From positions 14,756,001-14,820,000 of the forward strand of contig CM059449.1 in assembly GCA_030390025.1 (NCBI GenBank): 64,000 nucleotides of DNA. The letters run 5' to 3'. The first letter of the stretch is position 1. Each line of letters begins with the position of its first letter. This DNA comes from Squalus acanthias. Lineage: Eukaryota. Under the pieces are notes generated by a model, which ran no database searches, was not told the DNA's origin, and saw only the letters and a list, made by a program, of their open reading frames with translations. Below, piece by piece: positions 1 to 64,000 of the stretch. Both the position numbers and the translations under genes were made by a program.

Positions 1-124
1 CTACAAGGCTACGGACCAAGAGCTGGAAAGTGGGATTAGGGTGGATAGCTCTTTGTCAGCCGGCACAGACAAGATGGGCCAAATGGCCTCCTTCTGTGCT
101 GTAAGTTTCTTTGATTCTATGATT
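1..124 (+). mobile_element. CR1 LINE 3' end
   Basis: aaatggcctccttctgtgctgt and gattctatgattc tail, shared with other CR1 ends in the window. Confidence 0.75.
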
Positions 125-295
125 CATCCTTGTAAATCTTCTCTGCACCCTCTCCAGTGCCTCTATATCCTTTTTCTAAAGTGGCGACCAGAATTGTGCG
201 CAGATCTGAATACCCTCAGTTCCTGTCTTATACCCAAGGTTTATCCAACTCTTTTTTTTAAAAGGCTTTAGTTGACACCAGAACGCTGGGGAACT

Positions 296-525
296 AATAC
301 AAAAGCAAAATACTGCGGAGACTGGAAATCTGAAATAAAAACAGAAAATGCTGGAAACACTCAGCAGGCCAGGCCAGCATCCGTGGAGAGAGAAACAGAG
401 TTAACGTTTCAGGTCGATGACCCTTGGTCAGAACTGGTAAAAGTTGGAGATGGAACAGGTTTTTAAGCAAGTTTAGGGGCAGGGAAAGGGGTGGGGGTGG
501 GGAGGAAAGAACAAAAGGGGGAACT
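296..525 (-). mobile_element. Penelope-like element terminal fragment
   Basis: Same sequence as 33290-33690 and 49485-50000; the latter adjoins GIY-YIG-like coding sequence. Confidence 0.7.
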
Positions 526-1464
526 AATCCTGAACTTGAGGTGAGGAACAACATTCGCAGGTTTCTTTTCATTGTTGCTCCCGATTGGTTGGTTGTTGGT
601 GTTACGGTGTGGGGCTGATCCTCCCCCCTCCAGGTCTGCAACCCACACCGCCTAATGCAGCAGTGCAAGAAGGTGATTCAGCAAACCAAGAACCCCGAGA
701 CAGACGGCAAGGGGGAGACCGACCGGAACATGAAGGCCGGGAGGCCAATAGGTGTTTGGGCAGAACGTGAGCTGACGGGAGTAGTGGAGAACTGAGGCAT
801 CAAAAGGGAGGAGACGGCGGGGTGCCGAGCAAACCGAGGGTGGTCCCTCGAGAGAAAGCGCCAACCGCTCGCAAAACGGTGCAGGGTAATCCACTCTGGT
901 CAACCCAGGAGACAGGTGCAAGGAGCCAATGGATGCAACAGTAGGTAAGGCAGGTCATTTAGTAGCATTGGAGACCATCTAGCTTCAGGCAACGGAGATT
1001 GACCTGGGACTGACCTGCGAGAGCCTCAACTCGCAGCATGGGGGCCGAGTCAACCTGCTACATTGAAATGAACCTTTTAATAATAATTATGATGGGCGTT
1101 TCCGTGTAGTTTTGATTCACGTAAGGTCCTTACGGTTCATCCTTTAATCCTAGATGCAGATTATCAGGGGATAGAAAGGAGGAAAAAAACCCGCCTGGTG
1201 TTAATCTGAAATACAAACAGACCGTTTTTAGTTTCCGAGAAAGGTTTCAGCGAGGAGCCTCCGTCTGATCAGAATTTCCACTGGAGAACCCCGCTGTGCA
1301 TTTGCAGCAATGTCAATTTTTACTTCAACAATCTTGTCAGTATTTGAAAGAATTGCGCCTTGAAACTACCCCGTGGCCCACTACTTGTGTCCCGGCGCTA
1401 TGCAATGACTTTGTGCGGTGTTTTAACGGGTCTGTTACCGCATCTGCTTTAAGTGGGTTAGCAT

Positions 1465-1725
1465 AGAATCATACAGCCCAGAAGGAGGCCATTCGGCCCG
1501 TCCTGGCTTTGTCCGCTCTTTGAAAGAGCTCTGCAATTACTCCCCTGCTCTTTCCCCACAGCCCTGTCACTGTTCCCCCTTCAAACATTTACCCAATTCC
1601 CTTTTGAAAGTTGCGATTGAATCTGCTTCCTCCACGTTTCAGATCCCCACAACTCGCTGCGTTGAACAAAACCTCAGTCTCTCCCTATCTACTCTATCAA
1701 AACCCCTCATCATTTCCAACACCTC
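1465..1725 (-). mobile_element. Degenerate CR1 3' end
   Basis: atagaatcatacagcccagaaggaggccattcggccc and following CR1 3' sequence. Confidence 0.75.
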
Positions 1726-1907
1726 TGTGCTTGTGATCTAGATCCTGGGTGCTGAGGCTACATTAGTTTGTTTTCTGAGTGTTTCTGTGTTTATATTAAT
1801 GTGTGGCTGTGCGAGTGTGCACCAAGAACAACTAGTGTAGTTCCCTGCGAGAATTTCTGTATCAGTGTGAGTGTGTGTGAGTGTGTGTCAGTGTGAGTGT
1901 GTGTCAG

Positions 1908-4158
1908 TACATAAGAATATAAGAACAAAGAGCAGGAGTAGTCCATAAGGCCCCTCGAGCCTGCACCGCCATTCAATAAGATCATAGCTGATCATCGACC
2001 TCAACTCCACTTTCCTGCCCGCTCTCCATATCCCTTGATTCCCCTAGAGTTCAAAAATCTATCTATCTCAGCCTTGAATACACTCAAAGACTCAGCATTC
2101 ACAGCCCTCTGGGGCAGAGAATTCCAAAGATTCACAACCCTCTGAGTGAAGAAATTCCTCCTCATCTCAGTCTTAAATGGCCGACCCCTTATCCTGAGAC
2201 TGTGCCTCCTAGTTCTAGACACTCCAGCTAGGGGAAACAACCTCTCAGCATCTACCCTGTCAATCCCCTTCAGAATCTTGTATGTTTCAATGAGATCGCC
2301 TCTCATTCTTCTAAACTCCAGAGAGTATAGGTCCATTCTACGCAATCTTTCATCATAGGACAGCCCTCTCATCCCAGGAATCAATCTAGTGAACCTTCGT
2401 TGCACCGCCTCCAAGGCAAGTATATCAAGTATATCTTAGTGCATCCGCAGTATTTTGCTATCGTACAAGTATATCCTTCCTTAGATAAGGAGACCAAAAC
2501 TGTGCACAGTACTCCAGGTGTGGTCCCACCAAGGCCCTGTACAATTGTAGCAAGACTTCCTTACTCTTATACTCCAACCTCCTTGCAATAAAGGCCAACA
2601 TGCCATTTGCCTTCCTTATTGCTTGCTGTACCTGCATGCTAGATTTTTGTGTTTCTTGCACGAGGACACCCAAATCTCTCTGAACACTAATATTTGAACA
2701 TTTCTCACCATTTAAACAATATTCTGTTTGTCTATTCTTCCTACCAAAGTGAATAACCTCACATTTCCCTACATTATACTCCATCTGCCACCTTACTGCC
2801 CTCTCACTTAGTCTATCTATATCCCTTTGCAGATTCTTTGTGTTCTCCTCAAAGCTTACTGTCCCACTTAGCTTTGTATCATCAGCAAACTTGGATACAT
2901 TACACTCGGTCCCTTCATCTAGGTCATTAATATAGATTGTAAATAGCTGAGGCCCCAACACTGATCCTTGTGGCACCCCACTAGTTACAGCCTGCCAACC
3001 TGAGACAGATCCATTTATCCCTACTCTCTGTTTTCTGTCCGTTAACCAATCCTCTACCCTTGCTACTATATTACCCCCAACCCCATGAGCGCTAATCTTA
3101 TGTAATAACCTTTTATGTGGCACCTAACGAATACCTTTTGGAAATCTAAATATACTACATCCACTGATTTCCCTTTATCTACCCTGCTTGTTACATCCTC
3201 AAAAAACTCTTAATAAATTTGTCAAACACGATTTCCCTTTCATAAAACCATGTTGACTCTGCCTAATCATGTTATGATTTTCTAAGTGACTTGATACCAC
3301 TTCCTTAACAATGGATTCCAGCATTTTCCCGACGACTGATGTCAAGCTAACTGGCCTGTAGTTCCCTGTTTTTTCTCTCCCTCCTTTCTTGAATAGCGGT
3401 GTTACATTTGCGACCTTCCAATCTGCTGGGACCATTCTGGAATCTAGGGAATTTTGGAAGATCAAAACCAATGCATCCACTATCTCTTCAGCCACCTCTT
3501 TTAGAACCCTAGGATGTAGGCCGTCAGATCCAAGGGATTTGTCAACTTTTAGTCCCATTAGTTTCTCTAGTACTTTTTCTCTACTTATATTAATTACGTT
3601 AAGTTCCTCACCCTCATTAGACCCTTGGTTCCCCACCATTTTTGGTATGCTTTTTGTGTCTTTTACTGTGAAGACAGATACAAAATATTTGTTTAACATT
3701 TCTGCCTTTTCCTTATTCCCCATAATAATTTCTCCTGTCTCAGCCTCTAAGGGACAAATGTTTACTTTTGCTACTCTTTTCCTTTTTACATACTTGTAGA
3801 AACTCTTACAATCTGCTTTTATATTTCTTGCGAGTTTTCTCTCATTCTATTTTTTCCCTTTTTATCAATTTTTTGGTCAACCTTTGCTGGTTTCTGAAAC
3901 TCTCCCAATCCTCAGGCTTACTATTATTCTTTACAACATTATAAGCTTCTTCTTTCAATCTAATGCTACCCTTAACTTTTTTAGTTAGCCACAGTTGGAT
4001 CACTTTTCCCGTAGAGTTTTTGTTTCTCAATGAAATGTATTTTTGTTGAGAATTATGAAATATTTGCTAATTAACCCTGTCTCATTACACAATACAAGAT
4101 CTAAAATAGCCTGTTCCCTGGTTGGTTCCATGACATATTATTCTAGGAAACTGTCCCT
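1908..4158 (-). mobile_element. CR1 LINE, 5'-truncated, disrupted ORF2
   Basis: Minus-strand ORFs 2001-2414, 2458-3123, 3199-3723 and 3842-4030 carry RT motifs ([22 protein letters not shown]). Confidence 0.95.
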
Positions 4159-4159
4159 G

Positions 4160-4720
4160 TATCTGTGTGAGTGTGTGTCTGTTTGAGTGTGTGTGTGTGT
4201 GTGTACCTCTGAGTGTGTGTGTGTGTGTACCTTGAGTGTGTCTGTGTTGTGTACCTATGTGTGAGTGTGTATCTGTGTTGTGTAGCTATGAGTGTGTCTG
4301 TCTTTATATCTCTGAGTGTGTGTGTGTGTTTCTGTATAGCTCTGAGTGCATGTCTGTGTATCCATCTGTGTGAATATCGCTCTGTTATTGCGGCAATATT
4401 TATTTGTGCCTGTGTGAATGTGTCAATTTTAATACCTATATATCTGCCTGAACATCAGTGTTACTGTAATAAAAACAGAAAATGCTGGAGATACTCAGCA
4501 GGCCAGGCTGAGCAGCTCCAGCATTTTCTGTGTTTATTTCAGATTTCCAGCATCTGCAGTATTTTCTTTTTGTATCTGTTTCACTGTGTGTGTCTGTGTG
4601 AATATCTCTGTCAGTGTGACTAAGTTTTTTCGTGTCTGTGTGAATATGTGTATATTAATATCTATATATCTGTGTGAATGTCTGTGTCAGTGTGTGAATA
4701 TCTCTCTGTCTGTGAGCGGG
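4160..4720. repeat. Degenerate (TG)n-rich low-complexity tract containing an inverted pair of Penelope-like ends (4468-4570)
   Basis: Visible TG/GA repeats; aataaaaacagaaaatgctggag...ctccagcattttctgtgtttatt palindrome. Confidence 0.8.
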
Positions 4721-4724
4721 TTTC

Positions 4725-5230
4725 TGTACTATTGAGGAAAGCTCGCAGCCTGCACTGATCACAAGTACATCCTGCTCATTCTAACAGCCAGCACGTATTT
4801 GTCTTTCACTCGTGTGAAAAAAAACAGCTTCGGTTAAAATTGTCACACTTCGCGTTACACTGTCCGACTCTGAAGACCAGGTGGTTCTGTGCGTGTGACA
4901 AGCCGACCGCTTACCAGATTAAAACAGAGCGAGCGGTTCGCCTGCAGCAGTCATTCAGACCGCGTTAGCAGCACAATAGGCGCATTTATTTATATACCCG
5001 GCGAACGGAGCGTGGAAACGGCGCTGCTCCAAGTTGCACGACTGTAAAGCGCTTGCACGTAGGGCCCAGAGGTCGAGCTCAGTGCAAAGTTTGTTCAATA
5101 ATACGCCTGCAAAGTGATCTATGTTTAATCAGCGAACAAGCTCACATCTTGCAAGAAGCCAGTGTGCGGATAATGCTTTCAGATAACAATTGTCCGATTT
5201 ATGTGAAAAAATCTCACGCCTCCAGCAAAG
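4725..5230 (+). promoter_or_regulatory. Candidate promoter and non-coding first exon of the receptor gene
   Basis: The leader exon starts with a splice acceptor, so an upstream exon is implied. This is a non-repeat, CpG-retaining island with GAGGAA (~4734), TGTCACACT (~4841), TTTATATA (~4989) and a donor-like CAAAG|GTAGAG at 5230. Motifs only. Confidence 0.3.
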
Positions 5231-5299
5231 GTAGAGTTTAGAAATATATATAAATGTCTTTACCCCAGGGCAGAATGGGAATATAGAACAGGCTATAAA

Positions 5300-5642
5300 G
5301 CAGTGTATACCATCTACAAGATGCACTGCAGCAACTCGCCAAGGCTTCTTCCGCAGCACCTCCCAAACCCGCGCCCTCCACCACCTAGAAGGACGAGGGC
5401 AGCAGGCGCTTGGGAACACCTCCAAGTTCCCCTCCAAGTCACACACCATCCTGACTTGGAAATATATCGGCCGTTCCTTCATCGTCGCTGGGTCAATATC
5501 CTGCAAATCCTCTCTAACAGCACTGCGGGAGCACCTTCACCACAAGGTTCAAGAAGGCAGCTCACCACCACCTTCTCAAGAGCAGCTAGGGATGGGCAAT
5601 AAATGCTGGACTTGCCACATCCAGTGAAAGAATGAAAGAAAG
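5300..5642 (+). mobile_element. 3' end of a CR1/L2-group LINE (family also at 38468-38845 +, 43168-44160 -, 51583-52085 +)
   Basis: Shared TIYKMHCSNSPRLLRQHLPNPRP coding segment and gggatgggcaataaatgc tail. Confidence 0.85.
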
Positions 5643-6721
5643 AAACCCAGGGAAGGGAGTTGACTAGGGATGAGTTGAGCTGGATGATTGCTGTTGAATT
5701 GGGACTCGGGGTAACAGCGGTATTAATAGCGTTGCTAGATTTTATCGTTATCCAGGGGAGTGAGCTCGACGTCAGCATGTGCTAGCGAACAATATCAAAT
5801 CAGCAAGACTTAACACACTCCTATCAAGTTCCTCTCTCCTATTTTAACCCAGGCATTAAGATAGGGTTACCGAGGACAATTCCTAGCTTTTAATGTTCCA
5901 TAAAGGCGGGGATCTGTAGGCGGTTGCACCCCGGGAGAATCCATGGATTAGATCTTGACTTGGCGCGTGAGTGTAAAGCGGGCGATAGCGAGTCAGCAGG
6001 CCTGTTTTACATCCCTTCCAATAGACGTCAGTAGGAATAAATATTGGGAGAGCTGTGAAACGGGCTGCTGATTCTCAGGGGTTTCCAATTTACCAGTTCT
6101 GATGAAGGATACTCTCTAAAACACGTTCTCTTTCAGGGGCTGACTGGGCTACTGCGGATTCCTGGCACTTCCTGTATTAATTTCAGATAGTCCCTGTGTT
6201 TATTTTTATTCAGTCTATCAGTGTTGGCTGAAGAGCTGGCTGTCATTTTAAAAGTTTTATTATAAAGGTAATGGCCCCAAAATTATTTTATATTTATTCT
6301 ATAAGATAGCAGAGGAATGCTCAATTCAGTGTTGCAACACTACTCGGTCCATTATTCTAAAGAAGAGGTTAGCCCCTTTATTATAATAGGTATAGACTTC
6401 TGCTAAAATTGTAGCTGGTGGAAAGTTTCACCATTACACACTAGGCGGAGAATGTCACACTCGATAATTTCTATTTTGTTAAAAATTAAGGGTTTAGACA
6501 TAACTGTAGAATGTCGCTGAATATATTGTACATTATGCATTCTGAAATATTGCAGCATTTAATATGACATTCTTCTTTATTTTCTAATCTCACGGTTTAT
6601 CTCTCATCAGATTTAAAGTATTTTTTTTGTCCCTCTGCTTATTTGTCTTTCCCGCCTGTTCCCAGAGGTGAGGGACTAGAGCTGGAAAATACTTAGCTAT
6701 CACATTACATCTAATCAATCA

Positions 6722-9700
6722 CACCCAACGTGGTCACCCAATCCCCACCCAACATGGCAAATCAACCCTCACCCAAAATGGTCACCCAATCCCCACCCAA
6801 CATGGTCACCCAATCCCACCCAACATGGTCACCCAATCCTCACCCAACATGGTCACCCAATCCACACCCAACATGGTCACCCAATCCTCACCCAACATGG
6901 TCACCCAATCCTCACCCAACATGGTCACCCAATCCCACCCAACATGGTCACCCAATCCACACCCAACATGGTCACCCAATCCCCACCCAACATGGTCACC
7001 CAATCCTCACCCAACATGGTCACCCAATCCTCACCCAACATGGTCACCCAATCCACACCCAACATGGTCACCCAATCCACACCCAACATGGTCACCCAAT
7101 CCTCACCCAACATGGTCACCCAATCCTCACCCAACATGGTCACCCAATCCACACCCAACATGGCCACCCAATCCACACCCAACATGGCCACCCAATCCAC
7201 ACCCAACATGGTCACCCAATCCACACCCAACATGGCCACCCAATCCACACCCAACATGGCACCCAATCCACACCCAACATGGTCACCCAATCCTCACCCA
7301 ACATGGTCACCCAATCCTCACCCAACATGGTCACCCAATCCACACCCAACATGGTCACCCAATCCACACCCAACATGGTCACCAATCCCCACCCAACATG
7401 GTCACCCAATCCCACCCAACATGGTCACCCAATCCTCACCCAACATGGTCACCCAATCCCACCCAACATGGTCACCCAATCCTCACCCAACATGGTCACC
7501 CAATCCACACCCAACATGGTCACCCAATCCACACCCAACATGGTCACCCAATCCCCACCCAACATGGTCACCCAATCCTCACCCAACATGGTCACCCAAT
7601 CCTCACCCAACATGGTCACCCAATCCTCACCCAACATGGTCACCCAATCCTCACCCAACATGGTCACCCAATCCTCACCCAACATGGTCACCCAATCCTC
7701 ACCCAACATGGTCACCCAATCCACACCCAACATGGTCACCCAATCCCCACCCAACATGGTCACCCAATCCCCACCCAACATGGTCACCCAATCCCCACCC
7801 AACATGGTCACCCAATCCTCACCCAACATGGTCACCCAATCCACACCCAACATGGTCACCCAATCCCCACCCAACATGGTCACCCAATCCACACCCAACA
7901 TGGTCACCCAATCCACACCCAACATGGTCACCCAATCCTCACCCAACATGGTCACCCAATCCTCACCCAACATGGTCACCCAATCCGCACCCAACATGGT
8001 CACCCAATCCACACCCAACATGGTCACCCAATCCACACCCAACATGGTCACCCAATCCGCACCCAACATGGTCACCCAATCCACACCCAACATGGTCACC
8101 CAATCCACACCCAACATGGTCACCCAATCCCCACCCAACATGGTCACCCAATCCACACCCAACATGGTCACCCAATCCTCACCCAACATGGTCACCCAAT
8201 CCACACCCAACATGGCCACCCAATCCACACCCAACATGGCCACCCAATCCTCACCCAACATGGTCACCCAATCCTCACCCAACATGGTCACCCAATCCTC
8301 ACCCAACATGGTCACCCAATCCTCACCCAACATGGTCACCCAATCCTCACCCAACATGGTCACCTAATCCTCACCCAACATGTGGCGAATGTTGTTCCTC
8401 TCTTCAAGAAAGGAAATAGGAATGACCCTGGTAATTATAGGCCGGTTAGTCTTACTTCGGTGGTTGGTAAGATAATGGAAAAGGTCCTGAGGGATAGGAT
8501 TTATGACCATTTGGAAAGGGGCAACTTAATCAGGGATAGTCAACACGGATTCGTGAAGGGTAAGTCTTGCCTAACAAATTTGATTGAATTCTTTGAGGAG
8601 GTAACTAAGTGTGTAGATGAAGGTAGAGCAGTTGATGTCGTATACATGGATTTTAGTAAGGCGTTTGATAAGGTTCCCCATGGTCGTCTCATGAAGAAAG
8701 TAAGGAGTTGTGGGATAGAGGGAAATTTGGCCGATTGGATAAGTAACTGGCTAACTCATAGAAGGCAGAGGGTGGTGGTGGATGGAACATTTTCGGACTG
8801 GAGACCAGTTACCAGCGGTGTGCCACAGGGGTCGGTGCTGGGTCCTCTGCTGTTTGTGATTTTTATCAATGACTTGGAGGAGGGGACTGAAGGGTGGATC
8901 AGTAAATTTGCTGATGACACCAAGATTGGTGGAGTAGTGGATGAGGTGGAGGGCAGTTGTAGGCTGCAAAGAGACATTGATAGGATGCAGAGCTGGGCCG
9001 AAAAATGGCAGATGGAATTTAACCCTGATAAGTGCGAGGTGATTCATTTTGGTAGGGCAAATTTGAATAAGGATTACAGGGTCAACGGCAGGGTTCTGAG
9101 GAACGTGGAGGAGCAGAGGGATCTGGGGGTTCATATCCACAGATCTCTGAAGGTTGCCACTCAAGTGGATAGAGCAGTAAAGAAGGCCTATGGTGTGTTA
9201 GCGTTTATTAACAGAGGGTTTGAGTTTAAGAACCGTGAGGTTATGCTGCAACTGTACAGGACCTTGGTGAGACCACATTTGGAATATTGTGCGCAGTTCT
9301 GGTCACCTCACTATAGGAAGGACGTAGAAGCATTGGAAAGAGTGCAAAGGAGATTTACCAGGATGCTGCCTGGTTTGGGGGGGAGGTCTTATGAGGAAAG
9401 ATTGAGGGAGTTGGGGCTTTTCTCTTTAGAGCGGAGGAGGATGAGAGGCGACTTAATAGAGGTTTATAAGATGATGAGGGGGATAGATAGAGTGGATGTT
9501 CAGAGACTATTTCCTCGGGTAGAGGCAGCTGTTACAAGGGGGCATAACTATAAGGTGCATGGGGGGAGATATAGAAGGGATGTCCGAGGTAGATTCTTTA
9601 CTCAGAGAGTGGTTGGGGTGTGGAATGGACTGCCTGCTGTGATAGTGGAGTCGGACACTTTAGGAACTTTCAAGCGGTTATTGGATAAGCACATGGAGCA

Positions 9701-10680
9701 CACCAGAGTGAGAGGGAGTGTGATAGCTTGATCTTGGTCTCGGACAATGCTCGGCACAACATCGAGGGCCGAAGGGCCTGTACTGTGCTGTACTGTTCTA
9801 TGTTCTATGTTCTATGTTCACCCAATCCTCACCCAACATGGTCACCCAATCCCACCCAACATGGTCACCCAATCCCCACCCAACATGGTCACCCAATCCC
9901 CACCCAACATGGTCACCCAATCCACACCCAACATGGTCACCCAATCCACACCCAACATGGTCACCCAATCCTCACCCAACATGGTCACCCAATCCTCACC
10001 CAACATGGTCACCCAATCCTCACCCAACATGGTCACCCAATCCTCACCCAACATGGTCACCCAATCCCCACCCAACATGGTCACCCAATCCTCACCCAAC
10101 ATGGTCACCCAATCCTCACCCAACATGGTCACCCAATCCACACCCAACATGGTCACCCAATCCCCACCCAACATGGTCACCCAATCCCCACCCAACATGG
10201 CCACCCAATCCTCACCCAACATGGTCACCCAATCCACACCCAACATGGTCACCCAATCCACACCCAACATGGTCACCCAATCCACACCCAACATGGTCAC
10301 CGAATCCACACCAACATGGTCACCCAATCCACACCCAACATGGTCACCCAATCCACACCCAACATGGTCACCCAATCCACACCCAACATGGCCACCCAAT
10401 CCACACCCAACATGGTCACCCAATCCACACCCAATATGGTCACCGAATCCACACCCAACATGGTCACCCAATCCTCACCCAACATGGTCACCCAATCCAC
10501 ACCCAACATGGCCACCCAATCCACACCCAACATGGTCACCCAATCCTCACCCAACATGGTCACCCAATCCTCACCCAACATGGTCACCCAATCCTCACCC
10601 AACATGGTCACCCAATCCACACCCAACATGGTCACCCAATCCTCACCCAACATGGTCACCCAATCCATATCACCAACATA
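6722..10680. repeat. 24-bp minisatellite CCCAACATGGTCACCCAATCC(A/T/C/G)CA, ~105 units in two arms split by a CR1
   Basis: Directly visible tandem array, 6722-8382 and 9819-10680. Confidence 0.97.
8383..9818 (+). mobile_element. Young 5'-truncated CR1 LINE with uninterrupted RT-to-C-terminus frame
   Basis: [41 protein letters not shown], open to the stop at 9731; 3' UTR ending in (TTCTATG)n. Confidence 0.96.
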
Positions 10681-11614
10681 GTTGCCCAGAGTATTAAACC
10701 AGAGAAACAGCAGCACATTTATAGACACAGAGAAAGAGTTTCCTGCACATTTGCACCCAGATACACATGTAATCTGGGCGCGCACCAAATATATGTTTTA
10801 CATGTGCAATTTTTGGTGTAATTGAGTTGCACTTGCACCTACCATATGGCCAAGTCTTCTTGATGTCTTACGGTCCAGCAACCCTTCTCTCCAATCTAAT
10901 CTCCGCCCACAAAACTGGCCACGCCCCAACTCTCGAAACTGAGTATCCTCCAATTTCGCTCGTTGGACCAGATTTTCAGGCGCATCAGGAAACAATGATA
11001 TTTGTTTTTCCTTGTTGCAATTTTTATGCATTTTTAAAATAAATTGTCCTCACTGGGAGCTGCACTACATTTTGTGCTTCTTTTAATGCATTTTTATGGC
11101 AAAGTATAAGTCAGATTAGAAATTGAAAAGCAGGTTCTTTAAAGTACCGTACCTGATGTGCTTGGATGATAGTTCAATGAAATGAAACTTTTAATTTTAA
11201 GACTTGAAGAAGAAATATATTGAAATAAAAACAGAAAATGCTGGAAATGCTCAGCAGGTCAGGCAGCATCTGTCGAGAGAGAAACAGAATTAACGTTTCA
11301 GGTGAAAGACCTTTCAGCAGAAATATACTGATGCGGGTTCAGGAGTTTCCTTGGGCCCCATTGGTCTATTTTGCTTTACGCCTATTTTAAGTTCGGGCAT
11401 ATTCTAATGAGATTGGGAGGATACTTGGGTGTAATTTGACGTTGGCAATTTCGGTTGCAATTTCCAGGTTGCGCCCAAGGAGGAAAGTCCAGGCCCCGAT
11501 TCCCATCTTTCGTGGCTTTCACCGTCCCAATTGCAATGACGTTTGCCATTTTCTAACCTCGCTCTGCTAACGTCATGCTTTGTCTAATTTATTTGTCCTC
11601 CCACTGCAGGAAAA

Positions 11615-11657
11615 ATGAACCCCAGCCCCGTCCTATGGATACTGGCTGTCTTCTCGG
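11615..11657 (+). CDS. NCR3: Leader (signal peptide) exon MNPSPVLWILAVFS-G, phase 1
   Basis: Acceptor tttgtcctcccactgcag ends 11609; AAAATGA start context; hydrophobic peptide; donor TCGG|GTAAGC; phase matches all four V exons. Confidence 0.85.
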
Positions 11658-14600
11658 GTAAGCGGGCATTCCGTTGTTTCTTCGGGGTAGACGTCAGTCT
11701 CGGGCGGCAGTGCAAAAAATGGGCGATAACGAAGCGGCAATGGAACAGAAAAGCGGGCACAATGCAAACCGGGCCACCCATTCACCTGTTGTGTGCTACC
11801 GCCCAAGATGGATATGATGTCATTTGTCCATTGATCGGCATGTGTCAATCAGCTTCTGTCTCGGTGCATAATTACATCGAATGTACAGCACAGAAACAGG
11901 CTGTTCGGCCCAACAGCTCTATTCCGGTGTTTATGCTCCACACCAGCCTCCTTCCACCCTTTTCTTCTCACCCTATCAGCATGTCCTTCTATTCCTTTCT
12001 CCCTCACGTGTTTATCTGGCTTACCCTTAAATGCATCTATACTATTCGCCTCAACTACTCCCTGTGGTAGCGAGTTCCACATTCTCACCACTCTCTGGTT
12101 AAAGAAGTTTCTCCTGAATTCTCGATTGGATTTACTCGTGACTGTCTTATATTTATGACCCCTAGTTTTGGTCTCCCCCCACAAGTGGAAACATCTTCTC
12201 TACGTCTACCCTATCGAACCTCTTTCATAATCCTAACGGCCTCTCTTAGGTCACCCCTCAACCTTCTCTTTTCTAGAGAAGAGAGCCGCAGCTTGTTCAA
12301 TCTTTCCTGATAGGTATACCCTCTCAGTTCTGGTATCATCCTTGTGAATCTTTTTGGTGGCCCTCTCCAGTGGTTCTATATCCTTTTTATAATATGGAGA
12401 CCAGAACGGTGCACAGTACTTTAAATGTGGTCTACCCAAGCTTCTATACAAGTGAAAGCTTCACAATTTCTGTCAGGGCTAATAACTGAATGGACATTGT
12501 GCCGCAATGGTTCTACATATGTGACAGAGATTTAGGTGTAGATTGTTGAAAATCTACACAGCATCAAACCACTGTAGATCTGACTTGTTATTTGAATAAA
12601 CTTCAGTAGTGAGAAAAGTAAAGAGTTGCATTTATATAGCGCCTTTCACGACCTCAGGACGTCCCAAAGCGCTTTACAGCCAATGAAGGTACTCCCCTGC
12701 TCTTCTTCAAAAGAGTGCCAAGGGATCTTTTACGTCCACCTGAGAGAGCAGATGGGGCCTCGGTTTAACGTCTCATCCGAAAGACGGCACCTCTGACAGT
12801 GCAGCGCTCCTTCAGTACTGCACTGGGAATGTCAGCCTAGATTTTTGTGCTCAAGTCCCTGGAGTGGGACTTGAACCCACAACCTTCTGACTCATGAGGC
12901 GGGATTGCTGCCCACTGAGCCACAGCTGCCATTTTACCACAACGTGACGTACCATTATGATATGCCTCTACGTGTCAAATGGTATGTTGACCTTCATAGC
13001 GAGAGGATTCGAGTACAGGAGCAAGGATGTCTTGCTGCAGTTGTACAGGGCCTTGGTGAGACCACACCTTGAGCATTGTGTGCAGTTTTGGTCGCCTTAT
13101 CTGAGGAAGGATGTTCTTGTCATGGAGGGAGTGCAGCGAAGATTCACCAGACTGATACCTGGGATGGCAGGAATGACGTATGAAGAGAGATTGGGTCGAT
13201 TGGGCTTGTATTTGCTAGAGTTTAGAAGAATGAGAGGGGATTTCATTGAAACTTATAAAATTCTAACAGGACTAGACAGACTAGATGCAGGAAGGATGTT
13301 CCTGATGGCGGGGGAGTCCAGAACCAGAGGTCACAGTCTAAGGATAAGGGGTAAGCCATTTAGGACTGAGATGAGGAGGAATTTCTTCACCCAGAGAGTG
13401 GTGAACCTGTGGAATTCTCTACCACAGAAGGCAGTTGAGGCAAATTCATTAAATATATTCAAGAAGGAGTTAGATATATTTCTTAAGGCTAAAGGGATAT
13501 GGGGAGAAAGCAGGGACAGGGTACTGAATTTGGATGATCAGCCATGATCTCATTGAATGGCAGAACAGGCTCAAGGGGCCGAATGGCCTACTCCTGCTCC
13601 TATCTTCTATGTTTTGATGTCACTTTTATATTATTGAGGAGCTTAAGAATCAAATTCCGTGGGGGAGAACACTGAAAATGCTGAGAGAGATGAGGTCAAT
13701 GAAGTAATGTATTGGACGAGGTAAATATTAGATTTTGGGAGACTAGATTATAAGAAGACCGGTTTGAAGGAGACGAGGAGCTCCAGAATTTTGGACTCCG
13801 AGGAGAGAATGGGGTTGGTTAGAAGACGGCGCTCTGAGTCCTGATTTCAACACGGGGGGGATGCAGGGAGAAGGAACCACTTCCTGGTTTGTCTGGTCTC
13901 TCTGGATGTTGGAGAGGTCCTGTATATGGATCACCTAAGCTTGGTGACCATGTTGGATGCAGATTGGGGTGTGGAACTGAAAATTAAGGGGTGCTTGTTC
14001 TAGGGTAAAAGATCGATGAAATCCGCTGTTCATAGAATGATGCAGCACAGAAGGAGGCCATTAGGCCCATCGTGCTTGTGTTGGCTCTTTGAAAGCTCTA
14101 TCCAGTTAGACACACTCCCCCTGCTCTTTCCCCATAGCCCTGCAAATGTTTCCTTTTCAAGTCTATATCCAATTCCCTTTTGAGAGTTAATATTGAATCT
14201 GCTTCCACCGCCCTTTCAGGCAGCGCATTCCAGATCAAAACAACTCGCTGTGTCAAAACCTTTCTCCTCATTTCCCCCCTGGTTCTTTATCCATTTATCT
14301 TAAACCTGTGCCCTTCATAACTGTTCCTACACGATTGTCTCTCAAAGTCCCACCTCCCAGTCAGACTTTTATTTTTGTGATTTCCAGGGATTAACGCTGA
14401 GAGGTTCACAGTTACTCAGAAGGTGCCCAGTATTCCGGCGGTGGAAGGGGAGACCGTGCTCATCCCCTGTACCCACACAGCCAACGTCTCTAAGGACATA
14501 TGGTCTTACACCTGGCACAAGGACGCCAGAAATGGAACAGAAGTCTCCAGCAGAACAGCAGAGTACAGAGGACGGATCCACACACCCAGAGATGAGGATT

Positions 14601-17600
14601 TTGTCAATAACAGAGACGCTTCCATTCTAATAAAGGACGTGCGTGTGACCGATTCCGGGGTGTATTACTGCAAAGTGCTAACGATGGAACTCGGCGAGGA
14701 ATTTGGAGCCGGAACACGTCTCACTGTCAGAGGTGAGTGATTTGCCTGCCTGCAATATCGTGCGACCCATGGGTGGGAGAATTGGCCCCACAGTCTAATG
14801 GCCCTATCTCCGACTGGTGATCTCCGAAGTGAGACATTTTGGTAGAAAGAACGAGGAGAGGACATATAAACTAAAGGGTATGATCCTAAAGGGGGTGCAT
14901 GAACAGAAAGACCTGGGGGTACATGTGCACAAATCATTGAAGGTGGCAGGACAGGCTGAGAAAGTGGTTAAAAAAGCATATGGGATACTGGGCTTCATAA
15001 ATAGAAGCATAGAGTACAAAAACAAGGAAGTTATGATGAACCTTTATAAAACACTGGTTCGGCCTCAGCTGGAGTATTGTGTCCAATTCTGGGCACCGCA
15101 CTTTAGGAAGGATGTGAAGGCCTTAGAGAGGGTGCAGAAAAGATTTACAAGAATGATTTGAGGGATGAGGGACTTCAGTTACGAGGATAGACTGCAGAAG
15201 CTGGGGTTGTTCTCCTTTGTAAGGGTTTTTTTTTGTCGGGCTTATTTGTAGGTCAGCCAGTTATGTTTTCCTGGACTGTCCTGCGCCCGCTATGCGGTTG
15301 CGAATCGCTATCCCCTTTATTAGTTCTGAGCCCAGGACTTATCGAGCGGCGATAAAGACAAACGAACAGACCCGTGGATTGGTGCGAGGAAAACCAATGT
15401 TTATTTACAGAAGTAAAACTACAGAGAAACAGTATCATATGAAAACGGTTTTACACTTAGCATGGGAAGAGAACGGACACATCGAGGGAAAATCCTAAAA
15501 TTACAATTTTAGCAATATCCCCATTAATCCCCACCCCTATGCCTAACTAGAATTGTCTTGCGACAGCCAGAAGATAATGCTCACCGTTGAAATGGATGGA
15601 AAAACCTGGCCCTGTGCTCTGTTTCTGCCGTCGACACGTGGCTCCGAAGTTTCTGGCAGTCTTCTTTCTTAGCTGCTGGCAGACAGAGCGAACCGAGGGT
15701 CCAGGCAGAGAGAGAGAAAAATGGCTGGGTCTTCCCAGTTATACCCCCTCCGGTCGCTCTAATCTTCCCACCGATCAGCACATTTCTATTGTCTGATCTG
15801 GGCATGATGAATTTTAACAAAAGGTAATGGTCTCGGCCCATGATGCTAGATGGCCGGTAATGGTGTGATACCAGTTCTTCAACTGCCACCCTATTGTTCG
15901 ACAGGTTGGATGATTGTCCAGAACAGTTCCGTTGATGGGCCCAGCGCCGTCTCAATGTCTCCGCTGATTACTTGAGTAAACACCTTGAAGGCCTTATGCA
16001 TAGACCTGATTGTAATGCATAAGGAAAGGTCCTGTCCTGTTGCAGACATCAGAATACACAAGCTGACACGAGGTCCGACCGCGGCCATTTTATGTCCTGG
16101 ATTTTAAAACTCAGTCTGACCAGGGTTTCTTTATTAATAAGTCCAACAACAAACATCTTCGGGGGTGGGGGGGGGGGAAACACATGAAATTTAAGGGGTG
16201 CTTGTTCTAGGGTAAAAGATCGATGAAATCCGCTGTTCATAGAATGATGCAGCACAGAAGGAGGCCATTAGGCCCATCGTGCTTGTGTTGGCTCTTTGAA
16301 AGCTCTATCCAGTTAGACACACTCCCCCTGCTCTTTCCCCATAGCCCTGCAAATGTTTCCTTTTCAAGTCTATATCCAATTCCCTTTTGAGAGTTAATAT
16401 TGAATCTGCTTCCACCGCCCTTTCAGGCAGCGCATTCCAGATCAAAACAACTCACTGTGTCAAAACCTTTCTCCTCATTTCCCCCCTGGTTCTATATCCA
16501 TTTATCTTAAACCTGTGCCCTTCATAACTGTTCCTACACGATTGTCTCTCAAAGTCCCACCTCCCAGTCAGACTTTTATTTTTGTGATTTCCAGGGATTA
16601 ACGCTGAGAGGTTCACAGTTACTCAGAAGGTGCCCAGTATTCCGGCGGTGGAAGGGGAGACCGTGCTCATCCCCTGTACCCACACAGCCAACGTCTCTAA
16701 GGACATATGGTCTTACACCTGGCACAAGGACACCAGAAATGGAGCAGAAGTCTCCAGCAGAACAGCAGAGTACAGAGGACGGATCCACACACCCAGAGAT
16801 GAGGATTTTGTCAATAACAGAGACGCTTCCATTCTAATAAAGGACGTGCGTGTGACCGATTCCGGGGTGTATTACTGCAAAGTGCTAACGATGGAACTCG
16901 GCGAGGAATTTGGAGCCGGAACACGTCTCACTGTCAGAGGTGAGTGATTTGCCTGCCTGCAATATCGTGCGACCCATGGGTGGGAGAATTGGCCCCACAG
17001 TCTAATGGCCCTATCTCCGACTGGTGATCTCTGAAGTGAGACATTTTGGTAGAAAGAACAAGGAGAGGACATATAAACTAAAGGGTATGATCCTAAAGGG
17101 GGTGCATGAACAGAAAGACCTGGGGGTACATGTGCACAAATCATTGAAGGTGGCAGGACAGGCTGAGAAAGTGGTTAAAAAAGCATATGGGATACTGGGC
17201 TTCATAAATAGAAGCATAGAGTACAAACACGAGGAAGTTATGATGAACCTTTATAAAACACTGGTTCGGCCTCAGCTGGAGTATTGTGTCCAATTCTGGG
17301 CACTGCACTTTAGGAAGGATGTGAAGGCCTTAGAGAGGGTGCAGAAAAGATTTACAAGAATGATTTCATGGATGAGGGACTTCAGTTACGTGGATAGACT
17401 GCAGAAGCTGGGGTTATTCTCCTTTGTAAGGGTTTTTTTTTTGACTGGCTTATTTGTAGGTCAGCCAGTTATGTTTTCCTGGACTGTCCTGCGCCCGCTA
17501 TGCGGTTGCGAATCGCTATCCCCTTTATTAGTTCTGAGCCCAGGACTTATCGAGCGGCGATAAAGACAAACGAACAGACCCGTGGATTGGTGCGAGGAAA

Positions 17601-20600
17601 ACCAATGTTTATTTACAGAAGTAAAACTACAGAGAAACAGTATCATATGAAAACGGTTTTACACTTAGCATGGGAAGAGAACGGACACATCGAGGGAAAA
17701 TCCTAAAATTACAATTTTAGCAATATCCCCATTAATCCCCACCCTTATGCCTAACTAGAATTGTCTTGCGACAGCCAGAAGATAATGCTCACCGTTGAAA
17801 TGGATGGAAAAACCTGGCCCTGTGCTCTGTTTCTGCCATCGACACGTGGCTCCGAAGTTTCTGGTAGTCTTCTTTCTTAGCTGCTGGCAGACAGAGCGAA
17901 CCGAGGGTCCAGGCAGAGAGAGAGAAAAACATGGCTGGGTCTTCCCAGTTATCCCCCCTCCGGTCGCTCTAATCTTCCCACCGATCAGCACATTTCTATT
18001 GTCTGATCTGGGCATGATGAATTTTAACAAAAGGTACTGGTCTCGGCCCATCATGCTAGATGGCCGGTAATGGTGTGATACCAGTTCTTCAACTGCCACC
18101 CTATTGTTCGACAGGTTGGATGATTGTCTAGAACAGTTCCGTTGATGGGCCCAGCGCCGTCTCAATGTCTCCGCTGATTACTTGAGCAAACACCTTGAAG
18201 GCCTTATGCATAGACCTGATTGTAATGCATAAGGAAAGGTCCTGTCCTGTTGCAGACATCGGAATACACCAGCTGACACGAGGTCCGACCGCGGCCATTT
18301 TATGTCCTGGATTTTAAAACTCAGTCTGACCAGGGTTTCTTTATTAATAAGTCCAACAACAAACATCTTCGGGGGTGGCGGGGGGGGGAACACATGAAAA
18401 TTAAGGGGTGCTTGTTCTAGGGTAAATGATCGATGAAATCCGCTGTTCATAGAATGATGCAGCACAGCAGGAGGCCATTAGGCCCATCGTGCTTGTGTTG
18501 GCTCTTTGAAAGCTCTATCCAGTTAGACACACTCCCCCTGCTCTTTCCCCATAGCCCTGCAAATGTTTCCTTTTCAAGTCTATATCCAATTCCCTTTTGA
18601 GAGTTAATATTGAATCTGCTTCCACCGCCCTTTCAGGCAGCGCATTCCAGATCAAAACAACTCACTGTGTCAAAACCTTTCTCCTCATTTCCCCCCTGGT
18701 TCTTTATCCATTTATCTTAAACCTGTGCCCTTCATAACTGTTCCTACACGATTGTCTCTCAAAGTCCCACCTCCCAGTCAGACTTTTATTTTTGTGATTT
18801 CCAGGGATTAACGCTGAGAGGTTCACAGTTACTCAGAAGGTGCCCAGTATTCCGGCGGTGGAAGGGGAGACCGTGCTCATCCCCTGTACCTACACAGCCA
18901 ACGTCTCTAAGGCGATATGGTCTTACACCTGGCACAAGGACGCCAGAAATGGAGCAGAAGTCTCCAACGGAACAGCAGAGTACAGAGGACGGATCCACAC
19001 ACCCAGAGATGAGGATTTTTTCAATACCAGAGACGCTTCCATTCTAATAAAGGACGTGAGTGTGACCGATTCCGGGGTGTATTACTGCAAAGTGCTAATG
19101 ATGGAACTCGGCGAGGAATTTGGAGCCGGAACACGTCTCATTGTCGGAGGTGAGTGATTTGACTGCCTGCAATATCGTGCGACCCATGGGTGGGAGAATT
19201 GGCCCCACAGTCTAATGGCCCTATCTCCGACTGGTGATCTCCGAAGTGATACATTTTGGTAGAAAGAACGAGGAGAGGACATATAAACTAAAGGGTATGA
19301 TCCTAAAGGGGGTGCATGAACAGAAAGACCTGGGGGTACATGTGCACAAATCATTGAAGGTGGCAGGACAGGCTGAGAAAGCGGTTAAAAAAGCATATGG
19401 GATACTGGGCTTCATAAATAGAAGCATAGAGTACAAAAACAAGGAAGTTATGATGAACCTTTATAAAACACTGGTTCGGCCTCAGCTGGAGTATTGTGTC
19501 CAATTCTGGGCACCGCACTTTAGGAAGGATGTGAAGGCCTTAGAGAGGGTGCAGAAAAGATTTACAAGAATGATTCCAGGGATGAGGGACTTCAGTTACG
19601 TGGATAGACTGGAGAAGCTGGGGTTGTTCTCCTTAGAGCAGAGAAGGTTGAGAGGAGATTTGATAGAGATGTTCAAAACCATGAGGGGTCCAGACAGAGT
19701 AGATAGAGAGAAACTGTTCCCATTGGCAGAAGGGTCGAGAACCAGAGGACACAGATTTAAGTTGATTGGCAAAAGAACCAAAGGCGAAATGAGGAAAAAC
19801 TTTTTTATGCAGCGAATGGTAAGGATCTGGAATTCACTGCCTGAAAGGGTGGTGGAGGCAGACTCAATCGTCGCTTTCAAAAGGGAATTGGATAAGTACC
19901 TGAAGGGGAAAAACAATTGCAGGGCTACGGGGAAAGGGCGGGGTGAGTGGGACTAGCTGAAGTGCTCTTGCAGAGAGCCGGCACGGGCTCGACGGGCCGA
20001 ATGGCCTCCTTCTGTGCTGTAACCATTCTATGGTGCCTCTGCCAGTATGGTTTCACTGTGGGGAAATTCCGATTGTGGAATCACCCTCCGCTGCAGAGCA
20101 GAGACTATTTAACCATTTTAAATAGCCGGTTGTCGACTTTGCGATTATATAGTGCAGGAACCTCTATGTTAAAGAATAACACTCGTCGGAAATCAAACCG
20201 GTTGGCTGGCTGCATAGTTATAACAAAGGATCTAAGGAAGGACATACTTGCCTTGGAGGCGGTGCAACAAAGGTTCACGAGATTGATTCCTGGGATGAGA
20301 GGGCTGTCCTATGAGGAGAGATTGTGTAGAATGGGACTATACTCTCTGGAGTTTTGAAGAATGAGAGGTGATCTCATTGAAACATACAAGATTCGGAAGG
20401 GGATTGACAGGGTAGATGCTGAGAGGTTGTTTCCCCTGGCTGGAGTGTCTAGAACTAGGGGGCATAGTCTCAGGATAAGGGGAAGGCCATGTAATAACAA
20501 CAACTTGTAGTGCCTTTAATGTAGTAAAACGTTCCAAGGCGCTGCACAGGAGTATTTTAAGACAAAATAAATTGACACAGAGCCACATGAGGATAAATTA

Positions 20601-23600
20601 GGGCAGGTGACCAAAAGCTTGGTCAAAGAGGTAGGTTTTAAGGAGCGTCTTAAAGGAGGAAAGAGAGGTAGCGAGGCGGAGAGGTTTAGGGAGGGAATTC
20701 CAGAGCTTAAGGCCCAGGCAACAGAAAGCACGGCCATCAATGGTTGAGCGATTATAATCAGGGATGCTCAAGAGGGCAGATACCTCGGGGTGTTGTGGGG
20801 CTGAAGGTGATTACAGAGATAGGAAGGGGCGAGGCCATGGAGGGATTTGAAAACAAGGATGAGAATTTTGAAATCGAGGCGCTGCTTAAGCAGCAGCCAA
20901 TGTAGGTCAGCGAGCACAGGCGAGATGGGGAGGAATTTCTTCACTCAGAGGGTTGTGAATCTTTGGAATTCTCTTCCCCAGAGGGCTGTGAATGCTGAGT
21001 CTTTGAGTATATTCAAGGCTGAGATCGATAGATTTTTGGACCCATGGGGAATCAAGGGATATGGAGATCGGGCAGGAAAGTGGAGTTGAGGTCGATGATC
21101 AGCCATGATCTTATTGAATGGCGGAGCAGGCTCGAGGGGCCGTATGGCCTACTCCTGCTCCTATTTCTTATGTTCTCAAGTGGGCATGCTGACCAAAAAC
21201 AAGTCCGTATTTGAATCCAAACCAATATCCGACTCCCTGTCCTGCTCTGGAGACTGACCGAGGGAGGGTTGTGCCTTTGAGCAGCTGGTGAGTGTTGCCG
21301 CTAATCGGGAATTCACTCTGAACGTTGACCCTTCATTACTGGTCCTGCATAACTTAGTCCCAACTTCTAATCAGATAGCAGCGACCTTTCATTCTTCTGA
21401 TTTCCAGGGATTGACGCTGAGAGGTTCACAGTTACTCAGAAGGTGCCCAGTATTCTGGCGGTGGAAGGGGAGACTGTGCTCATCCCCTGTACCTACACAG
21501 CCAACGTCTCTATGGTGATAGGGTCTTACACCTGGCACAAGGACACCAGAAATGGTAAAGTTGTCTCCAACGGGACAACAGAGTACAGAGGCCGGATCTT
21601 CAGGCCCAAGGAAGAGGATTTTTTAAACGCTTCCATTCTAATAAAGGAGGTGGGAGTGAACGATTCCGGGATGTATTACTGCAAAGTGTGGAAGAATGGA
21701 CTCGGCGAGGAGTATGGAGCCGGAACGCATCTCACTGTGAGCGGTGAGTGATTTGCCTGCCTGCATTATCATCGAATTGCAATTGTAATTACCCATATAC
21801 TGACGGAAGATTAGTTTTCAACTTGCTGCCCATGTGTAAAACTGGCGTTAAGAATTGGCTGCCCATTGTAGAAATCATTTCGCTAACAGGTGGCAGATTG
21901 GTAACGCCAGTTTTACTCCAGGGTGATAAATTGAAGATCTTACCCTACATTTCTGTAAATGACCGGTGCAATGTGTAGATTATGTACTGGAACTTTATAC
22001 ACCACATAAAGGGCGGGCGGTGCTACAGGTTAGGCCCTTTCCCCTCTGGGACTGGGTGGTGCAGTGGGTCAGACACTGTCCTTTCCCCCTCTGGGACTGG
22101 GTGGTGTGGTGTGTCAGACACTGTCCTTTCACCCTCTGGGACTGGGTGGTGTGGTGGGTCAGACACTGTCCTTTCCCCCTCTGGGACTGGGTGGTGTGGT
22201 GTGTCAGACACTGTCCTTTCCCCCTCTGGGACTGGGTGGTGTGGTGGGTCAGACACTGTCCTTTCCCCCTCTGGGACTGGGTGGTGCAGTGGGTCAGACA
22301 CTGTCCTTTCCCCCTCTGGGACTGGGTGGTGCAGTGGGTCAGACACTGTCCTTTCCCCCTCTGGGACTGGGTGGTGCAGTGGGTCAGACACTGTCCTTTC
22401 CACCTCTGGGACTGGGCGGTGTGGTGGGTAAGACACTGTCCTTTCTCCCTCTGGGACTGGGTGGTGCAGTGGGTCAGACACTGTCCTTTCACCCTCTGGG
22501 ACTGGGCGGTGCAGTGGGTCAGACACTGTCCTTTCCCCCTCTGGGACTGGGTGGTGCAGTGGGTCAGACACTGTCCTTTCCCCCTCTGGGACTGGGTGGT
22601 GCAGTGGGTCGACACTGTCCTTTCACCCTCTGGGACTGGGTGGTGCAGTGGGTCAGACACTGTCCTTTCCCATCTGGGACTGGGTGGTGCGGTGGGTCAG
22701 ACACTGTCTTTTCACCATCTGGGACTGGGTGGTGCAGTGGGTCAGACACTGTCCTTTCCCCCTCTGGGACTGGGCGGTGCAGTGTGTCAGACACTGTCCT
22801 TTCCCCCTCTGGGACTGGGTGGTGCAGTGGGTCAGACACTGTCCTTTCACCCTCTGGGACTGGGTGGTGCAGTGGGTCAGACACTGTCCTTTCACCCTCT
22901 GGGACTGGGCGGTGCAGTGGGTCAGACACTGTCCTTTCTCCCTCTGGGACTGGGCGGTGCAGTGGGTCAGACACTGTCCTTTCCCCCTCTAGGACTGGGT
23001 GGTGCAGTGGGTCAGACACTGTCCTTTCTCCCTCTGGGACTGGGCGGTGCAGTGGGTCAGACACTGTCCTTTCCCCCTCTGGGACTGGGTGGTGCAGTGG
23101 GTCAGACACTGTCCTTTCACCCTCTGGGACTGTGTGGTGCAGTGAGTCAGGCTCTGTTCTTTTCCCCTCTGGGACTGGGTGGTGCGGTGGGTCAGACACT
23201 GTCCTTTCCCCCTCTGGGACTGGGTGGTGAGGTGGGTCAGACACTGTCCTTTCCCCCTCTGGGACTGGGTGGTGCAGTGGGTCAGGCACTGTCCTTTCCC
23301 CCTCTGGGACTGGGTGGTGCAGTGGGTCAGACACTGTCCTTTCTCCCTCTGGGACTGGGTGGTGCAGTGGGTCAGACACTGTCCTTTCCCCTCTGGGACT
23401 GGGTGGTGCAGTGGGTCAGACACTGTCCTTTCACCCTCTGGGACTGGGCGGTGCAGTGGGTCAGACACTGTCCTTTCCCCCTCTGGGACTGGGTGGTGCA
23501 GTGGGTCAGACACTGTCCTTTCCCCCTCTGGGACTGGGTGGTGCAGTGGGTCAGACACTGTCCTTTCCCCCTCTGGGACTGGGTGGTGCAGTGGGTCAGA

Positions 23601-26600
23601 CACTGTCCTTTCCCCCTCTGGGACTGGGTGGTGCGGTGGGTCAGACACTGTCCTTTCCCCCTCTGGGACTGGGTGGTGCGGTGGGTCAGACACTGTCCTT
23701 TCCCCCTCTGGGACTGGGCGGTGTGGTGGGTAAGACACTGTCCTTTCTCCCTCTGGGACTGGGTGGTGCAGTGGGTCAGACACTGTCCTTTCACCCTCTG
23801 GGACTGGGCGGTGCAGTGGGTCAGACACTGTCCTTTCCCCCTCTGGGACTGGGTGGTGCAGTGGGTCAGACACTGTCCTTTCCCCCTCTGGGACTGGGTG
23901 GTGCAGTGGGTCAGACACTGTCCTTTCACCCTCTGGGACTGGGTGGTGCAGTGGGTCAGACACTGTCCTTTCCCCCTCTGGGACTGGGTGGTGCGGTGGG
24001 TCAGACACTGTCTTTTCACCCTCTGGGACTGGGTGGTGCAGTGGGTCAGACACTGTCCGTTCCCCCTCTGGGACTGGGCGGTGCAGTGAGTCAGACACTG
24101 TCCTTTCCCCCTCTGGGACTGGGTGGTGCAGTGGGTCAGACACTGTCCTTTCACCCTCTGGGACTGGGTGGTGCAGTGGGTCAGACACTGTCCTTTCACC
24201 CTCTGGGACTGGGCGGTGCAGTGGGTCAGACACTGTCCTTTCTCCCTCTGGGACTGGGCGGTGCAGTGGGTCAGACACTGTCCTTTCCCCCTCTGGGACT
24301 GGGTGGTGCAGTGGGTCAGACACTGTCCTTTCTCCCTCTGGGACTGGGCTGTGCAGTGGGTCAGACACTGTCCTTTCCCCCTCTGGGACTGGGTGGTGCA
24401 GTGGGTCAGACACTGTCCTTTCCCCCTCTGGGACTGGGTGGTGCAGTGGGTCAGACACTGTCCTTTCCCCCTCTGGGACTGTGTGGTGCAGTGGGTCAGA
24501 CACTGTCCTTTCCCCCTCTGGGACTGGGCGGTGCTGGTGGGTCAGACACTGTCCTTTCTCCCTCTGGGACTGGGTGGTGCAGTGGGTCAGACACTGTCCT
24601 TTCACCCTCTGGGACTGGGCGGTGCAGTGGGTCAGACACTGTCCTTTCCCCCTCTGGGACTGGGTGGTGCAGTGGGTCAGACACTGTCCTTTCCCCCTCT
24701 GGGACTGGGTGGTGCAGGTGGGTCAGACACTGTCCTTTTCACCCTCTGGGACTGGGTGGTGCAGTGGGTCAGACACTGTCCTTTCCCCCTCTGGGACTGG
24801 GCGGTGCAGTGGGTCAGACACTGTCCTTTCCCCCTCTGGGACTGGGTGGTGCAGTGGGTCAGACACTGTCCTTTCACCCTCTGGGACTGGGTGGTGCAGT
24901 GGGTCAGACACTGTCCTTTCACCCTCTGGGACTGGGCGGTGCAGTGGGTCAGACACTGTCCTTTCTCCCTCTGGGACTGGGCGGTGCAGTGGGTCAGACA
25001 CTGTCCTTTCCCCCTCTGGGACTGGGTGGTGCAGTGGGTCAGACACTGTCCTTTCTCCCTCTGGGACTGGGCGGTGCAGTGGGTCAGACACTGTCCTTTC
25101 CCCCTCTGGGACTGGGTGGTGCAGTGGGTCAGACACTGTCCTTTCCCCCTCTGGGACTGGGTGGTGCGGTGGGTCAGACACTGTCCTTTCCCCCTCTGGG
25201 ACTGGGCGGTGTGGTGGGTCAGACACTGTCCTTTCTCCCTCTGGGACTGGGTGGTGCAGTGGGTCAGACACTGTCCTTTCACCCTCTGGGACTGGGCGGT
25301 GCAGTGGGTCAGACACTGTCCTTTCCCCCTCTGGGACTGGGTGGTGCAGTGGGTCAGACACTGTCCTTTCCCACTCTGGGACTGGGTGGTGCAGTGGGTC
25401 AGACACTGTCCTTTCACCCTCTGGGACTGGGTGGTGCAGTGGGTCAGACACTGTCCTTTCCCCCTCTGGGACTGGGTGGTGCGGTGGGTCAGACACTGTC
25501 TTTTAACCCTCTGGGACTGGGTGGTGCAGTGGGTCAGACACTGTCCGTTCCCCCTCTGGGACTGGGCGGTGCAGTGAGTCAGACACTGTCCTTTCCCCCT
25601 CTGGGACTGGGTGGTGCAGTGGGTCAGACACTGTCCTTTCACCCTCTGGGACTGGGTGGTGCAGTGGGTCAGACACTGTCCTTTCACCCTCTGGGACTGG
25701 GCGGTGCAGTGGGTCAGACACTGTCCTTTCTCCCTCTGGGACTGGGCGGTGCAGTGGGTCAGACACTGTCCTTTCCCCCTCTGGGACTGGGTGGTGCAGT
25801 GGGTCAGACACTGTCCTTTCTCCCTCTGGGACTGGGCTGTGCAGTGGGTCAGACACTGTCCTTTCCCCCTCTGGGACTGGGTGGTGCAGTGGGTCAGACA
25901 CTGTCCTTTCCCCCTCTGGGACTGGGTGGTGCAGTGGGTCAGACACTGTCCTTTCCCCCTCTGGGACTGTGTGGTGCAGTGGGTCAGACACTGTCCTTTC
26001 CCCCTCTGGGACTGGGCGGTGTGGTGGGTAAGACACTGTCCTTTCTCCCTCTGGGACTGGGTGGTGCAGTGGGTCAGACACTGTCCTTTCACCCTCTGGG
26101 ACTGGGCGGTGCAGTGGGTCAGACACTGTCCTTTCCCCCTCTGGGACTGGGTGGTGCAGTGGGTCAGACACTGTCCTTTCCCCCTCTGGGACTGGGTGGT
26201 GCAGTGGGTCAGACACTGTCCTTTCACCCTCTGGGACTGGGTGGTGCAGTGGGTCAGACACTGTCCTTTCCCCCTCTGGGACTGGGTGGTGCGGTGGGTC
26301 AGACACTGTCTTTTCACCCTCTGGGACTGGGTGGTGCAGTGGGTCAGACACTGTCCGTTCCCCCTCTGGGACTGGGCGGTGCAGTGAGTCAGACACTGTC
26401 CTTTCCCCCTCTGGGACTGGGTGGTGCAGTGGGTCAGACACTGTCCTTTCACCCTCTGGGACTGGGTGGTGCAGTGGGTCAGACACTGTCCTTTCACCCT
26501 CTGGGACTGGGCGGTGCAGTGGGTCAGACACTGTCCTTTCTCCCTCTGGGACTGGGCGGTGCAGTGGGTCAGACACTGTCCTTTCCCCCTCTGGGACTGG

Positions 26601-29600
26601 GTGGTGCAGTGGGTCAGACACTGTCCTTTCTCCCTCTGGGACTGGGCGGTGCAGTGGGTCAGACACTGTCCTTTCCCCCTCTGGGACTGGGTGGTGCGGT
26701 GGGTCAGACACTGTCTTTCACCCTCTGGGACTGGGTGGTGCAGTGGGTCAGACACTGTCCGTTCCCCCTCTGGGACTGGGCGGTGCAGTGAGTCAGACAC
26801 TGTCCTTTCCCCCTCTGGGACTGGGTGGTGCAGTGGGTCAGACACTGTCCTTTCACCCTCTGGGACTGGGTGGTGCAGTGGGTCAGACACTGTCCTTTCA
26901 CCCTCTGGGACTGGGCGGTGCAGTGGGTCAGACACTGTCCTTTCTCCCTCTGGGACTGGGCGGTGCAGTGGGTCAGACACTGTCCTTTCCCCCTCTGGGA
27001 CTGGGTGGTGCAGTGGGTCAGACACTGTCCTTTCTCCCTCTGGGACTGGGCGGTGCAGTGGGTCAGACACTGTCCTTTCCCCCTCTGGGACTGGGTGGTG
27101 CAGTGGGTCAGACACTGTCCTTTCCCCCTCTGGGACTGGGTGGTGCGGTGGGTCAGACACTGTCCTTTCCCCCTCTGGGACTGGGCGGTGTGGTGGGTAA
27201 GACACTGTCCTTTCTCCCTCTGGGACTGGGTGGTGCAGTGGGTCAGACACTGTCCTTTCACCCTCTGGGACTGGGCGGTGCAGTGGGTCAGACACTGTCC
27301 TTTCCCCCTCTGGGACTGGGTGGTGCAGTGGGTCAGACACTGTCCTTTCCCACTCTGGGACTGGGTGGTGCAGTGGGTCAGACACTGTCCTTTCACCCTC
27401 TGGGACTGGGTGGTGCAGTGGGTCAGACACTGTCCTTTCCCCCTCTGGGACTGGGTGGTGCGGTGGGTCAGACACTGTCTTTTAACCCTCTGGGACTGGG
27501 TGGTGCAGTGGGTCAGACACTGTCCGTTCCCCCTCTGGGACTGGGCGGTGCAGTGAGTCAGACACTGTCCTTTCCCCCTCTGGGACTGGGTGGTGCAGTG
27601 GGTCAGACACTGTCCTTTCACCCTCTGGGACTGGGTGGTGCAGTGGGTCAGACACTGTCCTTTCACCCTCTGGGACTGGGCGGTGCAGTGGGTCAGACAC
27701 TGTCCTTTCTCCCTCTGGGACTGGGCGGTGCAGTGGGTCAGACACTGTCCTTTCCCCCTCTGGGACTGGGTGGTGCAGTGGGTCAGACACTGTCCTTTCT
27801 CCCTCTGGGACTGGGCTGTGCAGTGGGTCAGACACTGTCCTTTCCCCCTCTGGGACCGGGTGGTGCAGTGGGTCAGACATTGTCCTTTCCCCCTCTGGGA
27901 CTGGGTGGTGCAGTGGGTCAGACACTGTCCTTTCCCCCTCTGGGACTGTGTGGTGCAGTGGGTCAGACACTGTCCTTTCCCCCTCTGGGACTGGGCGGTG
28001 TGGTGGGTAAGACACTGTCCTTTCTCCCTCTGGGACTGGGTGGTGCAGTGGGTCAGACACTGTCCTTTCACCCTCTGGGACTGGGCGGTGCAGTGGGTCA
28101 GACACTGTCCTTTCCCCCTCTGGGACTGGGTGGTGCAGTGGGTCAGACACTGTCCTTTCCCCCTCTGGGACTGGGTGGTGCAGTGGGTCAGACACTGTCC
28201 TTTCACCCTCTGGGACTGGGTGGTGCAGTGGGTCAGACACTGTCCTTTCCCCCTCTGGGACTGGGTGGTGCGGTGGGTCAGACACTGTCTTTTCACCCTC
28301 TGGGACTGGGTGGTGCAGTGGGTCAGACACTGTCCGTTCCCCCTCTGGGACTGGGCGGTGCAGTGAGTCAGACACTGTCCTTTCCCCCTCTGGGACTGGG
28401 TGGTGCAGTGGGTCAGACACTGTCCTTTCACCCTCTGGGACTGGGTGGTGCAGTGGGTCAGACACTGTCCTTTCACCCTCTGGGACTGGGCGGTGCAGTG
28501 GGTCAGACACTGTCCTTTCTCCCTCTGGGACTGGGCGGTGCAGTGGGTCAGACACTGTCCTTTCCCCCTCTGGGACTGGGTGGTGCAGTGGGTCAGACAC
28601 TGTCCTTTCTCCCTCTGGGACTGGGCGGTGCAGTGGGTCAGACACTGTCCTTTCCCCCTCTGGGACTGGGTGGTGCAGTGGGTCAGACACTGTCCTTTCA
28701 ACCTCTGGGACTGGGTGGTGCAGTGGGTCAGGCTCTGTTCTTTTCCCCTCTGGGACTGGGTGGTGCAGTGGGTCAGACACTGTCCTTTCCCCCTCTGGGA
28801 CTGGGTGGTGTGGTGGGTCAGACACTGTCCTTTCCCCATCTGGGACTGGGTGGTGCGGTTGGTCAGACACTGTCCTTTCTCCCTCTGGGACTGGGTGGTG
28901 CAGTGGGTCAGACACTGTCCTTTCCCCTTCTGGGACTGGGTGGTGCAGTGGGTCAGACACTGTCCTTTCACCCTCTGGGACTGGGTGGTGCAGTGGGTCA
29001 GACAATGTCCTTTCACCCTCTGGGACTGGGTGGTGCAGTGGGTCAGACACTGTCCTTTCACCCTCTGGGACTGGGTGGTGCAGTGGGTCAGACTCTGTCC
29101 TTTCACCCTCTGGGACTGGGTGGTGCAGTGGGTCAGTCGCTGTCCTTTCCCCCTCTGGGACTGGGTGGTGCAGTGGGTCAGACACTGTCCTTTCTCCCTC
29201 TGGGACTGGGTGGTGCAGTGGGTCAGACACTGTCCTTTCACCCTCTGGGACTGGGTGGTGCAGTGGGTCAGACTCTGTCCTTTCACCCTCTGGGACTGGG
29301 TGGTGCAGTGGGTCAGTCGCTGTCCTTTCCCCCTCTGGGACTGGGTGGTGCAGTGGGTCAGACACTGTCCTTTCTCCCTCTGGGACTGGGCGGTGCAGTG
29401 GGTCAGACACTGTCCTTTCCCCCTCTGGGACTGGGTGGTGCAGTGGGTCAGACACTGTCCTTTCACCCTCTGGGACTGGGTGGTGCAGTGGGTCAGGCTC
29501 AGTTCTTTTCCCCTCTGGACTGGGTGGTGCGGTGGGTCAGACACTGTCCTTTCCCCCTCTGGGACTGGGTGGTGCGGTGGGTCAGACACTGTCCTTTCCC

Positions 29601-32600
29601 CCTCTGGGACTGGGTGGTGCGGTGGGTCAGACACTGTCCTTTCTCCCTCTGGGACTGGGTGGTGCGGTGGGTCAGACACTGTCCTTTCACCCTCTGGGAC
29701 TGGGTGGTGCAGTGGGTCAGACTCTGTCCTTTCACCCTCTGGGACTGGGTGGTGCAGTGGGTCAGTCGCTGTCCTTTCCCCCTCTGGGACTGGGTGGTGC
29801 AGTGGGTCAGACACTGTCCTTTCTACCTCTGGGACTGGGTGGTGCAGTGGGTCAGACACTGTCCTTTCACCCTCTGGGACTGGGTGGTGCAGTGGGTCAG
29901 ACTCTGTCCTTTCACCCTCTGGGACTGGGTGGTGCAGTGGGTCAGTCGCTGTCCTTTCCCCCTCTGGGACTGGGTGGTGCAGTGGGTCAGACACTGTCCT
30001 TTCTCCCTCTGGGACTGGGCGGTGCAGTGGGTCAGACACTGTCCTTTCCCCCTCTGGGACTGAGTGGTGCAGTGGGTCAGACACTGTCCTTTCACCCTCT
30101 GGGACTGGGTGGTGCAGTGGGTCAGGCTCTGTTCTTTTCCCCTCTGGGACTGGGTGGTGCGGTGGGTCAGACACTGTCCTTTCCCCCTCTGGGACTGGGT
30201 GGTGTGGTGGGTCAGACACTGTCCTTTCACCCTCTGGGACTGGGTGGTGCGGTGGGTCAGACACTGTCCTTTCTCCCTCTGGGACTGGGTGGTGCAGTGG
30301 GTCAGACACTGTCCTTTCTCCCTCTGGGACTGGGTGGTGCAGTGGGTCAGACACTGTCCTTTCCCCTTCTGGGACTGGGTGGTGCAGTGGGTCAGACACT
30401 GTCCTTTCACCCTCTGGGACTGGGTGGTGCAGTGGGTCAGACTCTGTCCTTTCACCCTCTGGGACTGGGTGGTACGGTGGGTCAGACACTGTCTTTTCCC
30501 CTCTGGGACTGGGCAAAGGATCATTGAAATCTCCCCCGAAAAGCTTTTAAGGCTGGGGGGTCAATTGAACATTTCAAAATTGAGATCGATAGATTTTTGT
30601 TAGGCAAATGTAGTAGTGGATATGGAACCAAGGCGGATCGATGGAGTTAAGATCCATATCAACCATAATTTAATTGAATGGTGGAACAGGCTCGAGGGGC
30701 TGAATGGCCTCCTCTTGTTCCTGTCTTCCAATGTTCCTATCTGACTTGCTTTCTTCTCCACAGCGAAAACAAAATCTATCATGCTTCTATTGTCAATCGT
30801 ATCCATCAGCACGGTTGTGGAAGTGAGCATCCTTCTAATTATTGCACTGCTCTGTGTGTATCTACGCAGAATGAAAGGTAATGGTGTTAATCATTTGCTG
30901 TTTGCCAATTGCTAAGGCTGTGAATTTTTGTGTTGGGAAGATTGACATCTGACTACTTAAGGCAGAGGTATCCAATCTGCGGCCCTCGAGGTACGTTGGC
31001 AAGTGGGTACAGTTCTTCTTAGGCAGTCCCTCGGAACCGAGGATGACTTACTTCCCCATTAAAAATGAGTCCTCAGGTGACTGATGATTCCAATGCGGGA
31101 CCGACAGTCTCTGTCACAGGTGGGGCAGACAGTGATTGAAGGGGCGGGTGGGTGGGGTGCTTGGGTTGACGTGCGCTCCTTGCACTGCTTGCGCTTGGCT
31201 TCCGCTTGCTCCCAGCGATGAGACTCGAGGTGTTCGGCGCCTTCCCGGATGCTTCTCCTCCACTTTGTGCGGTCTTGGGCCAGGGATTCCCAGGTGTCGG
31301 TGGGGATGTTGCACTTTTTCAAGGAGGCTTTGAGGGTGTCCTTGAAGCGTTTCCTCTGCCCACCTGGGGCTCTCTTGCTGTGTCGGAGCTCCGAGTAGAG
31401 CGCTTGTTTTGGGAGTCTCGCAGTCGGGCATGCGGACGATGTGGCCCGTCCATCGGAGCTGACCGAGCGTGGTCAAAGCTTCGATGCTGGGGATGTTGGC
31501 CTGAGCGAGAACACTGACGTTGGTGCGCCTATCCTGCCAATGGATTTGCAGGATCTTGCGGAGGCAGCGTTGGTGGTACCGCTCCAGTGCTTTGAGGTGC
31601 CTGCTGTACATGGTCCATGTATACGGTAGTGTAGTAGAGATGGTACTGGACCAGCAACCCAGTGGTCGTGTGTTAAAACCGCACCCTAGTTCGCTGTGAA
31701 TATAAATTTAATAAATGTGATGATTTATTAGCGGGGGGTTGGGGGGGGTGGCGTTGGTGATTATAAAAGTTGCGGAACTTTGTAAAACCTTAGCTGGGAA
31801 TCTGCCATTGTGTCCTGATCTACAGGTAACTTCAGTTGAGGCTTGATGCTCTCTCAAGTATGAGCTACTTACTTAGAATAGCAACTGCTTCAAGAAAGAA
31901 ATACTTGCAATTATATAGCGCCTTTCATGCTCTCAGGACATCCCAAAGTGAACAGCCAATGAGGTACCTTTGAAGTGGAGTCACTGTTGTAATGTAGGGA
32001 ACCGCAGCAGCCAATTTGCGCACAGCCAGCTCCCACTCACAGCAATGTGACAATGACCAGATAAGCTGTTTTTGTTATGTTGATTGAAGGATAAATATTG
32101 GCCCAGGACACCGGGGAGAACTCCTCTGCTCTTCTTCGAAATAGTAGCCATGGGATCTTTTACCGAGAGAGCAGACGGGGCCTCGGTTTAACGTCTCATC
32201 CGAAAGATGGCACCTCTGACAGTGCAGCACCCCCGCAGCACTGCCTTGGAGTGTCGGCCTGGATTTTTGTGCTCAGATCTCTGGAGTGGGGACTTGAACC
32301 CACAACCTTCTGACTCAGAGGCGAGAGAGAGCGCTACCCACTGAGCCACGGCTGAAAAAGTCTCACCACCAGCTTCTTAGGGAAATCAGGAATGGGTAAT
32401 AATGGTTTCCTATATGAACAAATAAAAAAAAAAATGTAGGGGTAATTTTAAGCTAACTCGCTGGGCGGGAATCCCACGGGATTCGGTGGAACGCCGGTTT
32501 TACACTTGCTCCAATATTGACTTCAACGAAGAGCGAAATTGGGTGGGGTGTAAAACCGGCGTTGCACCCGATCCCGTCAGTTTCCCGATGAGTGGGTTAG

Positions 32601-35600
32601 GTTAAAATTGCCCCCATGTGCGTCCTGAGACCTAATAATGTGACCTTTGAAGCCAAGGTAATTTGTGCGTAATGAGGTAGGAATTTGTTATGGGTGGTAA
32701 CACAAAACGGGCAGTATCGCATGGCTGACTGTTACTTGCCCTCCAATAATCAGTTCCTTTGGCTTAAATGGATCTGATTACTGAGTGGGACGTTTAGCCG
32801 GCGGCCAATGCGATATTGCCCATTGTGCACTTTTGCCCAAGATTATTTCCACCGCCTTTCTCACTTTGGTGGGCCTGGAGGTTTGCAACGAGCTCCCCCG
32901 CCCCCTCACTGTTGTTTGGTTGCCGGATTAATCCTCAATCAGAACACTAAGAGCAACTCGAGGCCATTGCAAATTAATGGGACATGGATGCAGACTTTAC
33001 ATGCGAGTCCTCGCCCCAAGGCTCTGTGCTACATGCCTGTGTGGCCCAGGAGGACAAACACTGAGATACCACACCCTCTGCTCTCGGTGTCCATGCTACA
33101 TTTCTTATGCCTTGACATCATGCTGTGAGAAACGGGTGCGTGAAGGTTTAATGCGTTTGTGCGAAGTTGCTTTCTCCATCAGTTTAATATACAGGCTAGT
33201 GTGTCAAATAAACAGATAAATCCCTCCCTTAGAATGGCAGACTGAGGAATTTAGTCTGATCTTCACAAAGCGGCAAGGCCCAAGAGTTTCCAAAAGCAAA
33301 ATACTGCGGATGCTGGAAATCTGAAATAAAAACCGAAAATGCTGGAAATACTCAGCAGGTCAGGCAACATCTGTGGAGAGAGAAACAGAGTTAACGTTTC
33401 AGGTCGCTGACCCTTCGTCAGAACTGGAAAAAGCTGCTGGAGATGGAACAGGTTTTTAAGCAAGTGCAGGGGCAGGGAAAGGGGGGAGGGACAGAAAGAA
33501 CAAAAGGGAAGCTCAGTGATAGGGTGGAAGGCAGGAGAGATTAAGAGAGATTAAGAGATGGTTCAAGGCAAAAAGAGATGGTAATGGGACAAGTTAAGAA
33601 ACAAATGATGGCTCTAGATGAAGTGTAAATGGCAATGGCAGAATGGAAGTCAGCTGTCATGTGGGAGAGAGAAAATAAATTTAAAAAAAAACAAGAGTTT
33701 CCGTTTGATTTAGAATATTAATAATTACATAGACATTACAGCACAGAAACAGGCCGTTCGGCCCAACTGGTCCGTGCCGGTGTTTATGCTCCACACGAGC
33801 CTCCTCCCACCTTCCATCATCTCACCCCATCAGCACACCCTTCTATTCCTTTCTCCCTCATGTACTTATCTGGCTTCCCCTTAAATGCGCCTGTGCTATT
33901 CGCCTCAACCACTCCCTGTGGCAGCGAGTTCCACATTCTCAGCACTCTCTGGGTAAAGAAGTTTCTCCTGAATTCCCGATTGGATTTATTAGTGACTATC
34001 TTATATTGATGGCCTCTAGTTTTGGACTCCCCCACAAGTGGAAACATCTTCTCTACGTCTACCCTATCCAACCTCTTTCATAATTTTAAAGACCTCTCAT
34101 TAGGCCTTCTCTTTTCTAGAGATGCATTTTAAGATAAAACACATTTAAAAAAAAAATTAAGAGAAACGACTTGCATTTATACAGTGCTTTATCATGTCTC
34201 TCATATGTATTGAATCACTTCACACAATGAATTATTTTGAAGTGAAGTCATTGTTTCTACCTGGGCAAAGTTGACAGCGATCAGAAGTAAGAAATATATT
34301 TTTGTAATCCACTTTTCTTTCTTATCTCCCTTTTCATTAGGCCGTGAACGGGCTGAAAGGTGGGTAATTGTTAAGCAAATATACGTTCATATGATAAGAA
34401 GTGCACGCAGTTGACATATATGACCACATGCGGTTGACTTCTATCATCTTCTTGCTCTGCAGACAAGAAACAGTTGTTCCAGATGTCGCTTTGCTGGACG
34501 GTAAGTAAAGCTGGGTTTAATCCCTGGGACAAACAACAGAAGTCTTCTATAGGGATATTGGAGCCCAGAAATTACAATTTGTGATATATATTCGTGCGCG
34601 AGACATTCCACTGTCTGATCTTTTAAGAGACATTTGCGGTTGAAAGTGGATATGGGGACACAAAACAGGCTGGAATCGTAAGTTGCCCACCGTTATTCCA
34701 CACGCCTGATATTCAGTTCTATTGAAGTCAATATTGAATTTTAGCCGGGCGGGAATCCCATGGGACCGGGTGGAATGCACCCCGCCCGATGTCACTCTCC
34801 ATTGACTTCAGTAAAGAGTAAAATTGGGCAGGTTGTCATGCCAGCGCTCGTCAGTTTCCCGACGGGTGGATTCGGCAACAATTGCAATTGTTTCAATTGA
34901 CTTTGTTGAAATGCATAGTTGACTTTGTTTTAAAAAAAAAATGCAGTCAGTTGATTTACCACGCGTGATCTACTGAAAGAATTTCTTAAAATACAAGGTA
35001 TTCAATGATTTGTTAAATTTTCTTTACACCCATAAAGGGGCTCTCTACGCGGGAGTCCTCCCTTTATTGATTGGGGACTTGGCCTGGAGGGTGTTGCACA
35101 GAGCAGTCCCGTGCAATAAAGCTTTAAGTCAGTTCACGGACTCCCAGGCCGCCTGCCTTTTCTGCGGCCTGGAGGAGTCCGTGTTCCACGTTTATACGGA
35201 GTGTGAGCGGTTGCAGCCCCTCTGCCATTATTTGAAGGGGCTGCTCCTTGATTTCTGGCTGCACTTCAGTCCCACGCTCCTGATCTTCGGTCACCCGGTG
35301 CGGAGGGGAGCGGGCAGGTCGGGGGGACCTCCTCGTGGGGCTGCTCCTGGGCCTGGCCAAAGTGGCCATTAACTGGTCCAGGCAGCGGGCGGTCGAGGGG
35401 GTCGTTCGGCCCGACTGCCTGCCCCTCTTCCGCGGCCACATTCGCGCCCGGGTGGCCCTGGAGATGGAGCACGCAGTGTCCGCCGACATGCTCGAGGCCT
35501 TCCGCGACCAGTGGGCACCGCGGGGACTGGAGTGCATCATCACCCCCGGTAACCAAATTTTAATTTAATTTGTTAAGTTTCATTTACAGTTACAGTTTAT

Positions 35601-38600
35601 TGATCGTACCCAAAAGAGTACACCCATAAAGGAAAGATGGTGTATCTATAGAGCACATCTGTTACTGGGGGCACCTTCCAAATCTCTCTAAAGCCAATGG
35701 ATTGAGAGACAGACAATTTTCACACTGCAGGGCCCCACAAGCAGCAACTGAGAGTAATAACCATTAAACCGGTTTTTGGTGGGGTTGTTTGTTTTCGGAA
35801 GAGTATTGACCAGTGTACTGGGAGAACATCCTACTCTTCTTTGAATGGTGCAGTGGGATCTTTTGTCCACCAGAACAGGCAGACGGGGGCTTCTGTTTAA
35901 AATTTCACTGAATGAGGCACCCCTGACAATGCAGCACTCACTGTTCCCATTGGCGGAAGGGTCGAGAACCAGAGGACACAGATTTAAGGTGATTGGCAAA
36001 AGAACCAAAGGCGACATGAGGAAAAACTTTTTTACGCAGCGAGTGGTTAGGATCTGGAGTACACTGCCTGAAAGGGTGGTGGAGGCAGACTCAATCATGG
36101 CTTTCAAAAGGGAATTGGATAAATACCTGAAGGAAAAACATTTGCAGGGTTAGGGGGAGTGGGACTAGCTGAAGTGCTCTTGCAGAGAGCCGGCACGGGC
36201 TCAACGGGCTGAATGGCCTTCTTCCGTGCTGTAACGATTCTATGACTCTATGATTTTACCTGTCATATTTGGTTGATCACAGATTACTATTATTCTAAAA
36301 GCAGTGCACCCTCCCACTCACCGTGAGCAACGCCAGGGGAAGACACGCTAGTACGTTTTATATTTATTATCCCATAATTTGTTTTGCAGCTAGTTTGACC
36401 TTGTCTCTATTGGAAGGAGAGGAAGATCCGGTAAGTAACCCAACAAGAAGACAAATCACTTCACTTGAAATCTACTCCCCCAGAGTAGGGGTTGGGCAAC
36501 ACATCCCCAACTGCACGTTTCTTAAATCAGATATATGGCCGTGGAAATAACGGTGCTGTTGCTGGAAATGAACGCCATATATAAATGATAGAACTCAACA
36601 GATATTCATTAAGCATAGGAAACATGGCCGTCCTTCACGTTTAATTTTTCGCAGATACACCGTAATATATTCCATTTCTTTTCAATGGAAAATTTCTTTT
36701 CAACGAGCACGCTCCCGTTGGCAAACAGTGGGAAGGGCAATGCTGAGACTGGTTTTGGTACAGTTCCATGGATGCCCAGCACCCTCCAATAATAAAGGGA
36801 CGTTGCCAGTCCTTCACGTGTGAGCCCCATCAGTGAGTGTTTAACTGTGGCGAGGAGCACCTTGAAAATCTGGATTTCACTGATCCATATTGATCAAGGC
36901 CTACACTCCAAGACCTGTACCCTCGATATTTCTGGCATTTCCAGTTAGATGCAGAGATTTCATTTGAATGTGACAATGTATAACTGCGCGGGCCTGAATA
37001 TAATGCGGCAAGATTTACTCTTGTTGTTCTATGTTGACAGCGTCGTAAAAATAGCGTGAAGATCTCCTTTAATCCATGTGTGTTAGTGACAAGTTAACAA
37101 TAGTAGGAATATGCCATTTGGTGCCAATGTGTTGGTGATATGGTAAGCATAGTGGAAATATTTCCTTTATTCCCTATGTCCTAGTGACATGTTAAAGATA
37201 TTGAGAAGATGTCCATGCCTTTGTTACCTCTAGACTTGACTATTCCAATACACTCCCAGCCGGCCTCCCTCGTTCTACCTTACGTAAACTTGAGGTGATC
37301 CAAAACTCGGCTGCCCGTGTCCGAACTCGCACCAAGTCCCGTTCACCATCACCCCTGTGCTAGCTGACCTACTTTGGCACCCGGTTGAGCAACGCCTTGA
37401 TTTCAAAATTCTCATCCTTCTTTTCAAATCCCTCCATGGCCTCGCCCCTCCCTATCTCTGTAATCTCCTTCAGTCCCACAACCCCCCCCAGATATCTGCG
37501 CTCCTCTAATTCTGGCCTCTTGAGCATCCCTGATTTTAACCGCTCCACTACTGCTGGCCGTGCCTTCTGTTGCCTGGGCCCTAAGCTCTGGAATTCCCTG
37601 CCTAAACCTCTCCACCTCGCTACCTCTCCTCCTTTAAGACGTTCCTTAAAACCTACTTCTTTGACCAAGCTTTTGGTCACCTGCTCGAATTTCTCCATCT
37701 CGTCTTGCCTTGAGCATCTCTTAATGTCTCTACTTACCATAGTTATTCCTCCCCCCGGCCTCCCCCTTGCATTTTTATCTGTTTCATTTCCTGCTCTTTT
37801 CTCAGTTCTGACGAAGGGATTCGACCTGAAACGTTAACTCTGTTTCTCTCTCCACGGATGTTGCCTGGCCTGCTGAGTTTTTCCATCGTTTTCTGTTGTT
37901 GTTCTAATTTCTCCTTATGTGGCTCGGTGTCAAATTTCTTGTCTTATAATACTCTTGTGCAGCACCTTGGGACGTTTTACTACGTTAAAGGTGCTACATA
38001 AATACAAGTTGTTGTTGTTGTTTTCAACGCCATTAGCTCTGAGTAACCAGAGGAAAGCTTCCACTAGCGTGATACATTGCTATCTGGCAAATCTGTATTT
38101 TCAGCTCTCAAATTAGACATTTATGATATTGCTAGCAGTAGCTAGCAGAGGAAACTTTCCTGTAGTATAGTAGGATTTCTTTGTCGATATAAATATCTAT
38201 TTTTAAGTGGATAAATATTTTATTTATATGGCAGAATCAAGATGGGAATCTACCCAAACCTGACTCTCTATGCACGGTAACGAAGTGTGTTTCACTTTGT
38301 GTGGCTATGTCAAACTTTAATGCAAGTAAACGTATCACTGATAGAGCTTTATTTTTATTCTAAAGGATCTAAAGCAAGAAAATCAATCGCTCTACACCCC
38401 CATGGCAAGGTACGTCCCATTCAACCAACCACTAAGGTCACAGTTAGCCTGCAGCTATTAGTCTCCCATCAGTGCCGGCGTACCGTGGCTGCAGTGTGCA
38501 CCATCTACAAGATGCACTGCAGCAACTCGCCAAGGCTTCTTCGGCAGCACCTCCCAAACCCGCGACCTCTTCCACCTAGAAGGACAAGGGCAGCAGGCGC

Positions 38601-41600
38601 ATGGGAACACCACCACCTCCAAGTTCCCCTCCAAGTCACACACCATCCTGACTTAGAAGTATATCGCCGATCCTTCATCCTCGCTGGGTCAAAATCCTGG
38701 AACAGCACTGTGGGAGTACCTTCACCACACGGACTGCAGCGGTTCAAGAAGGCGGCTCACCACCACCTTCTCAAGGGCAACTAGGGATGGGCAATAAATG
38801 CCGGCCTTGCCAGCGACGCCCAGATCCCATAAGCGAATAAAATAGAAGTACCTGTGGAGTGGAACGCTGGTTTTGCATCCGCCCCATTTCACGCCTATTT
38901 CAGTCACCGGAGAGCAATATTGGGCGGGATATACAACCGGCATTCCTTCCGATCCCATGGGTTTCCCGCCCAGTGAGTTAGCTTAAAATTTCTCCCACTG
39001 AGTCTGTCAGTGTTATTACAGCCATTGGTATAGTCGTGTTATGTTGTTCAGGATTGCAGTCTTTTGCTGGTGGTGGCCATGGAGGGGGGAGTTGTTGAGC
39101 GAGGATAGACAAGCTACGCTGCTTAATTAGACATGTCCTTGAGTTTAGAATCATAGAAGAGTCATAGAATGGTTACAGCACAGAAGGAGGCCATTCGGCC
39201 CGTCGAGCCCGTGCCGGCTCTCTGCAAGAGCACTTCAGCTAGTCCCACTCCCCCGCCCTTTCCCCGTAGCCCTGCAAATTTTTTTCCTTCAGGTACTTAT
39301 CCAATTCCCTTTTGAAAGCCATGATTGAGTCTGCCTCCACCACCCTTTCAGGCAGTGCATTCCAGATCCAAACTACTCGCTGCGTAAAAAAGTTTTTCCA
39401 CATATCACTTTTGGTTCTTCTGCCAATCACCTTGAAGCTGTGTCCTCTGGTTCTCGACCCTTCCGCCAATGGGAACAGTTTCTCTCGATCTACTCTGTCT
39501 AGACCCCTCATGATTTTGAACACCTCTATCAAATCTCCTCTCAACCTTCTCTGCTCTAAGGAGAACAACCCCAGCTTCTCCAGTCTATCCATGTAACTGA
39601 AGTCCCTCATCCCTGGAACCGTTCTTGTAAATCTTTTCTGCACCCTCTCTAAGGGCTGGATTTTGTCTTGGGGTCGGGTTGGGGTCGTGTAATCCGCATT
39701 CCGTGTTTCCTCCCCGACTCCAGATTAATGTGGATGCCTGATGCAATTTTCACTTAATTGGGCAATTGAGTTGGAGCATGTGGGAACCCATGAACTAATT
39801 CGTGTTTTCAGTCTGAAAGTCGCCTCTGATGATGTCATCATTGCTGACTGCCTAGTCTCTGAGACTGTTGGTGAGAGAGGACCTGCCTGGCTTTTGATGT
39901 GAGTGGACCTGGATGCAAAAATGGGGTGGGGGGGAAGAGAGAGAGAGAGAGAGAGAGAGAGAACTACTACTACTACCTTCATCACATCTCCGTTGTAATA
40001 GTGGACCTGCAGCCGATAGTCAGCTATCCACTTGTGCTCCCGCCAGATTTCACTGGAGTGTTTCACACCATTCGTGCTTCACGTCAGAAGAGGGTTAAAC
40101 TAGCTACAGCGTTTCAAAATGGCATTACAGAGCCAATTTAGAGCTTGTTAAGGGCTTTAATGGCCTCTCCCGCCTCTTGAAGGCGGGACGGAGTCGGGAA
40201 CCCCGCGACTGATTATGTCAAAATTGCGTGGAGGCGGGATAGAGTCGGGATGGGGTCGGAAACCCCGACCCCGCAAATTTAACCCCCCACACGCCTCCAA
40301 ACCCGACTCCATGGGTCATTCAATATCCAGCCCTAAGAGTTTGGTCGCTACTCTTGTGGGACCTGGAGTGGATAGGTTCCCTCTAGTATTGGCCTGCCCA
40401 CCATTTTATGGGAGTGTGCTATGGTCCTTGTCATATTAAGGGTCTTGGTACTTAGGCCTCTCAGAAAGGGGGTCCGAATTGTTTGATGCATTTCCAGTCA
40501 TAGACTTGGACCATCCACACTAATATTAAGCTAGATGTGCAGAAATTGCAGTAGAATTGAGTTTGATTGATTTCCCTTCTATGTTTATAGTGCATGACAT
40601 TCTTTCCCATTTTTTCCCTACAGTCTGAAGACATTCGGCCATTCGTCCGATAATGTGATGGGCAAGTAACTCAATAAGAAAAAAATTAGATGTTTGACAC
40701 TGTTACGAAGGATTGTGTTCATTAGAACTATCGCAAGTATAAACTTCTGTATACTGACTCGGGCCTCTCCAATCTTCCTCAGCTTTCCTTTATAGTTCTT
40801 ATCAGCTGTTGGGAGGCCATCTGGAAATAAGTATTCTTTATACGTTCTCAAGTACCAGTCACTGTTGTAATATAGGAAACGCAGCAGCCAATTTGTGCAC
40901 AGCAAGCTCCCACAAACAGCAATGTGATAATAACAAGATTTAATGATTTTGGTTGAGGGATAAATATTGGCCAGGACACGAGGGAGAACTCCCTTCCTCC
41001 TCTTCAAAACAGTGCCATGTGATCTTTTATGCCCACCTTGGTTTAACGTCTCATCTGAAAGACGGGACCTCCAACAGTGCAGCATTCCCTCAGCACTGCA
41101 CTAGAGTGTCAGCCTAGATTTCGTGCTCAAGGCTCTGGAGCGGGGCTTGAACCCACAACCTTCATAGACGAGATAGTGCTACCCACTGAGCCCCAGCTGA
41201 AAGTAAGCCACTGCTGTCCTGAATAAGCATAGGGTGGAACTGGTGATGCAGTGCATTAGCATATTATCCTTTTAGGTCTAGTATCTGGATTTGACTGCAG
41301 CCCAGACAGATAAGATTAAACTCTCCCAAGTGTCGGTTCTAAGTGTGATATATGAAATGAGTTTGAAGAGCCTCAATTCAATCTCTAGCCTCAATTCAGT
41401 CTGAGCCTGGAAATGCACCAAGCAATCTGTGGCCCACAGCAGAAAATTACTCATAAGCCTGCTACTGAATTGACAATTGCCCCCTCGGAGAAATGGCTGG
41501 TGTGGGAAATGGAAATGCTGCACTGGAGGTACTTTTCCTGAGCTCTACATTGAACCCATGCTATATCGGACACGGAAAGTAAAAGATAGAAGTGACCTTC

Positions 41601-44600
41601 ACTTTAATGAGCACAACATGGATCAACTGTTATAGTGCAACTATCTGCCTTTATGCGGCAAATCAGATGAATGGTGTCTCTAGTTGTTAGAATAGCTTAG
41701 TCGTTATAGTTTGGTAATTATGATATAGTGAACACTTAGTGCGTTTGTATCAAATTACTCTGCTTGCTATTTTAATTCATTTGCTTTAAATACTCAAATT
41801 ACAACATAGCACAACTTAATTTCAAAGCACACATTTCTCATGCAACTATTGCCGGCCTTTAATGAATGTCAGCGAAACTCTATACAAATGTGTGTGTACA
41901 CCTGTCATTGGCTGGTCTGTCTTGTGTCAGTCTGACTCAGTTGGTACCCCTCTTGCCTCTGAGTCAAAACGTTGCAGGTACTGCACGAGCTGAGTAGATA
42001 ATCTAGGCTTTGTGCAGGAGTGAGGGAGCACTGCATGGCCAGATAGTCTATCCTTTTAGAGGAGATTACACCAAAGCCCTGTCTACTTATCTAGGTGGAC
42101 GTTATGGATGTTTGAAGAACAGCACGGCATTATATTAGCATCCTAGCCAAAGCTTTTCGATGAAACACACCCACACATACAAACACACAGAAACATATGA
42201 TAACGATTAATTGGTCATTTATCTTATTGCTGTGTCTGGGACCTTGCTGTTTCTTTGCATTCATAACAATAGTGATGGCTCTTCAAAGTTATTAATTCTA
42301 TGGGAGGTGATTTGGGATGTCATGAGAGGCATGATGAGATGTTGTAGAAACAGAGGAACCTGAGTAGGCCATTCAACCCCTCGAGCCTGTTCCGCCATTC
42401 AACTGTCTGGTCTGGTCTGTCTGTCGGGTCTGTNNNNNNNNNNNNNNNNNNNNNNNNNNNNNNNNNNNNNNNNNNNNNNNNNNNNNNNNNNNNNNNNNNN
42501 NNNNNNNNNNNNNNNNNNNNNNNNNNNNNNNNNNNNNNNNNNNNNNNNNNNNNNNNNNNNNNNNNNNNNNNNNNNNNNNNNNNNNNNNNNNNNNNNNNNN
42601 NNNNNNNNNNNNNNNNNNNNNNNNNNNNNNNNNNNNNNNNNNNNNNNNNNNNNNNNNNNNNNNNNNNNNNNNNNNNNNNNNNNNNNNNNNNNNNNNTCTC
42701 TATCCCTCTATCTCTATCTCTCTATCTCTCTGTTTGTCTCTCTCTCTATCTCTATCTCTCTCTATCTATCCGAATGTTATGCTGTACCTTATTGTATTAA
42801 AATGCATTGACATTTCTTCATCCATTGTGTTTTGTATTGTAGACGCCCAAAGTTCTCCAATCAACTTGCAGAATGAGGTAAGCAGCAGTATAAAGTACGC
42901 AGTTCATCATAAACTGTGTGAAATAAACTCTTTGATTTTGATACGTTTCGAGGCAGAACACTCACCGTTAACACACACACGTGTTTTTACACAAGTTGCT
43001 CCTGATCAAACTACACTTTCAAAATGTCAGGTTGTAGGAAACCGATCAGCTGTACCTTTTACAAATCTCATATCAAGGTGTTCTGCAGTAGTAACAGCAC
43101 ATCACAACAGAACATGACCTGATAACTGGATAGAATGGATGGATTTCACAGAGTATTATTTTTTTAAATTCATTCATGGGATGTTGTCGTCGCTGGCAAG
43201 GCCAGCATTTATTGCCCATCCCTAGTTGAGAAGGTGGTGGTGAGCCACCTTCTTGAACCGCTGCAGTCCGTGTGGTGAAGGTACTCCCACAGTGCTGTTA
43301 GGGAGGGAGTTCCAGGATTTTGACCCAGCGACGATGAAGGAACCGCGATATATTTCCAAGTCAGGATGTTGTGTAACTTGGAGGGGAACTTGGAGGTGGT
43401 GGTGTTCACATGCGCCTGCTGCCCTTATCATTCTAGGTGGAAAAGGTCGCGGATTTGGGAGGTGCTGCCGAATAAGCCTTGGCGAGTTGCTGCACTGCAT
43501 CTTGTAGATGGTACACACTGCAGCCATGGTACTCCAGTGGTGGAGGGAGTGAATGTTTAAGGTGGTGGATGGGGTGCCAATCAAGTGGGTTGCTTTGTCT
43601 TGGATGGTGTCGAGCTTCTTGAGTGTTTTTGGAGCTGCACTTATCCAGGCAAGTGGAGAGTATTCCATCACACTCCTGAATTGTGCCTTGTAGATGGTAG
43701 AAAGGCTTTGGGGAGTCAGGAGGTGAGACACTCGCCGCAGAATACCTAGCCTCTGACCTACTCTTGTTGCCACAGTATTTATTTGGCTGGTCCAGTTAAG
43801 TTTCTGGTCAATGGTGACCCCCCAGGATGTTGATGGTGGGGGCTTCAGCGATGATAATGCTGTTGGATGTCGAGTGGCGGTGGTTAGACGCACGCTTGTT
43901 GGAGATAGTCATTGCTTGGCACTTAGGTGGCAGGTAACATTCACACCACACATCAGCCCAAGCGTGAATGTTGCCCAGGTCTTGTTCCATGCGGGCATGG
44001 ACTGCTTCATTATCTGAGGAGTTGCGAATGGCACTGAACACTGTGCAGTCATCAGCGAACATCCCCATTTCTGACCTTATGTTGGAGGGTAGGTCATTGA
44101 TGAAGCAGCTGAAGATGATTGGGCCTAGGACACTGCTCTGAGGAACTCCTGCAGCGATGTTGATTGATATAATGTTGAAATTAAACAATACAGCATATCT
44201 ACTTTTAAGATGCGGAGATGCCGGTGTTGGACTGGGGTGGACAAAAATGAGAAGTCGCACAACACCAGGTTATAGTCCAACAGTTTTATTTAAAATTACG
44301 AGCTTTCGGAGCTGCTGCTCCTTCGTCAGGTGAAGTACTTTTAAGACTATGAGATTGAGGTTGAGAAGAGGAAATGGGCACTAGGCCCAGGAAGCCCAAA
44401 CATTTATCAGTTATCAAACCTTTTCATCATATCCCTCAATCCCTACTCTCTCTGTCTACAGAAACACATCCAGTTCTTGTTTGTGCTCATATATACTGTC
44501 GAGTTTAATGACATATCCTGGTAACTCTTTCTCCAAATCTATTGCATTTTGGCTGACTTTCATTCTTAATCCTAACATAAAGAGACTGACTGATCACAAT

Positions 44601-47600
44601 GACAAGTACCAACTAAACAAAGAGTGTCAGTGTGGATTCGTGAAGGCTACATCAATCGAGTCTAATCTAATCTTTCTATTTAAACAGACAACTGCAACAG
44701 ACTGCATACAATACGCGATGATACAGAAAGGGAATTTAAAACAAGGCTCTTCTGTGAACGTGATTGCGGAATACCGTGATTTAGAGTGAGTCAGGAATTT
44801 CTCTGAACGTAACGCATTCATTTTCGGATTCTGATAATTTCAGCATCTTTTTTGATGCCACAGCTAGGGCAGAAAGAGATCTTTATTTCCCCAGTTCCAC
44901 CGAACACTAAACATCACAGTTAAGGAGTTAAGCATCTTGGCTCCTTTGTGTATATATAATTAAAAAATCTGGCACTTCCAGTCCAAAAACCTTTTCTTCG
45001 CTGTTATCGCGATTTCTGCCCAAGCTTGTGTGCCAACACTTGTTATTGTAAATTTCTATGACCGGTTGTGAAAAAGAAAGAAAGACGTGCATTTATGTAG
45101 CGCCTTTCACGACCACCGGACGTCTCAAAGCGCTTTACAACAGTGACTACACTCCAAAAGTACTTTGTTGGCTGTAATGTGGGAAACACGGCAGCCAATT
45201 TGCACACAGCAAACTCCCACAAACAACAATGTCCAGATAATCTGTTTGTTACATTGGTTGAGGGAATAAACATTGGCCAGGACACCAGGGGATAACTCCC
45301 CTGCTCTTCTTCGAAATAGAGTCATGGGATTTTTTATGTCCACCTGAGAGAGCAGACGGGGCCTCGGTTTAGCATCTCATCTGGAAAGATGGTACCTCCG
45401 GCAGTGCAGCACTCCCTCAGCAGTATATTGGGTGTCAGCCTAGCTTTATGTGTTACAAGTCCCCTGGAGTGGGACTTGAACCCACAACCTTCTGACTCAG
45501 AGGCAAGCGTGCTACCCACTGAGCCACAGCTGACACACCAGGTGGAGTCAGATTCCCAACCATTTGTTAGTAATGTATAATAATCTTTATGACTTTTGTA
45601 ACTGTAAAAAGAATCGATTTTGTGGGATTGAAATACCTTGACAATGAGTTAGACCCATCATTAATTGTGGAGAAATGCCCTATCAGTGTGCTCCTGACCC
45701 ATACTTGGAAGGTGCAGCTTGGATCCCTGACCTGCGCTGAGCTCGCTGGTCCCAGGTGGGACAGGGAGCATAGAGAGTCACATCAAACCCCGAGCTGTGG
45801 CAGGGGCTGGTGAGATGGGAATCCGACAGCGTTGGTATTCCTGATCACAATCATACTGACCCCTGCTGGACAGCGTATAGATCAGGCGTGACTGTGACGC
45901 TACCCATGGTCCAGTAGAGAGTTGATATTCACTGTATAGGCAAAGTACACCAGGGCTGCCGACAGCTTTAGAAAAGTAACTATCTTCAGGAGATGGGGCA
46001 ATTGGGGGAAAAAAACACATTTCATCCTCGTGGCTGGCCTCCCTCATTCTACCCTATGTAAACTTGAGGTCATCCAAAACTCGGCTGCCCGTGTCCCAAC
46101 TCGCACCAAGTCCCGTTTGCCCATCACCCCAGTGCTCGCTGACCTACATTGGATCCCAGTTAAGCAAAGCCTCGATTTCAAAATTCTCATCCTTGTTTTC
46201 AAATCCCTCCATGGCCTCGCCCCTCCCTATCTCTGTAATCTCCTCCAGCCCCACAACCACCCAGAGATATCTGCGCTTCTCTAATTCCGCCCTTTTGAGC
46301 ATCCCTGGTTATAATCGCTCAACCATTGGCGGCCGTGCCTTCTGTTGCCGAGGCCCTCAGCTCTTGAATTCCCTGCCTGAACCTCTCTACCACCTCTTAA
46401 GATGCTCCTTAAAATCTACCTCTTTGGCCAAGCTTTTGGTCACCTGCCCTAATTTCTCCTTATGTGGCTCAGTGTCAACATTTTTGTCCTATAATACTCC
46501 TGTGCAGCGCCTTGGGAGGTTTTACTACGTTAAAGACGCCATAAAAGTACAAGTTATTGCTGTTGTATATTAAAACTGTAGATGAAGATGTGTATCCCCC
46601 CTGCATCGCAAAGGATGGGTTCACTTCACTGGATAGTGTCGATTTCTTTTGATCCAAACAAGTTTTCATCAGTTTAAATTGTATTGTCCTGTCTCACACT
46701 CTTGATTTGGCTAACAGTTACCTTCTCCCTTTACTGAAAGAACCAACCGAACGTCCTAATCTCAGTCTTGTCAGTCTGTCCTTGTAGCAGCGTCAATGAG
46801 AACATTTTAAAATAGGAGCAAAGTAAAATCCCCTTGGTCCAACGAACCTGTCCCTTTTTAACTCCTCTCAACTCGACTTTCTCATCGTCTCACATTATCG
46901 CTTAGTCCCTTCTCACCTCTAGAAATTTGTTGAACAATGCTGTTCCTTTCAGTGGAATTTCCTTGTACCTGATGCCACAAATCTACCACCCTTTCTCTTA
47001 AAAAGTAACTAAAATGCTTTTAACATCCACGTTAAAATAGCCAATAGAGCCACGCCGTACCAACGCGGTTAGCATATCATCCCTTAATATCGCCAACTGT
47101 AATGTCTCGGCTAAAATATTATTTTTGGCTTATGGGCTGCACTGTTTGTCTGAAAGCCAATCAACTTGTGCTTCACATCAGGGCGGATTATTGTTTAAAG
47201 ATGGCAGAATTGAATCTAAGTAACTGTTCTAGGGCCAGCTCCAGAAAGTTTTTTTTATTTGTTCATGTGATGTGGGCGTTGCTGGCAAGGCCAGCATTTA
47301 TTGCCTATCTCTAATTGCCCTGCTAGGCCATTTCAGAGGGCAGTTAAGAGTCAACCACATTTCTGTGGGTCTGGAGTCACATATAGGCCAGACCAGGTAG
47401 GGACAGCAGATTTCTTTCTCTAAAGGACATTAGTGAACCAGATGGGGTTTTACAATAATCCAGTTATCACCATTACTGATACTTGCTTTTTTCCCCCAGA
47501 TTTGTTTAATTAACTGAATTATAAATTCCCCAGCTGCCATGGTGGGATTTGAATTCTTGTCACCGGATTATTAGTCCAGGCTTTTACGATTACTAGTAAC

Positions 47601-50600
47601 ATAACCACTATGCTACAGTGTCCTTTTACACCTTTTCAGTTTGACACCTGCTGCAGTATAACTAGTTTCAATGCAAATGAAAGTCTAAAGAAATGACTAC
47701 TTGTGAACTTTTTGAAAACCATTAAAAATATTTTTATATTATCAGGCAAAGGGACAAGTGTATCCTGCATTGGGATGCCGATAGACTGAGCACTGCTGAT
47801 GAATGTAGGGAAGCACAAAAGCGAATATTTTCCCCTGGGCAATGTAACTGGGGTCTGGCCTCGTAATGGTACCAGTCTTAAACCAGCATCTAGAATGCAC
47901 GTTTTGGTGAAATAAAGCAGTGGCCTGGGGAAGGGGGGTTGTATAAAATGTGTTTTTAGAGCACATTTGAGTTTTTAAAGGTTTATTTGTTCATATCCAA
48001 CTTGTTGGAAGTTAAGAAGCTTTCAAATTAGAACTGTTTTCTTGATGCTCGTTTTATTCCCATGCCATATAAAATTTCCTCTTTCTTTTTGCAGGCATGA
48101 TTATGGATATGACGAGCTTAATGTAACAGGTGAATAATGCAAAAAAAAAATCAACATCCTCCGGGGGAACTGGGTAGTTTCTTGTGTTTGAGCTTTGTCG
48201 TGTAACCTTCTGAGTCAAGAGGTTCCGAATTGAAATAACCACAGAAAATGCTGGGAACACTCAGCAGGTCACGCAGCATCTGTGGAGAGAGAAACAGAGT
48301 TAATATTTCAGGTCCGGGACCCTTCGTCAGAACTGGAAAAAGTTAGAGATGTAACAGGTTTTAAGCAGGTGCAGAGGCAGGGAAAGGGGGAGGGGAAGAA
48401 AGAACAAAAGGAGCGGTCTGTGATAGGATGGAAGGCAGGAGTGGTTAAATGTTGCAAATGGGGATGGCAGAATCATCAACAGCTGTCGCCTGAAAAAATA
48501 GGGGCAGAGGTTATAGTCTGAAATTGTTGAACTCAATGTTGAGTCCAGAAGGCTGTAAAGTGCTTAATCGAAAGATGAGGTGCTGTTCCTCGAGCTTACG
48601 TTGAGCTTCATTGGAACAGTGTAAGAGCTGAGGACAGAGAGGTCAGAGTCGGAGTGGAGCGGAGAATTAAAGTGACAAGCGATCAAAGCCCGGGGTCACC
48701 CGTATGGACTGAGCGGAGGCGTTACGCAAAGCGGTCACCCAATCTGCGTTTGGTCTCCCCAATGTAGAGGAGTCCGCATCATCGGCAATGTCTCTGTGTG
48801 ATTTTCAAATTTGTTTTCGGGGTGCCGATGACCTTAACAAGGCCGCATTTATTATCCATCCCTGGTTGCTCTGAGAAGGTAATGGTGGACCTTCTAGACA
48901 CAAAAGGCATCAAGGGGTATGGGGAGAGAGCGGGAATATGGTATTGAGATAGAGGATCAGACATGATCATATTGAATGGCGGAGCAGGCTCGAATGGCCT
49001 ACTCCTGCTCCTATTTTTCTATGTTTTCTATGTTTCTATGTTTTTCTTGTGCAACTGCAGTCGTTGTGGTGATGATGCTCCCACAATGGTGCGAGATAGG
49101 TCATTTCAGGATTTTGACAGAGCGCATATGAAAGAAACAGAGTATATGCCCAAGTGAGGATAACCTTGGAGGGGAGCGGAGGCAGTTCTGTTCTCATGAT
49201 CTTGCTACTATCATACAATGATAAAGCACAAAAGGAGGCCATTCAGCCCATTGTGCTCTTTGAAGGAGCTCTCCAATTAGTCCCACTCACCCTCTCTTTC
49301 CCTAAGGTCCCGCAGACAGACTTTCACGAATACTTTTACTGCGAATGGCCGGAGCCAAACTTTTGGCACATTCTTTAAAATGACAAATTTATTTTCATAT
49401 ATTAATGCAAGGTTAAAGAAATCAGGATTTGAAACGGATATTCTCAGATTGTTTTCTGTGGGGTTGTAATGTTATACTATTTACAAAAGAAAACACTGCG
49501 GATGCTGGAAATCTGAAATAAAAGCAGAAAATGTTGGAAACACTCAGCAGGTCAGGCAGCGTCTGTGGAGAGAGAAACAGAGTCAATGTTTCAGGTCGTG
49601 ACCTTCATCAGAACTGGAAAAAGTTAGGGATGTAACAGGTTTTAAGCAAGTGTAGGGGCAGGGAAAAGGGGGGAGGGGAGGAAAGAACAAAAGAGAAGGT
49701 CTGTGATAGGATGGAAGGCAGGAGAGATTAAATGACAAAAGGGAAAGGTAATGGGGCAAGTAAAGAAACGAAAGATGGGTCTAGAGGAGGTGTAAATGGG
49801 AATATCAGAGTCATCAACAGCTGCCGTCTGGAAAACGTGGGGGCAGAGGCTATGATCTGAAATTGTTGAACTCAGTGTTGAGTCCAGAAGGCTGTAAAGT
49901 GGCTAATCGAAAGATGAGGTGCTGTTCCTCGAGCTTACGGTGAGCTTCATTGCAACATTGTAGGAGGCCGAGGACCGAAAGGTCAGAGTGGGAGTGGGGG
50001 CAGAGCATTTTACTATTTACATGCACTTTTCTCATTTAATTCACAGCAAGACGTGACCCTCTGCCTCAAGCCATGTTAGCGAATCAGGTAAGAAAGCAAT
50101 GTTTGCACCCTGCATTTATGTCACTCTAAGTCGACATTTAACGTTAAGAAAATCAAACCAATTCAAGTTAAAGGTTACTGTCTGATTGACAGTAAGTATT
50201 TCTGCACAAGGAAGTAATCAGCAACTGGAACATGTGACCAGGGAGGGTTCCCCTGGATTCATTTAGGAAACAGCTAGATGCTGTTATGGGAAAGGCTGCA
50301 GAGTTGATATTAAGGATGGATGAGAACAAATGGACTGAAGAGACTTTTCATCCAAAGCTATCTGGTGACCATGTGGCTTTTATACGGTCTCCTTAAAATG
50401 AAATTGTATTTTTATAAATATGCATGACAGCAACTGTCCATAATTCTTTGCCGGGAGCTCGGAGCTCCGGCACGGCAAGAGAGCCCCAGGTGGGCAGAGG
50501 AAACGCTTCAAGGACACCCTCAAAGCCTCCTTGGAAAAAGTGCAACATCCCCACCGACACCTGGGAATCCCTGGCCCAAGACCGCACAAAGTGGAGGAGA

Positions 50601-52299
50601 AGCATCCGGGAAGGCGGCGAACACCTCGAGTCTCTTCGCCGGGAGCAAGCGGAAGCCAAGCGCAAGGAGCGCACGTCAACCCAAGCACCCCACCCACCCG
50701 CCCCTTCAACCACCGTCTGCCCCACCTGTGACAGACTGTAGGTCCCGCATTGGACTCATCAGTCACCTGAGAACTCATTTTTAATGTGGAAGCAAGTCAT
50801 CCTCGGTTCCGAGGGACTGCCTAAGAGTAAGATAATTAACACCACCACATCCTCCAAATTGGACATGGGCCAAAATAGCAAACAATATAGCAATGTACAT
50901 TCTGTGGCCGCCCAGATATCTGATACAGAGTAACTGTGGTACTGGGAAATCCAAATTCCTAAAGAAATACACACAAATAGAGTCATATGGAGCATGGCTC
51001 TCTCCTCGTAAGTACATTCCACTTACCTATGCGGAGAGAGCTTAGGTGCAGTTTGGCAGAGCTAAGGCTTAGGGATCGCCACAGGAATACTGCTGCAATT
51101 TTAGCCAGCTCCAAACATTGATAAAGCAATTTCCATCACTTGTTTAGCCAGGATCACCTCACCAATTAGGATATTGACTTAGAGGGCAGTAATTGTAACC
51201 TAGCCCACTGGGCAGCAAACCTACAGTTTCGGGTGGAATGCTGGAATACACATTACCCAATATTCCTCTCCATTGACTTCAAACCAGCGTTGCACCCAAT
51301 CCCACCAGTTTACTGACCAATGGTTAAAATTAGGTTAAAATTGTACCCATGGGGTTATCTGGTATAGAACGGGGAGAATCTTATCTTCCATGTGACTGGT
51401 CTACCCCTACAGATCCCAGTGATGAGCCAGATCGGTTGATGAATCATCAACAGTCCCCTGGAGAGTGAAGGCCAGCCTGCGCCACCGTATTTAACATGTA
51501 GAAACAATTAACAATTTGTTGTTGAAGTTTGTCATTAAAATAAGCTACTTGAGCCACTGTGTTAACCTTGATAGTCATAGGCACAAGTCAGGAGTGTGAT
51601 GGAATGCTCTCCACTTGCCTGGATGAGTGCAGCTCCAACAACACTCAAGAAGCTCGACACCATCCAGGACAAAGCAGCCCGCTTGATTGGCACCCCATCC
51701 ACCACCTTAAACATTCACTCCCTCCACCACCGGCGTACCGTGGCTGCAGTGTGTACCATCTACAAGATGCACCGCAGCAACTCGCCAAGGCTTATTCGGC
51801 AGCACCTCCCAAACCCGCGACCTCTACCACCTAGAAGGACAAGGGCAGCAGGCGCATGGGAACACCACCACCTCCAAGTTCCCCTCCAAGTCACACACCA
51901 TCCTGACTTGGAAGTATATCGCCGATCCTTCATCGTCGCTGGGTCAAAATCCTGGAACTCCCTCCCTAACAGCACTGTGGGAGTACCTTCACCACACGGA
52001 CTGCAGCGGTTCAAGAAGGCGGCTCACCACCACCTTCTCAAGGGCAATTAGGGATGGGCAATAAATGCTGGCCTGTGAACAAATAAAAAAATAAACACAA
52101 TGACATTTAGGTGGAACACTTTAACCAGTGTTGAGGCTGTACTGTTTAAGTAAGTTGAGTGTAATATACTTTTGTACCTTTGTAATTTAAGCAGGGAGAC
52201 GGAGCAGATTTCGGCCAGTGCCCTTGGGTGGTGGATGGATGCAAAGAAGAAAATCTGTCTGGAAGCCAACCTGCTATTGTATACGCAGCACTACATTAG
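11615..52299 (+). CDS. NCR3: NKp30/NCR3-family type I Ig-superfamily receptor, whole spliced CDS model: leader, 4 V exons, TM, 11 cytoplasmic exons
   Basis: 17 exons with pyrimidine-tract/AG acceptors and GT donors (one GC) chain with compatible phases from ATG 11615 to TAG 52297-52299 with no internal stop. The V domains resemble human NKp30 as recalled (IGSxTW, GKxVxNGTxExRGR, GLGxxxGxGTxLxV). Family assignment only; orthology not established. Confidence 0.8.
11870..12452 (-). mobile_element. CR1 3' fragment
   Basis: ORFs 11849-12184 and 12251-12451: RPHLKYC, TRGH, FFNQRVVRMWNSLP. Confidence 0.88.
12620..12928 (-). mobile_element. Deu-domain tRNA-derived SINE (internally deleted)
   Basis: Reverse complement of the 55963-56430 element, including A/B boxes. 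Confidence 0.82.
12976..13620 (+). mobile_element. CR1 3' fragment
   Basis: ORF 12957-13547 (LVRPHLEHC..RGD..TRGH..WNSLP) plus 3' UTR. Confidence 0.92.
14029..14313 (-). mobile_element. CR1 3' end upstream of V1 (copies 16237-16521, 18447-18731)
   Basis: catagaatgatgcagcacagaaggaggccatt...; reverse complement of a CR1 3' end. Confidence 0.8.
14388..14732 (+). CDS. NCR3: Ig V-set (VJ-type) exon V1, 345 bp, phase 1-1
   Basis: tttccag|GGATTAAC...AGAG|GTGAGT; GINAERFTVTQK..IPC..YTW..DSGVYYC..FGAGTRLTVR: B-strand Cys, C-strand Trp, DxGxYxC and J-like GxGTxLTV. Confidence 0.95.
15218..16184. mobile_element. ~967-bp insert at the duplication junction, possibly a solo LTR (second copy 17425-18394)
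   Basis: Interrupts the CR1 at ttctcctt|; starts TGTAAG and ends ACACA; minus-strand AATAAA motifs near its left end; no TSD; absent after V3, where the CR1 continues. Confidence 0.4.
16595..16939 (+). CDS. NCR3: Ig V-set exon V2, 345 bp, phase 1-1
   Basis: Same splice sites as V1; 2 nt differences from V1 by eye, both non-synonymous. Confidence 0.93.
18805..19149 (+). CDS. NCR3: Ig V-set exon V3, 345 bp, phase 1-1
   Basis: tttccag|GG...GGAG|GTGAGT; open frame; 11 aa differences from V1. Confidence 0.94.
19243..20032 (+). mobile_element. CR1 3' fragment downstream of V3 (truncated copies 14826-15217, 17033-17424)
   Basis: ORF 19234-19956 is an RT C-terminus; 3' UTR with attctatg tail. Confidence 0.92.
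20230..21176 (+). mobile_element. CR1 3' fragment interrupted by a minus-strand L2 3' end (~20493-20921)
   Basis: CR1 sequence breaks after ggccat and resumes at gagatgggg/aggaatttc; the insert is the reverse complement of the 46030-46565 family. Confidence 0.85.
21408..21743 (+). CDS. NCR3: Ig V-set exon V4, 336 bp, phase 1-1 (most divergent, most NKp30-like)
   Basis: tttccag|GGATTGAC...AGCG|GTGAGT; VIGSYTWHKDTRNGKVVSNGTTEYRGRI...DSGMYYCKVWKNGLGEEYGAGTHLTVS; 3 codons shorter than V1-V3. Confidence 0.95.
22036..30513. repeat. 45-bp satellite CTGGGACTGGGTGGTGCAGTGGGTCAGACACTGTCCTTTC(C/A/T)CCCT, ~188 units, in the V4-TM intron
   Basis: Directly visible; explains all long low-complexity ORFs between 21966 and 30603. 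Confidence 0.98.
30514..30740 (+). mobile_element. Degenerate CR1 3' end abutting the TM-exon acceptor
   Basis: gagatcgatagattt...gaatggcctcctcttgttcc. Confidence 0.75.
30764..30877 (+). CDS. NCR3: Transmembrane exon AKTKSIMLLLSIVSISTVVEVSILLIIALLCVYLRRMK, phase 1-1
   Basis: Acceptor ttgctttcttctccacag, donor AAAG|GTAATG; long hydrophobic stretch followed by basic stop-transfer RRMK. This frame is not in the ORF track. Confidence 0.9.
31012..31620 (-). mobile_element. RTE-clade LINE 3' fragment
   Basis: HQRCLRKILQIHWQDRRTN..LRWTGHIVRM..WESLAQDRTKWR..CPTC..SHLRTH. Confidence 0.88.
31895..32356 (-). mobile_element. Deu-domain tRNA-derived SINE
   Basis: Full-length reverse complement of the 55963-56430 family. 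Confidence 0.85.
32439..32615. mobile_element. Short palindromic MITE (related copies ~34725-34885, 38860-38997, 51184-51348, 52825-53712)
   Basis: GGGGTAATTTTAAGCTAAC...GTTAGGTTAAAATTGCCCC inverted ends and internal dyad symmetry. Confidence 0.7.
33290..33690 (-). mobile_element. Penelope-like element terminal fragment
   Basis: Same family as 48230-48780 and 49485-50000. Confidence 0.75.
33388..33426 (-). ncRNA. Minimal type I hammerhead ribozyme motif
   Basis: Minus strand: CAGUU CUGACGA AGGGUC AGC GACCU GAAA CG UU AACU; intact catalytic core, stem II and 4-bp stem I. Confidence 0.6.
33725..34120 (-). mobile_element. CR1 3' end
   Basis: ORF 33817-34071 (TRGH..FFTQRVLRMWNSLP). Confidence 0.85.
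34341..34359 (+). CDS. Cytoplasmic micro-exon C1 (G-RERAE-R), 19 bp, phase 1-2
   Basis: Long pyrimidine tract + ttag acceptor; donor AAG|GTGGGT; needed to bridge phase 1 to phase 2. Confidence 0.7.
34463..34500 (+). CDS. Cytoplasmic exon C2 (QETVVPDVALLD), 38 bp, phase 2-1
   Basis: tcttcttgctctgcag acceptor; ACG|GTAAGT donor. Confidence 0.8.
35039..35618 (+). mobile_element. Tx1/L1-group LINE 3' end with 14-bp target-site duplication
   Basis: DLAWRVLHRAVP..CLFCGLEESVFHVYTEC zinc knuckle; TACACCCATAAAGG at 35025-35038 and 35619-35632. Confidence 0.85.
35941..36255 (+). mobile_element. CR1 3' end
   Basis: LFPLAEGSRTRGHRFK..FFTQRVVRIW; gattctatgactctatgatt tail. Confidence 0.88.
36390..36430 (+). 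CDS. Cytoplasmic exon C3 (ASLTLSLLEGEEDP), 41 bp, phase 1-0
   Basis: tttgttttgcag acceptor; CCG|GTAAGT donor. Confidence 0.8.
37240..38020 (+). mobile_element. L2 LINE 3' end with a nested Penelope-like fragment (~37745-37900)
   Basis: Homologous to 46030-46565; the nested piece carries the CTGACGA..GAAACGTT motif. Confidence 0.8.
38235..38276 (+). CDS. Cytoplasmic exon C4 (NQDGNLPKPDSLCT), 42 bp, phase 0-0
   Basis: ttttatttatatggcag acceptor; ACG|GTAACG donor; symmetric, so not required for frame. Confidence 0.6.
38366..38409 (+). CDS. Cytoplasmic exon C5 (DLKQENQSLYTPMA-S), 44 bp, phase 0-2, YxxM motif
   Basis: tttatttttattctaaag acceptor; CAAG|GTACGT donor; supplies the required 0-to-2 phase change. 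Confidence 0.75.
39146..39652 (-). mobile_element. CR1 3' fragment
   Basis: ORF 39239-39643. Confidence 0.9.
39653..40333. mobile_element. PIF/Harbinger-like MITE
   Basis: TAA|GGGCTGGATTTTG...CAATATCCAGCCC|TAA: terminal inverted repeats and a TAA target duplication; internal (GA)n(CTA)n tract. Confidence 0.75.
40624..40661 (+). CDS. Cytoplasmic exon C6 (LKTFGHSSDNVM-D), 38 bp, phase 2-1, GC donor
   Basis: Very strong acceptor ttctttcccattttttccctacag; frame is kept only with TGG|GCAAGT. Confidence 0.65.
40855..41200 (-). mobile_element. Deu-domain tRNA-derived SINE (partial)
   Basis: Family match to 55963-56430. Confidence 0.8.
42434..42696. other. Assembly gap (N run) in the C6-C7 intron
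   Basis: N bases flanked by microsatellites. Confidence 1.
42843..42877 (+). CDS. Cytoplasmic exon C7 (AQSSPINLQNE), 35 bp, phase 1-0
   Basis: tgtgttttgtattgtag acceptor; GAG|GTAAGC donor. Confidence 0.78.
43168..44160 (-). mobile_element. CR1/L2-group LINE RT 3' fragment
   Basis: GVPQSSVLGP..FINDLP..MFADD and GVTIDQKLNW in ORFs 43808-44260 and 43222-43893. Confidence 0.9.
44296..44334 (-). ncRNA. Minimal hammerhead ribozyme motif in a second Penelope-like family (element ~44205-44335)
   Basis: Minus strand: UUCAC CUGACGA A GGAGC AGCA GCUCC GAAA GC UC GUAA; 5-bp stem II and palindromic AGCU stem III. Confidence 0.6.
44688..44785 (+). CDS. Cytoplasmic exon C8 (TTATDCIQYAMIQKGNLKQGSSVNVIAEYRDL-E), 98 bp, phase 0-2, ITIM IQYAMI
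   Basis: tctaatctttctatttaaacag acceptor with branch-like ctaat; AGA|GTGAGT donor; IxYxxI and YxxL motifs. Confidence 0.82.
45072..45533 (-). mobile_element. Deu-domain tRNA-derived SINE
   Basis: Family match including tRNA-like head. Confidence 0.85.
46030..46565 (+). mobile_element. L2 LINE 3' end
   Basis: KLEVIQNSAAR..PITPVLADLHWIPV..FKILILVFKSLHGLAPPYL. Confidence 0.88.
47255..47620 (-). mobile_element. SINE-like element sharing its tail with the 43168-44160 LINE family
   Basis: gctggcaaggccagcatttattgcc tail; degenerate tRNA-like head at the right end (minus strand gcatagtggttatg). Confidence 0.55.
48095..48129 (+). CDS. Cytoplasmic exon C9 (HDYGYDELNVT-A), 35 bp, phase 2-1
   Basis: tttcctctttctttttgcag acceptor; CAG|GTGAAT donor; YDEL motif. 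Confidence 0.78.
48230..48780 (-). mobile_element. Penelope-like retroelement 3' part
   Basis: Homologous to 49485-50000 (aagatgaggtgctgttcctcgagc = LEEQHLI on the minus strand); hammerhead-like motif at 48297-48335. Confidence 0.8.
49485..50000 (-). mobile_element. Penelope-like retroelement 3' part
   Basis: ORF 49850-50035 RKLEEQHLIFRLATLQPSGLN resembles a GIY-YIG endonuclease C-terminus. Confidence 0.8.
50047..50087 (+). CDS. Cytoplasmic exon C10 (RRDPLPQAMLANQ), 41 bp, phase 1-0
   Basis: cttttctcatttaattcacag acceptor; CAG|GTAAGA donor. Confidence 0.8.
50455..50828 (+). mobile_element. RTE-clade LINE 3' end
   Basis: Inverted homolog of 31012-31400. Confidence 0.87.
52195..52299 (+). 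CDS. Terminal coding exon C11 (GDGADFGQCPWVVDGCKEENLSGSQPAIVYAALH*), C-terminal ITIM IVYAAL
   Basis: ttttgtacctttgtaatttaagcag acceptor; phase 0; canonical IxYxxL one residue before TAG. Confidence 0.82.
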   Translation, partial: GDGADFGQCPWVVDGCKEENLSGSQPAIVYAALH

Positions 52300-52914
52300 C
52301 CAATGTGGTGGGATGTCAACCCTTGTGACGCAGGTCCAATTTTATTTTCTGCCCTTTTGTAAAACAAGGAAAGAAAAAAAAACTTGCCTTTTAAATAGCG
52401 CCTTTCACGACCTTAGATGTCCCAAAGCCCTTCACAGCCAATGAAGCGGCTGTAAAGTGGGCACTTTGGGAAGTCCCGAGGTCGTGAGAGGCACCGTATA
52501 AATGCAACTTCGTCCTTTCTGTCTGCTAACATTACAAATTTAACAGTTATTTGTGCATCCGATTAAATTGAGCTCTGTAAAGCAGTGTGTGATTTGTAAC
52601 CTAGAAATGTTTTGGTGATATTTTTTGTGGTACTTTTCCTGCTTTGCCAGACTGTGCTGAGTTTTTTTAATCCACCTCCCAAAGCAGGAAGGAGAGTGCG
52701 CTAATCTACTGCAGCATTCAGTAACGCCTAGGATTTTGTTAAAAAGCATAATGGAACGCATGTTCGCAGATATCCCAGTTTATTCTCTTGAAACTGCCGA
52801 GTGTGGTTAAGCCACTGTCCGACCGGTGATTGTAACCTAACTCGCCCGGGCGGGAAGCCCACCAGATCGGTCGTAATGCCGGTATTACGCCCCGCCCAAT
52901 ATTGCTATCCCATT

Positions 52915-53612
52915 GGCCCGTATTTTCCGATCGGAGGCTTCCTGTGTGCGGAGGCCTCCGATCTGGAAAAAATCTACGAACTTACCTGAGGGCTCCCGAG
53001 GTCCGGACACTTCCGCTCCTGGGCCTCTCCAAACTCGAAATGCGCAGGGCCCACGTATCCCAGAGGCGCAGGCGGTTCACAAGCGTCCCTGGGATCACGT
53101 GGGCCATGGGGAGCCAATAGCAGAAGGGAATCTCCCTTCATCCACTTGACAGATTGACCTGTCAAATATATGAATGGAGATCACCCCTAAAACACAATAA
53201 AACATTAAATAAATTTTAAAAAATCCATCACTTTTTAAAATGAGTTCAAATTTAATTTTTTGAAAAAATAATTGACGTTTTTTACAGGGCAAAAAATAAA
53301 CTTACCTTTTTTAAAAGTATTTTAAAATTATAAATGAGTGAAATAAAAAAAATACTTTTTGTCAACTCTTACGCTGGTAAAAGCAGGCCTTACGCCTGCT
53401 CTTACCAGGCGTAAGATTTCTAAGGGTTTTCTGCAGGCGGAGGTGCTCCAGAAAGCGGAACTATTCGCCCACAGATGCCCTTCTCTAGGGCAGGCGTTCT
53501 TGACAGATCGGAAATGCCGGTTTTCAGCGCATGCCTGAAACCGGAATTTCCGATGTCCCTACGGGTGGGTACACAGCTCGTACACACCCGTAGGCATCGG
53601 AATATACGGCCC
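52915..53612. mobile_element. Harbinger-like MITE nested in a short palindromic MITE
   Basis: GGCCCGTATTTTCCGA...TCGGAATATACGGCCC inverted ends. Confidence 0.65.
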
Positions 53613-54135
53613 AGCGACTTCCATGGACAGTAAAATCGGGCGGGGTGTGAAACCAGTGTTGAACCTGATCTCGCCAGTTGCCGACGGGTGGGTGAGGTTT
53701 AAAATTGGTGCCTAATCTACCACCTTAAATTATAGTTCAGACTTCAACCCGAAAGGGTGACGCGAAGGTGGCAATGCCACATGATTGGCATTTCATTAGA
53801 GTAAACACCAATCAGAATGCAGAAGTTGGGTGCGGTAACTTAATTGGGTCATAAGACGTCCACCCATCGCAGAGAAGTCTCACCAACTTGTCAGTTGCGC
53901 CTCCACCATTGAATTTCCAGTTTAAACACTCAAAGCCTTGCTGAACATAAGATGAGAAATAATCAGAGATCAACATGAATGGTAAAAGTAACACCGCTAA
54001 GATTCTTTTATAAATTTAAGGGCTAAGGTGATGAGTGCACGGCTGGAGCTAGATCGCTCTGCAACTACACCTCTTCAATTTAAACCAAGGGTTAAGGTGC
54101 ATATCAGGTGATCCAGACAGTAGTTTAAACAAATT

Positions 54136-55812
54136 GGGCCAGAAATTCGGTTTTCCGGCTTCCTGCGGGTGCAAGCATCGCGCGCGTACTTACCTACCAC
54201 GCCTGCCGTTGTGTTTTGGGCCCACGAGAACTTAGGGTCCTGGGCCTCCTCCAGCTGCCTGACGCGCAGTGCTTGCGTGTCCCAGGGGCGCAGTTAGTTC
54301 GAAGCGTCCCCTGGGATCACGTGGGCCATGAAGTGCCAATCCTAGCAGGGCATTTTCATTCATAGATTTGACAGGAAGACCTGTCAAATCTATGAATTGA
54401 AATCGGCCCCAAAACCACACTTAAACTTCAAAGCTGGGTGGACGTGTGTGCTGCGAGGAGGATACCGAGAAACTCCAGGATGATTTGGACAGGTTGGGTG
54501 AGTGGGCAGAAGCGTGGCAGATGCAATATAACGTGGATAAATGCAAGGTTATCCACTTTGGTGTCAAAAACAGAAAGGCAGACTATTATCTGAATGGCAA
54601 TAGATTGGGAGAAGGGGAAGTGCAACGAGACCTGGGTGTCCTTGTGCACCAGTCGCTGAAGGTAAGCATGCAGGTGCAGCAGGCGGTGAAGAAGGCAAAT
54701 GGTATGTTGGCCTTCATAGCGAAAGGGTTTGAGTATAGGAACAGGGATGTCCTGCTGCAGTTGTACAGGGCCTTGGTGAGACCACACCTTGAGTACTGTG
54801 TGCAGTTTTGGTCGCCTTATCTGAGGAAGGATGTTCTTGCCATGGAAGGAGTTCAGCGAAGATTCACAAGGCTGATACCTGGGATGGCAGGAATGACATA
54901 TGAGGAGAGATTGGGTCGATTGGGCTTATACTCGCTGGAGTATAGAAGAATGAGAGGGGATCTCATCGAAACATAAAATTCTGACAGGTCTGGACAAACT
55001 AGATGCAGGAAGAATGTTCCCGATGGTTGGAGAGTCCAGAACCAGGGGTCATAATCTAAGGATAAGGGGTAAGCCATTTAGGACAGAAATGAGGAAGAAT
55101 TTCTTCACCCAGAGAGTGGTGAACCTGTGGAATTCTCTACCACAGAAGGTAGTTGAGGCCAAGTCATTAAATATATTCAAGAATGAGTTAGATATATTTC
55201 TTAAAGCTAAAGGTATCGAGGGATATGGGGAGAAGGCAGGTACAGGGTACTGAGTTTAGATGATCAGCCATGATCTCATCGAATGGCGGAACAGGCTCAA
55301 GGGGCCGAATGGCCTACTCCTGCTCCTATCATCTATGTTTCTATGTTGAAATAAATTTAAAAAAAATCACATTTTTAAAATAACTATAAGTTAAATAAAT
55401 TAACTACTTGAAACAAAAATTTTTGAAAAAATTAATTATACTTTTTAACGGCGCTAAAAATAAACTTACCTTTCTTTAAAGTATCTAAAAAAGATAAACC
55501 TGTTGAAATTTTTTTTAAATTGTAATTAATTAACCGCTTACCTTGTTAAAAACGGGTCTTGCGCCTCCTTTTTAAAAGCGCAGCTTCTTCCATACTTACC
55601 TTCCCGGAGAAACCTGAAAAAAAAACCGAAGTTCGCTGCATGTGCGCAGCCTCTCCCGCGCACGCGGTTCACCTCTGAACCCCTCCCTTCAGGGGAACGG
55701 AAGTTCCGGTTTCCCGCGCATGCGCAGTGCATGCAGGAAACCGGCACTTCAAGTGGCCTTACGGGGGAGCACACAGCGCGTACTCACCCGACAAGCGCCG
55801 AATTTCTGGGCC
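54136..55812. mobile_element. Harbinger-like MITE containing a CR1 insertion
   Basis: GGGCCAGAAATTCGG...CCGAATTTCTGGGCC inverted ends; internal blocks shared with 52915-53612. Confidence 0.68.
54430..55347 (+). mobile_element. CR1 3' fragment
   Basis: ORFs 54446-54976 and 55014-55253; ctatgtttctatgtt tail. Confidence 0.93.
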
Positions 55813-55962
55813 AATGAATCCGAGGAGTGATTCAAGGAATCCGCCCTATCAGTTAATTCTAAAGTTTGCAAAGCTGTGACCTCAAACATCTCTGGAAGGA
55901 TGAGCAACAGATAGAGGAACAGATAAAAAAAAAATATGAATTCTTAAATAATTAGTTCCTGT

Positions 55963-56430
55963 GTCAGCTGTGGCTCAGTGGGTAGCACAATCGTCTCTGA
56001 GTCAGAAGGTTGTTGGTTCAAGTCCTACTCCAGGGACTTGAGCGCATAAAATCTAGGTTGACACGCCCAGTGCAGTGCTGAGGCAAGTGCTGCACTGTCA
56101 GAGGTGCCGTCTTTCGGATGAGACATTAAACCGAGGCCCCATCTGCCCCCTGAGGTGGACGTAAAAGATCCCATGGCACTATTTTGAAGAAGAGCAGGGA
56201 AGATCTCCCCAGTGTCCTGGGCCAATATTTATCCCTCAACCAACATAACAAAAACAGTTTATCTGGTGATCATCACATTGCTGTTTGTGGGAGCTTGCTG
56301 TGCACAAATTGGCTGCCGCGTTTCCCACATTCCAACAGTGACTACATTTCAAAAATACTTCATTGGCTGTAAAGCGCTTTGAGATGTCGGTGGTCGTGAA
56401 AGGCGCTATATAAATGTCAGTCTTTTTCAT
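55963..56430 (+). mobile_element. Full-length Deu-domain tRNA-derived SINE (SacSINE1-like)
   Basis: A box TGGCTCAGTGG, B box GGTTCAAGTCC, Deu core GAGGTGCCGTCTTTCGGATGAGAC..AAAGATCCCATGGCAC, L2-like tail aggcgctatataaatg. Family name from memory. Confidence 0.85.
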
Positions 56431-57181
56431 TCAAGACTGCAGTTGGACGGGATTTTCTGACAGTTATGAGCGGGGCCTGGGGGGTGGGGAAATAACGCCC
56501 AGTCAGTGCTGGTCCAACGTGAAACTTCGGACGTAGATTTTGTTGCTTAGCAACGTTTGGTGGAAATTTATTTGGGCGTCGAGAGCAGCTTAGCCCTTAT
56601 TAGCGACGCTGGCAAATCTGACCACTGATACCAACACCACCACTGTAGTTTGTTAGCAACCGATGCAGCACGTAAACTAATGTTTAAAATGGTTTAAGAA
56701 AAGCACTTTGTTTTAAAATGCAAATAAAACTAATACATTTTCAATTGTTTAGGAAAATGAATTATTTTGCAAACATACACTGTCAATCCAGAATTCAGGT
56801 CTCCACTCGCCGGCACTGTCTGAAGCAGGGTTTGAATCCTGCACCTTAAACTCAGAGGTAGGAACGGTGGCACTGGGCCAAAGGCTCGCTCCATATATCG
56901 CAAGTACCTGAGGTCGATGCACAGAACCTTGGAATTGCGGACTGGTTGTCAGAAAGTCACAAATAGCCAATTTGTTTTTATCCCTACATCCCTTCAGAAG
57001 TTAGTTCTAGTTGGTGAGTTCTAAGTTGATAAACATCTGCAGTAATATGTCCACCATATAAAATGTCTACTTTTTATTAAACATTTTCCTCTGAAATTCA
57101 ATTTTTTATTCATACGCCAGATGTGGGCGTCGCTGTCAAGGCCAGCATTTATTGCCCATCCCTAATTGCCCTTGAGAAGGT

Positions 57182-59258
57182 CATAGAGTCACACAGTCAT
57201 AACGGCACAGAAGGAGGCCATTCGGCCCACCGAGTCCGTGCCGGCTCTCTGTAGAGCAATCCAGTCAGTCCCATTCCCTCGCTCTATCCCCGTAGCCCTG
57301 CAACTTTATTTCCCTCAAGTGCCTATCCAGTCTCCCCTTGAAAATATTGAGTGTCTCCGCTTCCACCACTTCTGTCGGCAGTGAGTTCCAGGTTCTCACC
57401 ACTCACTGCGTAGAAAAGTTTTTCCTCACATCCCCCCTGTATCTCTTGCCCAAAACCTTAAATCTGTGTCCCCTAGTCCTTGTACCATCAACTAGTGGGA
57501 ACAGCCTTTCCCCGTCTAGCCTATCCAAACCCGTCACAATTTTGTACACCTCTATCAAATCACCCCTCAATCTCCTTTGCTCTAATGAAAACAATTCCAG
57601 CTTCTCCAACCTGTCCTTGTAGCTAAGATCCCCCATCCCCGGAACCATTCTTGTAAATCTCCTCTGCACCCTCTCAAGGGCCTTCACATCCTTCCTAAAG
57701 TGTGGTGACCAGAACTGGACACAATACTCCAGTTGTGGCCTAACCAGCGCTTTATAAAGGTTCAGCATAACTTCTCTACTTTTGTTCTCAATACCTCTAT
57801 TTATGAAGCCCAAGATCCCACATGCTTTGTTAACAACTCTCTCAATATGTCCTGCCACCTTCAGGGACCTATGCACATTAACTCCCAGTGTATATTAAGT
57901 GTACATTGCCTCTCCCTGTTCCTTCTGCCAAAGTGCATCACCTCACACTTCTCTGTGTTAAATTCCATCTGCCACTTGTCTGCCCATTCTGCTAGCCTTT
58001 CTATGTCCTTTTGCAGTCGATTGGTATCATCATCACTGTTTGCTACACCCCCAAGTTTGGTGTCANNNNNNNNNNNNNNNNNNNNNNNNNNNNNNNNNNN
58101 NNNNNNNNNNNNNNNNNNNNNNNNNNNNNNNNNNNNNNNNNNNNNNNNNNNNNNNNNNNNNNNNNNNNNNNNNNNNNNNNNNNNNNNNNNNNNNNNNNNN
58201 NNNNNNNNNNNNNNNNNNNNNNNNNNNNNNNNNCTATCTCTATCTATCTCTCTATCTCTCTCTCTCTCATATATATATATATCAAAAAAAGCAGTGGCCC
58301 CAGCACTGACCCTTGGGGAACACCACTGCCTACCATCCTTCAGTCTGAAAAACAGTCATTTACCACAACTCGCTGTTTTCTGTCCTTAAGCCAATTACTT
58401 ATCCAAGCTGCCACTGACCCACCTATTCCATGAGCCTCAATTTTGTTAACCAGCCTTCTATGTACTACTTTGTCAAACACCTTCCTAAAATCCATGTAGA
58501 CAACATCCATTGCATTCCCTTCATCAATCCTCCCTGTTACTTCATCAGAATCTTCTCAGTGTCCTACTATTTATTGTGTATTCCCTTGCCTTGTTAGCCC
58601 TCCCCAAATGCATTACCTCACACTTCTCCAGATTGAATTCTATTTGCCACTGTTCTGCCCACCTGACCAGTCCATCGATATCTTCCTGCGGTCTGCAGCT
58701 TTCTTCTTCATTATCAACCACACGGCCAATTTTTGTATCACCTGCAAACTTCTTAATCATACTTCCTACATTCAAGTCCAAATCATTGATATATACCACA
58801 AAAAGCAAAGGACCCAGTACTGAGCCCTGTGGAACCCCACTGGAAACAGCCTTCCAGTCACAAAAACATCCTTCAACCATTACCCTTTGTTTCCTGCCTC
58901 TGAGCCAATTTTGGATCCAACTTGCCACTTTGCCTTGGATCCCATGGGCTTTTACTTTCGTGACCAGTCTGCCATGCAGGACTTTATGAAATGCCTTACT
59001 AGAATCCATATAGACTACATCAAACACACTACCCTCATCGACCCTCCTTGCTACCTCCTCAAAAAATGCAATCAAGTTAGTCAGACACGACCATCCCTTA
59101 ACAAATCCATGCTGACTGTCCCTGATTAATCCGTGTCTTTCTAAATGAAGATTCATCCTGTCCCTCAGAACTTTTTCCAATAATTTTCCCACCACCGAGA
59201 TTAGGCTTACTGGCCTGTAATTACTCGGTCAATCCCTTTCTCCCTTTTAAACAACAGT
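57182..59258 (-). mobile_element. Two joined CR1 RT fragments spanning a gap
   Basis: ORFs 57403-57876 and 58545-59195; RT segment repeated on both sides of ~58550. Confidence 0.88.
58066..58233. other. Assembly gap (N run)
   Basis: N bases. Confidence 1.
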
Positions 59259-60105
59259 ATCACGTTAGCAGTGGAATTGTGGTTAATATTATGGGAAGGG
59301 CGTTGATATATATTTCCCATTCATGGCCCTGTGCTGCTGAATCCCAATTATGTTTCTCAGTCGCCCAAAGGGAATGGCCTTCGGGCTTAATTTGAGACCG
59401 TGAAATTACCCTTGCTCTGAAATTGCCTCGTGGGACACTGCTGTGCAAACAGTTAACATGTTCCGGAAAATCCTCACTGCTATTTTCTCGGAGGTGTTAA
59501 CCCATTACTTTTACTCCGCTTAAATAATAGTGGAAGAAATGTCGGATGAGACGCTTTAATGTGTTGGTATCTCAAGAAATAATTTCATGGCTTCATGCAA
59601 TGTCGGCCTGCGAAAGCTTCAGGCGTTTGGTTAGAATTCCTCTGGCCATTATTGTGAAGACGGAACTAATCCCTGTTAAATATACAAACCAATTTAACTG
59701 TTGCATGAAACTATGACACAGAGCATCGCAAAACCAAATCCCAAATGCTCAAGCAAGTGCGGCGTTCTGATGTTATATTTCAAGGCTGTCCTTTAAACTT
59801 TCAAACCTGCAGCCCGTTGTGTTGAAACGCAATCCCAATTATCAGCGGCCCGTGTTTCCTTTGCTGACCAGTTGCTTGCAAGGGTTGCGATAGAGCCAGA
59901 AAGCTACGTGCAAAGTCTCAGACCTCAAGCAGGACTGACCTCAGTCTCTATACACTTCCACAAACTGCCGGATGCAAGTGTGGAACGTTATGCATAAGGT
60001 GAAAACGAAGGGTTATTGCCTCCACTGCTCTATCGGGAAGACCATTCTAGGTATTAATCACTTTTTGTGTGAAGTACTTCCTGGCAGCCATCCCGACTTG
60101 CCTTT

Positions 60106-62116
60106 TAAGAACATAAGAACAAACTTAATAAGAGCAGGAGTAGGCCATATGGCCCCTCGAGCCTGCTCCGCCATTCAATAAGATCAAGGCTGATCATCGA
60201 CATCAACTCCACTTTCCTGCCCGCTCTCCATATCACTTGATTCCCCTCGAGTCCAAAAATCTATCCATCTCAGCCTTGAATATACTCTAAGACTCAGCAT
60301 TCACAGCCCTCTGGGGCAGAGCATTCCAAAGATTCACAACCCTCTGAGTGAAGAAATTTCTCCTCATCTCAGTCTTAAATGGCCTGCCCCTTATCCCAAG
60401 ACTATGCCCCCGAGTTCTAGACACTCCAGCCAGGGGAAACAACCTCTCAGCATCTACCCTGTCAATCCCCTTCAGAATCTTGTGTGTTTCAATGAGATCA
60501 CCTCTCATTCTTCTAAACTCCAGAGAGTATAAGCACATTCTACACAATCTCTTATCATAGGACAGCCCTCTCATCCCAGGAATCAATCTAGTGAACCTTC
60601 GTTGCACTGCCTCCAAGGCAAGTATATCCTTCCTTAGATAAGGAGACGAAAACTGTGCACAGTACTCCAGGTGTGGTCTCACCAAGGCCCTGTACACTTG
60701 TAGCAAGACTTCCTTACTCTTATACTCCAACCCCCTTGCAATAAAGGCCAACATGCCATTTGCCTTCCTTATTGCTTGCTGTACCTGCATGCTGGCTTTC
60801 TGTGTTTCTTGCACTAGGACACTCAAATCTCTCTGAACACCAACATTTGAAAGTTTCTCACCATTTAAAAATATTCTGTTTTTCTATTCTTCCTACCAAA
60901 GTGAATAACCTCACATTTCCCTACATTTACTCCATCTGCCACCTTACTGCCCACTCACTTAGTCTATCTATATCCCTTTGCAGACTCTTTGGCAAATCAA
61001 AATGAACCTGCAAAGTGCTGCTCAGTACCCAAAACTCCTTCACACAACATTGAATCTCTCCAGAAGTCTCTCCCTCTCTCTCTCAGAATGCGTAGTTCAA
61101 AAATGCCACCAACAATAAAAGACAGGAAGAGGCCCCCTTTAAATAGCGCCCCCCCCAGCCCCACAGCGATTGATAGCGTTCCAGTCTTCTGGTCGTTGGA
61201 AGCGCCAGGCGGTAAGGCAGGGGGCGCCACTCAATTTCCGCTACGGGGCGCCACAAGGGCGTTGCACCATGGAATGACGTCACAATCTGCGCGCGCAGGT
61301 GGTCGCAGCGGTAAGTTTTAGCGCCGCCGCACAATCTCAAGTTAAGTTCTCGAGCGGCGCAAACATCGCTGCGCCCGGGCGTTAGCGGCTATGCGCCCCA
61401 TTAGCGCCCTTGCGCCCCATTAGCGCCCTCTTAAGGAGCTAACGGGAGGCGCAACCAAGTGAATTTTTACCCCTTTGTGTTCTCCTCACAGCTTACTGTC
61501 CCACCTAGCTTTGTATCATCAGCAAACTTGGATACATTACACTCGGTCCCTTCATCTAGGTCATTAATATAGATTGTAAATAGCTGAGGCCCCAACACTG
61601 ATCCTTGCGGCACCCCACTAGTTATAGCCTGCCAACCTGGAAAAGATCCGTTTATCCCTTCTCTCTGTTTTCTGTCCATTAACTAGCCTCTATCCATGCT
61701 ACTAGATTACCCCCTACCCCATGAGCCCTACTCTTGTGTAATAACCTTTTATGTGGCACCTTATCGAATGCCTTTTGGAAATCCAAATATACTACATCCA
61801 ATGGTTCCCCTTTATCTACCCTGCTAGTTACATCCTCAGAAAACTCTAATAAACTTATCAAACACGATTTCCCATTCATAAAACCATGTTGACTCTGCCT
61901 AATCATGTTATGATTTTCTAAGTGACTTGATACCACTTCCTTAACAATGGATTCCAGCATTTTCCCGACGACTGATGTCAGGCTAACTGGCCTGTAGTTC
62001 CCTGTTTTTACTCTCTCTCCTTTCTTGAATAGCGGTGTTACATTTGTGACCTTCCAATCCACTGGGACCATTCCAGAATCTAGGGAATTTTGGAAGATCA
62101 AAACCAATGCATCCAC
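60106..62116 (-). mobile_element. CR1 LINE (same subfamily as 1908-4158) interrupted by a ~480-bp partly GC-rich insert (~60990-61472)
   Basis: ORFs 60287-60826, 61467-61679 and 61679-62137; CR1 sequence stops at ctcttt and resumes at ctttgtgtt. Confidence 0.9.
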
Positions 62117-62155
62117 TTTTATCAGATAGACTAACAATGCCTTGTCCTGCAGTTA

Positions 62156-62523
62156 TAAGAACATAAGAATTAGGAGCAGGAGTCGGCCATTCGGCCCCTC
62201 GAGCCTGCTCCGCCATTCAATAAGATCATGGCTGATCATCGACCTCATCTCCACTTTCCTGCACTATCCCCATATCCCTTGATTCCCTTAATATTCCAAA
62301 TTCTATCGATCTCTGTGTTGAATATACTCAACGACTGAGCATCACAGCCCTCTGAGGTAGAGAATTCCAAAGATTCACCACCCTCTGAGTGAAGAAATTT
62401 CTCCTCATCTCAGTCATAAATGGCCGACCCTTTATCTGAGACTGTGACCCCTGGTTTTAGACTCCCCAGCCAGGGGAAACATCCTCCCTGCATCTACCCT
62501 GTCAATTCCTGTAAGAATTTTGG
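62156..62523 (-). mobile_element. CR1 3' end followed by (GATA)n
   Basis: ataagaacataagaa tail and CR1 3' UTR. Confidence 0.85.
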
Positions 62524-63720
62524 ATGGATGAATGGATAGATAGATAGATAGATAGATAGATCGATCGATCATAGACAGTTTCAGTTGCATGCCTCCATAA
62601 CGTGCAATGACGTATAATGCTGGAGGCTAACAGGCTAAATGGCTTGAAGATCAATGCTGTAATTCCACCAAACTACACGCAACCTTTTCGTCAGCTGTGG
62701 CTGTACGAGGTCTTCATTTTCCTTCACTGAAGTTCAATGTACAATATTGTACTTTCTCTACTTTACTTGTCTGTTTGAAGAGAAGTAAAATACATTCATA
62801 AATATATTATTAGGCAATGTCGACATAGAGCATCGCAAAACCAAATCGCAAATGCTCAAGCAAGTGCAGCGTTCTCATGTTATATTTCAAGGCTGCCCTT
62901 TAAACTTTCAAACCCGCAGCCTGATGTGTTGAAACGGAATCCCAATTATCAGCGGCACTTGTTTTCTTTGCTGGCCGGTTGCTTGCAAGGGTTGTGACAG
63001 AACCAGAAAGGTACGTGCAAAGTCTCAGACTTATGAGCAGTACTGACCTCAGTCTCGATACAGTTCCGCAAACTGCCGGATGCAACTGATGCGAAAACGA
63101 AAGGTTATATATAAAACGCTGCAGACTGAAGGCCGCTGTAGTATTTTAAGAGTGATATTTGTATCCTAACGCATAGCCGACAGGAGGACAGAAAAACCGC
63201 CTTCACGTTAAATAGGTTACTCTGCGAGGCGCTGGGACAGGATTAATTGATCCATTGACGAGGACGTGCTTATGTCAAACACCCTTTATGTCTATAGAGC
63301 ACTGTAGAACTATCCTTCCAATAATACATGATGATATCACTAATAGAGATAAATGCGAAAGTATGAAATGTTGTGACAATACTGTACACATTTTATTAAT
63401 GACAAGTTAATAAGGAAGAGAGCAGTTTCGTTTAACCTTGACTCTTTCCGTGGTAGTACGTTATCTGCAGCGAAATTCAGAAGTGTTCAATTTCCACAAA
63501 TTTTGTTAGTTTCGGATGAGAGTAGGCATTCGGGCCATCGAGCTCTTCACTACTGGAAACCCGCAACGAACTGCCTCATCAATGACTTTATAATTGTTGC
63601 CTCCATTGCTCTATCAGGAAGATCATTGCAGGTATTAATCACTCTTTGTGTGAAGTGCTTCCTGGCAGCCATCCCGACTTGCCTTCTATCAGATGGACTG
63701 ACAATGCCTTGTCCTGCACT

Positions 63721-64000
63721 CATAAGAACATAAGAAATAGGAGCAGGAGTCGGCCATTCGGCCCCTCGAGCCTGCTCCGCCATTCAATAAGATCATGGTT
63801 GATCTTCTACCTCATCTCCACTTTCCTTTTATCCCTTGATTCCCTTAATATTCAAAAATCTATCCATCTCTGTCTTGAATATACTCAACGACTGAGCCTC
63901 CACAGCCCTCTGGGGTAGAGAATTCCAAAGATTCACCACCCTCTGAGTGAAGAAATTTCTCCTCATCTCAGTCCTAAATGGCCGACCCCTTATTCTGAGA
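63721..64000 (-). mobile_element. CR1 3' end (runs off the window)
   Basis: cataagaacataagaaataggagcaggag; paralogous to 62156-62450. Confidence 0.85.

What the first reader, a model, noticed from the sequence alone, without database searches (positions are those of the whole stretch)
11615..30877. NKp30-like receptor with a cassette of four interchangeable V exons between one leader and one TM exon
Seen: one leader exon (ends phase 1), four intact phase 1-1 VJ-type V exons and one TM exon. I found no leader, TM or constant exon between the V copies, so they are not four separate genes. Every V exon begins G-I-N/D-A-E-R-F, which reads as the end of the signal peptide plus a probable cleavage site (INA|ERF), so each is built to follow the leader directly. 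Established: mammalian NCR3 has a single non-rearranging VJ domain, and NCR3 homologues are known in sharks. Inference: this is either (a) a splice-selected variable-domain repertoire that needs no RAG (one V per mRNA, Dscam-like logic), or (b) a receptor with 1-4 tandem V domains; all 15 non-empty subsets stay in frame. I do not know of this layout being described for this family, but I cannot search.
Basis: partly seen in the sequence, partly recalled or inferred. Interest (0 to 1): 0.92.

Follow-up and report, generated by a model that had tools for sequence, protein, structure and literature searches.

The report
Shark NKp30-like receptor, four tandem V exons
This is one shark immune-receptor gene related to NKp30 in which the exon for the binding domain has been copied to four in a row, most likely giving a receptor with several binding domains in series rather than one chosen per message.

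Summary
One leader exon (11615-11657), four intact VJ-type V exons (14388-14732, 16595-16939, 18805-19149, 21408-21743; all phase 1-1, lengths divisible by 3, near-consensus splice sites) and one TM exon (30764-30877) lie on the + strand. No second leader or TM copy was found. Human NKp30 is the best solved match (E 4e-15; next family 1e-8).

V1-V3 are a young 2.2-kb tandem duplication (98.3% identity). V4 is older.

The "not described" part is weakened. RefSeq models hold two to five such V domains in one protein in 8 of 10 elasmobranch species seen. All 3 horn-shark isoforms keep three V. The 5 great-white isoforms keep three or two (V2 or V3 skipped); none keeps one.

So reading (b), V domains in series with some exon skipping, is favoured. 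Reading (a), one V per mRNA, has no support.

RNA-like contigs show V3 and V4 exons, and a V1/V2-like exon in a second coded organism, with fits that stop exactly at predicted splice sites. No V-V junction could be read, and V1/V2 were not covered in 3 of 4 runs.

The scan noted a two-V locus elsewhere in this genome. The key paper (Kinlein 2021) was not held.

The parts
11615..11657 (+). Leader exon: MNPSPVLWILAVFS plus the first base of a Gly codon; the donor leaves phase 1. It may begin at an acceptor at 11610.
   Evidence: Sequence read. The only leader match in the window to 3 homologue leaders. Single copy by blastn-short.
13978..19634 (+). Tandem duplication array, about 2.56 units of about 2208 nt. 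Each unit holds about 410 nt of upstream intron, one V exon and a LINE fragment.
   Evidence: Self-blastn: 13978-17424 against 16185-19634, 98.29% over 3450 nt. Copy spacing 2207 and 2210 nt.
14388..14732 (+). V1 exon, 345 nt, phase 1-1, VJ-type V-set domain.
16595..16939 (+). V2 exon, 345 nt. It differs from V1 at 2 bases, and both change the amino acid.
   Evidence: A 240-letter contig of run X4 fits from 16593 to 16777, and its first 52 letters are unlike the intron (record 25).
18805..19149 (+). V3 exon, 345 nt. It differs from V1 at 12 bases in 11 codons, all amino-acid-changing.
   Evidence: Run X1 has a contig at 18858-19031 with 0 other letters; run X3 has a contig at 18804-18985 (records 3 and 18).
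21408..21743 (+). V4 exon, 336 nt, membrane-proximal. About 75% amino-acid identity to V1-V3. It carries a 3-residue deletion shared with the last V of the horn-shark and catshark models.
   Evidence: A 333-letter contig of run X2 fits 21483-21743 and then runs on for 72 unlike letters, so the fit ends exactly at the donor (record 16).
22036..30513 (.). 45-bp minisatellite, 188.5 copies, filling most of the 9020-nt V4-TM intron.
   Evidence: Tandem Repeats Finder, 94% matches. GC is 0.61-0.62 here against about 0.47 around it.
30764..30877 (+). TM exon, phase 1-1: (A)KTKSIMLLLSIVSISTVVEVSILLIIALLCVYLRRMK, with Glu inside the membrane span.
   Evidence: Aligns to the TM exons of 4 homologues (P0156, P0151, P0153, P0154). 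Single copy.
38235..52269 (+). Cytoplasmic-tail exons, with approximate pieces at 38235-38273, 38366-38440, 40622-40663, 42830-42877, 44685-44790, 48096-48134 and 52192-52269. They are colinear with homologue tails. They show that the TM exon continues into the same kind of gene as the relatives.
   Evidence: tblastn of homologues, for example HDYGYDELN at 48096-48134. Exact exon borders were not determined here.
19746..20019 (.). LINE 3' tail in the V3-V4 intron that is inverted relative to copies upstream of V1 (14043-14314), V2 (16250-16521) and V3 (18566-18731). They could pair in the pre-mRNA. Function unproven.
   Evidence: Inverted repeats I1-I5, 77-80% complementary over 109-166 nt.

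Best explanation
This is a single gene of the elasmobranch NKp30/NCR3-like receptor family. Its V exon was multiplied inside the leader-TM intron.

V4 is the old membrane-proximal V. V1-V3 are young copies of one 2.2-kb unit, probably made by unequal crossing-over between retrotransposon-rich introns.

Every V exon has the same phase (1-1), a length divisible by three and near-consensus splice sites. The default product therefore carries two or more V domains in series on one TM segment and one long tyrosine-motif tail. The G-I-N-A-E-R-F start of each exon then serves as an interdomain linker.

Some mRNAs probably skip one or more V exons, giving receptors with different numbers of domains, as in the great-white isoforms. 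The copy number of the young unit may also differ between individuals.

Shown: the gene anatomy, the NKp30 likeness, the duplication, multi-V models in relatives, and the presence of V3 and V4 exons in spliced-looking contigs.

Inferred: serial inclusion in this species, skipping, and copy-number variation.
For: Anatomy.

NKp30 likeness. The four best PDB chains are all NCR3 (E 4.3e-15 to 5.8e-15); the next family scores 1.4e-08.

Relatives: the six best of 947 HMMER hits hold 2-5 matched V stretches. These are RefSeq models of Mobula (5 V and 2 V), Heterodontus (3 V) and Scyliorhinus (2 V), joined by Carcharodon (3 V; a second gene with 2 V), Cetorhinus, Hemitrygon (3 V), Hypanus (2 V) and partial Stegostoma models. 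That makes 8 of 10 species.

Isoforms: 3 of 3 Heterodontus isoforms keep all three V. The Carcharodon LOC121291130 isoforms X1, X2 and X5 keep three V, X3 lacks the second and X4 lacks the third. So 0 of 8 isoforms has one V.

Tree: in rays the first and last V domains form separate clades (100/100 each) across 3 species. The last V of Heterodontus groups with the last V of Scyliorhinus (98/97). A distal-plus-proximal V architecture is therefore old.

Selection: V3 differs from V1 at 12 of 345 exon bases against 10 of 895 flanking bases (Fisher p 0.008). All changes fall in amino-acid-changing codons, pS = 0. The copies appear to be translated and under selection.

Contigs: 0 of the 5 contigs listed on V exons extends into an intron. 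Two of them run on as unlike sequence exactly at a predicted acceptor or donor.
Against: No V-to-V junction was read in this species. Read laying showed 15 of 139 joints, all of them in repeats, and the runs are contigs at depth 1-4.

In 3 of 4 runs no contig lies on the 5' half of V2 (which also stands in for V1), although V3 is covered in 3 of them and V4 in 2 (table 2). V1/V2 may therefore be skipped, little used, or absent from those animals.

The RefSeq models are predictions and their RNA support cannot be seen here. Near-identical exons can produce false junctions and false isoforms.

The tree does not settle whether V4 is the orthologue of the proximal V of other sharks. V1-V4 form one clade at 71/89, and the alternative is not rejected (AU p 0.21).
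Confidence: 0.6

Rival explanations
1. Only some of the array is used. The usual mRNA carries V4 alone, or one distal V plus V4 (for example V3-V4). The youngest copies V1/V2 are rarely spliced in, or are missing in many individuals.
For: Runs X1, X2 and X3 have depth 0 on 16500-16853, while X1-X3 cover V3 and X1-X2 cover V4 (table 2). Scyliorhinus, Hypanus and one Mobula gene have exactly two V domains, one distal and one proximal.
Against: V1 and V2 have the same acceptor and donor as V3. Both V1-V2 differences change the amino acid. Contigs show presence, not absence, and coverage is patchy at depth 1-4: for example, V4's first 75 bases are also uncovered in X2. Run X4 holds a V2-like exon piece.
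Confidence: 0.22
2. Splice-selected repertoire: each mRNA carries exactly one of the four V exons (mutually exclusive, Dscam-like), perhaps with cell-specific choice.
For: Four same-size, same-phase exons lie between constant exons. The copies have diversified by amino-acid changes. One inverted LINE tail lies downstream of V3, with complementary copies upstream of V1, V2 and V3. That is formally a docking/selector-like layout.
Against: Nothing enforces exclusivity. Co-inclusion keeps the frame, the introns are 1862, 1865 and 2258 nt, and all sites are GT-AG and near consensus. 0 of 8 isoforms of the two multi-V relatives has one V. The inverted repeats are retrotransposon fragments, and further + strand copies of the same element lie in these introns. 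Pairing would loop out runs of exons rather than select one.
Confidence: 0.07
3. Four separate single-V genes, or pseudo-copies, whose leaders and TM exons were missed.
For: One leader-like ORF with a phase-1 GT lies at 21095-21179, 228 nt upstream of V4.
Against: That ORF lies in a retrotransposon 3' tail that recurs in the window. No leader or TM copy was found by blastn-short, by tblastn with 8 homologues, or by the scan between V1-V2 and V2-V3. The 2.2-kb unit is too small to hold the tail exons, which occur once.
Confidence: 0.03
4. V1-V3 are an assembly artefact: alleles or reads of a single V exon laid in tandem.
For: The units are 98.3% alike.
Against: The units differ at 1.1-1.8% of flanking bases, and V3 differs at 12 exon bases. 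A contig of run X1 matches V3 exactly over 174 bases that include V3-specific positions. That run may, however, come from the same animal as the assembly. Tandem V exons are the rule in relatives.
Confidence: 0.03

Closest known systems
Mammalian NKp30 (NCR3), e.g. PDB 3NOI, 3PV6, 6YJP, 9FWW
   Same: A non-rearranging VJ-type V domain encoded by one phase-1 exon between a leader and a TM exon. It is the best solved match to V1 (E 4e-15, aligned over residues 11-113).
   Different: NKp30 has one V domain. By my recollection it also has an Arg in the TM segment and a short tail. This gene has four V exons, a Glu in the TM segment and a long multi-exon tail.
RefSeq multi-V models of other elasmobranchs: Carcharodon LOC121291130 (XP_041068137-141), Heterodontus XP_067865770-75, Scyliorhinus XP_038671255, Mobula XP_062903898 and XP_062903900, Hemitrygon XP_072892315, Hypanus XP_059825197
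   Same: Leader, 2-5 V domains each starting G-I-x-A-E-K-F, a TM segment with a polar residue, and a tail with HDYGYDELN. V identity to this gene is 54-65%. The great-white isoforms differ by whole V exons.
   Different: They are named 'polymeric immunoglobulin receptor-like', 'protein turtle homolog B-like', 'signal-regulatory protein beta-2-like' or 'uncharacterized'. None is filed as NCR3. Here there are four V exons, three of them 90-98% alike at the protein level.
Nurse shark NCR3 family (Kinlein et al. 2021, Immunogenetics 73:333; GenBank MT914154-914161)
   Same: A diversified NCR3 family in a shark. The accession numbers were seen in PMC12227049 (passage) and the reference in PMC10450919. 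The content of eight divergent subtypes is recalled from the abstract, not seen here.
   Different: I do not know whether multi-V genes are described there. The paper was not held.
Polymeric Ig receptor, and CEACAM-type receptors with exon-skipped isoforms (recalled)
   Same: This gene would work like them: several Ig V-like domains in series, each encoded by its own in-phase exon, with the number of domains changed by exon skipping. pIgR chains are among the next PDB hits (E about 2e-08).
   Different: Not the same family. Those domains are old and non-equivalent. Here three are very young copies.
Dscam1-type clusters of mutually exclusive exons (recalled)
   Same: An array of same-size, same-phase variant exons encoding an Ig domain.
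   Different: No feature that forbids co-inclusion was found. The relatives' models co-include their V exons.
LPA kringle IV-2 array (recalled)
   Same: A young tandem genomic unit carrying in-frame exons that are all spliced in, so protein size follows copy number. This is a model for what V1-V3 may do.
   Different: Unrelated protein. Copy-number variation was not tested here.

Membership tests
NKp30 / NCR3 | V domain of VJ type: V and a J-like G strand (FGxGTxLxV) fused in one germline exon | tested here: met
   FGAGTRLTV (V1, V2), FGAGTRLIV (V3) and YGAGTHLTV (V4) lie at the end of each exon. Pfam V-set covers profile positions 5-108 of 109.
NKp30 / NCR3 | NCR3 is the nearest characterised protein | tested here: met
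   The four best PDB sequences are all NCR3, E 4.3e-15 to 5.8e-15; the next is amphioxus IgVJ-C2 at 1.4e-08. One direction only; no reciprocal search was made.
NKp30 / NCR3 | Ectodomain of a single V domain | tested here: not met
   Four V exons lie between one leader and one TM exon. The make-up of the transcripts was not resolved.
NKp30 / NCR3 | Basic TM residue for pairing with CD3-zeta / FcR-gamma, and a short tail (recalled definition) | tested here: not met
   The TM exon reads ..SISTVVEVSILLIIALL.. with Glu and no Arg or Lys in the span. The tail is long and homologous to 200-aa-plus tails of relatives.
NKp30 / NCR3 | Linkage to the MHC; binding of B7H6 | not testable with these tools
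   The rest of the window holds LINE fragments and minisatellites and no marker gene. No binding assay is possible.
Elasmobranch multi-V NKp30-like receptors (RefSeq models, no published name found) | Colinear leader, two or more V domains, TM with a polar residue, and a tail with SLKTF and HDYGYDELN motifs | tested here: met
   tblastn of P0156, P0151, P0159, P0153, P0154 and others maps these parts in this order, once each except V. V identity is 54-65%.
Dscam-type mutually exclusive exon cluster | Co-inclusion is prevented (frameshift/NMD, too-short introns, U2/U12 mismatch) | tested here: not met
   Exon lengths are 345, 345, 345 and 336 nt, all phase 1-1. Introns are 1862, 1865 and 2258 nt. 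All sites are ag|G..G|gtgagt.
Dscam-type mutually exclusive exon cluster | One docking site with competing selector sequences | tested here: inconclusive
   One LINE tail at 19746-20019 is complementary (77-80%) to copies upstream of V1, V2 and V3. These are repeat fragments, and further + strand copies of the same element lie in these introns. V4 has no such arm.
Dscam-type mutually exclusive exon cluster | Exactly one variant exon per mRNA | not testable with these tools
   Only low-depth contigs were available and no V-V or leader-V joint was listed. In relatives, 0 of 8 isoform models has one V.

The most novel reading that the evidence does not exclude
The four V exons are used combinatorially. 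Different cells or cell types splice different subsets (up to 15 in-frame ectodomains), helped by the retrotransposon-derived inverted repeats that can loop out V1-V3, V2-V3 or V3. Individuals also differ in the number of 2.2-kb units. That would give a germline, RAG-independent way of varying a VJ-type receptor in the lineage closest to the origin of antigen receptors.
Probability: 0.12. Interest if true: 0.85.

Novelty: new variant of a known kind. Interest (0 to 1): 0.5.

Why it matters
NKp30 is treated as the one natural-killer receptor conserved from sharks to humans, and as a single non-rearranging VJ domain related to the ancestor of antibody and T-cell-receptor V domains.

This locus, together with the unrecognised models in 8 of the 10 other elasmobranch species seen, shows that the family in sharks and rays is commonly multi-V. 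The V exons keep being duplicated inside the gene in either the distal or the proximal position. The young copies diverge by amino-acid changes.

It gives a concrete, cheaply testable case (one RT-PCR from leader to TM) of how domain number and domain sequence of a VJ receptor can vary without RAG. It also flags a set of RefSeq proteins whose names (pIgR-like, turtle-like, SIRP-beta-like) hide what they are.

Tried and rejected
Own-species protein models. A search with V4 (candidates of 61-194 aa) gave 2 candidates and no hit. Searches with the horn-shark 3-V model (13 hits) and the great-white X1 isoform (10 hits) returned only RefSeq proteins of other species. I found no model of this locus and no transcript-derived multi-V protein.

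Junction reading. Read laying returned contigs only. Its joint table showed 15 of 139 joints, all within retrotransposon parts, and its loose-end table showed 24 of 2330 entries, none at a V exon. The letters beyond the V2 acceptor and the V4 donor could therefore not be seen. For record 25 the fit begins two bases before the exon. That suits an upstream exon ending in AG (V1-V3 end ..GAG) better than the leader (..CGG). This is only a hint.

Orthology of V4 with the proximal V of other sharks. The shared 3-residue deletion suggests it, but the tree puts V1-V4 together (71/89) and the AU test leaves both readings open (p 0.21). Before building the tree I dropped 12 of 56 domain rows because they were redundant isoforms of the same genes.

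Pfam on eight ORFs between the V exons found nothing. They were then identified as the C-terminal part of a LINE ORF by 60% identity to an ORF in the window that carries RVT_1.

Signal-peptide cleavage at INA|ERF could not be tested, because no predictor is on hand.

Rejected readings: separate genes, assembly artefact and Dscam-like exclusivity, for the reasons given under rival explanations.

Supplements were not asked for. Those of PMC12227049 and of Kinlein 2021 may show NCR3 gene structures.

Full report
WHAT IS THERE.

On the + strand the window holds one leader exon. Its ATG is at 11615, followed by 14 codons and one base, with the donor G|gtaagc after 11657.

Four exons share the borders ..tgatttccag|GGATT.. 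and ..G|gtgagtgat. V1 is 14388-14732, V2 is 16595-16939 and V3 is 18805-19149, each 345 nt. V4 is 21408-21743, 336 nt.

One TM exon spans 30764-30877, with borders ..ccacag|CG..AAAG|gtaatg.

All five downstream exons are phase 1-1 and divisible by three, so any subset of V exons keeps the frame. This follows directly from the coordinates.

Each V translation has the Ig Cys-Trp-Cys triad and a fused J motif. Pfam V-set was found in the 3 exons I submitted, E about 1e-14; V2 was not submitted.

tblastn of the four V translations finds exactly four places in the 64 kb. The leader and TM exons are single-copy by blastn-short and by tblastn of eight homologues. A crude scan that recovers both true exons as controls finds no leader-like or TM-like exon between V1-V2 or V2-V3. 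It finds one leader-like ORF at 21095-21179 inside a retrotransposon tail.

The inter-V DNA holds 3' fragments of a LINE ORF. It is 60% identical over 222 aa to a window ORF that carries RVT_1.

The V4-TM intron (9020 nt) is almost filled by a 45-bp minisatellite of 188.5 copies.

Downstream, pieces of the tail align colinearly with the tails of homologues between 38235 and 52269.

HOW IT AROSE.

Positions 13978-17424 align to 16185-19634 at 98.29% over 3450 nt. That makes about 2.56 tandem units of about 2208 nt, each with one V exon. V4 shares only the exon and about 25 flanking bases with them, at 85%.

V1 and V2 differ at 2 exon bases, both amino-acid-changing. V3 differs from either at 12 bases in 11 codons, all amino-acid-changing.

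Exon divergence exceeds flank divergence for V1-V3: 12/345 against 10/895, Fisher p 0.008. For V2-V3 it is 12/345 against 16/895, p 0.087. V1-V2 goes the other way: 2/345 against 26/1862, p 0.30. With pS = 0, the excess of amino-acid-changing over silent changes is only marginally significant (binomial p 0.04).

It suggests that the copies are translated and selected. The statistics are weak.

WHAT FAMILY.

The four best PDB sequences are all human NKp30/NCR3 (E 4.3e-15 to 5.8e-15). The next family scores 1.4e-08.

In a HMMER scan of 1.84 billion representatives, 947 proteins scored E <= 0.001. The six best hold 2-5 matched V stretches. By name they are RefSeq models:
- Mobula hypostoma 'polymeric immunoglobulin receptor-like' (5 V) and an uncharacterised 2-V protein.
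- Heterodontus francisci 'protein turtle homolog B-like' (3 V).
- Scyliorhinus canicula (2 V).

Further searches added Carcharodon carcharias (3 V, and a second gene with 2 V), Cetorhinus maximus (partial, at least 2 V), Hemitrygon akajei (3 V), Hypanus sabinus (2 V) and two partial Stegostoma models that cross a V-V border.

Of the 10 elasmobranch species with named proteins in this clade, 8 have at least one multi-V model. Only the two Chiloscyllium species showed single-V models alone. One more Mobula protein (P0171) was listed but not examined.

These models have the same order of parts as this locus, a polar residue in the TM segment (often Glu) and the same tail motifs.

WHICH READING.

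The three horn-shark isoforms all carry three V and differ only in the tail.

Among the five great-white isoforms of LOC121291130, X1, X2 and X5 carry V1-V2-V3. X3 carries V1 plus V3, and X4 carries V1 plus V2 (alignment A1).

So in public annotation whole-V-exon skipping exists, and no isoform (0 of 8) has one V.

In the domain tree the first and last V domains of rays form two separate clades (100/100 each) over three species. The last V of Heterodontus groups with the last V of Scyliorhinus (98/97). A distal-plus-proximal V architecture is therefore old, and lineage-specific duplications are laid on top of it. Mobula multiplied the proximal type. Hemitrygon, Carcharodon and this species multiplied within one type.

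Window V4 shares a 3-residue deletion with those proximal V domains. However, the tree joins V1-V4 (71/89) and the AU test rejects neither arrangement (p 0.21).

The G-I-N/D-A-E-K/R-F start also stands at internal V domains of relatives. It does not show that each V must follow the leader.

Nothing in the gene forbids co-inclusion. The frame is kept, the introns are 1862, 1865 and 2258 nt, and all sites are GT-AG and near consensus.

I therefore favour V domains in series with optional skipping, and put one-V-per-mRNA at about 0.07.

RNA.

One search found five runs in two coded organisms. Four hold 21-50% of V3's 34 sampled words. All are labelled 'RNA?', which is a guess.

All four holders were laid on 16500-21800, as contigs only. 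Five contigs were listed on V exons, and none of the five enters an intron:
- X1 record 3 matches V3 exactly (18858-19031).
- X1 record 8 lies inside V4.
- X2 record 16 fits 21483-21743 and then runs on for 72 unlike letters, exactly at the V4 donor.
- X3 record 18 begins at 18804.
- X4 record 25 has 52 unlike letters and then fits from 16593, exactly at the V2 acceptor.

This looks like spliced RNA and confirms three of the predicted splice borders.

It does not show which exon is joined to which. The joint table listed 15 of 139 joints, all in repeats.

Against constitutive four-V inclusion, X1-X3 have depth 0 on the first half of V2, which would also catch V1. Depth is only 1-4 and coverage is patchy.

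KNOWN OR NEW.

My literature searches found no paper that describes a multi-V NKp30/NCR3.

I saw passages of PMC12227049, which call NCR3 a non-rearranging MHC-linked VJ gene and list nurse-shark NCR3 accessions MT914154-914161. I saw passages of PMC10751288. I saw the reference to Kinlein et al. 2021 in PMC10450919.

Kinlein 2021, Flajnik 2012 and Ohta & Flajnik 2015 were not held. I therefore cannot say that the layout is not in print.

The scan itself noted a two-V locus 582 kb away in this genome (s1-888267; not checked by me).

I class the finding as a new variant of a known kind: an NKp30-family receptor with an intragenic V-exon array. It is already present, unrecognised, in database models of other species.

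Noticed in passing
window 11590-11614: The leader exon is preceded by a pyrimidine tract and cag| at 11609/11610, with GGA AAA (G-K) in frame before the ATG. Great-white isoforms X1, X3 and X4 have an N-terminal extension ending ..VMGK before the same Met. An upstream 5' exon, possibly with an alternative start, may exist.
   Followed up: no
window 30764-30877: The TM segment carries Glu. The aligned TM position in relatives is Glu in Heterodontus, Carcharodon and Stegostoma, and a different residue (Asn, His, Gln or Gly) in Chiloscyllium, Mobula and Hypanus. A polar TM residue looks like a family feature.
   Followed up: partly
window 22036-30513 and 6730-10800: Two large minisatellites flank the V region. 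One is the 45-bp, 8.5-kb array in the V4-TM intron. The other is a repeat upstream of the gene that reads PNMVTQS / HPTWSPN in ORFs and is interrupted by a LINE with an RVT_1 domain.
   Followed up: no
window 14043-14314, 16250-16521, 18566-18731 versus 19746-20019: An antisense LINE-tail fragment sits 74-345 nt upstream of each of V1-V3. It is 77-80% complementary to a sense copy in the V3-V4 intron. Pairing in the pre-mRNA could loop out V3, V2-V3 or V1-V3. Read laying listed 'opposite strands' joints at 18535/19964 and 18663/19799, most simply from other copies of the repeat.
   Followed up: partly
P0156/P0165 (Carcharodon LOC121291130), residues about 123-136 of P0156: The models repeat the 7 residues TELTVRG between V1 and V2. 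This could be a small extra exon, an alternative donor or a model error.
   Followed up: no
RefSeq names of the homologues: Clear NKp30-like multi-V receptors are named 'polymeric immunoglobulin receptor-like', 'protein turtle homolog B-like' or 'signal-regulatory protein beta-2-like'. Only one Stegostoma fragment is named 'natural cytotoxicity triggering receptor 3-like'.
   Followed up: partly
window 21095-21179: A retrotransposon 3' tail provides an ATG, a hydrophobic stretch (GLLLLLFLMFS) and a phase-1 GT 228 nt upstream of V4. It is most likely chance, but it could in principle act as an alternative leader for V4.
   Followed up: no

Follow-up and report, generated by a model that had tools for sequence, protein, structure and literature searches.

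The window analysed here, a 64,000-nt stretch of Squalus acanthias contig CM059449.1 (GCA_030390025.1) within which all positions are counted, holds three near-identical V exons, V1, V2 and V3, in an array enclosed by exons that are predicted from sequence to form one NKp30-like inhibitory receptor gene with four V domains. The features of this gene and of the array are as follows.

11615..11657, + strand: leader (signal peptide) exon with a phase-1 donor, identified by its splice sites and by a tblastn match, 67% across 15 aa, with the Heterodontus P0003/P0004 leader
13978..15217, + strand: unit X1, 1,240 nt, comprising V1 between flanks that we take to be SINE-like (5') and CR1-like (3')
14388..14732, + strand: V1, an NKp30-like VJ exon, phase 1-1, with N-glycosylation sequons at N32 and N48
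15218..16184, no strand assigned: first solo LTR (copy 1), at junction 1, lacking ~20 nt at one terminus
16185..17424, + strand: unit X2
16595..16939, + strand: V2 exon, 2 nt from V1, with N32 as its sole sequon
17425..18394, no strand assigned: second solo LTR (copy 2), at junction 2, differing from copy 1 at 14 of 967 nt
18395..19634, + strand: unit X3, continuing into an uninterrupted repeat, that is, an LTR-empty site
18805..19149, + strand: V3 exon, sequons N32 and N54, ancestral at 8 of the 12 positions where V1 and V3 differ
21408..21743, + strand: V4, the VJ exon of the membrane-proximal domain; its 3-aa deletion is shared by the proximal domains of the homologues in Heterodontus and Mobula
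22035..30514, no strand assigned: minisatellite (unit ~45 nt) within the V4–transmembrane intron; another follows the paralogue V5
30764..30877, + strand: transmembrane exon, phase 1-1, with a Glu and a hydrophobic stretch free of Arg and Lys
36390-36430, 38235-38276, 38366-38409, 40624-40661 (GC donor) and 42843-42877, + strand: predicted cytoplasmic exons, those at 36390, 40624 and 42843 based on weak homology and phase fit
44688..44785, + strand: cytoplasmic exon with the ITIM-like IQYAMI, from homology and splice sites in the joined model
48095-48129 and 50047-50087, + strand: cytoplasmic exons
52192..52299, + strand: last coding exon, with the ITIM-like IVYAAL and the stop codon

Joined into a 15-exon model, these exons encode 669 aa with no internal stop and with frame and splice sites intact, and the predicted receptor runs from the leader through four NKp30-like VJ domains and the transmembrane segment to a 160-aa tail with two ITIM-like motifs. 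An ITIM is defined as (I/L/V/S)xYxx(I/L/V), which both IQYAMI and IVYAAL fit in the predicted frame. The V1–V3 exons are phase-symmetric (phase 1-1) and all in frame within this single predicted gene. The first-pass annotation had spoken of V duplicates; the copies are tandem exons of one gene, not gene duplicates, and an arrangement as three separate genes was rejected because a single leader and a single transmembrane exon flank the array. A simple pattern scan found no leader-like exon inside the units. The V exons end in an FGAGTRLTV-type J motif with a GT donor directly after it, and rearranging V segments were rejected because this motif lies in the same exon and is followed by the donor. 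All four V exons would be spliced in tandem, like those of the annotated three-V proteins of Heterodontus and Mobula.

These homologues (Heterodontus francisci XP_067865770-75 and Mobula hypostoma XP_062903899) are labelled 'turtle-like', 'SIRP beta-2-like' or 'uncharacterized' in RefSeq. They share with the Squalus gene the same leader, tandem NKp30-like V domains, a short proximal domain and a similar transmembrane segment and tail, but they have three V domains where Squalus has four, and their distal duplications are older and separate, the distal V domains of the homologues clustering by species.

The V exons match the Pfam V-set family at E ~1e-14. The top four matches were NKp30 both in a phmmer search of the PDB (E=4e-15, next family 1e-8) and in a Foldseek search with a structural model of pLDDT 92 (TMq 0.79-0.83), in which a helix at 68-74 sits where NKp30 has its 82-88 segment. 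Human NKp30 (NCR3) likewise encodes its V domain in a single VJ exon. Canonical activating NKp30 has a single V domain, a transmembrane Arg, a short tail and CD3zeta/FcRgamma coupling, a layout not matched by the shark gene, which has four V domains in tandem, a transmembrane segment with Glu and without Arg, and a long tail (160 aa) with two ITIM-like motifs. Against the B7-H6 contact residues of NKp30 (Table II of PMC3135353), V1 retains the equivalents of I50, S52 and F85, whereas those of E111, L113 and G114 differ; the Gly51 equivalent is Trp in V1–V3, whereas V4 and V5 retain the I-G-S of the contact strand.

The shark NCR3 family reportedly comprises a multigene cluster whose VJ exons do not rearrange, a feature shared by Xenopus XMIV; the Squalus locus resembles both in this respect. 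A literature search on XMIV, NKp30 and ITIM together returned nothing. According to PMC12227049, NCR3 is a non-rearranging, MHC-linked VJ-domain gene, for which eight nurse shark accessions are listed. Among 50 MHC class I domain matches, 16 lay on the same contig, 16-24 Mb off, and the strongest lay on other contigs; an MHC class II search gave 0 matches and was itself uninformative. A protein search for single-domain-length relatives gave no match at E<=1e-12.

In the array, whose layout is X–LTR–X–LTR–X, both junctions are occupied by a truncated solo LTR. LTR copy 1 meets X2 via 5-8 nt of microhomology, and a target-site duplication is absent. The LTR identity of the element was drawn from its genomic matches (40 of 40 scored), several of which occur in pairs ~7 kb apart. 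A tandem false duplication of the assembly is unlikely, judging from the sequence, because the units differ by 1-2% in substitutions and each junction has its own diverged LTR copy. The first duplication probably arose at the LTR, through aberrant integration or microhomology-mediated exchange, and the third unit would be a product of unequal crossing-over. A literature search on duplications by aberrant integration found no account of them.

The three V exons, each 345 nt, align without gaps at 96.5-99.4% mutual identity. Alignment bore out the by-eye counts of the first-pass annotation: V1 and V2 differ by 2 nt, both residue-changing (A46T and T50A), and V1 and V3 by 12 nt over 11 codons, all 11 of which replace the residue, with exactly the pairs that had been listed (H/Y, D/A, T/A, S/N, R/G, V/F, N/T, R/S, T/M, T/I and R/G), while the flanks of V1 and V3 show 10 differences in 895 nt and V4 matches some of the V3 or V2 states. 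Over the trio, 13 variable nucleotides fall within 12 codons; the residue is altered in 12 of 12, and no codon differs by a synonymous change only, although one silent step may be concealed in codon 36, where two bases differ. Two of the 12 changes gain or lose an N-glycosylation sequon. With ~67-76% of random changes expected to be non-synonymous, the probability that all 13 are so is 0.005-0.027, and that of 12 or more is 0.04-0.14. The further claim that exons are more densely substituted than introns stood for V1–V3 (3.48% vs 1.12%, p=0.008; all two-sided Fisher tests) but not for the other comparisons: V2–V3 gave 3.48% vs 1.79% (p=0.087), V1–V2 was reversed (0.58% vs 1.34%, p=0.37), V1 and V2 being if anything less diverged than their own flanks, and the union over the three copies gave 13/345 vs 19/895 (p=0.11).

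Polarisation by the paralogues V4 and V5 puts 8 of the 12 changes on the stem of V1 and V2, and V3 is mostly ancestral; the maximum-likelihood branch lengths are 0.079 for the stem, 0.024 for V3 and 0.009 for V1 and V2. Stem changes number 8/345 in the exon vs 4-6/889 in the flank (p=0.006-0.03; p=0.085 against the 3' flank alone). The M0 model of the trio gave omega far above 1, in agreement with the first-pass expectation (likelihood-ratio test against omega=1, p=0.009 under F3x4 and 0.007 under F1x4; p=0.006 without the doublet codon). A branch model of the trio branches against omega=1 gave p=0.008-0.010, and the stem-only test was borderline (p=0.04-0.05; p=0.08-0.10 against M0). Non-synonymous sites exceeded flank plus synonymous sites by a ratio of 3.8-4.5 between units 1 and 3 (one-sided p=0.0005-0.002; 0.008-0.037 after correction x17) and of 2.6-3.0 between units 2 and 3 (p=0.005-0.015; x17, 0.08-0.25), and a neutral clock set by LTR divergence (2.3-3.0%) gave p=0.02-0.16 for the excess. 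An M2a signal over V1–V5 (p=0.0004) was lost with multi-hit codons removed (p=0.46) and weakened to p=0.054 with V4 left out. These tests are open to bias because recombination has occurred, as seen in three conflicting informative site patterns and an identity run between units 1 and 2 (p=0.033).

Overall, the statistical support for selection in the trio is moderate. Of the diversifying selection proposed earlier, positive selection survives as the best single explanation, but it is not spread over all three copies. That the copies are expressed, as the first-pass annotation concluded from such selection, is an inference. We tentatively favour, with slightly less than even confidence, a reading in which a new distal exon copy underwent a short episode of positive selection and then likely duplicated again into V1 and V2. 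Within a single NKp30-like gene in which V1, V2 and V3 are in-frame copies of one exon, the distal copy likely fixed ~7 amino-acid changes in this burst before the V1/V2 split. Selection would have targeted the distal domain, through its ligand or pathogen-decoy binding or through its glycosylation. The trio changes were not enriched at B7-H6 contacts (1 of 12 changed codons on the 11 listed positions, p=0.72); among V1–V5 variable sites, 12 of 21 lay within one residue of a contact, a mild enrichment (p=0.02, uncorrected).

The cluster to which these exons belong holds ~55 V exons (at least 58 matches). The counts leave out, from 57 exons, 3 with frameshifts and 2 for which no splice call was obtained and, from the 23 of the large subfamily, 3 with stops. 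Among 17 young pairs, V1/V3 stands out as the most extreme (one-sided exon-vs-flank p=0.0126, ~0.21 after correction x17), and the corrected p for the outlier signal is 0.008-0.25 depending on the comparison. The remaining 16 pairs pool at pN/pS 1.11 (p=0.38), with exons below the flank expectation, and site tests in six other subfamilies were not significant (p=0.09-1.0; the largest subfamily has M0 omega 0.66). Cluster-wide diversifying selection on young V duplicates is thus not supported by the pooled pairs or the subfamily site tests. It is conceivable, if doubtful, that the cluster's V exons evolve at omega ~1 and that V1/V3 is merely the most striking of many young pairs, an outlier picked from chance variation. 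Three quarters of random changes being non-synonymous, the pooled value of the other pairs, the union p of 0.11, the reversed V1–V2 comparison, corrected p values up to 0.25 and a ligand face without enrichment all agree with this, as does a similar lean in a stop-bearing pair (9 non-synonymous and 2 synonymous changes vs 1.8% in the flank). However, the combined test of units 1 and 3 survives the 17-fold correction, the trio likelihood-ratio tests give p=0.006-0.009, and the changes are gathered on one branch.

A different origin, which we consider unlikely, is a heterogeneous duplication, in which an LTR-bearing and an LTR-empty haplotype came together by microhomology-mediated unequal exchange after balancing or diversifying selection had made their V exons diverge, and two alleles were fixed as tandem domains. 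The mechanism is known from mosquitoes, as described in PMC6121789; in the shark gene, allele capture may have taken place within one polypeptide. Unit 3 carries the empty site without a target-site duplication, and each junction LTR has one intact end, the other being cut at microhomology; an exchange between two haplotypes is expected to leave this product. The three units moreover split almost together (flank and LTR divergence 1.1-1.8%), which leaves little time for a burst after duplication. However, the same layout would result if an LTR integrated aberrantly, by one end, on a single chromatid, and old balanced alleles should show linked silent and flank divergence, whereas dS is 0-0.5 per 84 sites and the flanks differ by ~1%. 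The fuller proposal that an LTR polymorphism triggered the capture of two selectively diverged ligand-binding alleles in tandem, with distal duplication independently recurrent in three elasmobranch lineages, seems similarly improbable.

A single conversion tract from V4 or V5, which the first-pass annotation had named as something that could explain the excess, was rejected (V3–V4 run p=0.995, V3–V5 p=0.63, V1/V2–V5 p>=0.42), and private V5 sites are interleaved between the shared ones. A very improbable variant is exon-limited conversion of the V1/V2 ancestor by a paralogue absent from the assembly. Because paralogues share just the exon and ~25 nt, such conversion would make the exon more diverged than its flanks with no new selection needed: V4 and V5 align to V1–V3 across the exon and a few flanking bases only, V5 joins a V1–V3-like exon to a V4-like 3' intron as a trace of past mosaicism, H29 and R85 also occur in Heterodontus or Mobula domains, and the lack of any silent change among 8 has P ~0.09 at omega=1 (0.74^8), but there is no tract with V4 or V5, and no donor above 90% identity besides V5 was found by a genome DNA search (6 matches, all scored), nor any in a genome protein search with 150 of 357 candidates scored.

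KIR, LILR, SIRP, CEACAM and NITR are fast-evolving Ig-superfamily receptors with domain or exon duplication. The Squalus locus resembles them in the replacement excess in ligand-binding Ig domains after duplication and in a birth-and-death cluster with broken copies, but its duplication is intragenic, LTR-bounded and breakpoint-resolved. The event belongs, with moderate support, to an already known type, a familiar pattern in immune receptors; a replacement excess is expected in their V domains, and in this shark cluster it is not cluster-wide. The gene sets an NKp30-like fold in an ITIM-bearing protein of several domains, an architecture mislabelled by RefSeq in two further species. If the allele capture were true, a single inhibitory shark receptor would permanently show both specificities and three glycosylation patterns. 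If the positive-selection reading holds, the locus would be a breakpoint-resolved case of a slowly evolving vertebrate lineage adding and retuning the ligand-binding domains of a germline-encoded, NK-type receptor, and V1 and V3, 11 residues apart, form a ready pair with which to seek the ligands of shark NKp30-like receptors.

The three near-identical NKp30-like VJ exons V1, V2 and V3 and the membrane-proximal exon V4 belong to one predicted gene, whose leader, transmembrane (TM) and cytoplasmic exons were placed using Heterodontus and Mobula proteins.

Exons of the predicted gene referred to by name (window positions)
11615: leader exon, from homologue proteins
14388-14732: V1 exon, 345 nt, ungapped against V2 and V3
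16595-16939: V2 exon, 345 nt, ungapped against V1 and V3
18805-19149: V3 exon, 345 nt, ungapped against V1 and V2
21408-21743: V4 exon, the fourth V exon
30764-30877: TM exon, from homologue proteins

The observation underlying the first-pass annotation, that the V1-V3 duplicates differ almost only by amino-acid-changing substitutions, is genuine. V1 and V2 differ at 2 nt and V1 and V3 at 12 nt in 11 codons (flanks 10/895 nt), as had been counted by eye; across the trio, 13 variable nt fall in 12 codons and the residue is altered in 12/12, with the two-base change at codon 36 possibly hiding one silent step. Under a null in which 67-76% of mutations are non-synonymous, 13/13 such changes have P=0.005-0.027 and at least 12/13 P=0.04-0.14. 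The further claim that the exons changed more densely than their flanks held for V1-V3 (p=0.008), less clearly for V2-V3 (p=0.087), and was reversed for V1-V2, in which the exon lies below the flank (0.58% vs 1.34%); the union gives p=0.11. Glycosylation sequons are altered by two of the changes. Each copy has its own set of N-glycosylation sequons (residue 48-56 region): N32 and N48 in V1, N32 in V2, N32 and N54 in V3.

Positive selection of some kind is probably behind these changes; that it acted after duplication is a nearly even call, falling slightly short. Codon-model tests (GY94, our own implementation) bear out the excess of dN over dS, with omega well in excess of 1 for the trio (p=0.007-0.009; 0.006 without codon 36) and trio branches departing from omega=1 at p=0.008-0.010. 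Non-synonymous sites compared with pooled neutral sites gave ratios of 3.8-4.5 (p=0.0005-0.002) between U1 and U3, the duplicated units around V1 and V3, and 2.6-3.0 (p=0.005-0.015) between U2 and U3. The test on the common V1+V2 stem alone was weaker (p=0.04-0.05) and was counted against selection, and a neutral clock from LTR divergence (2.3-3.0%) leaves the exon excess at p=0.02-0.16. Site models (M1a/M2a) over V1-V5 gave p=0.0004, 0.46 without 16 multi-hit codons, 0.013 with V4 codons 97-100 masked and 0.054 without V4. Those V4 codons carry dense changes resembling a compensated one-base shift and are the source of much of the V1-V5 site-model signal.

The changes were polarised with V4 and V5, a paralogous exon ~92 kb past V4 (contig 14868579-14868925, minus strand) with a 1-nt frameshift, probably a pseudogene or else an assembly indel. 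V5 is a mosaic: its exon resembles V1-V3, its 3' intron is of the V4 type and shares V4's minisatellite, and ~1.8 kb upstream there is a leader-like match. V3 has the V5 state at 8/12 V1-V3 differences, so those 8 nt (7 residues) are derived on the V1+V2 stem; polarity is less certain at H29 and R85, because these residues turn up again in domains of Heterodontus or Mobula. Two of the remaining differences are V3-derived, 14552 is ambiguous and 14537 unites V2 with V3. ML branch lengths are consistent with this polarity (stem 0.079, V3 0.024, V1 and V2 0.009). Polarised with other repeat copies, 4 flank sites changed on the stem (up to 6 by other assignments), and the stem exon (8/345) exceeds the flank (4-6/889) at p=0.006-0.03, weakening to p=0.085 when only the 3' flank is used.

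Searching with the V1 protein yielded 58 matches (150/357 candidates scored), every one at 13.56-17.13 Mb of this contig. Among those scored, they form a single NKp30-like VJ exon cluster in which segments are duplicated and several copies broken. From 57 intervals 52 exons were retained, two without a splice call and three frameshifted ones being dropped. Across the 16 remaining independent young pairs the pooled count is 23 synonymous to 77 non-synonymous differences (pN/pS 1.11, p=0.38), with exon divergence below the flank expectation; site tests were not significant in six other subfamilies (p=0.09-1.0), and the largest subfamily has omega 0.66 (20/23 exons, 3 stop-bearing removed). The replacement pattern is thus local to V1-V3 rather than cluster-wide. 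The same pooled pairs lend weight to chance, with V1/V3 a picked outlier: it ranks most extreme of 17, and its corrected p is ~0.21 for exon vs flank and 0.008-0.25 in the combined test. We regard chance as fairly unlikely. Before correction, one further pair passed the 0.05 level (0.044); for a pair with a stop the value was 0.068. A second array, unrelated to this one, has four V exons in tandem (contig 14886525-14892445) and an M0 omega of 1.75, not significant; the cluster has several other tandem sets of two or three exons.

The array reads X-L-X-L-X, X being a 1,240-nt segment surrounding the V exon and L an element of 967-970 nt. At least 40 matches to L occur in the genome, some in pairs ~7 kb apart, and it is therefore taken to be an LTR. 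The LTR family (15218-16184) has at least 40 copies genome-wide at 92-97% identity, the window's two excluded, and some carry short target-site duplications. When the junction LTRs were set against 10 other copies, one of their ends proved intact and the opposite end, which meets X through a 5-8-nt microhomology, lacked ~20 nt; no target-site duplication was found at them, and X3 runs on into an LTR-empty site. The two LTR-X junctions (compared at 13983, 16190 and 18400) differ by one base within the microhomology, LTR state in one and native state in the other, a tentative sign that this boundary underwent conversion afterwards. One-ended aberrant integration can yield a long host duplication, and such an LTR integration would give the observed layout; a literature search on aberrant-integration duplications found no paper. 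The same layout would result if a haplotype carrying the LTR and one lacking it had undergone microhomology-mediated exchange. By either route, the third unit would have been added by later unequal crossover. Heterogeneous duplications are described in PMC6121789. Neutral divergences are similar across units and LTRs (U1-U3 1.1%, U2-U3 1.8%, U1-U2 1.3%, L1-L2 14/967), so the two duplication events followed each other closely. With the 7e-10 per generation that PMC10587355 reports for the epaulette shark, these divergences correspond to roughly 8-12 million generations; the rate is that of another species, and "young" is relative. The selected divergence might instead have arisen between alleles before they were joined in tandem, a reading we hold slightly less likely than chance.

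Sawyer-type run tests of V1, V2 and V3 against V4 and V5 found no conversion tract (p>=0.42), and private V5 sites break up the shared ones; V4 and V5 were rejected as donors. Conversion from a donor paralogue missing from the assembly is improbable. A U1-U2 identity run (p=0.033) suggests possible later homogenisation of V1 and V2, which would lengthen the apparent stem yet keep the changes on a single lineage.

Among the 11 contacts of NKp30 with its ligand B7-H6 listed in Table II of PMC3135353, codon 72 (the Leu86 equivalent) is the sole one of the 12 changed codons (p=0.72); 3/12 lie within one residue of a contact when aligned to NKp30 (p=0.39). Residue 38, at the Gly51-equivalent contact, is Trp in V1-V3 and both Mobula distal domains, and Gly is kept there in V4, V5 and the Heterodontus distal domains. 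In the domain tree, distal domains grouped by species (Mobula 100/99, Heterodontus 98/97; V1-V3 together 94/93), which fits either distal duplications that arose independently more than once or concerted evolution.

V1-V3 each encode a V-set domain whose J motif is part of that exon. Human NKp30 supplied the top four PDB sequence matches (E about 5e-15; next family 1e-8) and the top four in a fold search with the V1 AlphaFold model (33-row alignment input, pLDDT 92). Longer homologues numbered 4 among 111 candidates (3 Heterodontus, 1 Mobula), 2/4 with three tandem V domains; these relatives point to an elasmobranch source, most likely a shark. The gene model joins 15 exons in phase into 669 aa with 0 internal stops and two ITIM-like motifs; its three small tail exons are supported by weak homology and phase fit, and the predicted cytoplasmic exon 40624-40661 needs a GC-AG donor at 40661 to keep frame. 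A plausible additional cytoplasmic exon lies at 34463-34500, its phase partner not found. Mid-TM there is a Glu, shared with the Heterodontus homologue P0001, absent in P0003/P0004 and unusual for an ITIM receptor. Terminal-type exons with an ITIM-like VQYCTL at 62657-62773 (minus strand) and, past the window end, at ~71,300-71,400 match the P0003 tail and were assigned to neighbouring genes in opposite orientation. Two related tandem-repeat arrays (6716-8382 and 9814-10688) lie 5' of the leader exon, and 16 MHC class I-like alpha2 matches cluster at 30.7-38.4 Mb of the same contig, 16-24 Mb from the gene, the strongest class I matches lying on other contigs; an MHC class II search matched nothing.

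Every V exon has phase 1-1, and tandem splicing or skipping would equally preserve the frame. V1-V3 are thus exon duplicates inside one predicted inhibitory receptor gene. PMC12227049 presents NCR3 as an MHC-linked VJ gene that does not rearrange, and gives eight entries for nurse shark. Our literature search, of limited coverage, found no paper on this gene type. The predicted shark gene lacks the features of canonical activating NKp30; it would act like an inhibitory NK-type Ig receptor with an NKp30-family domain.
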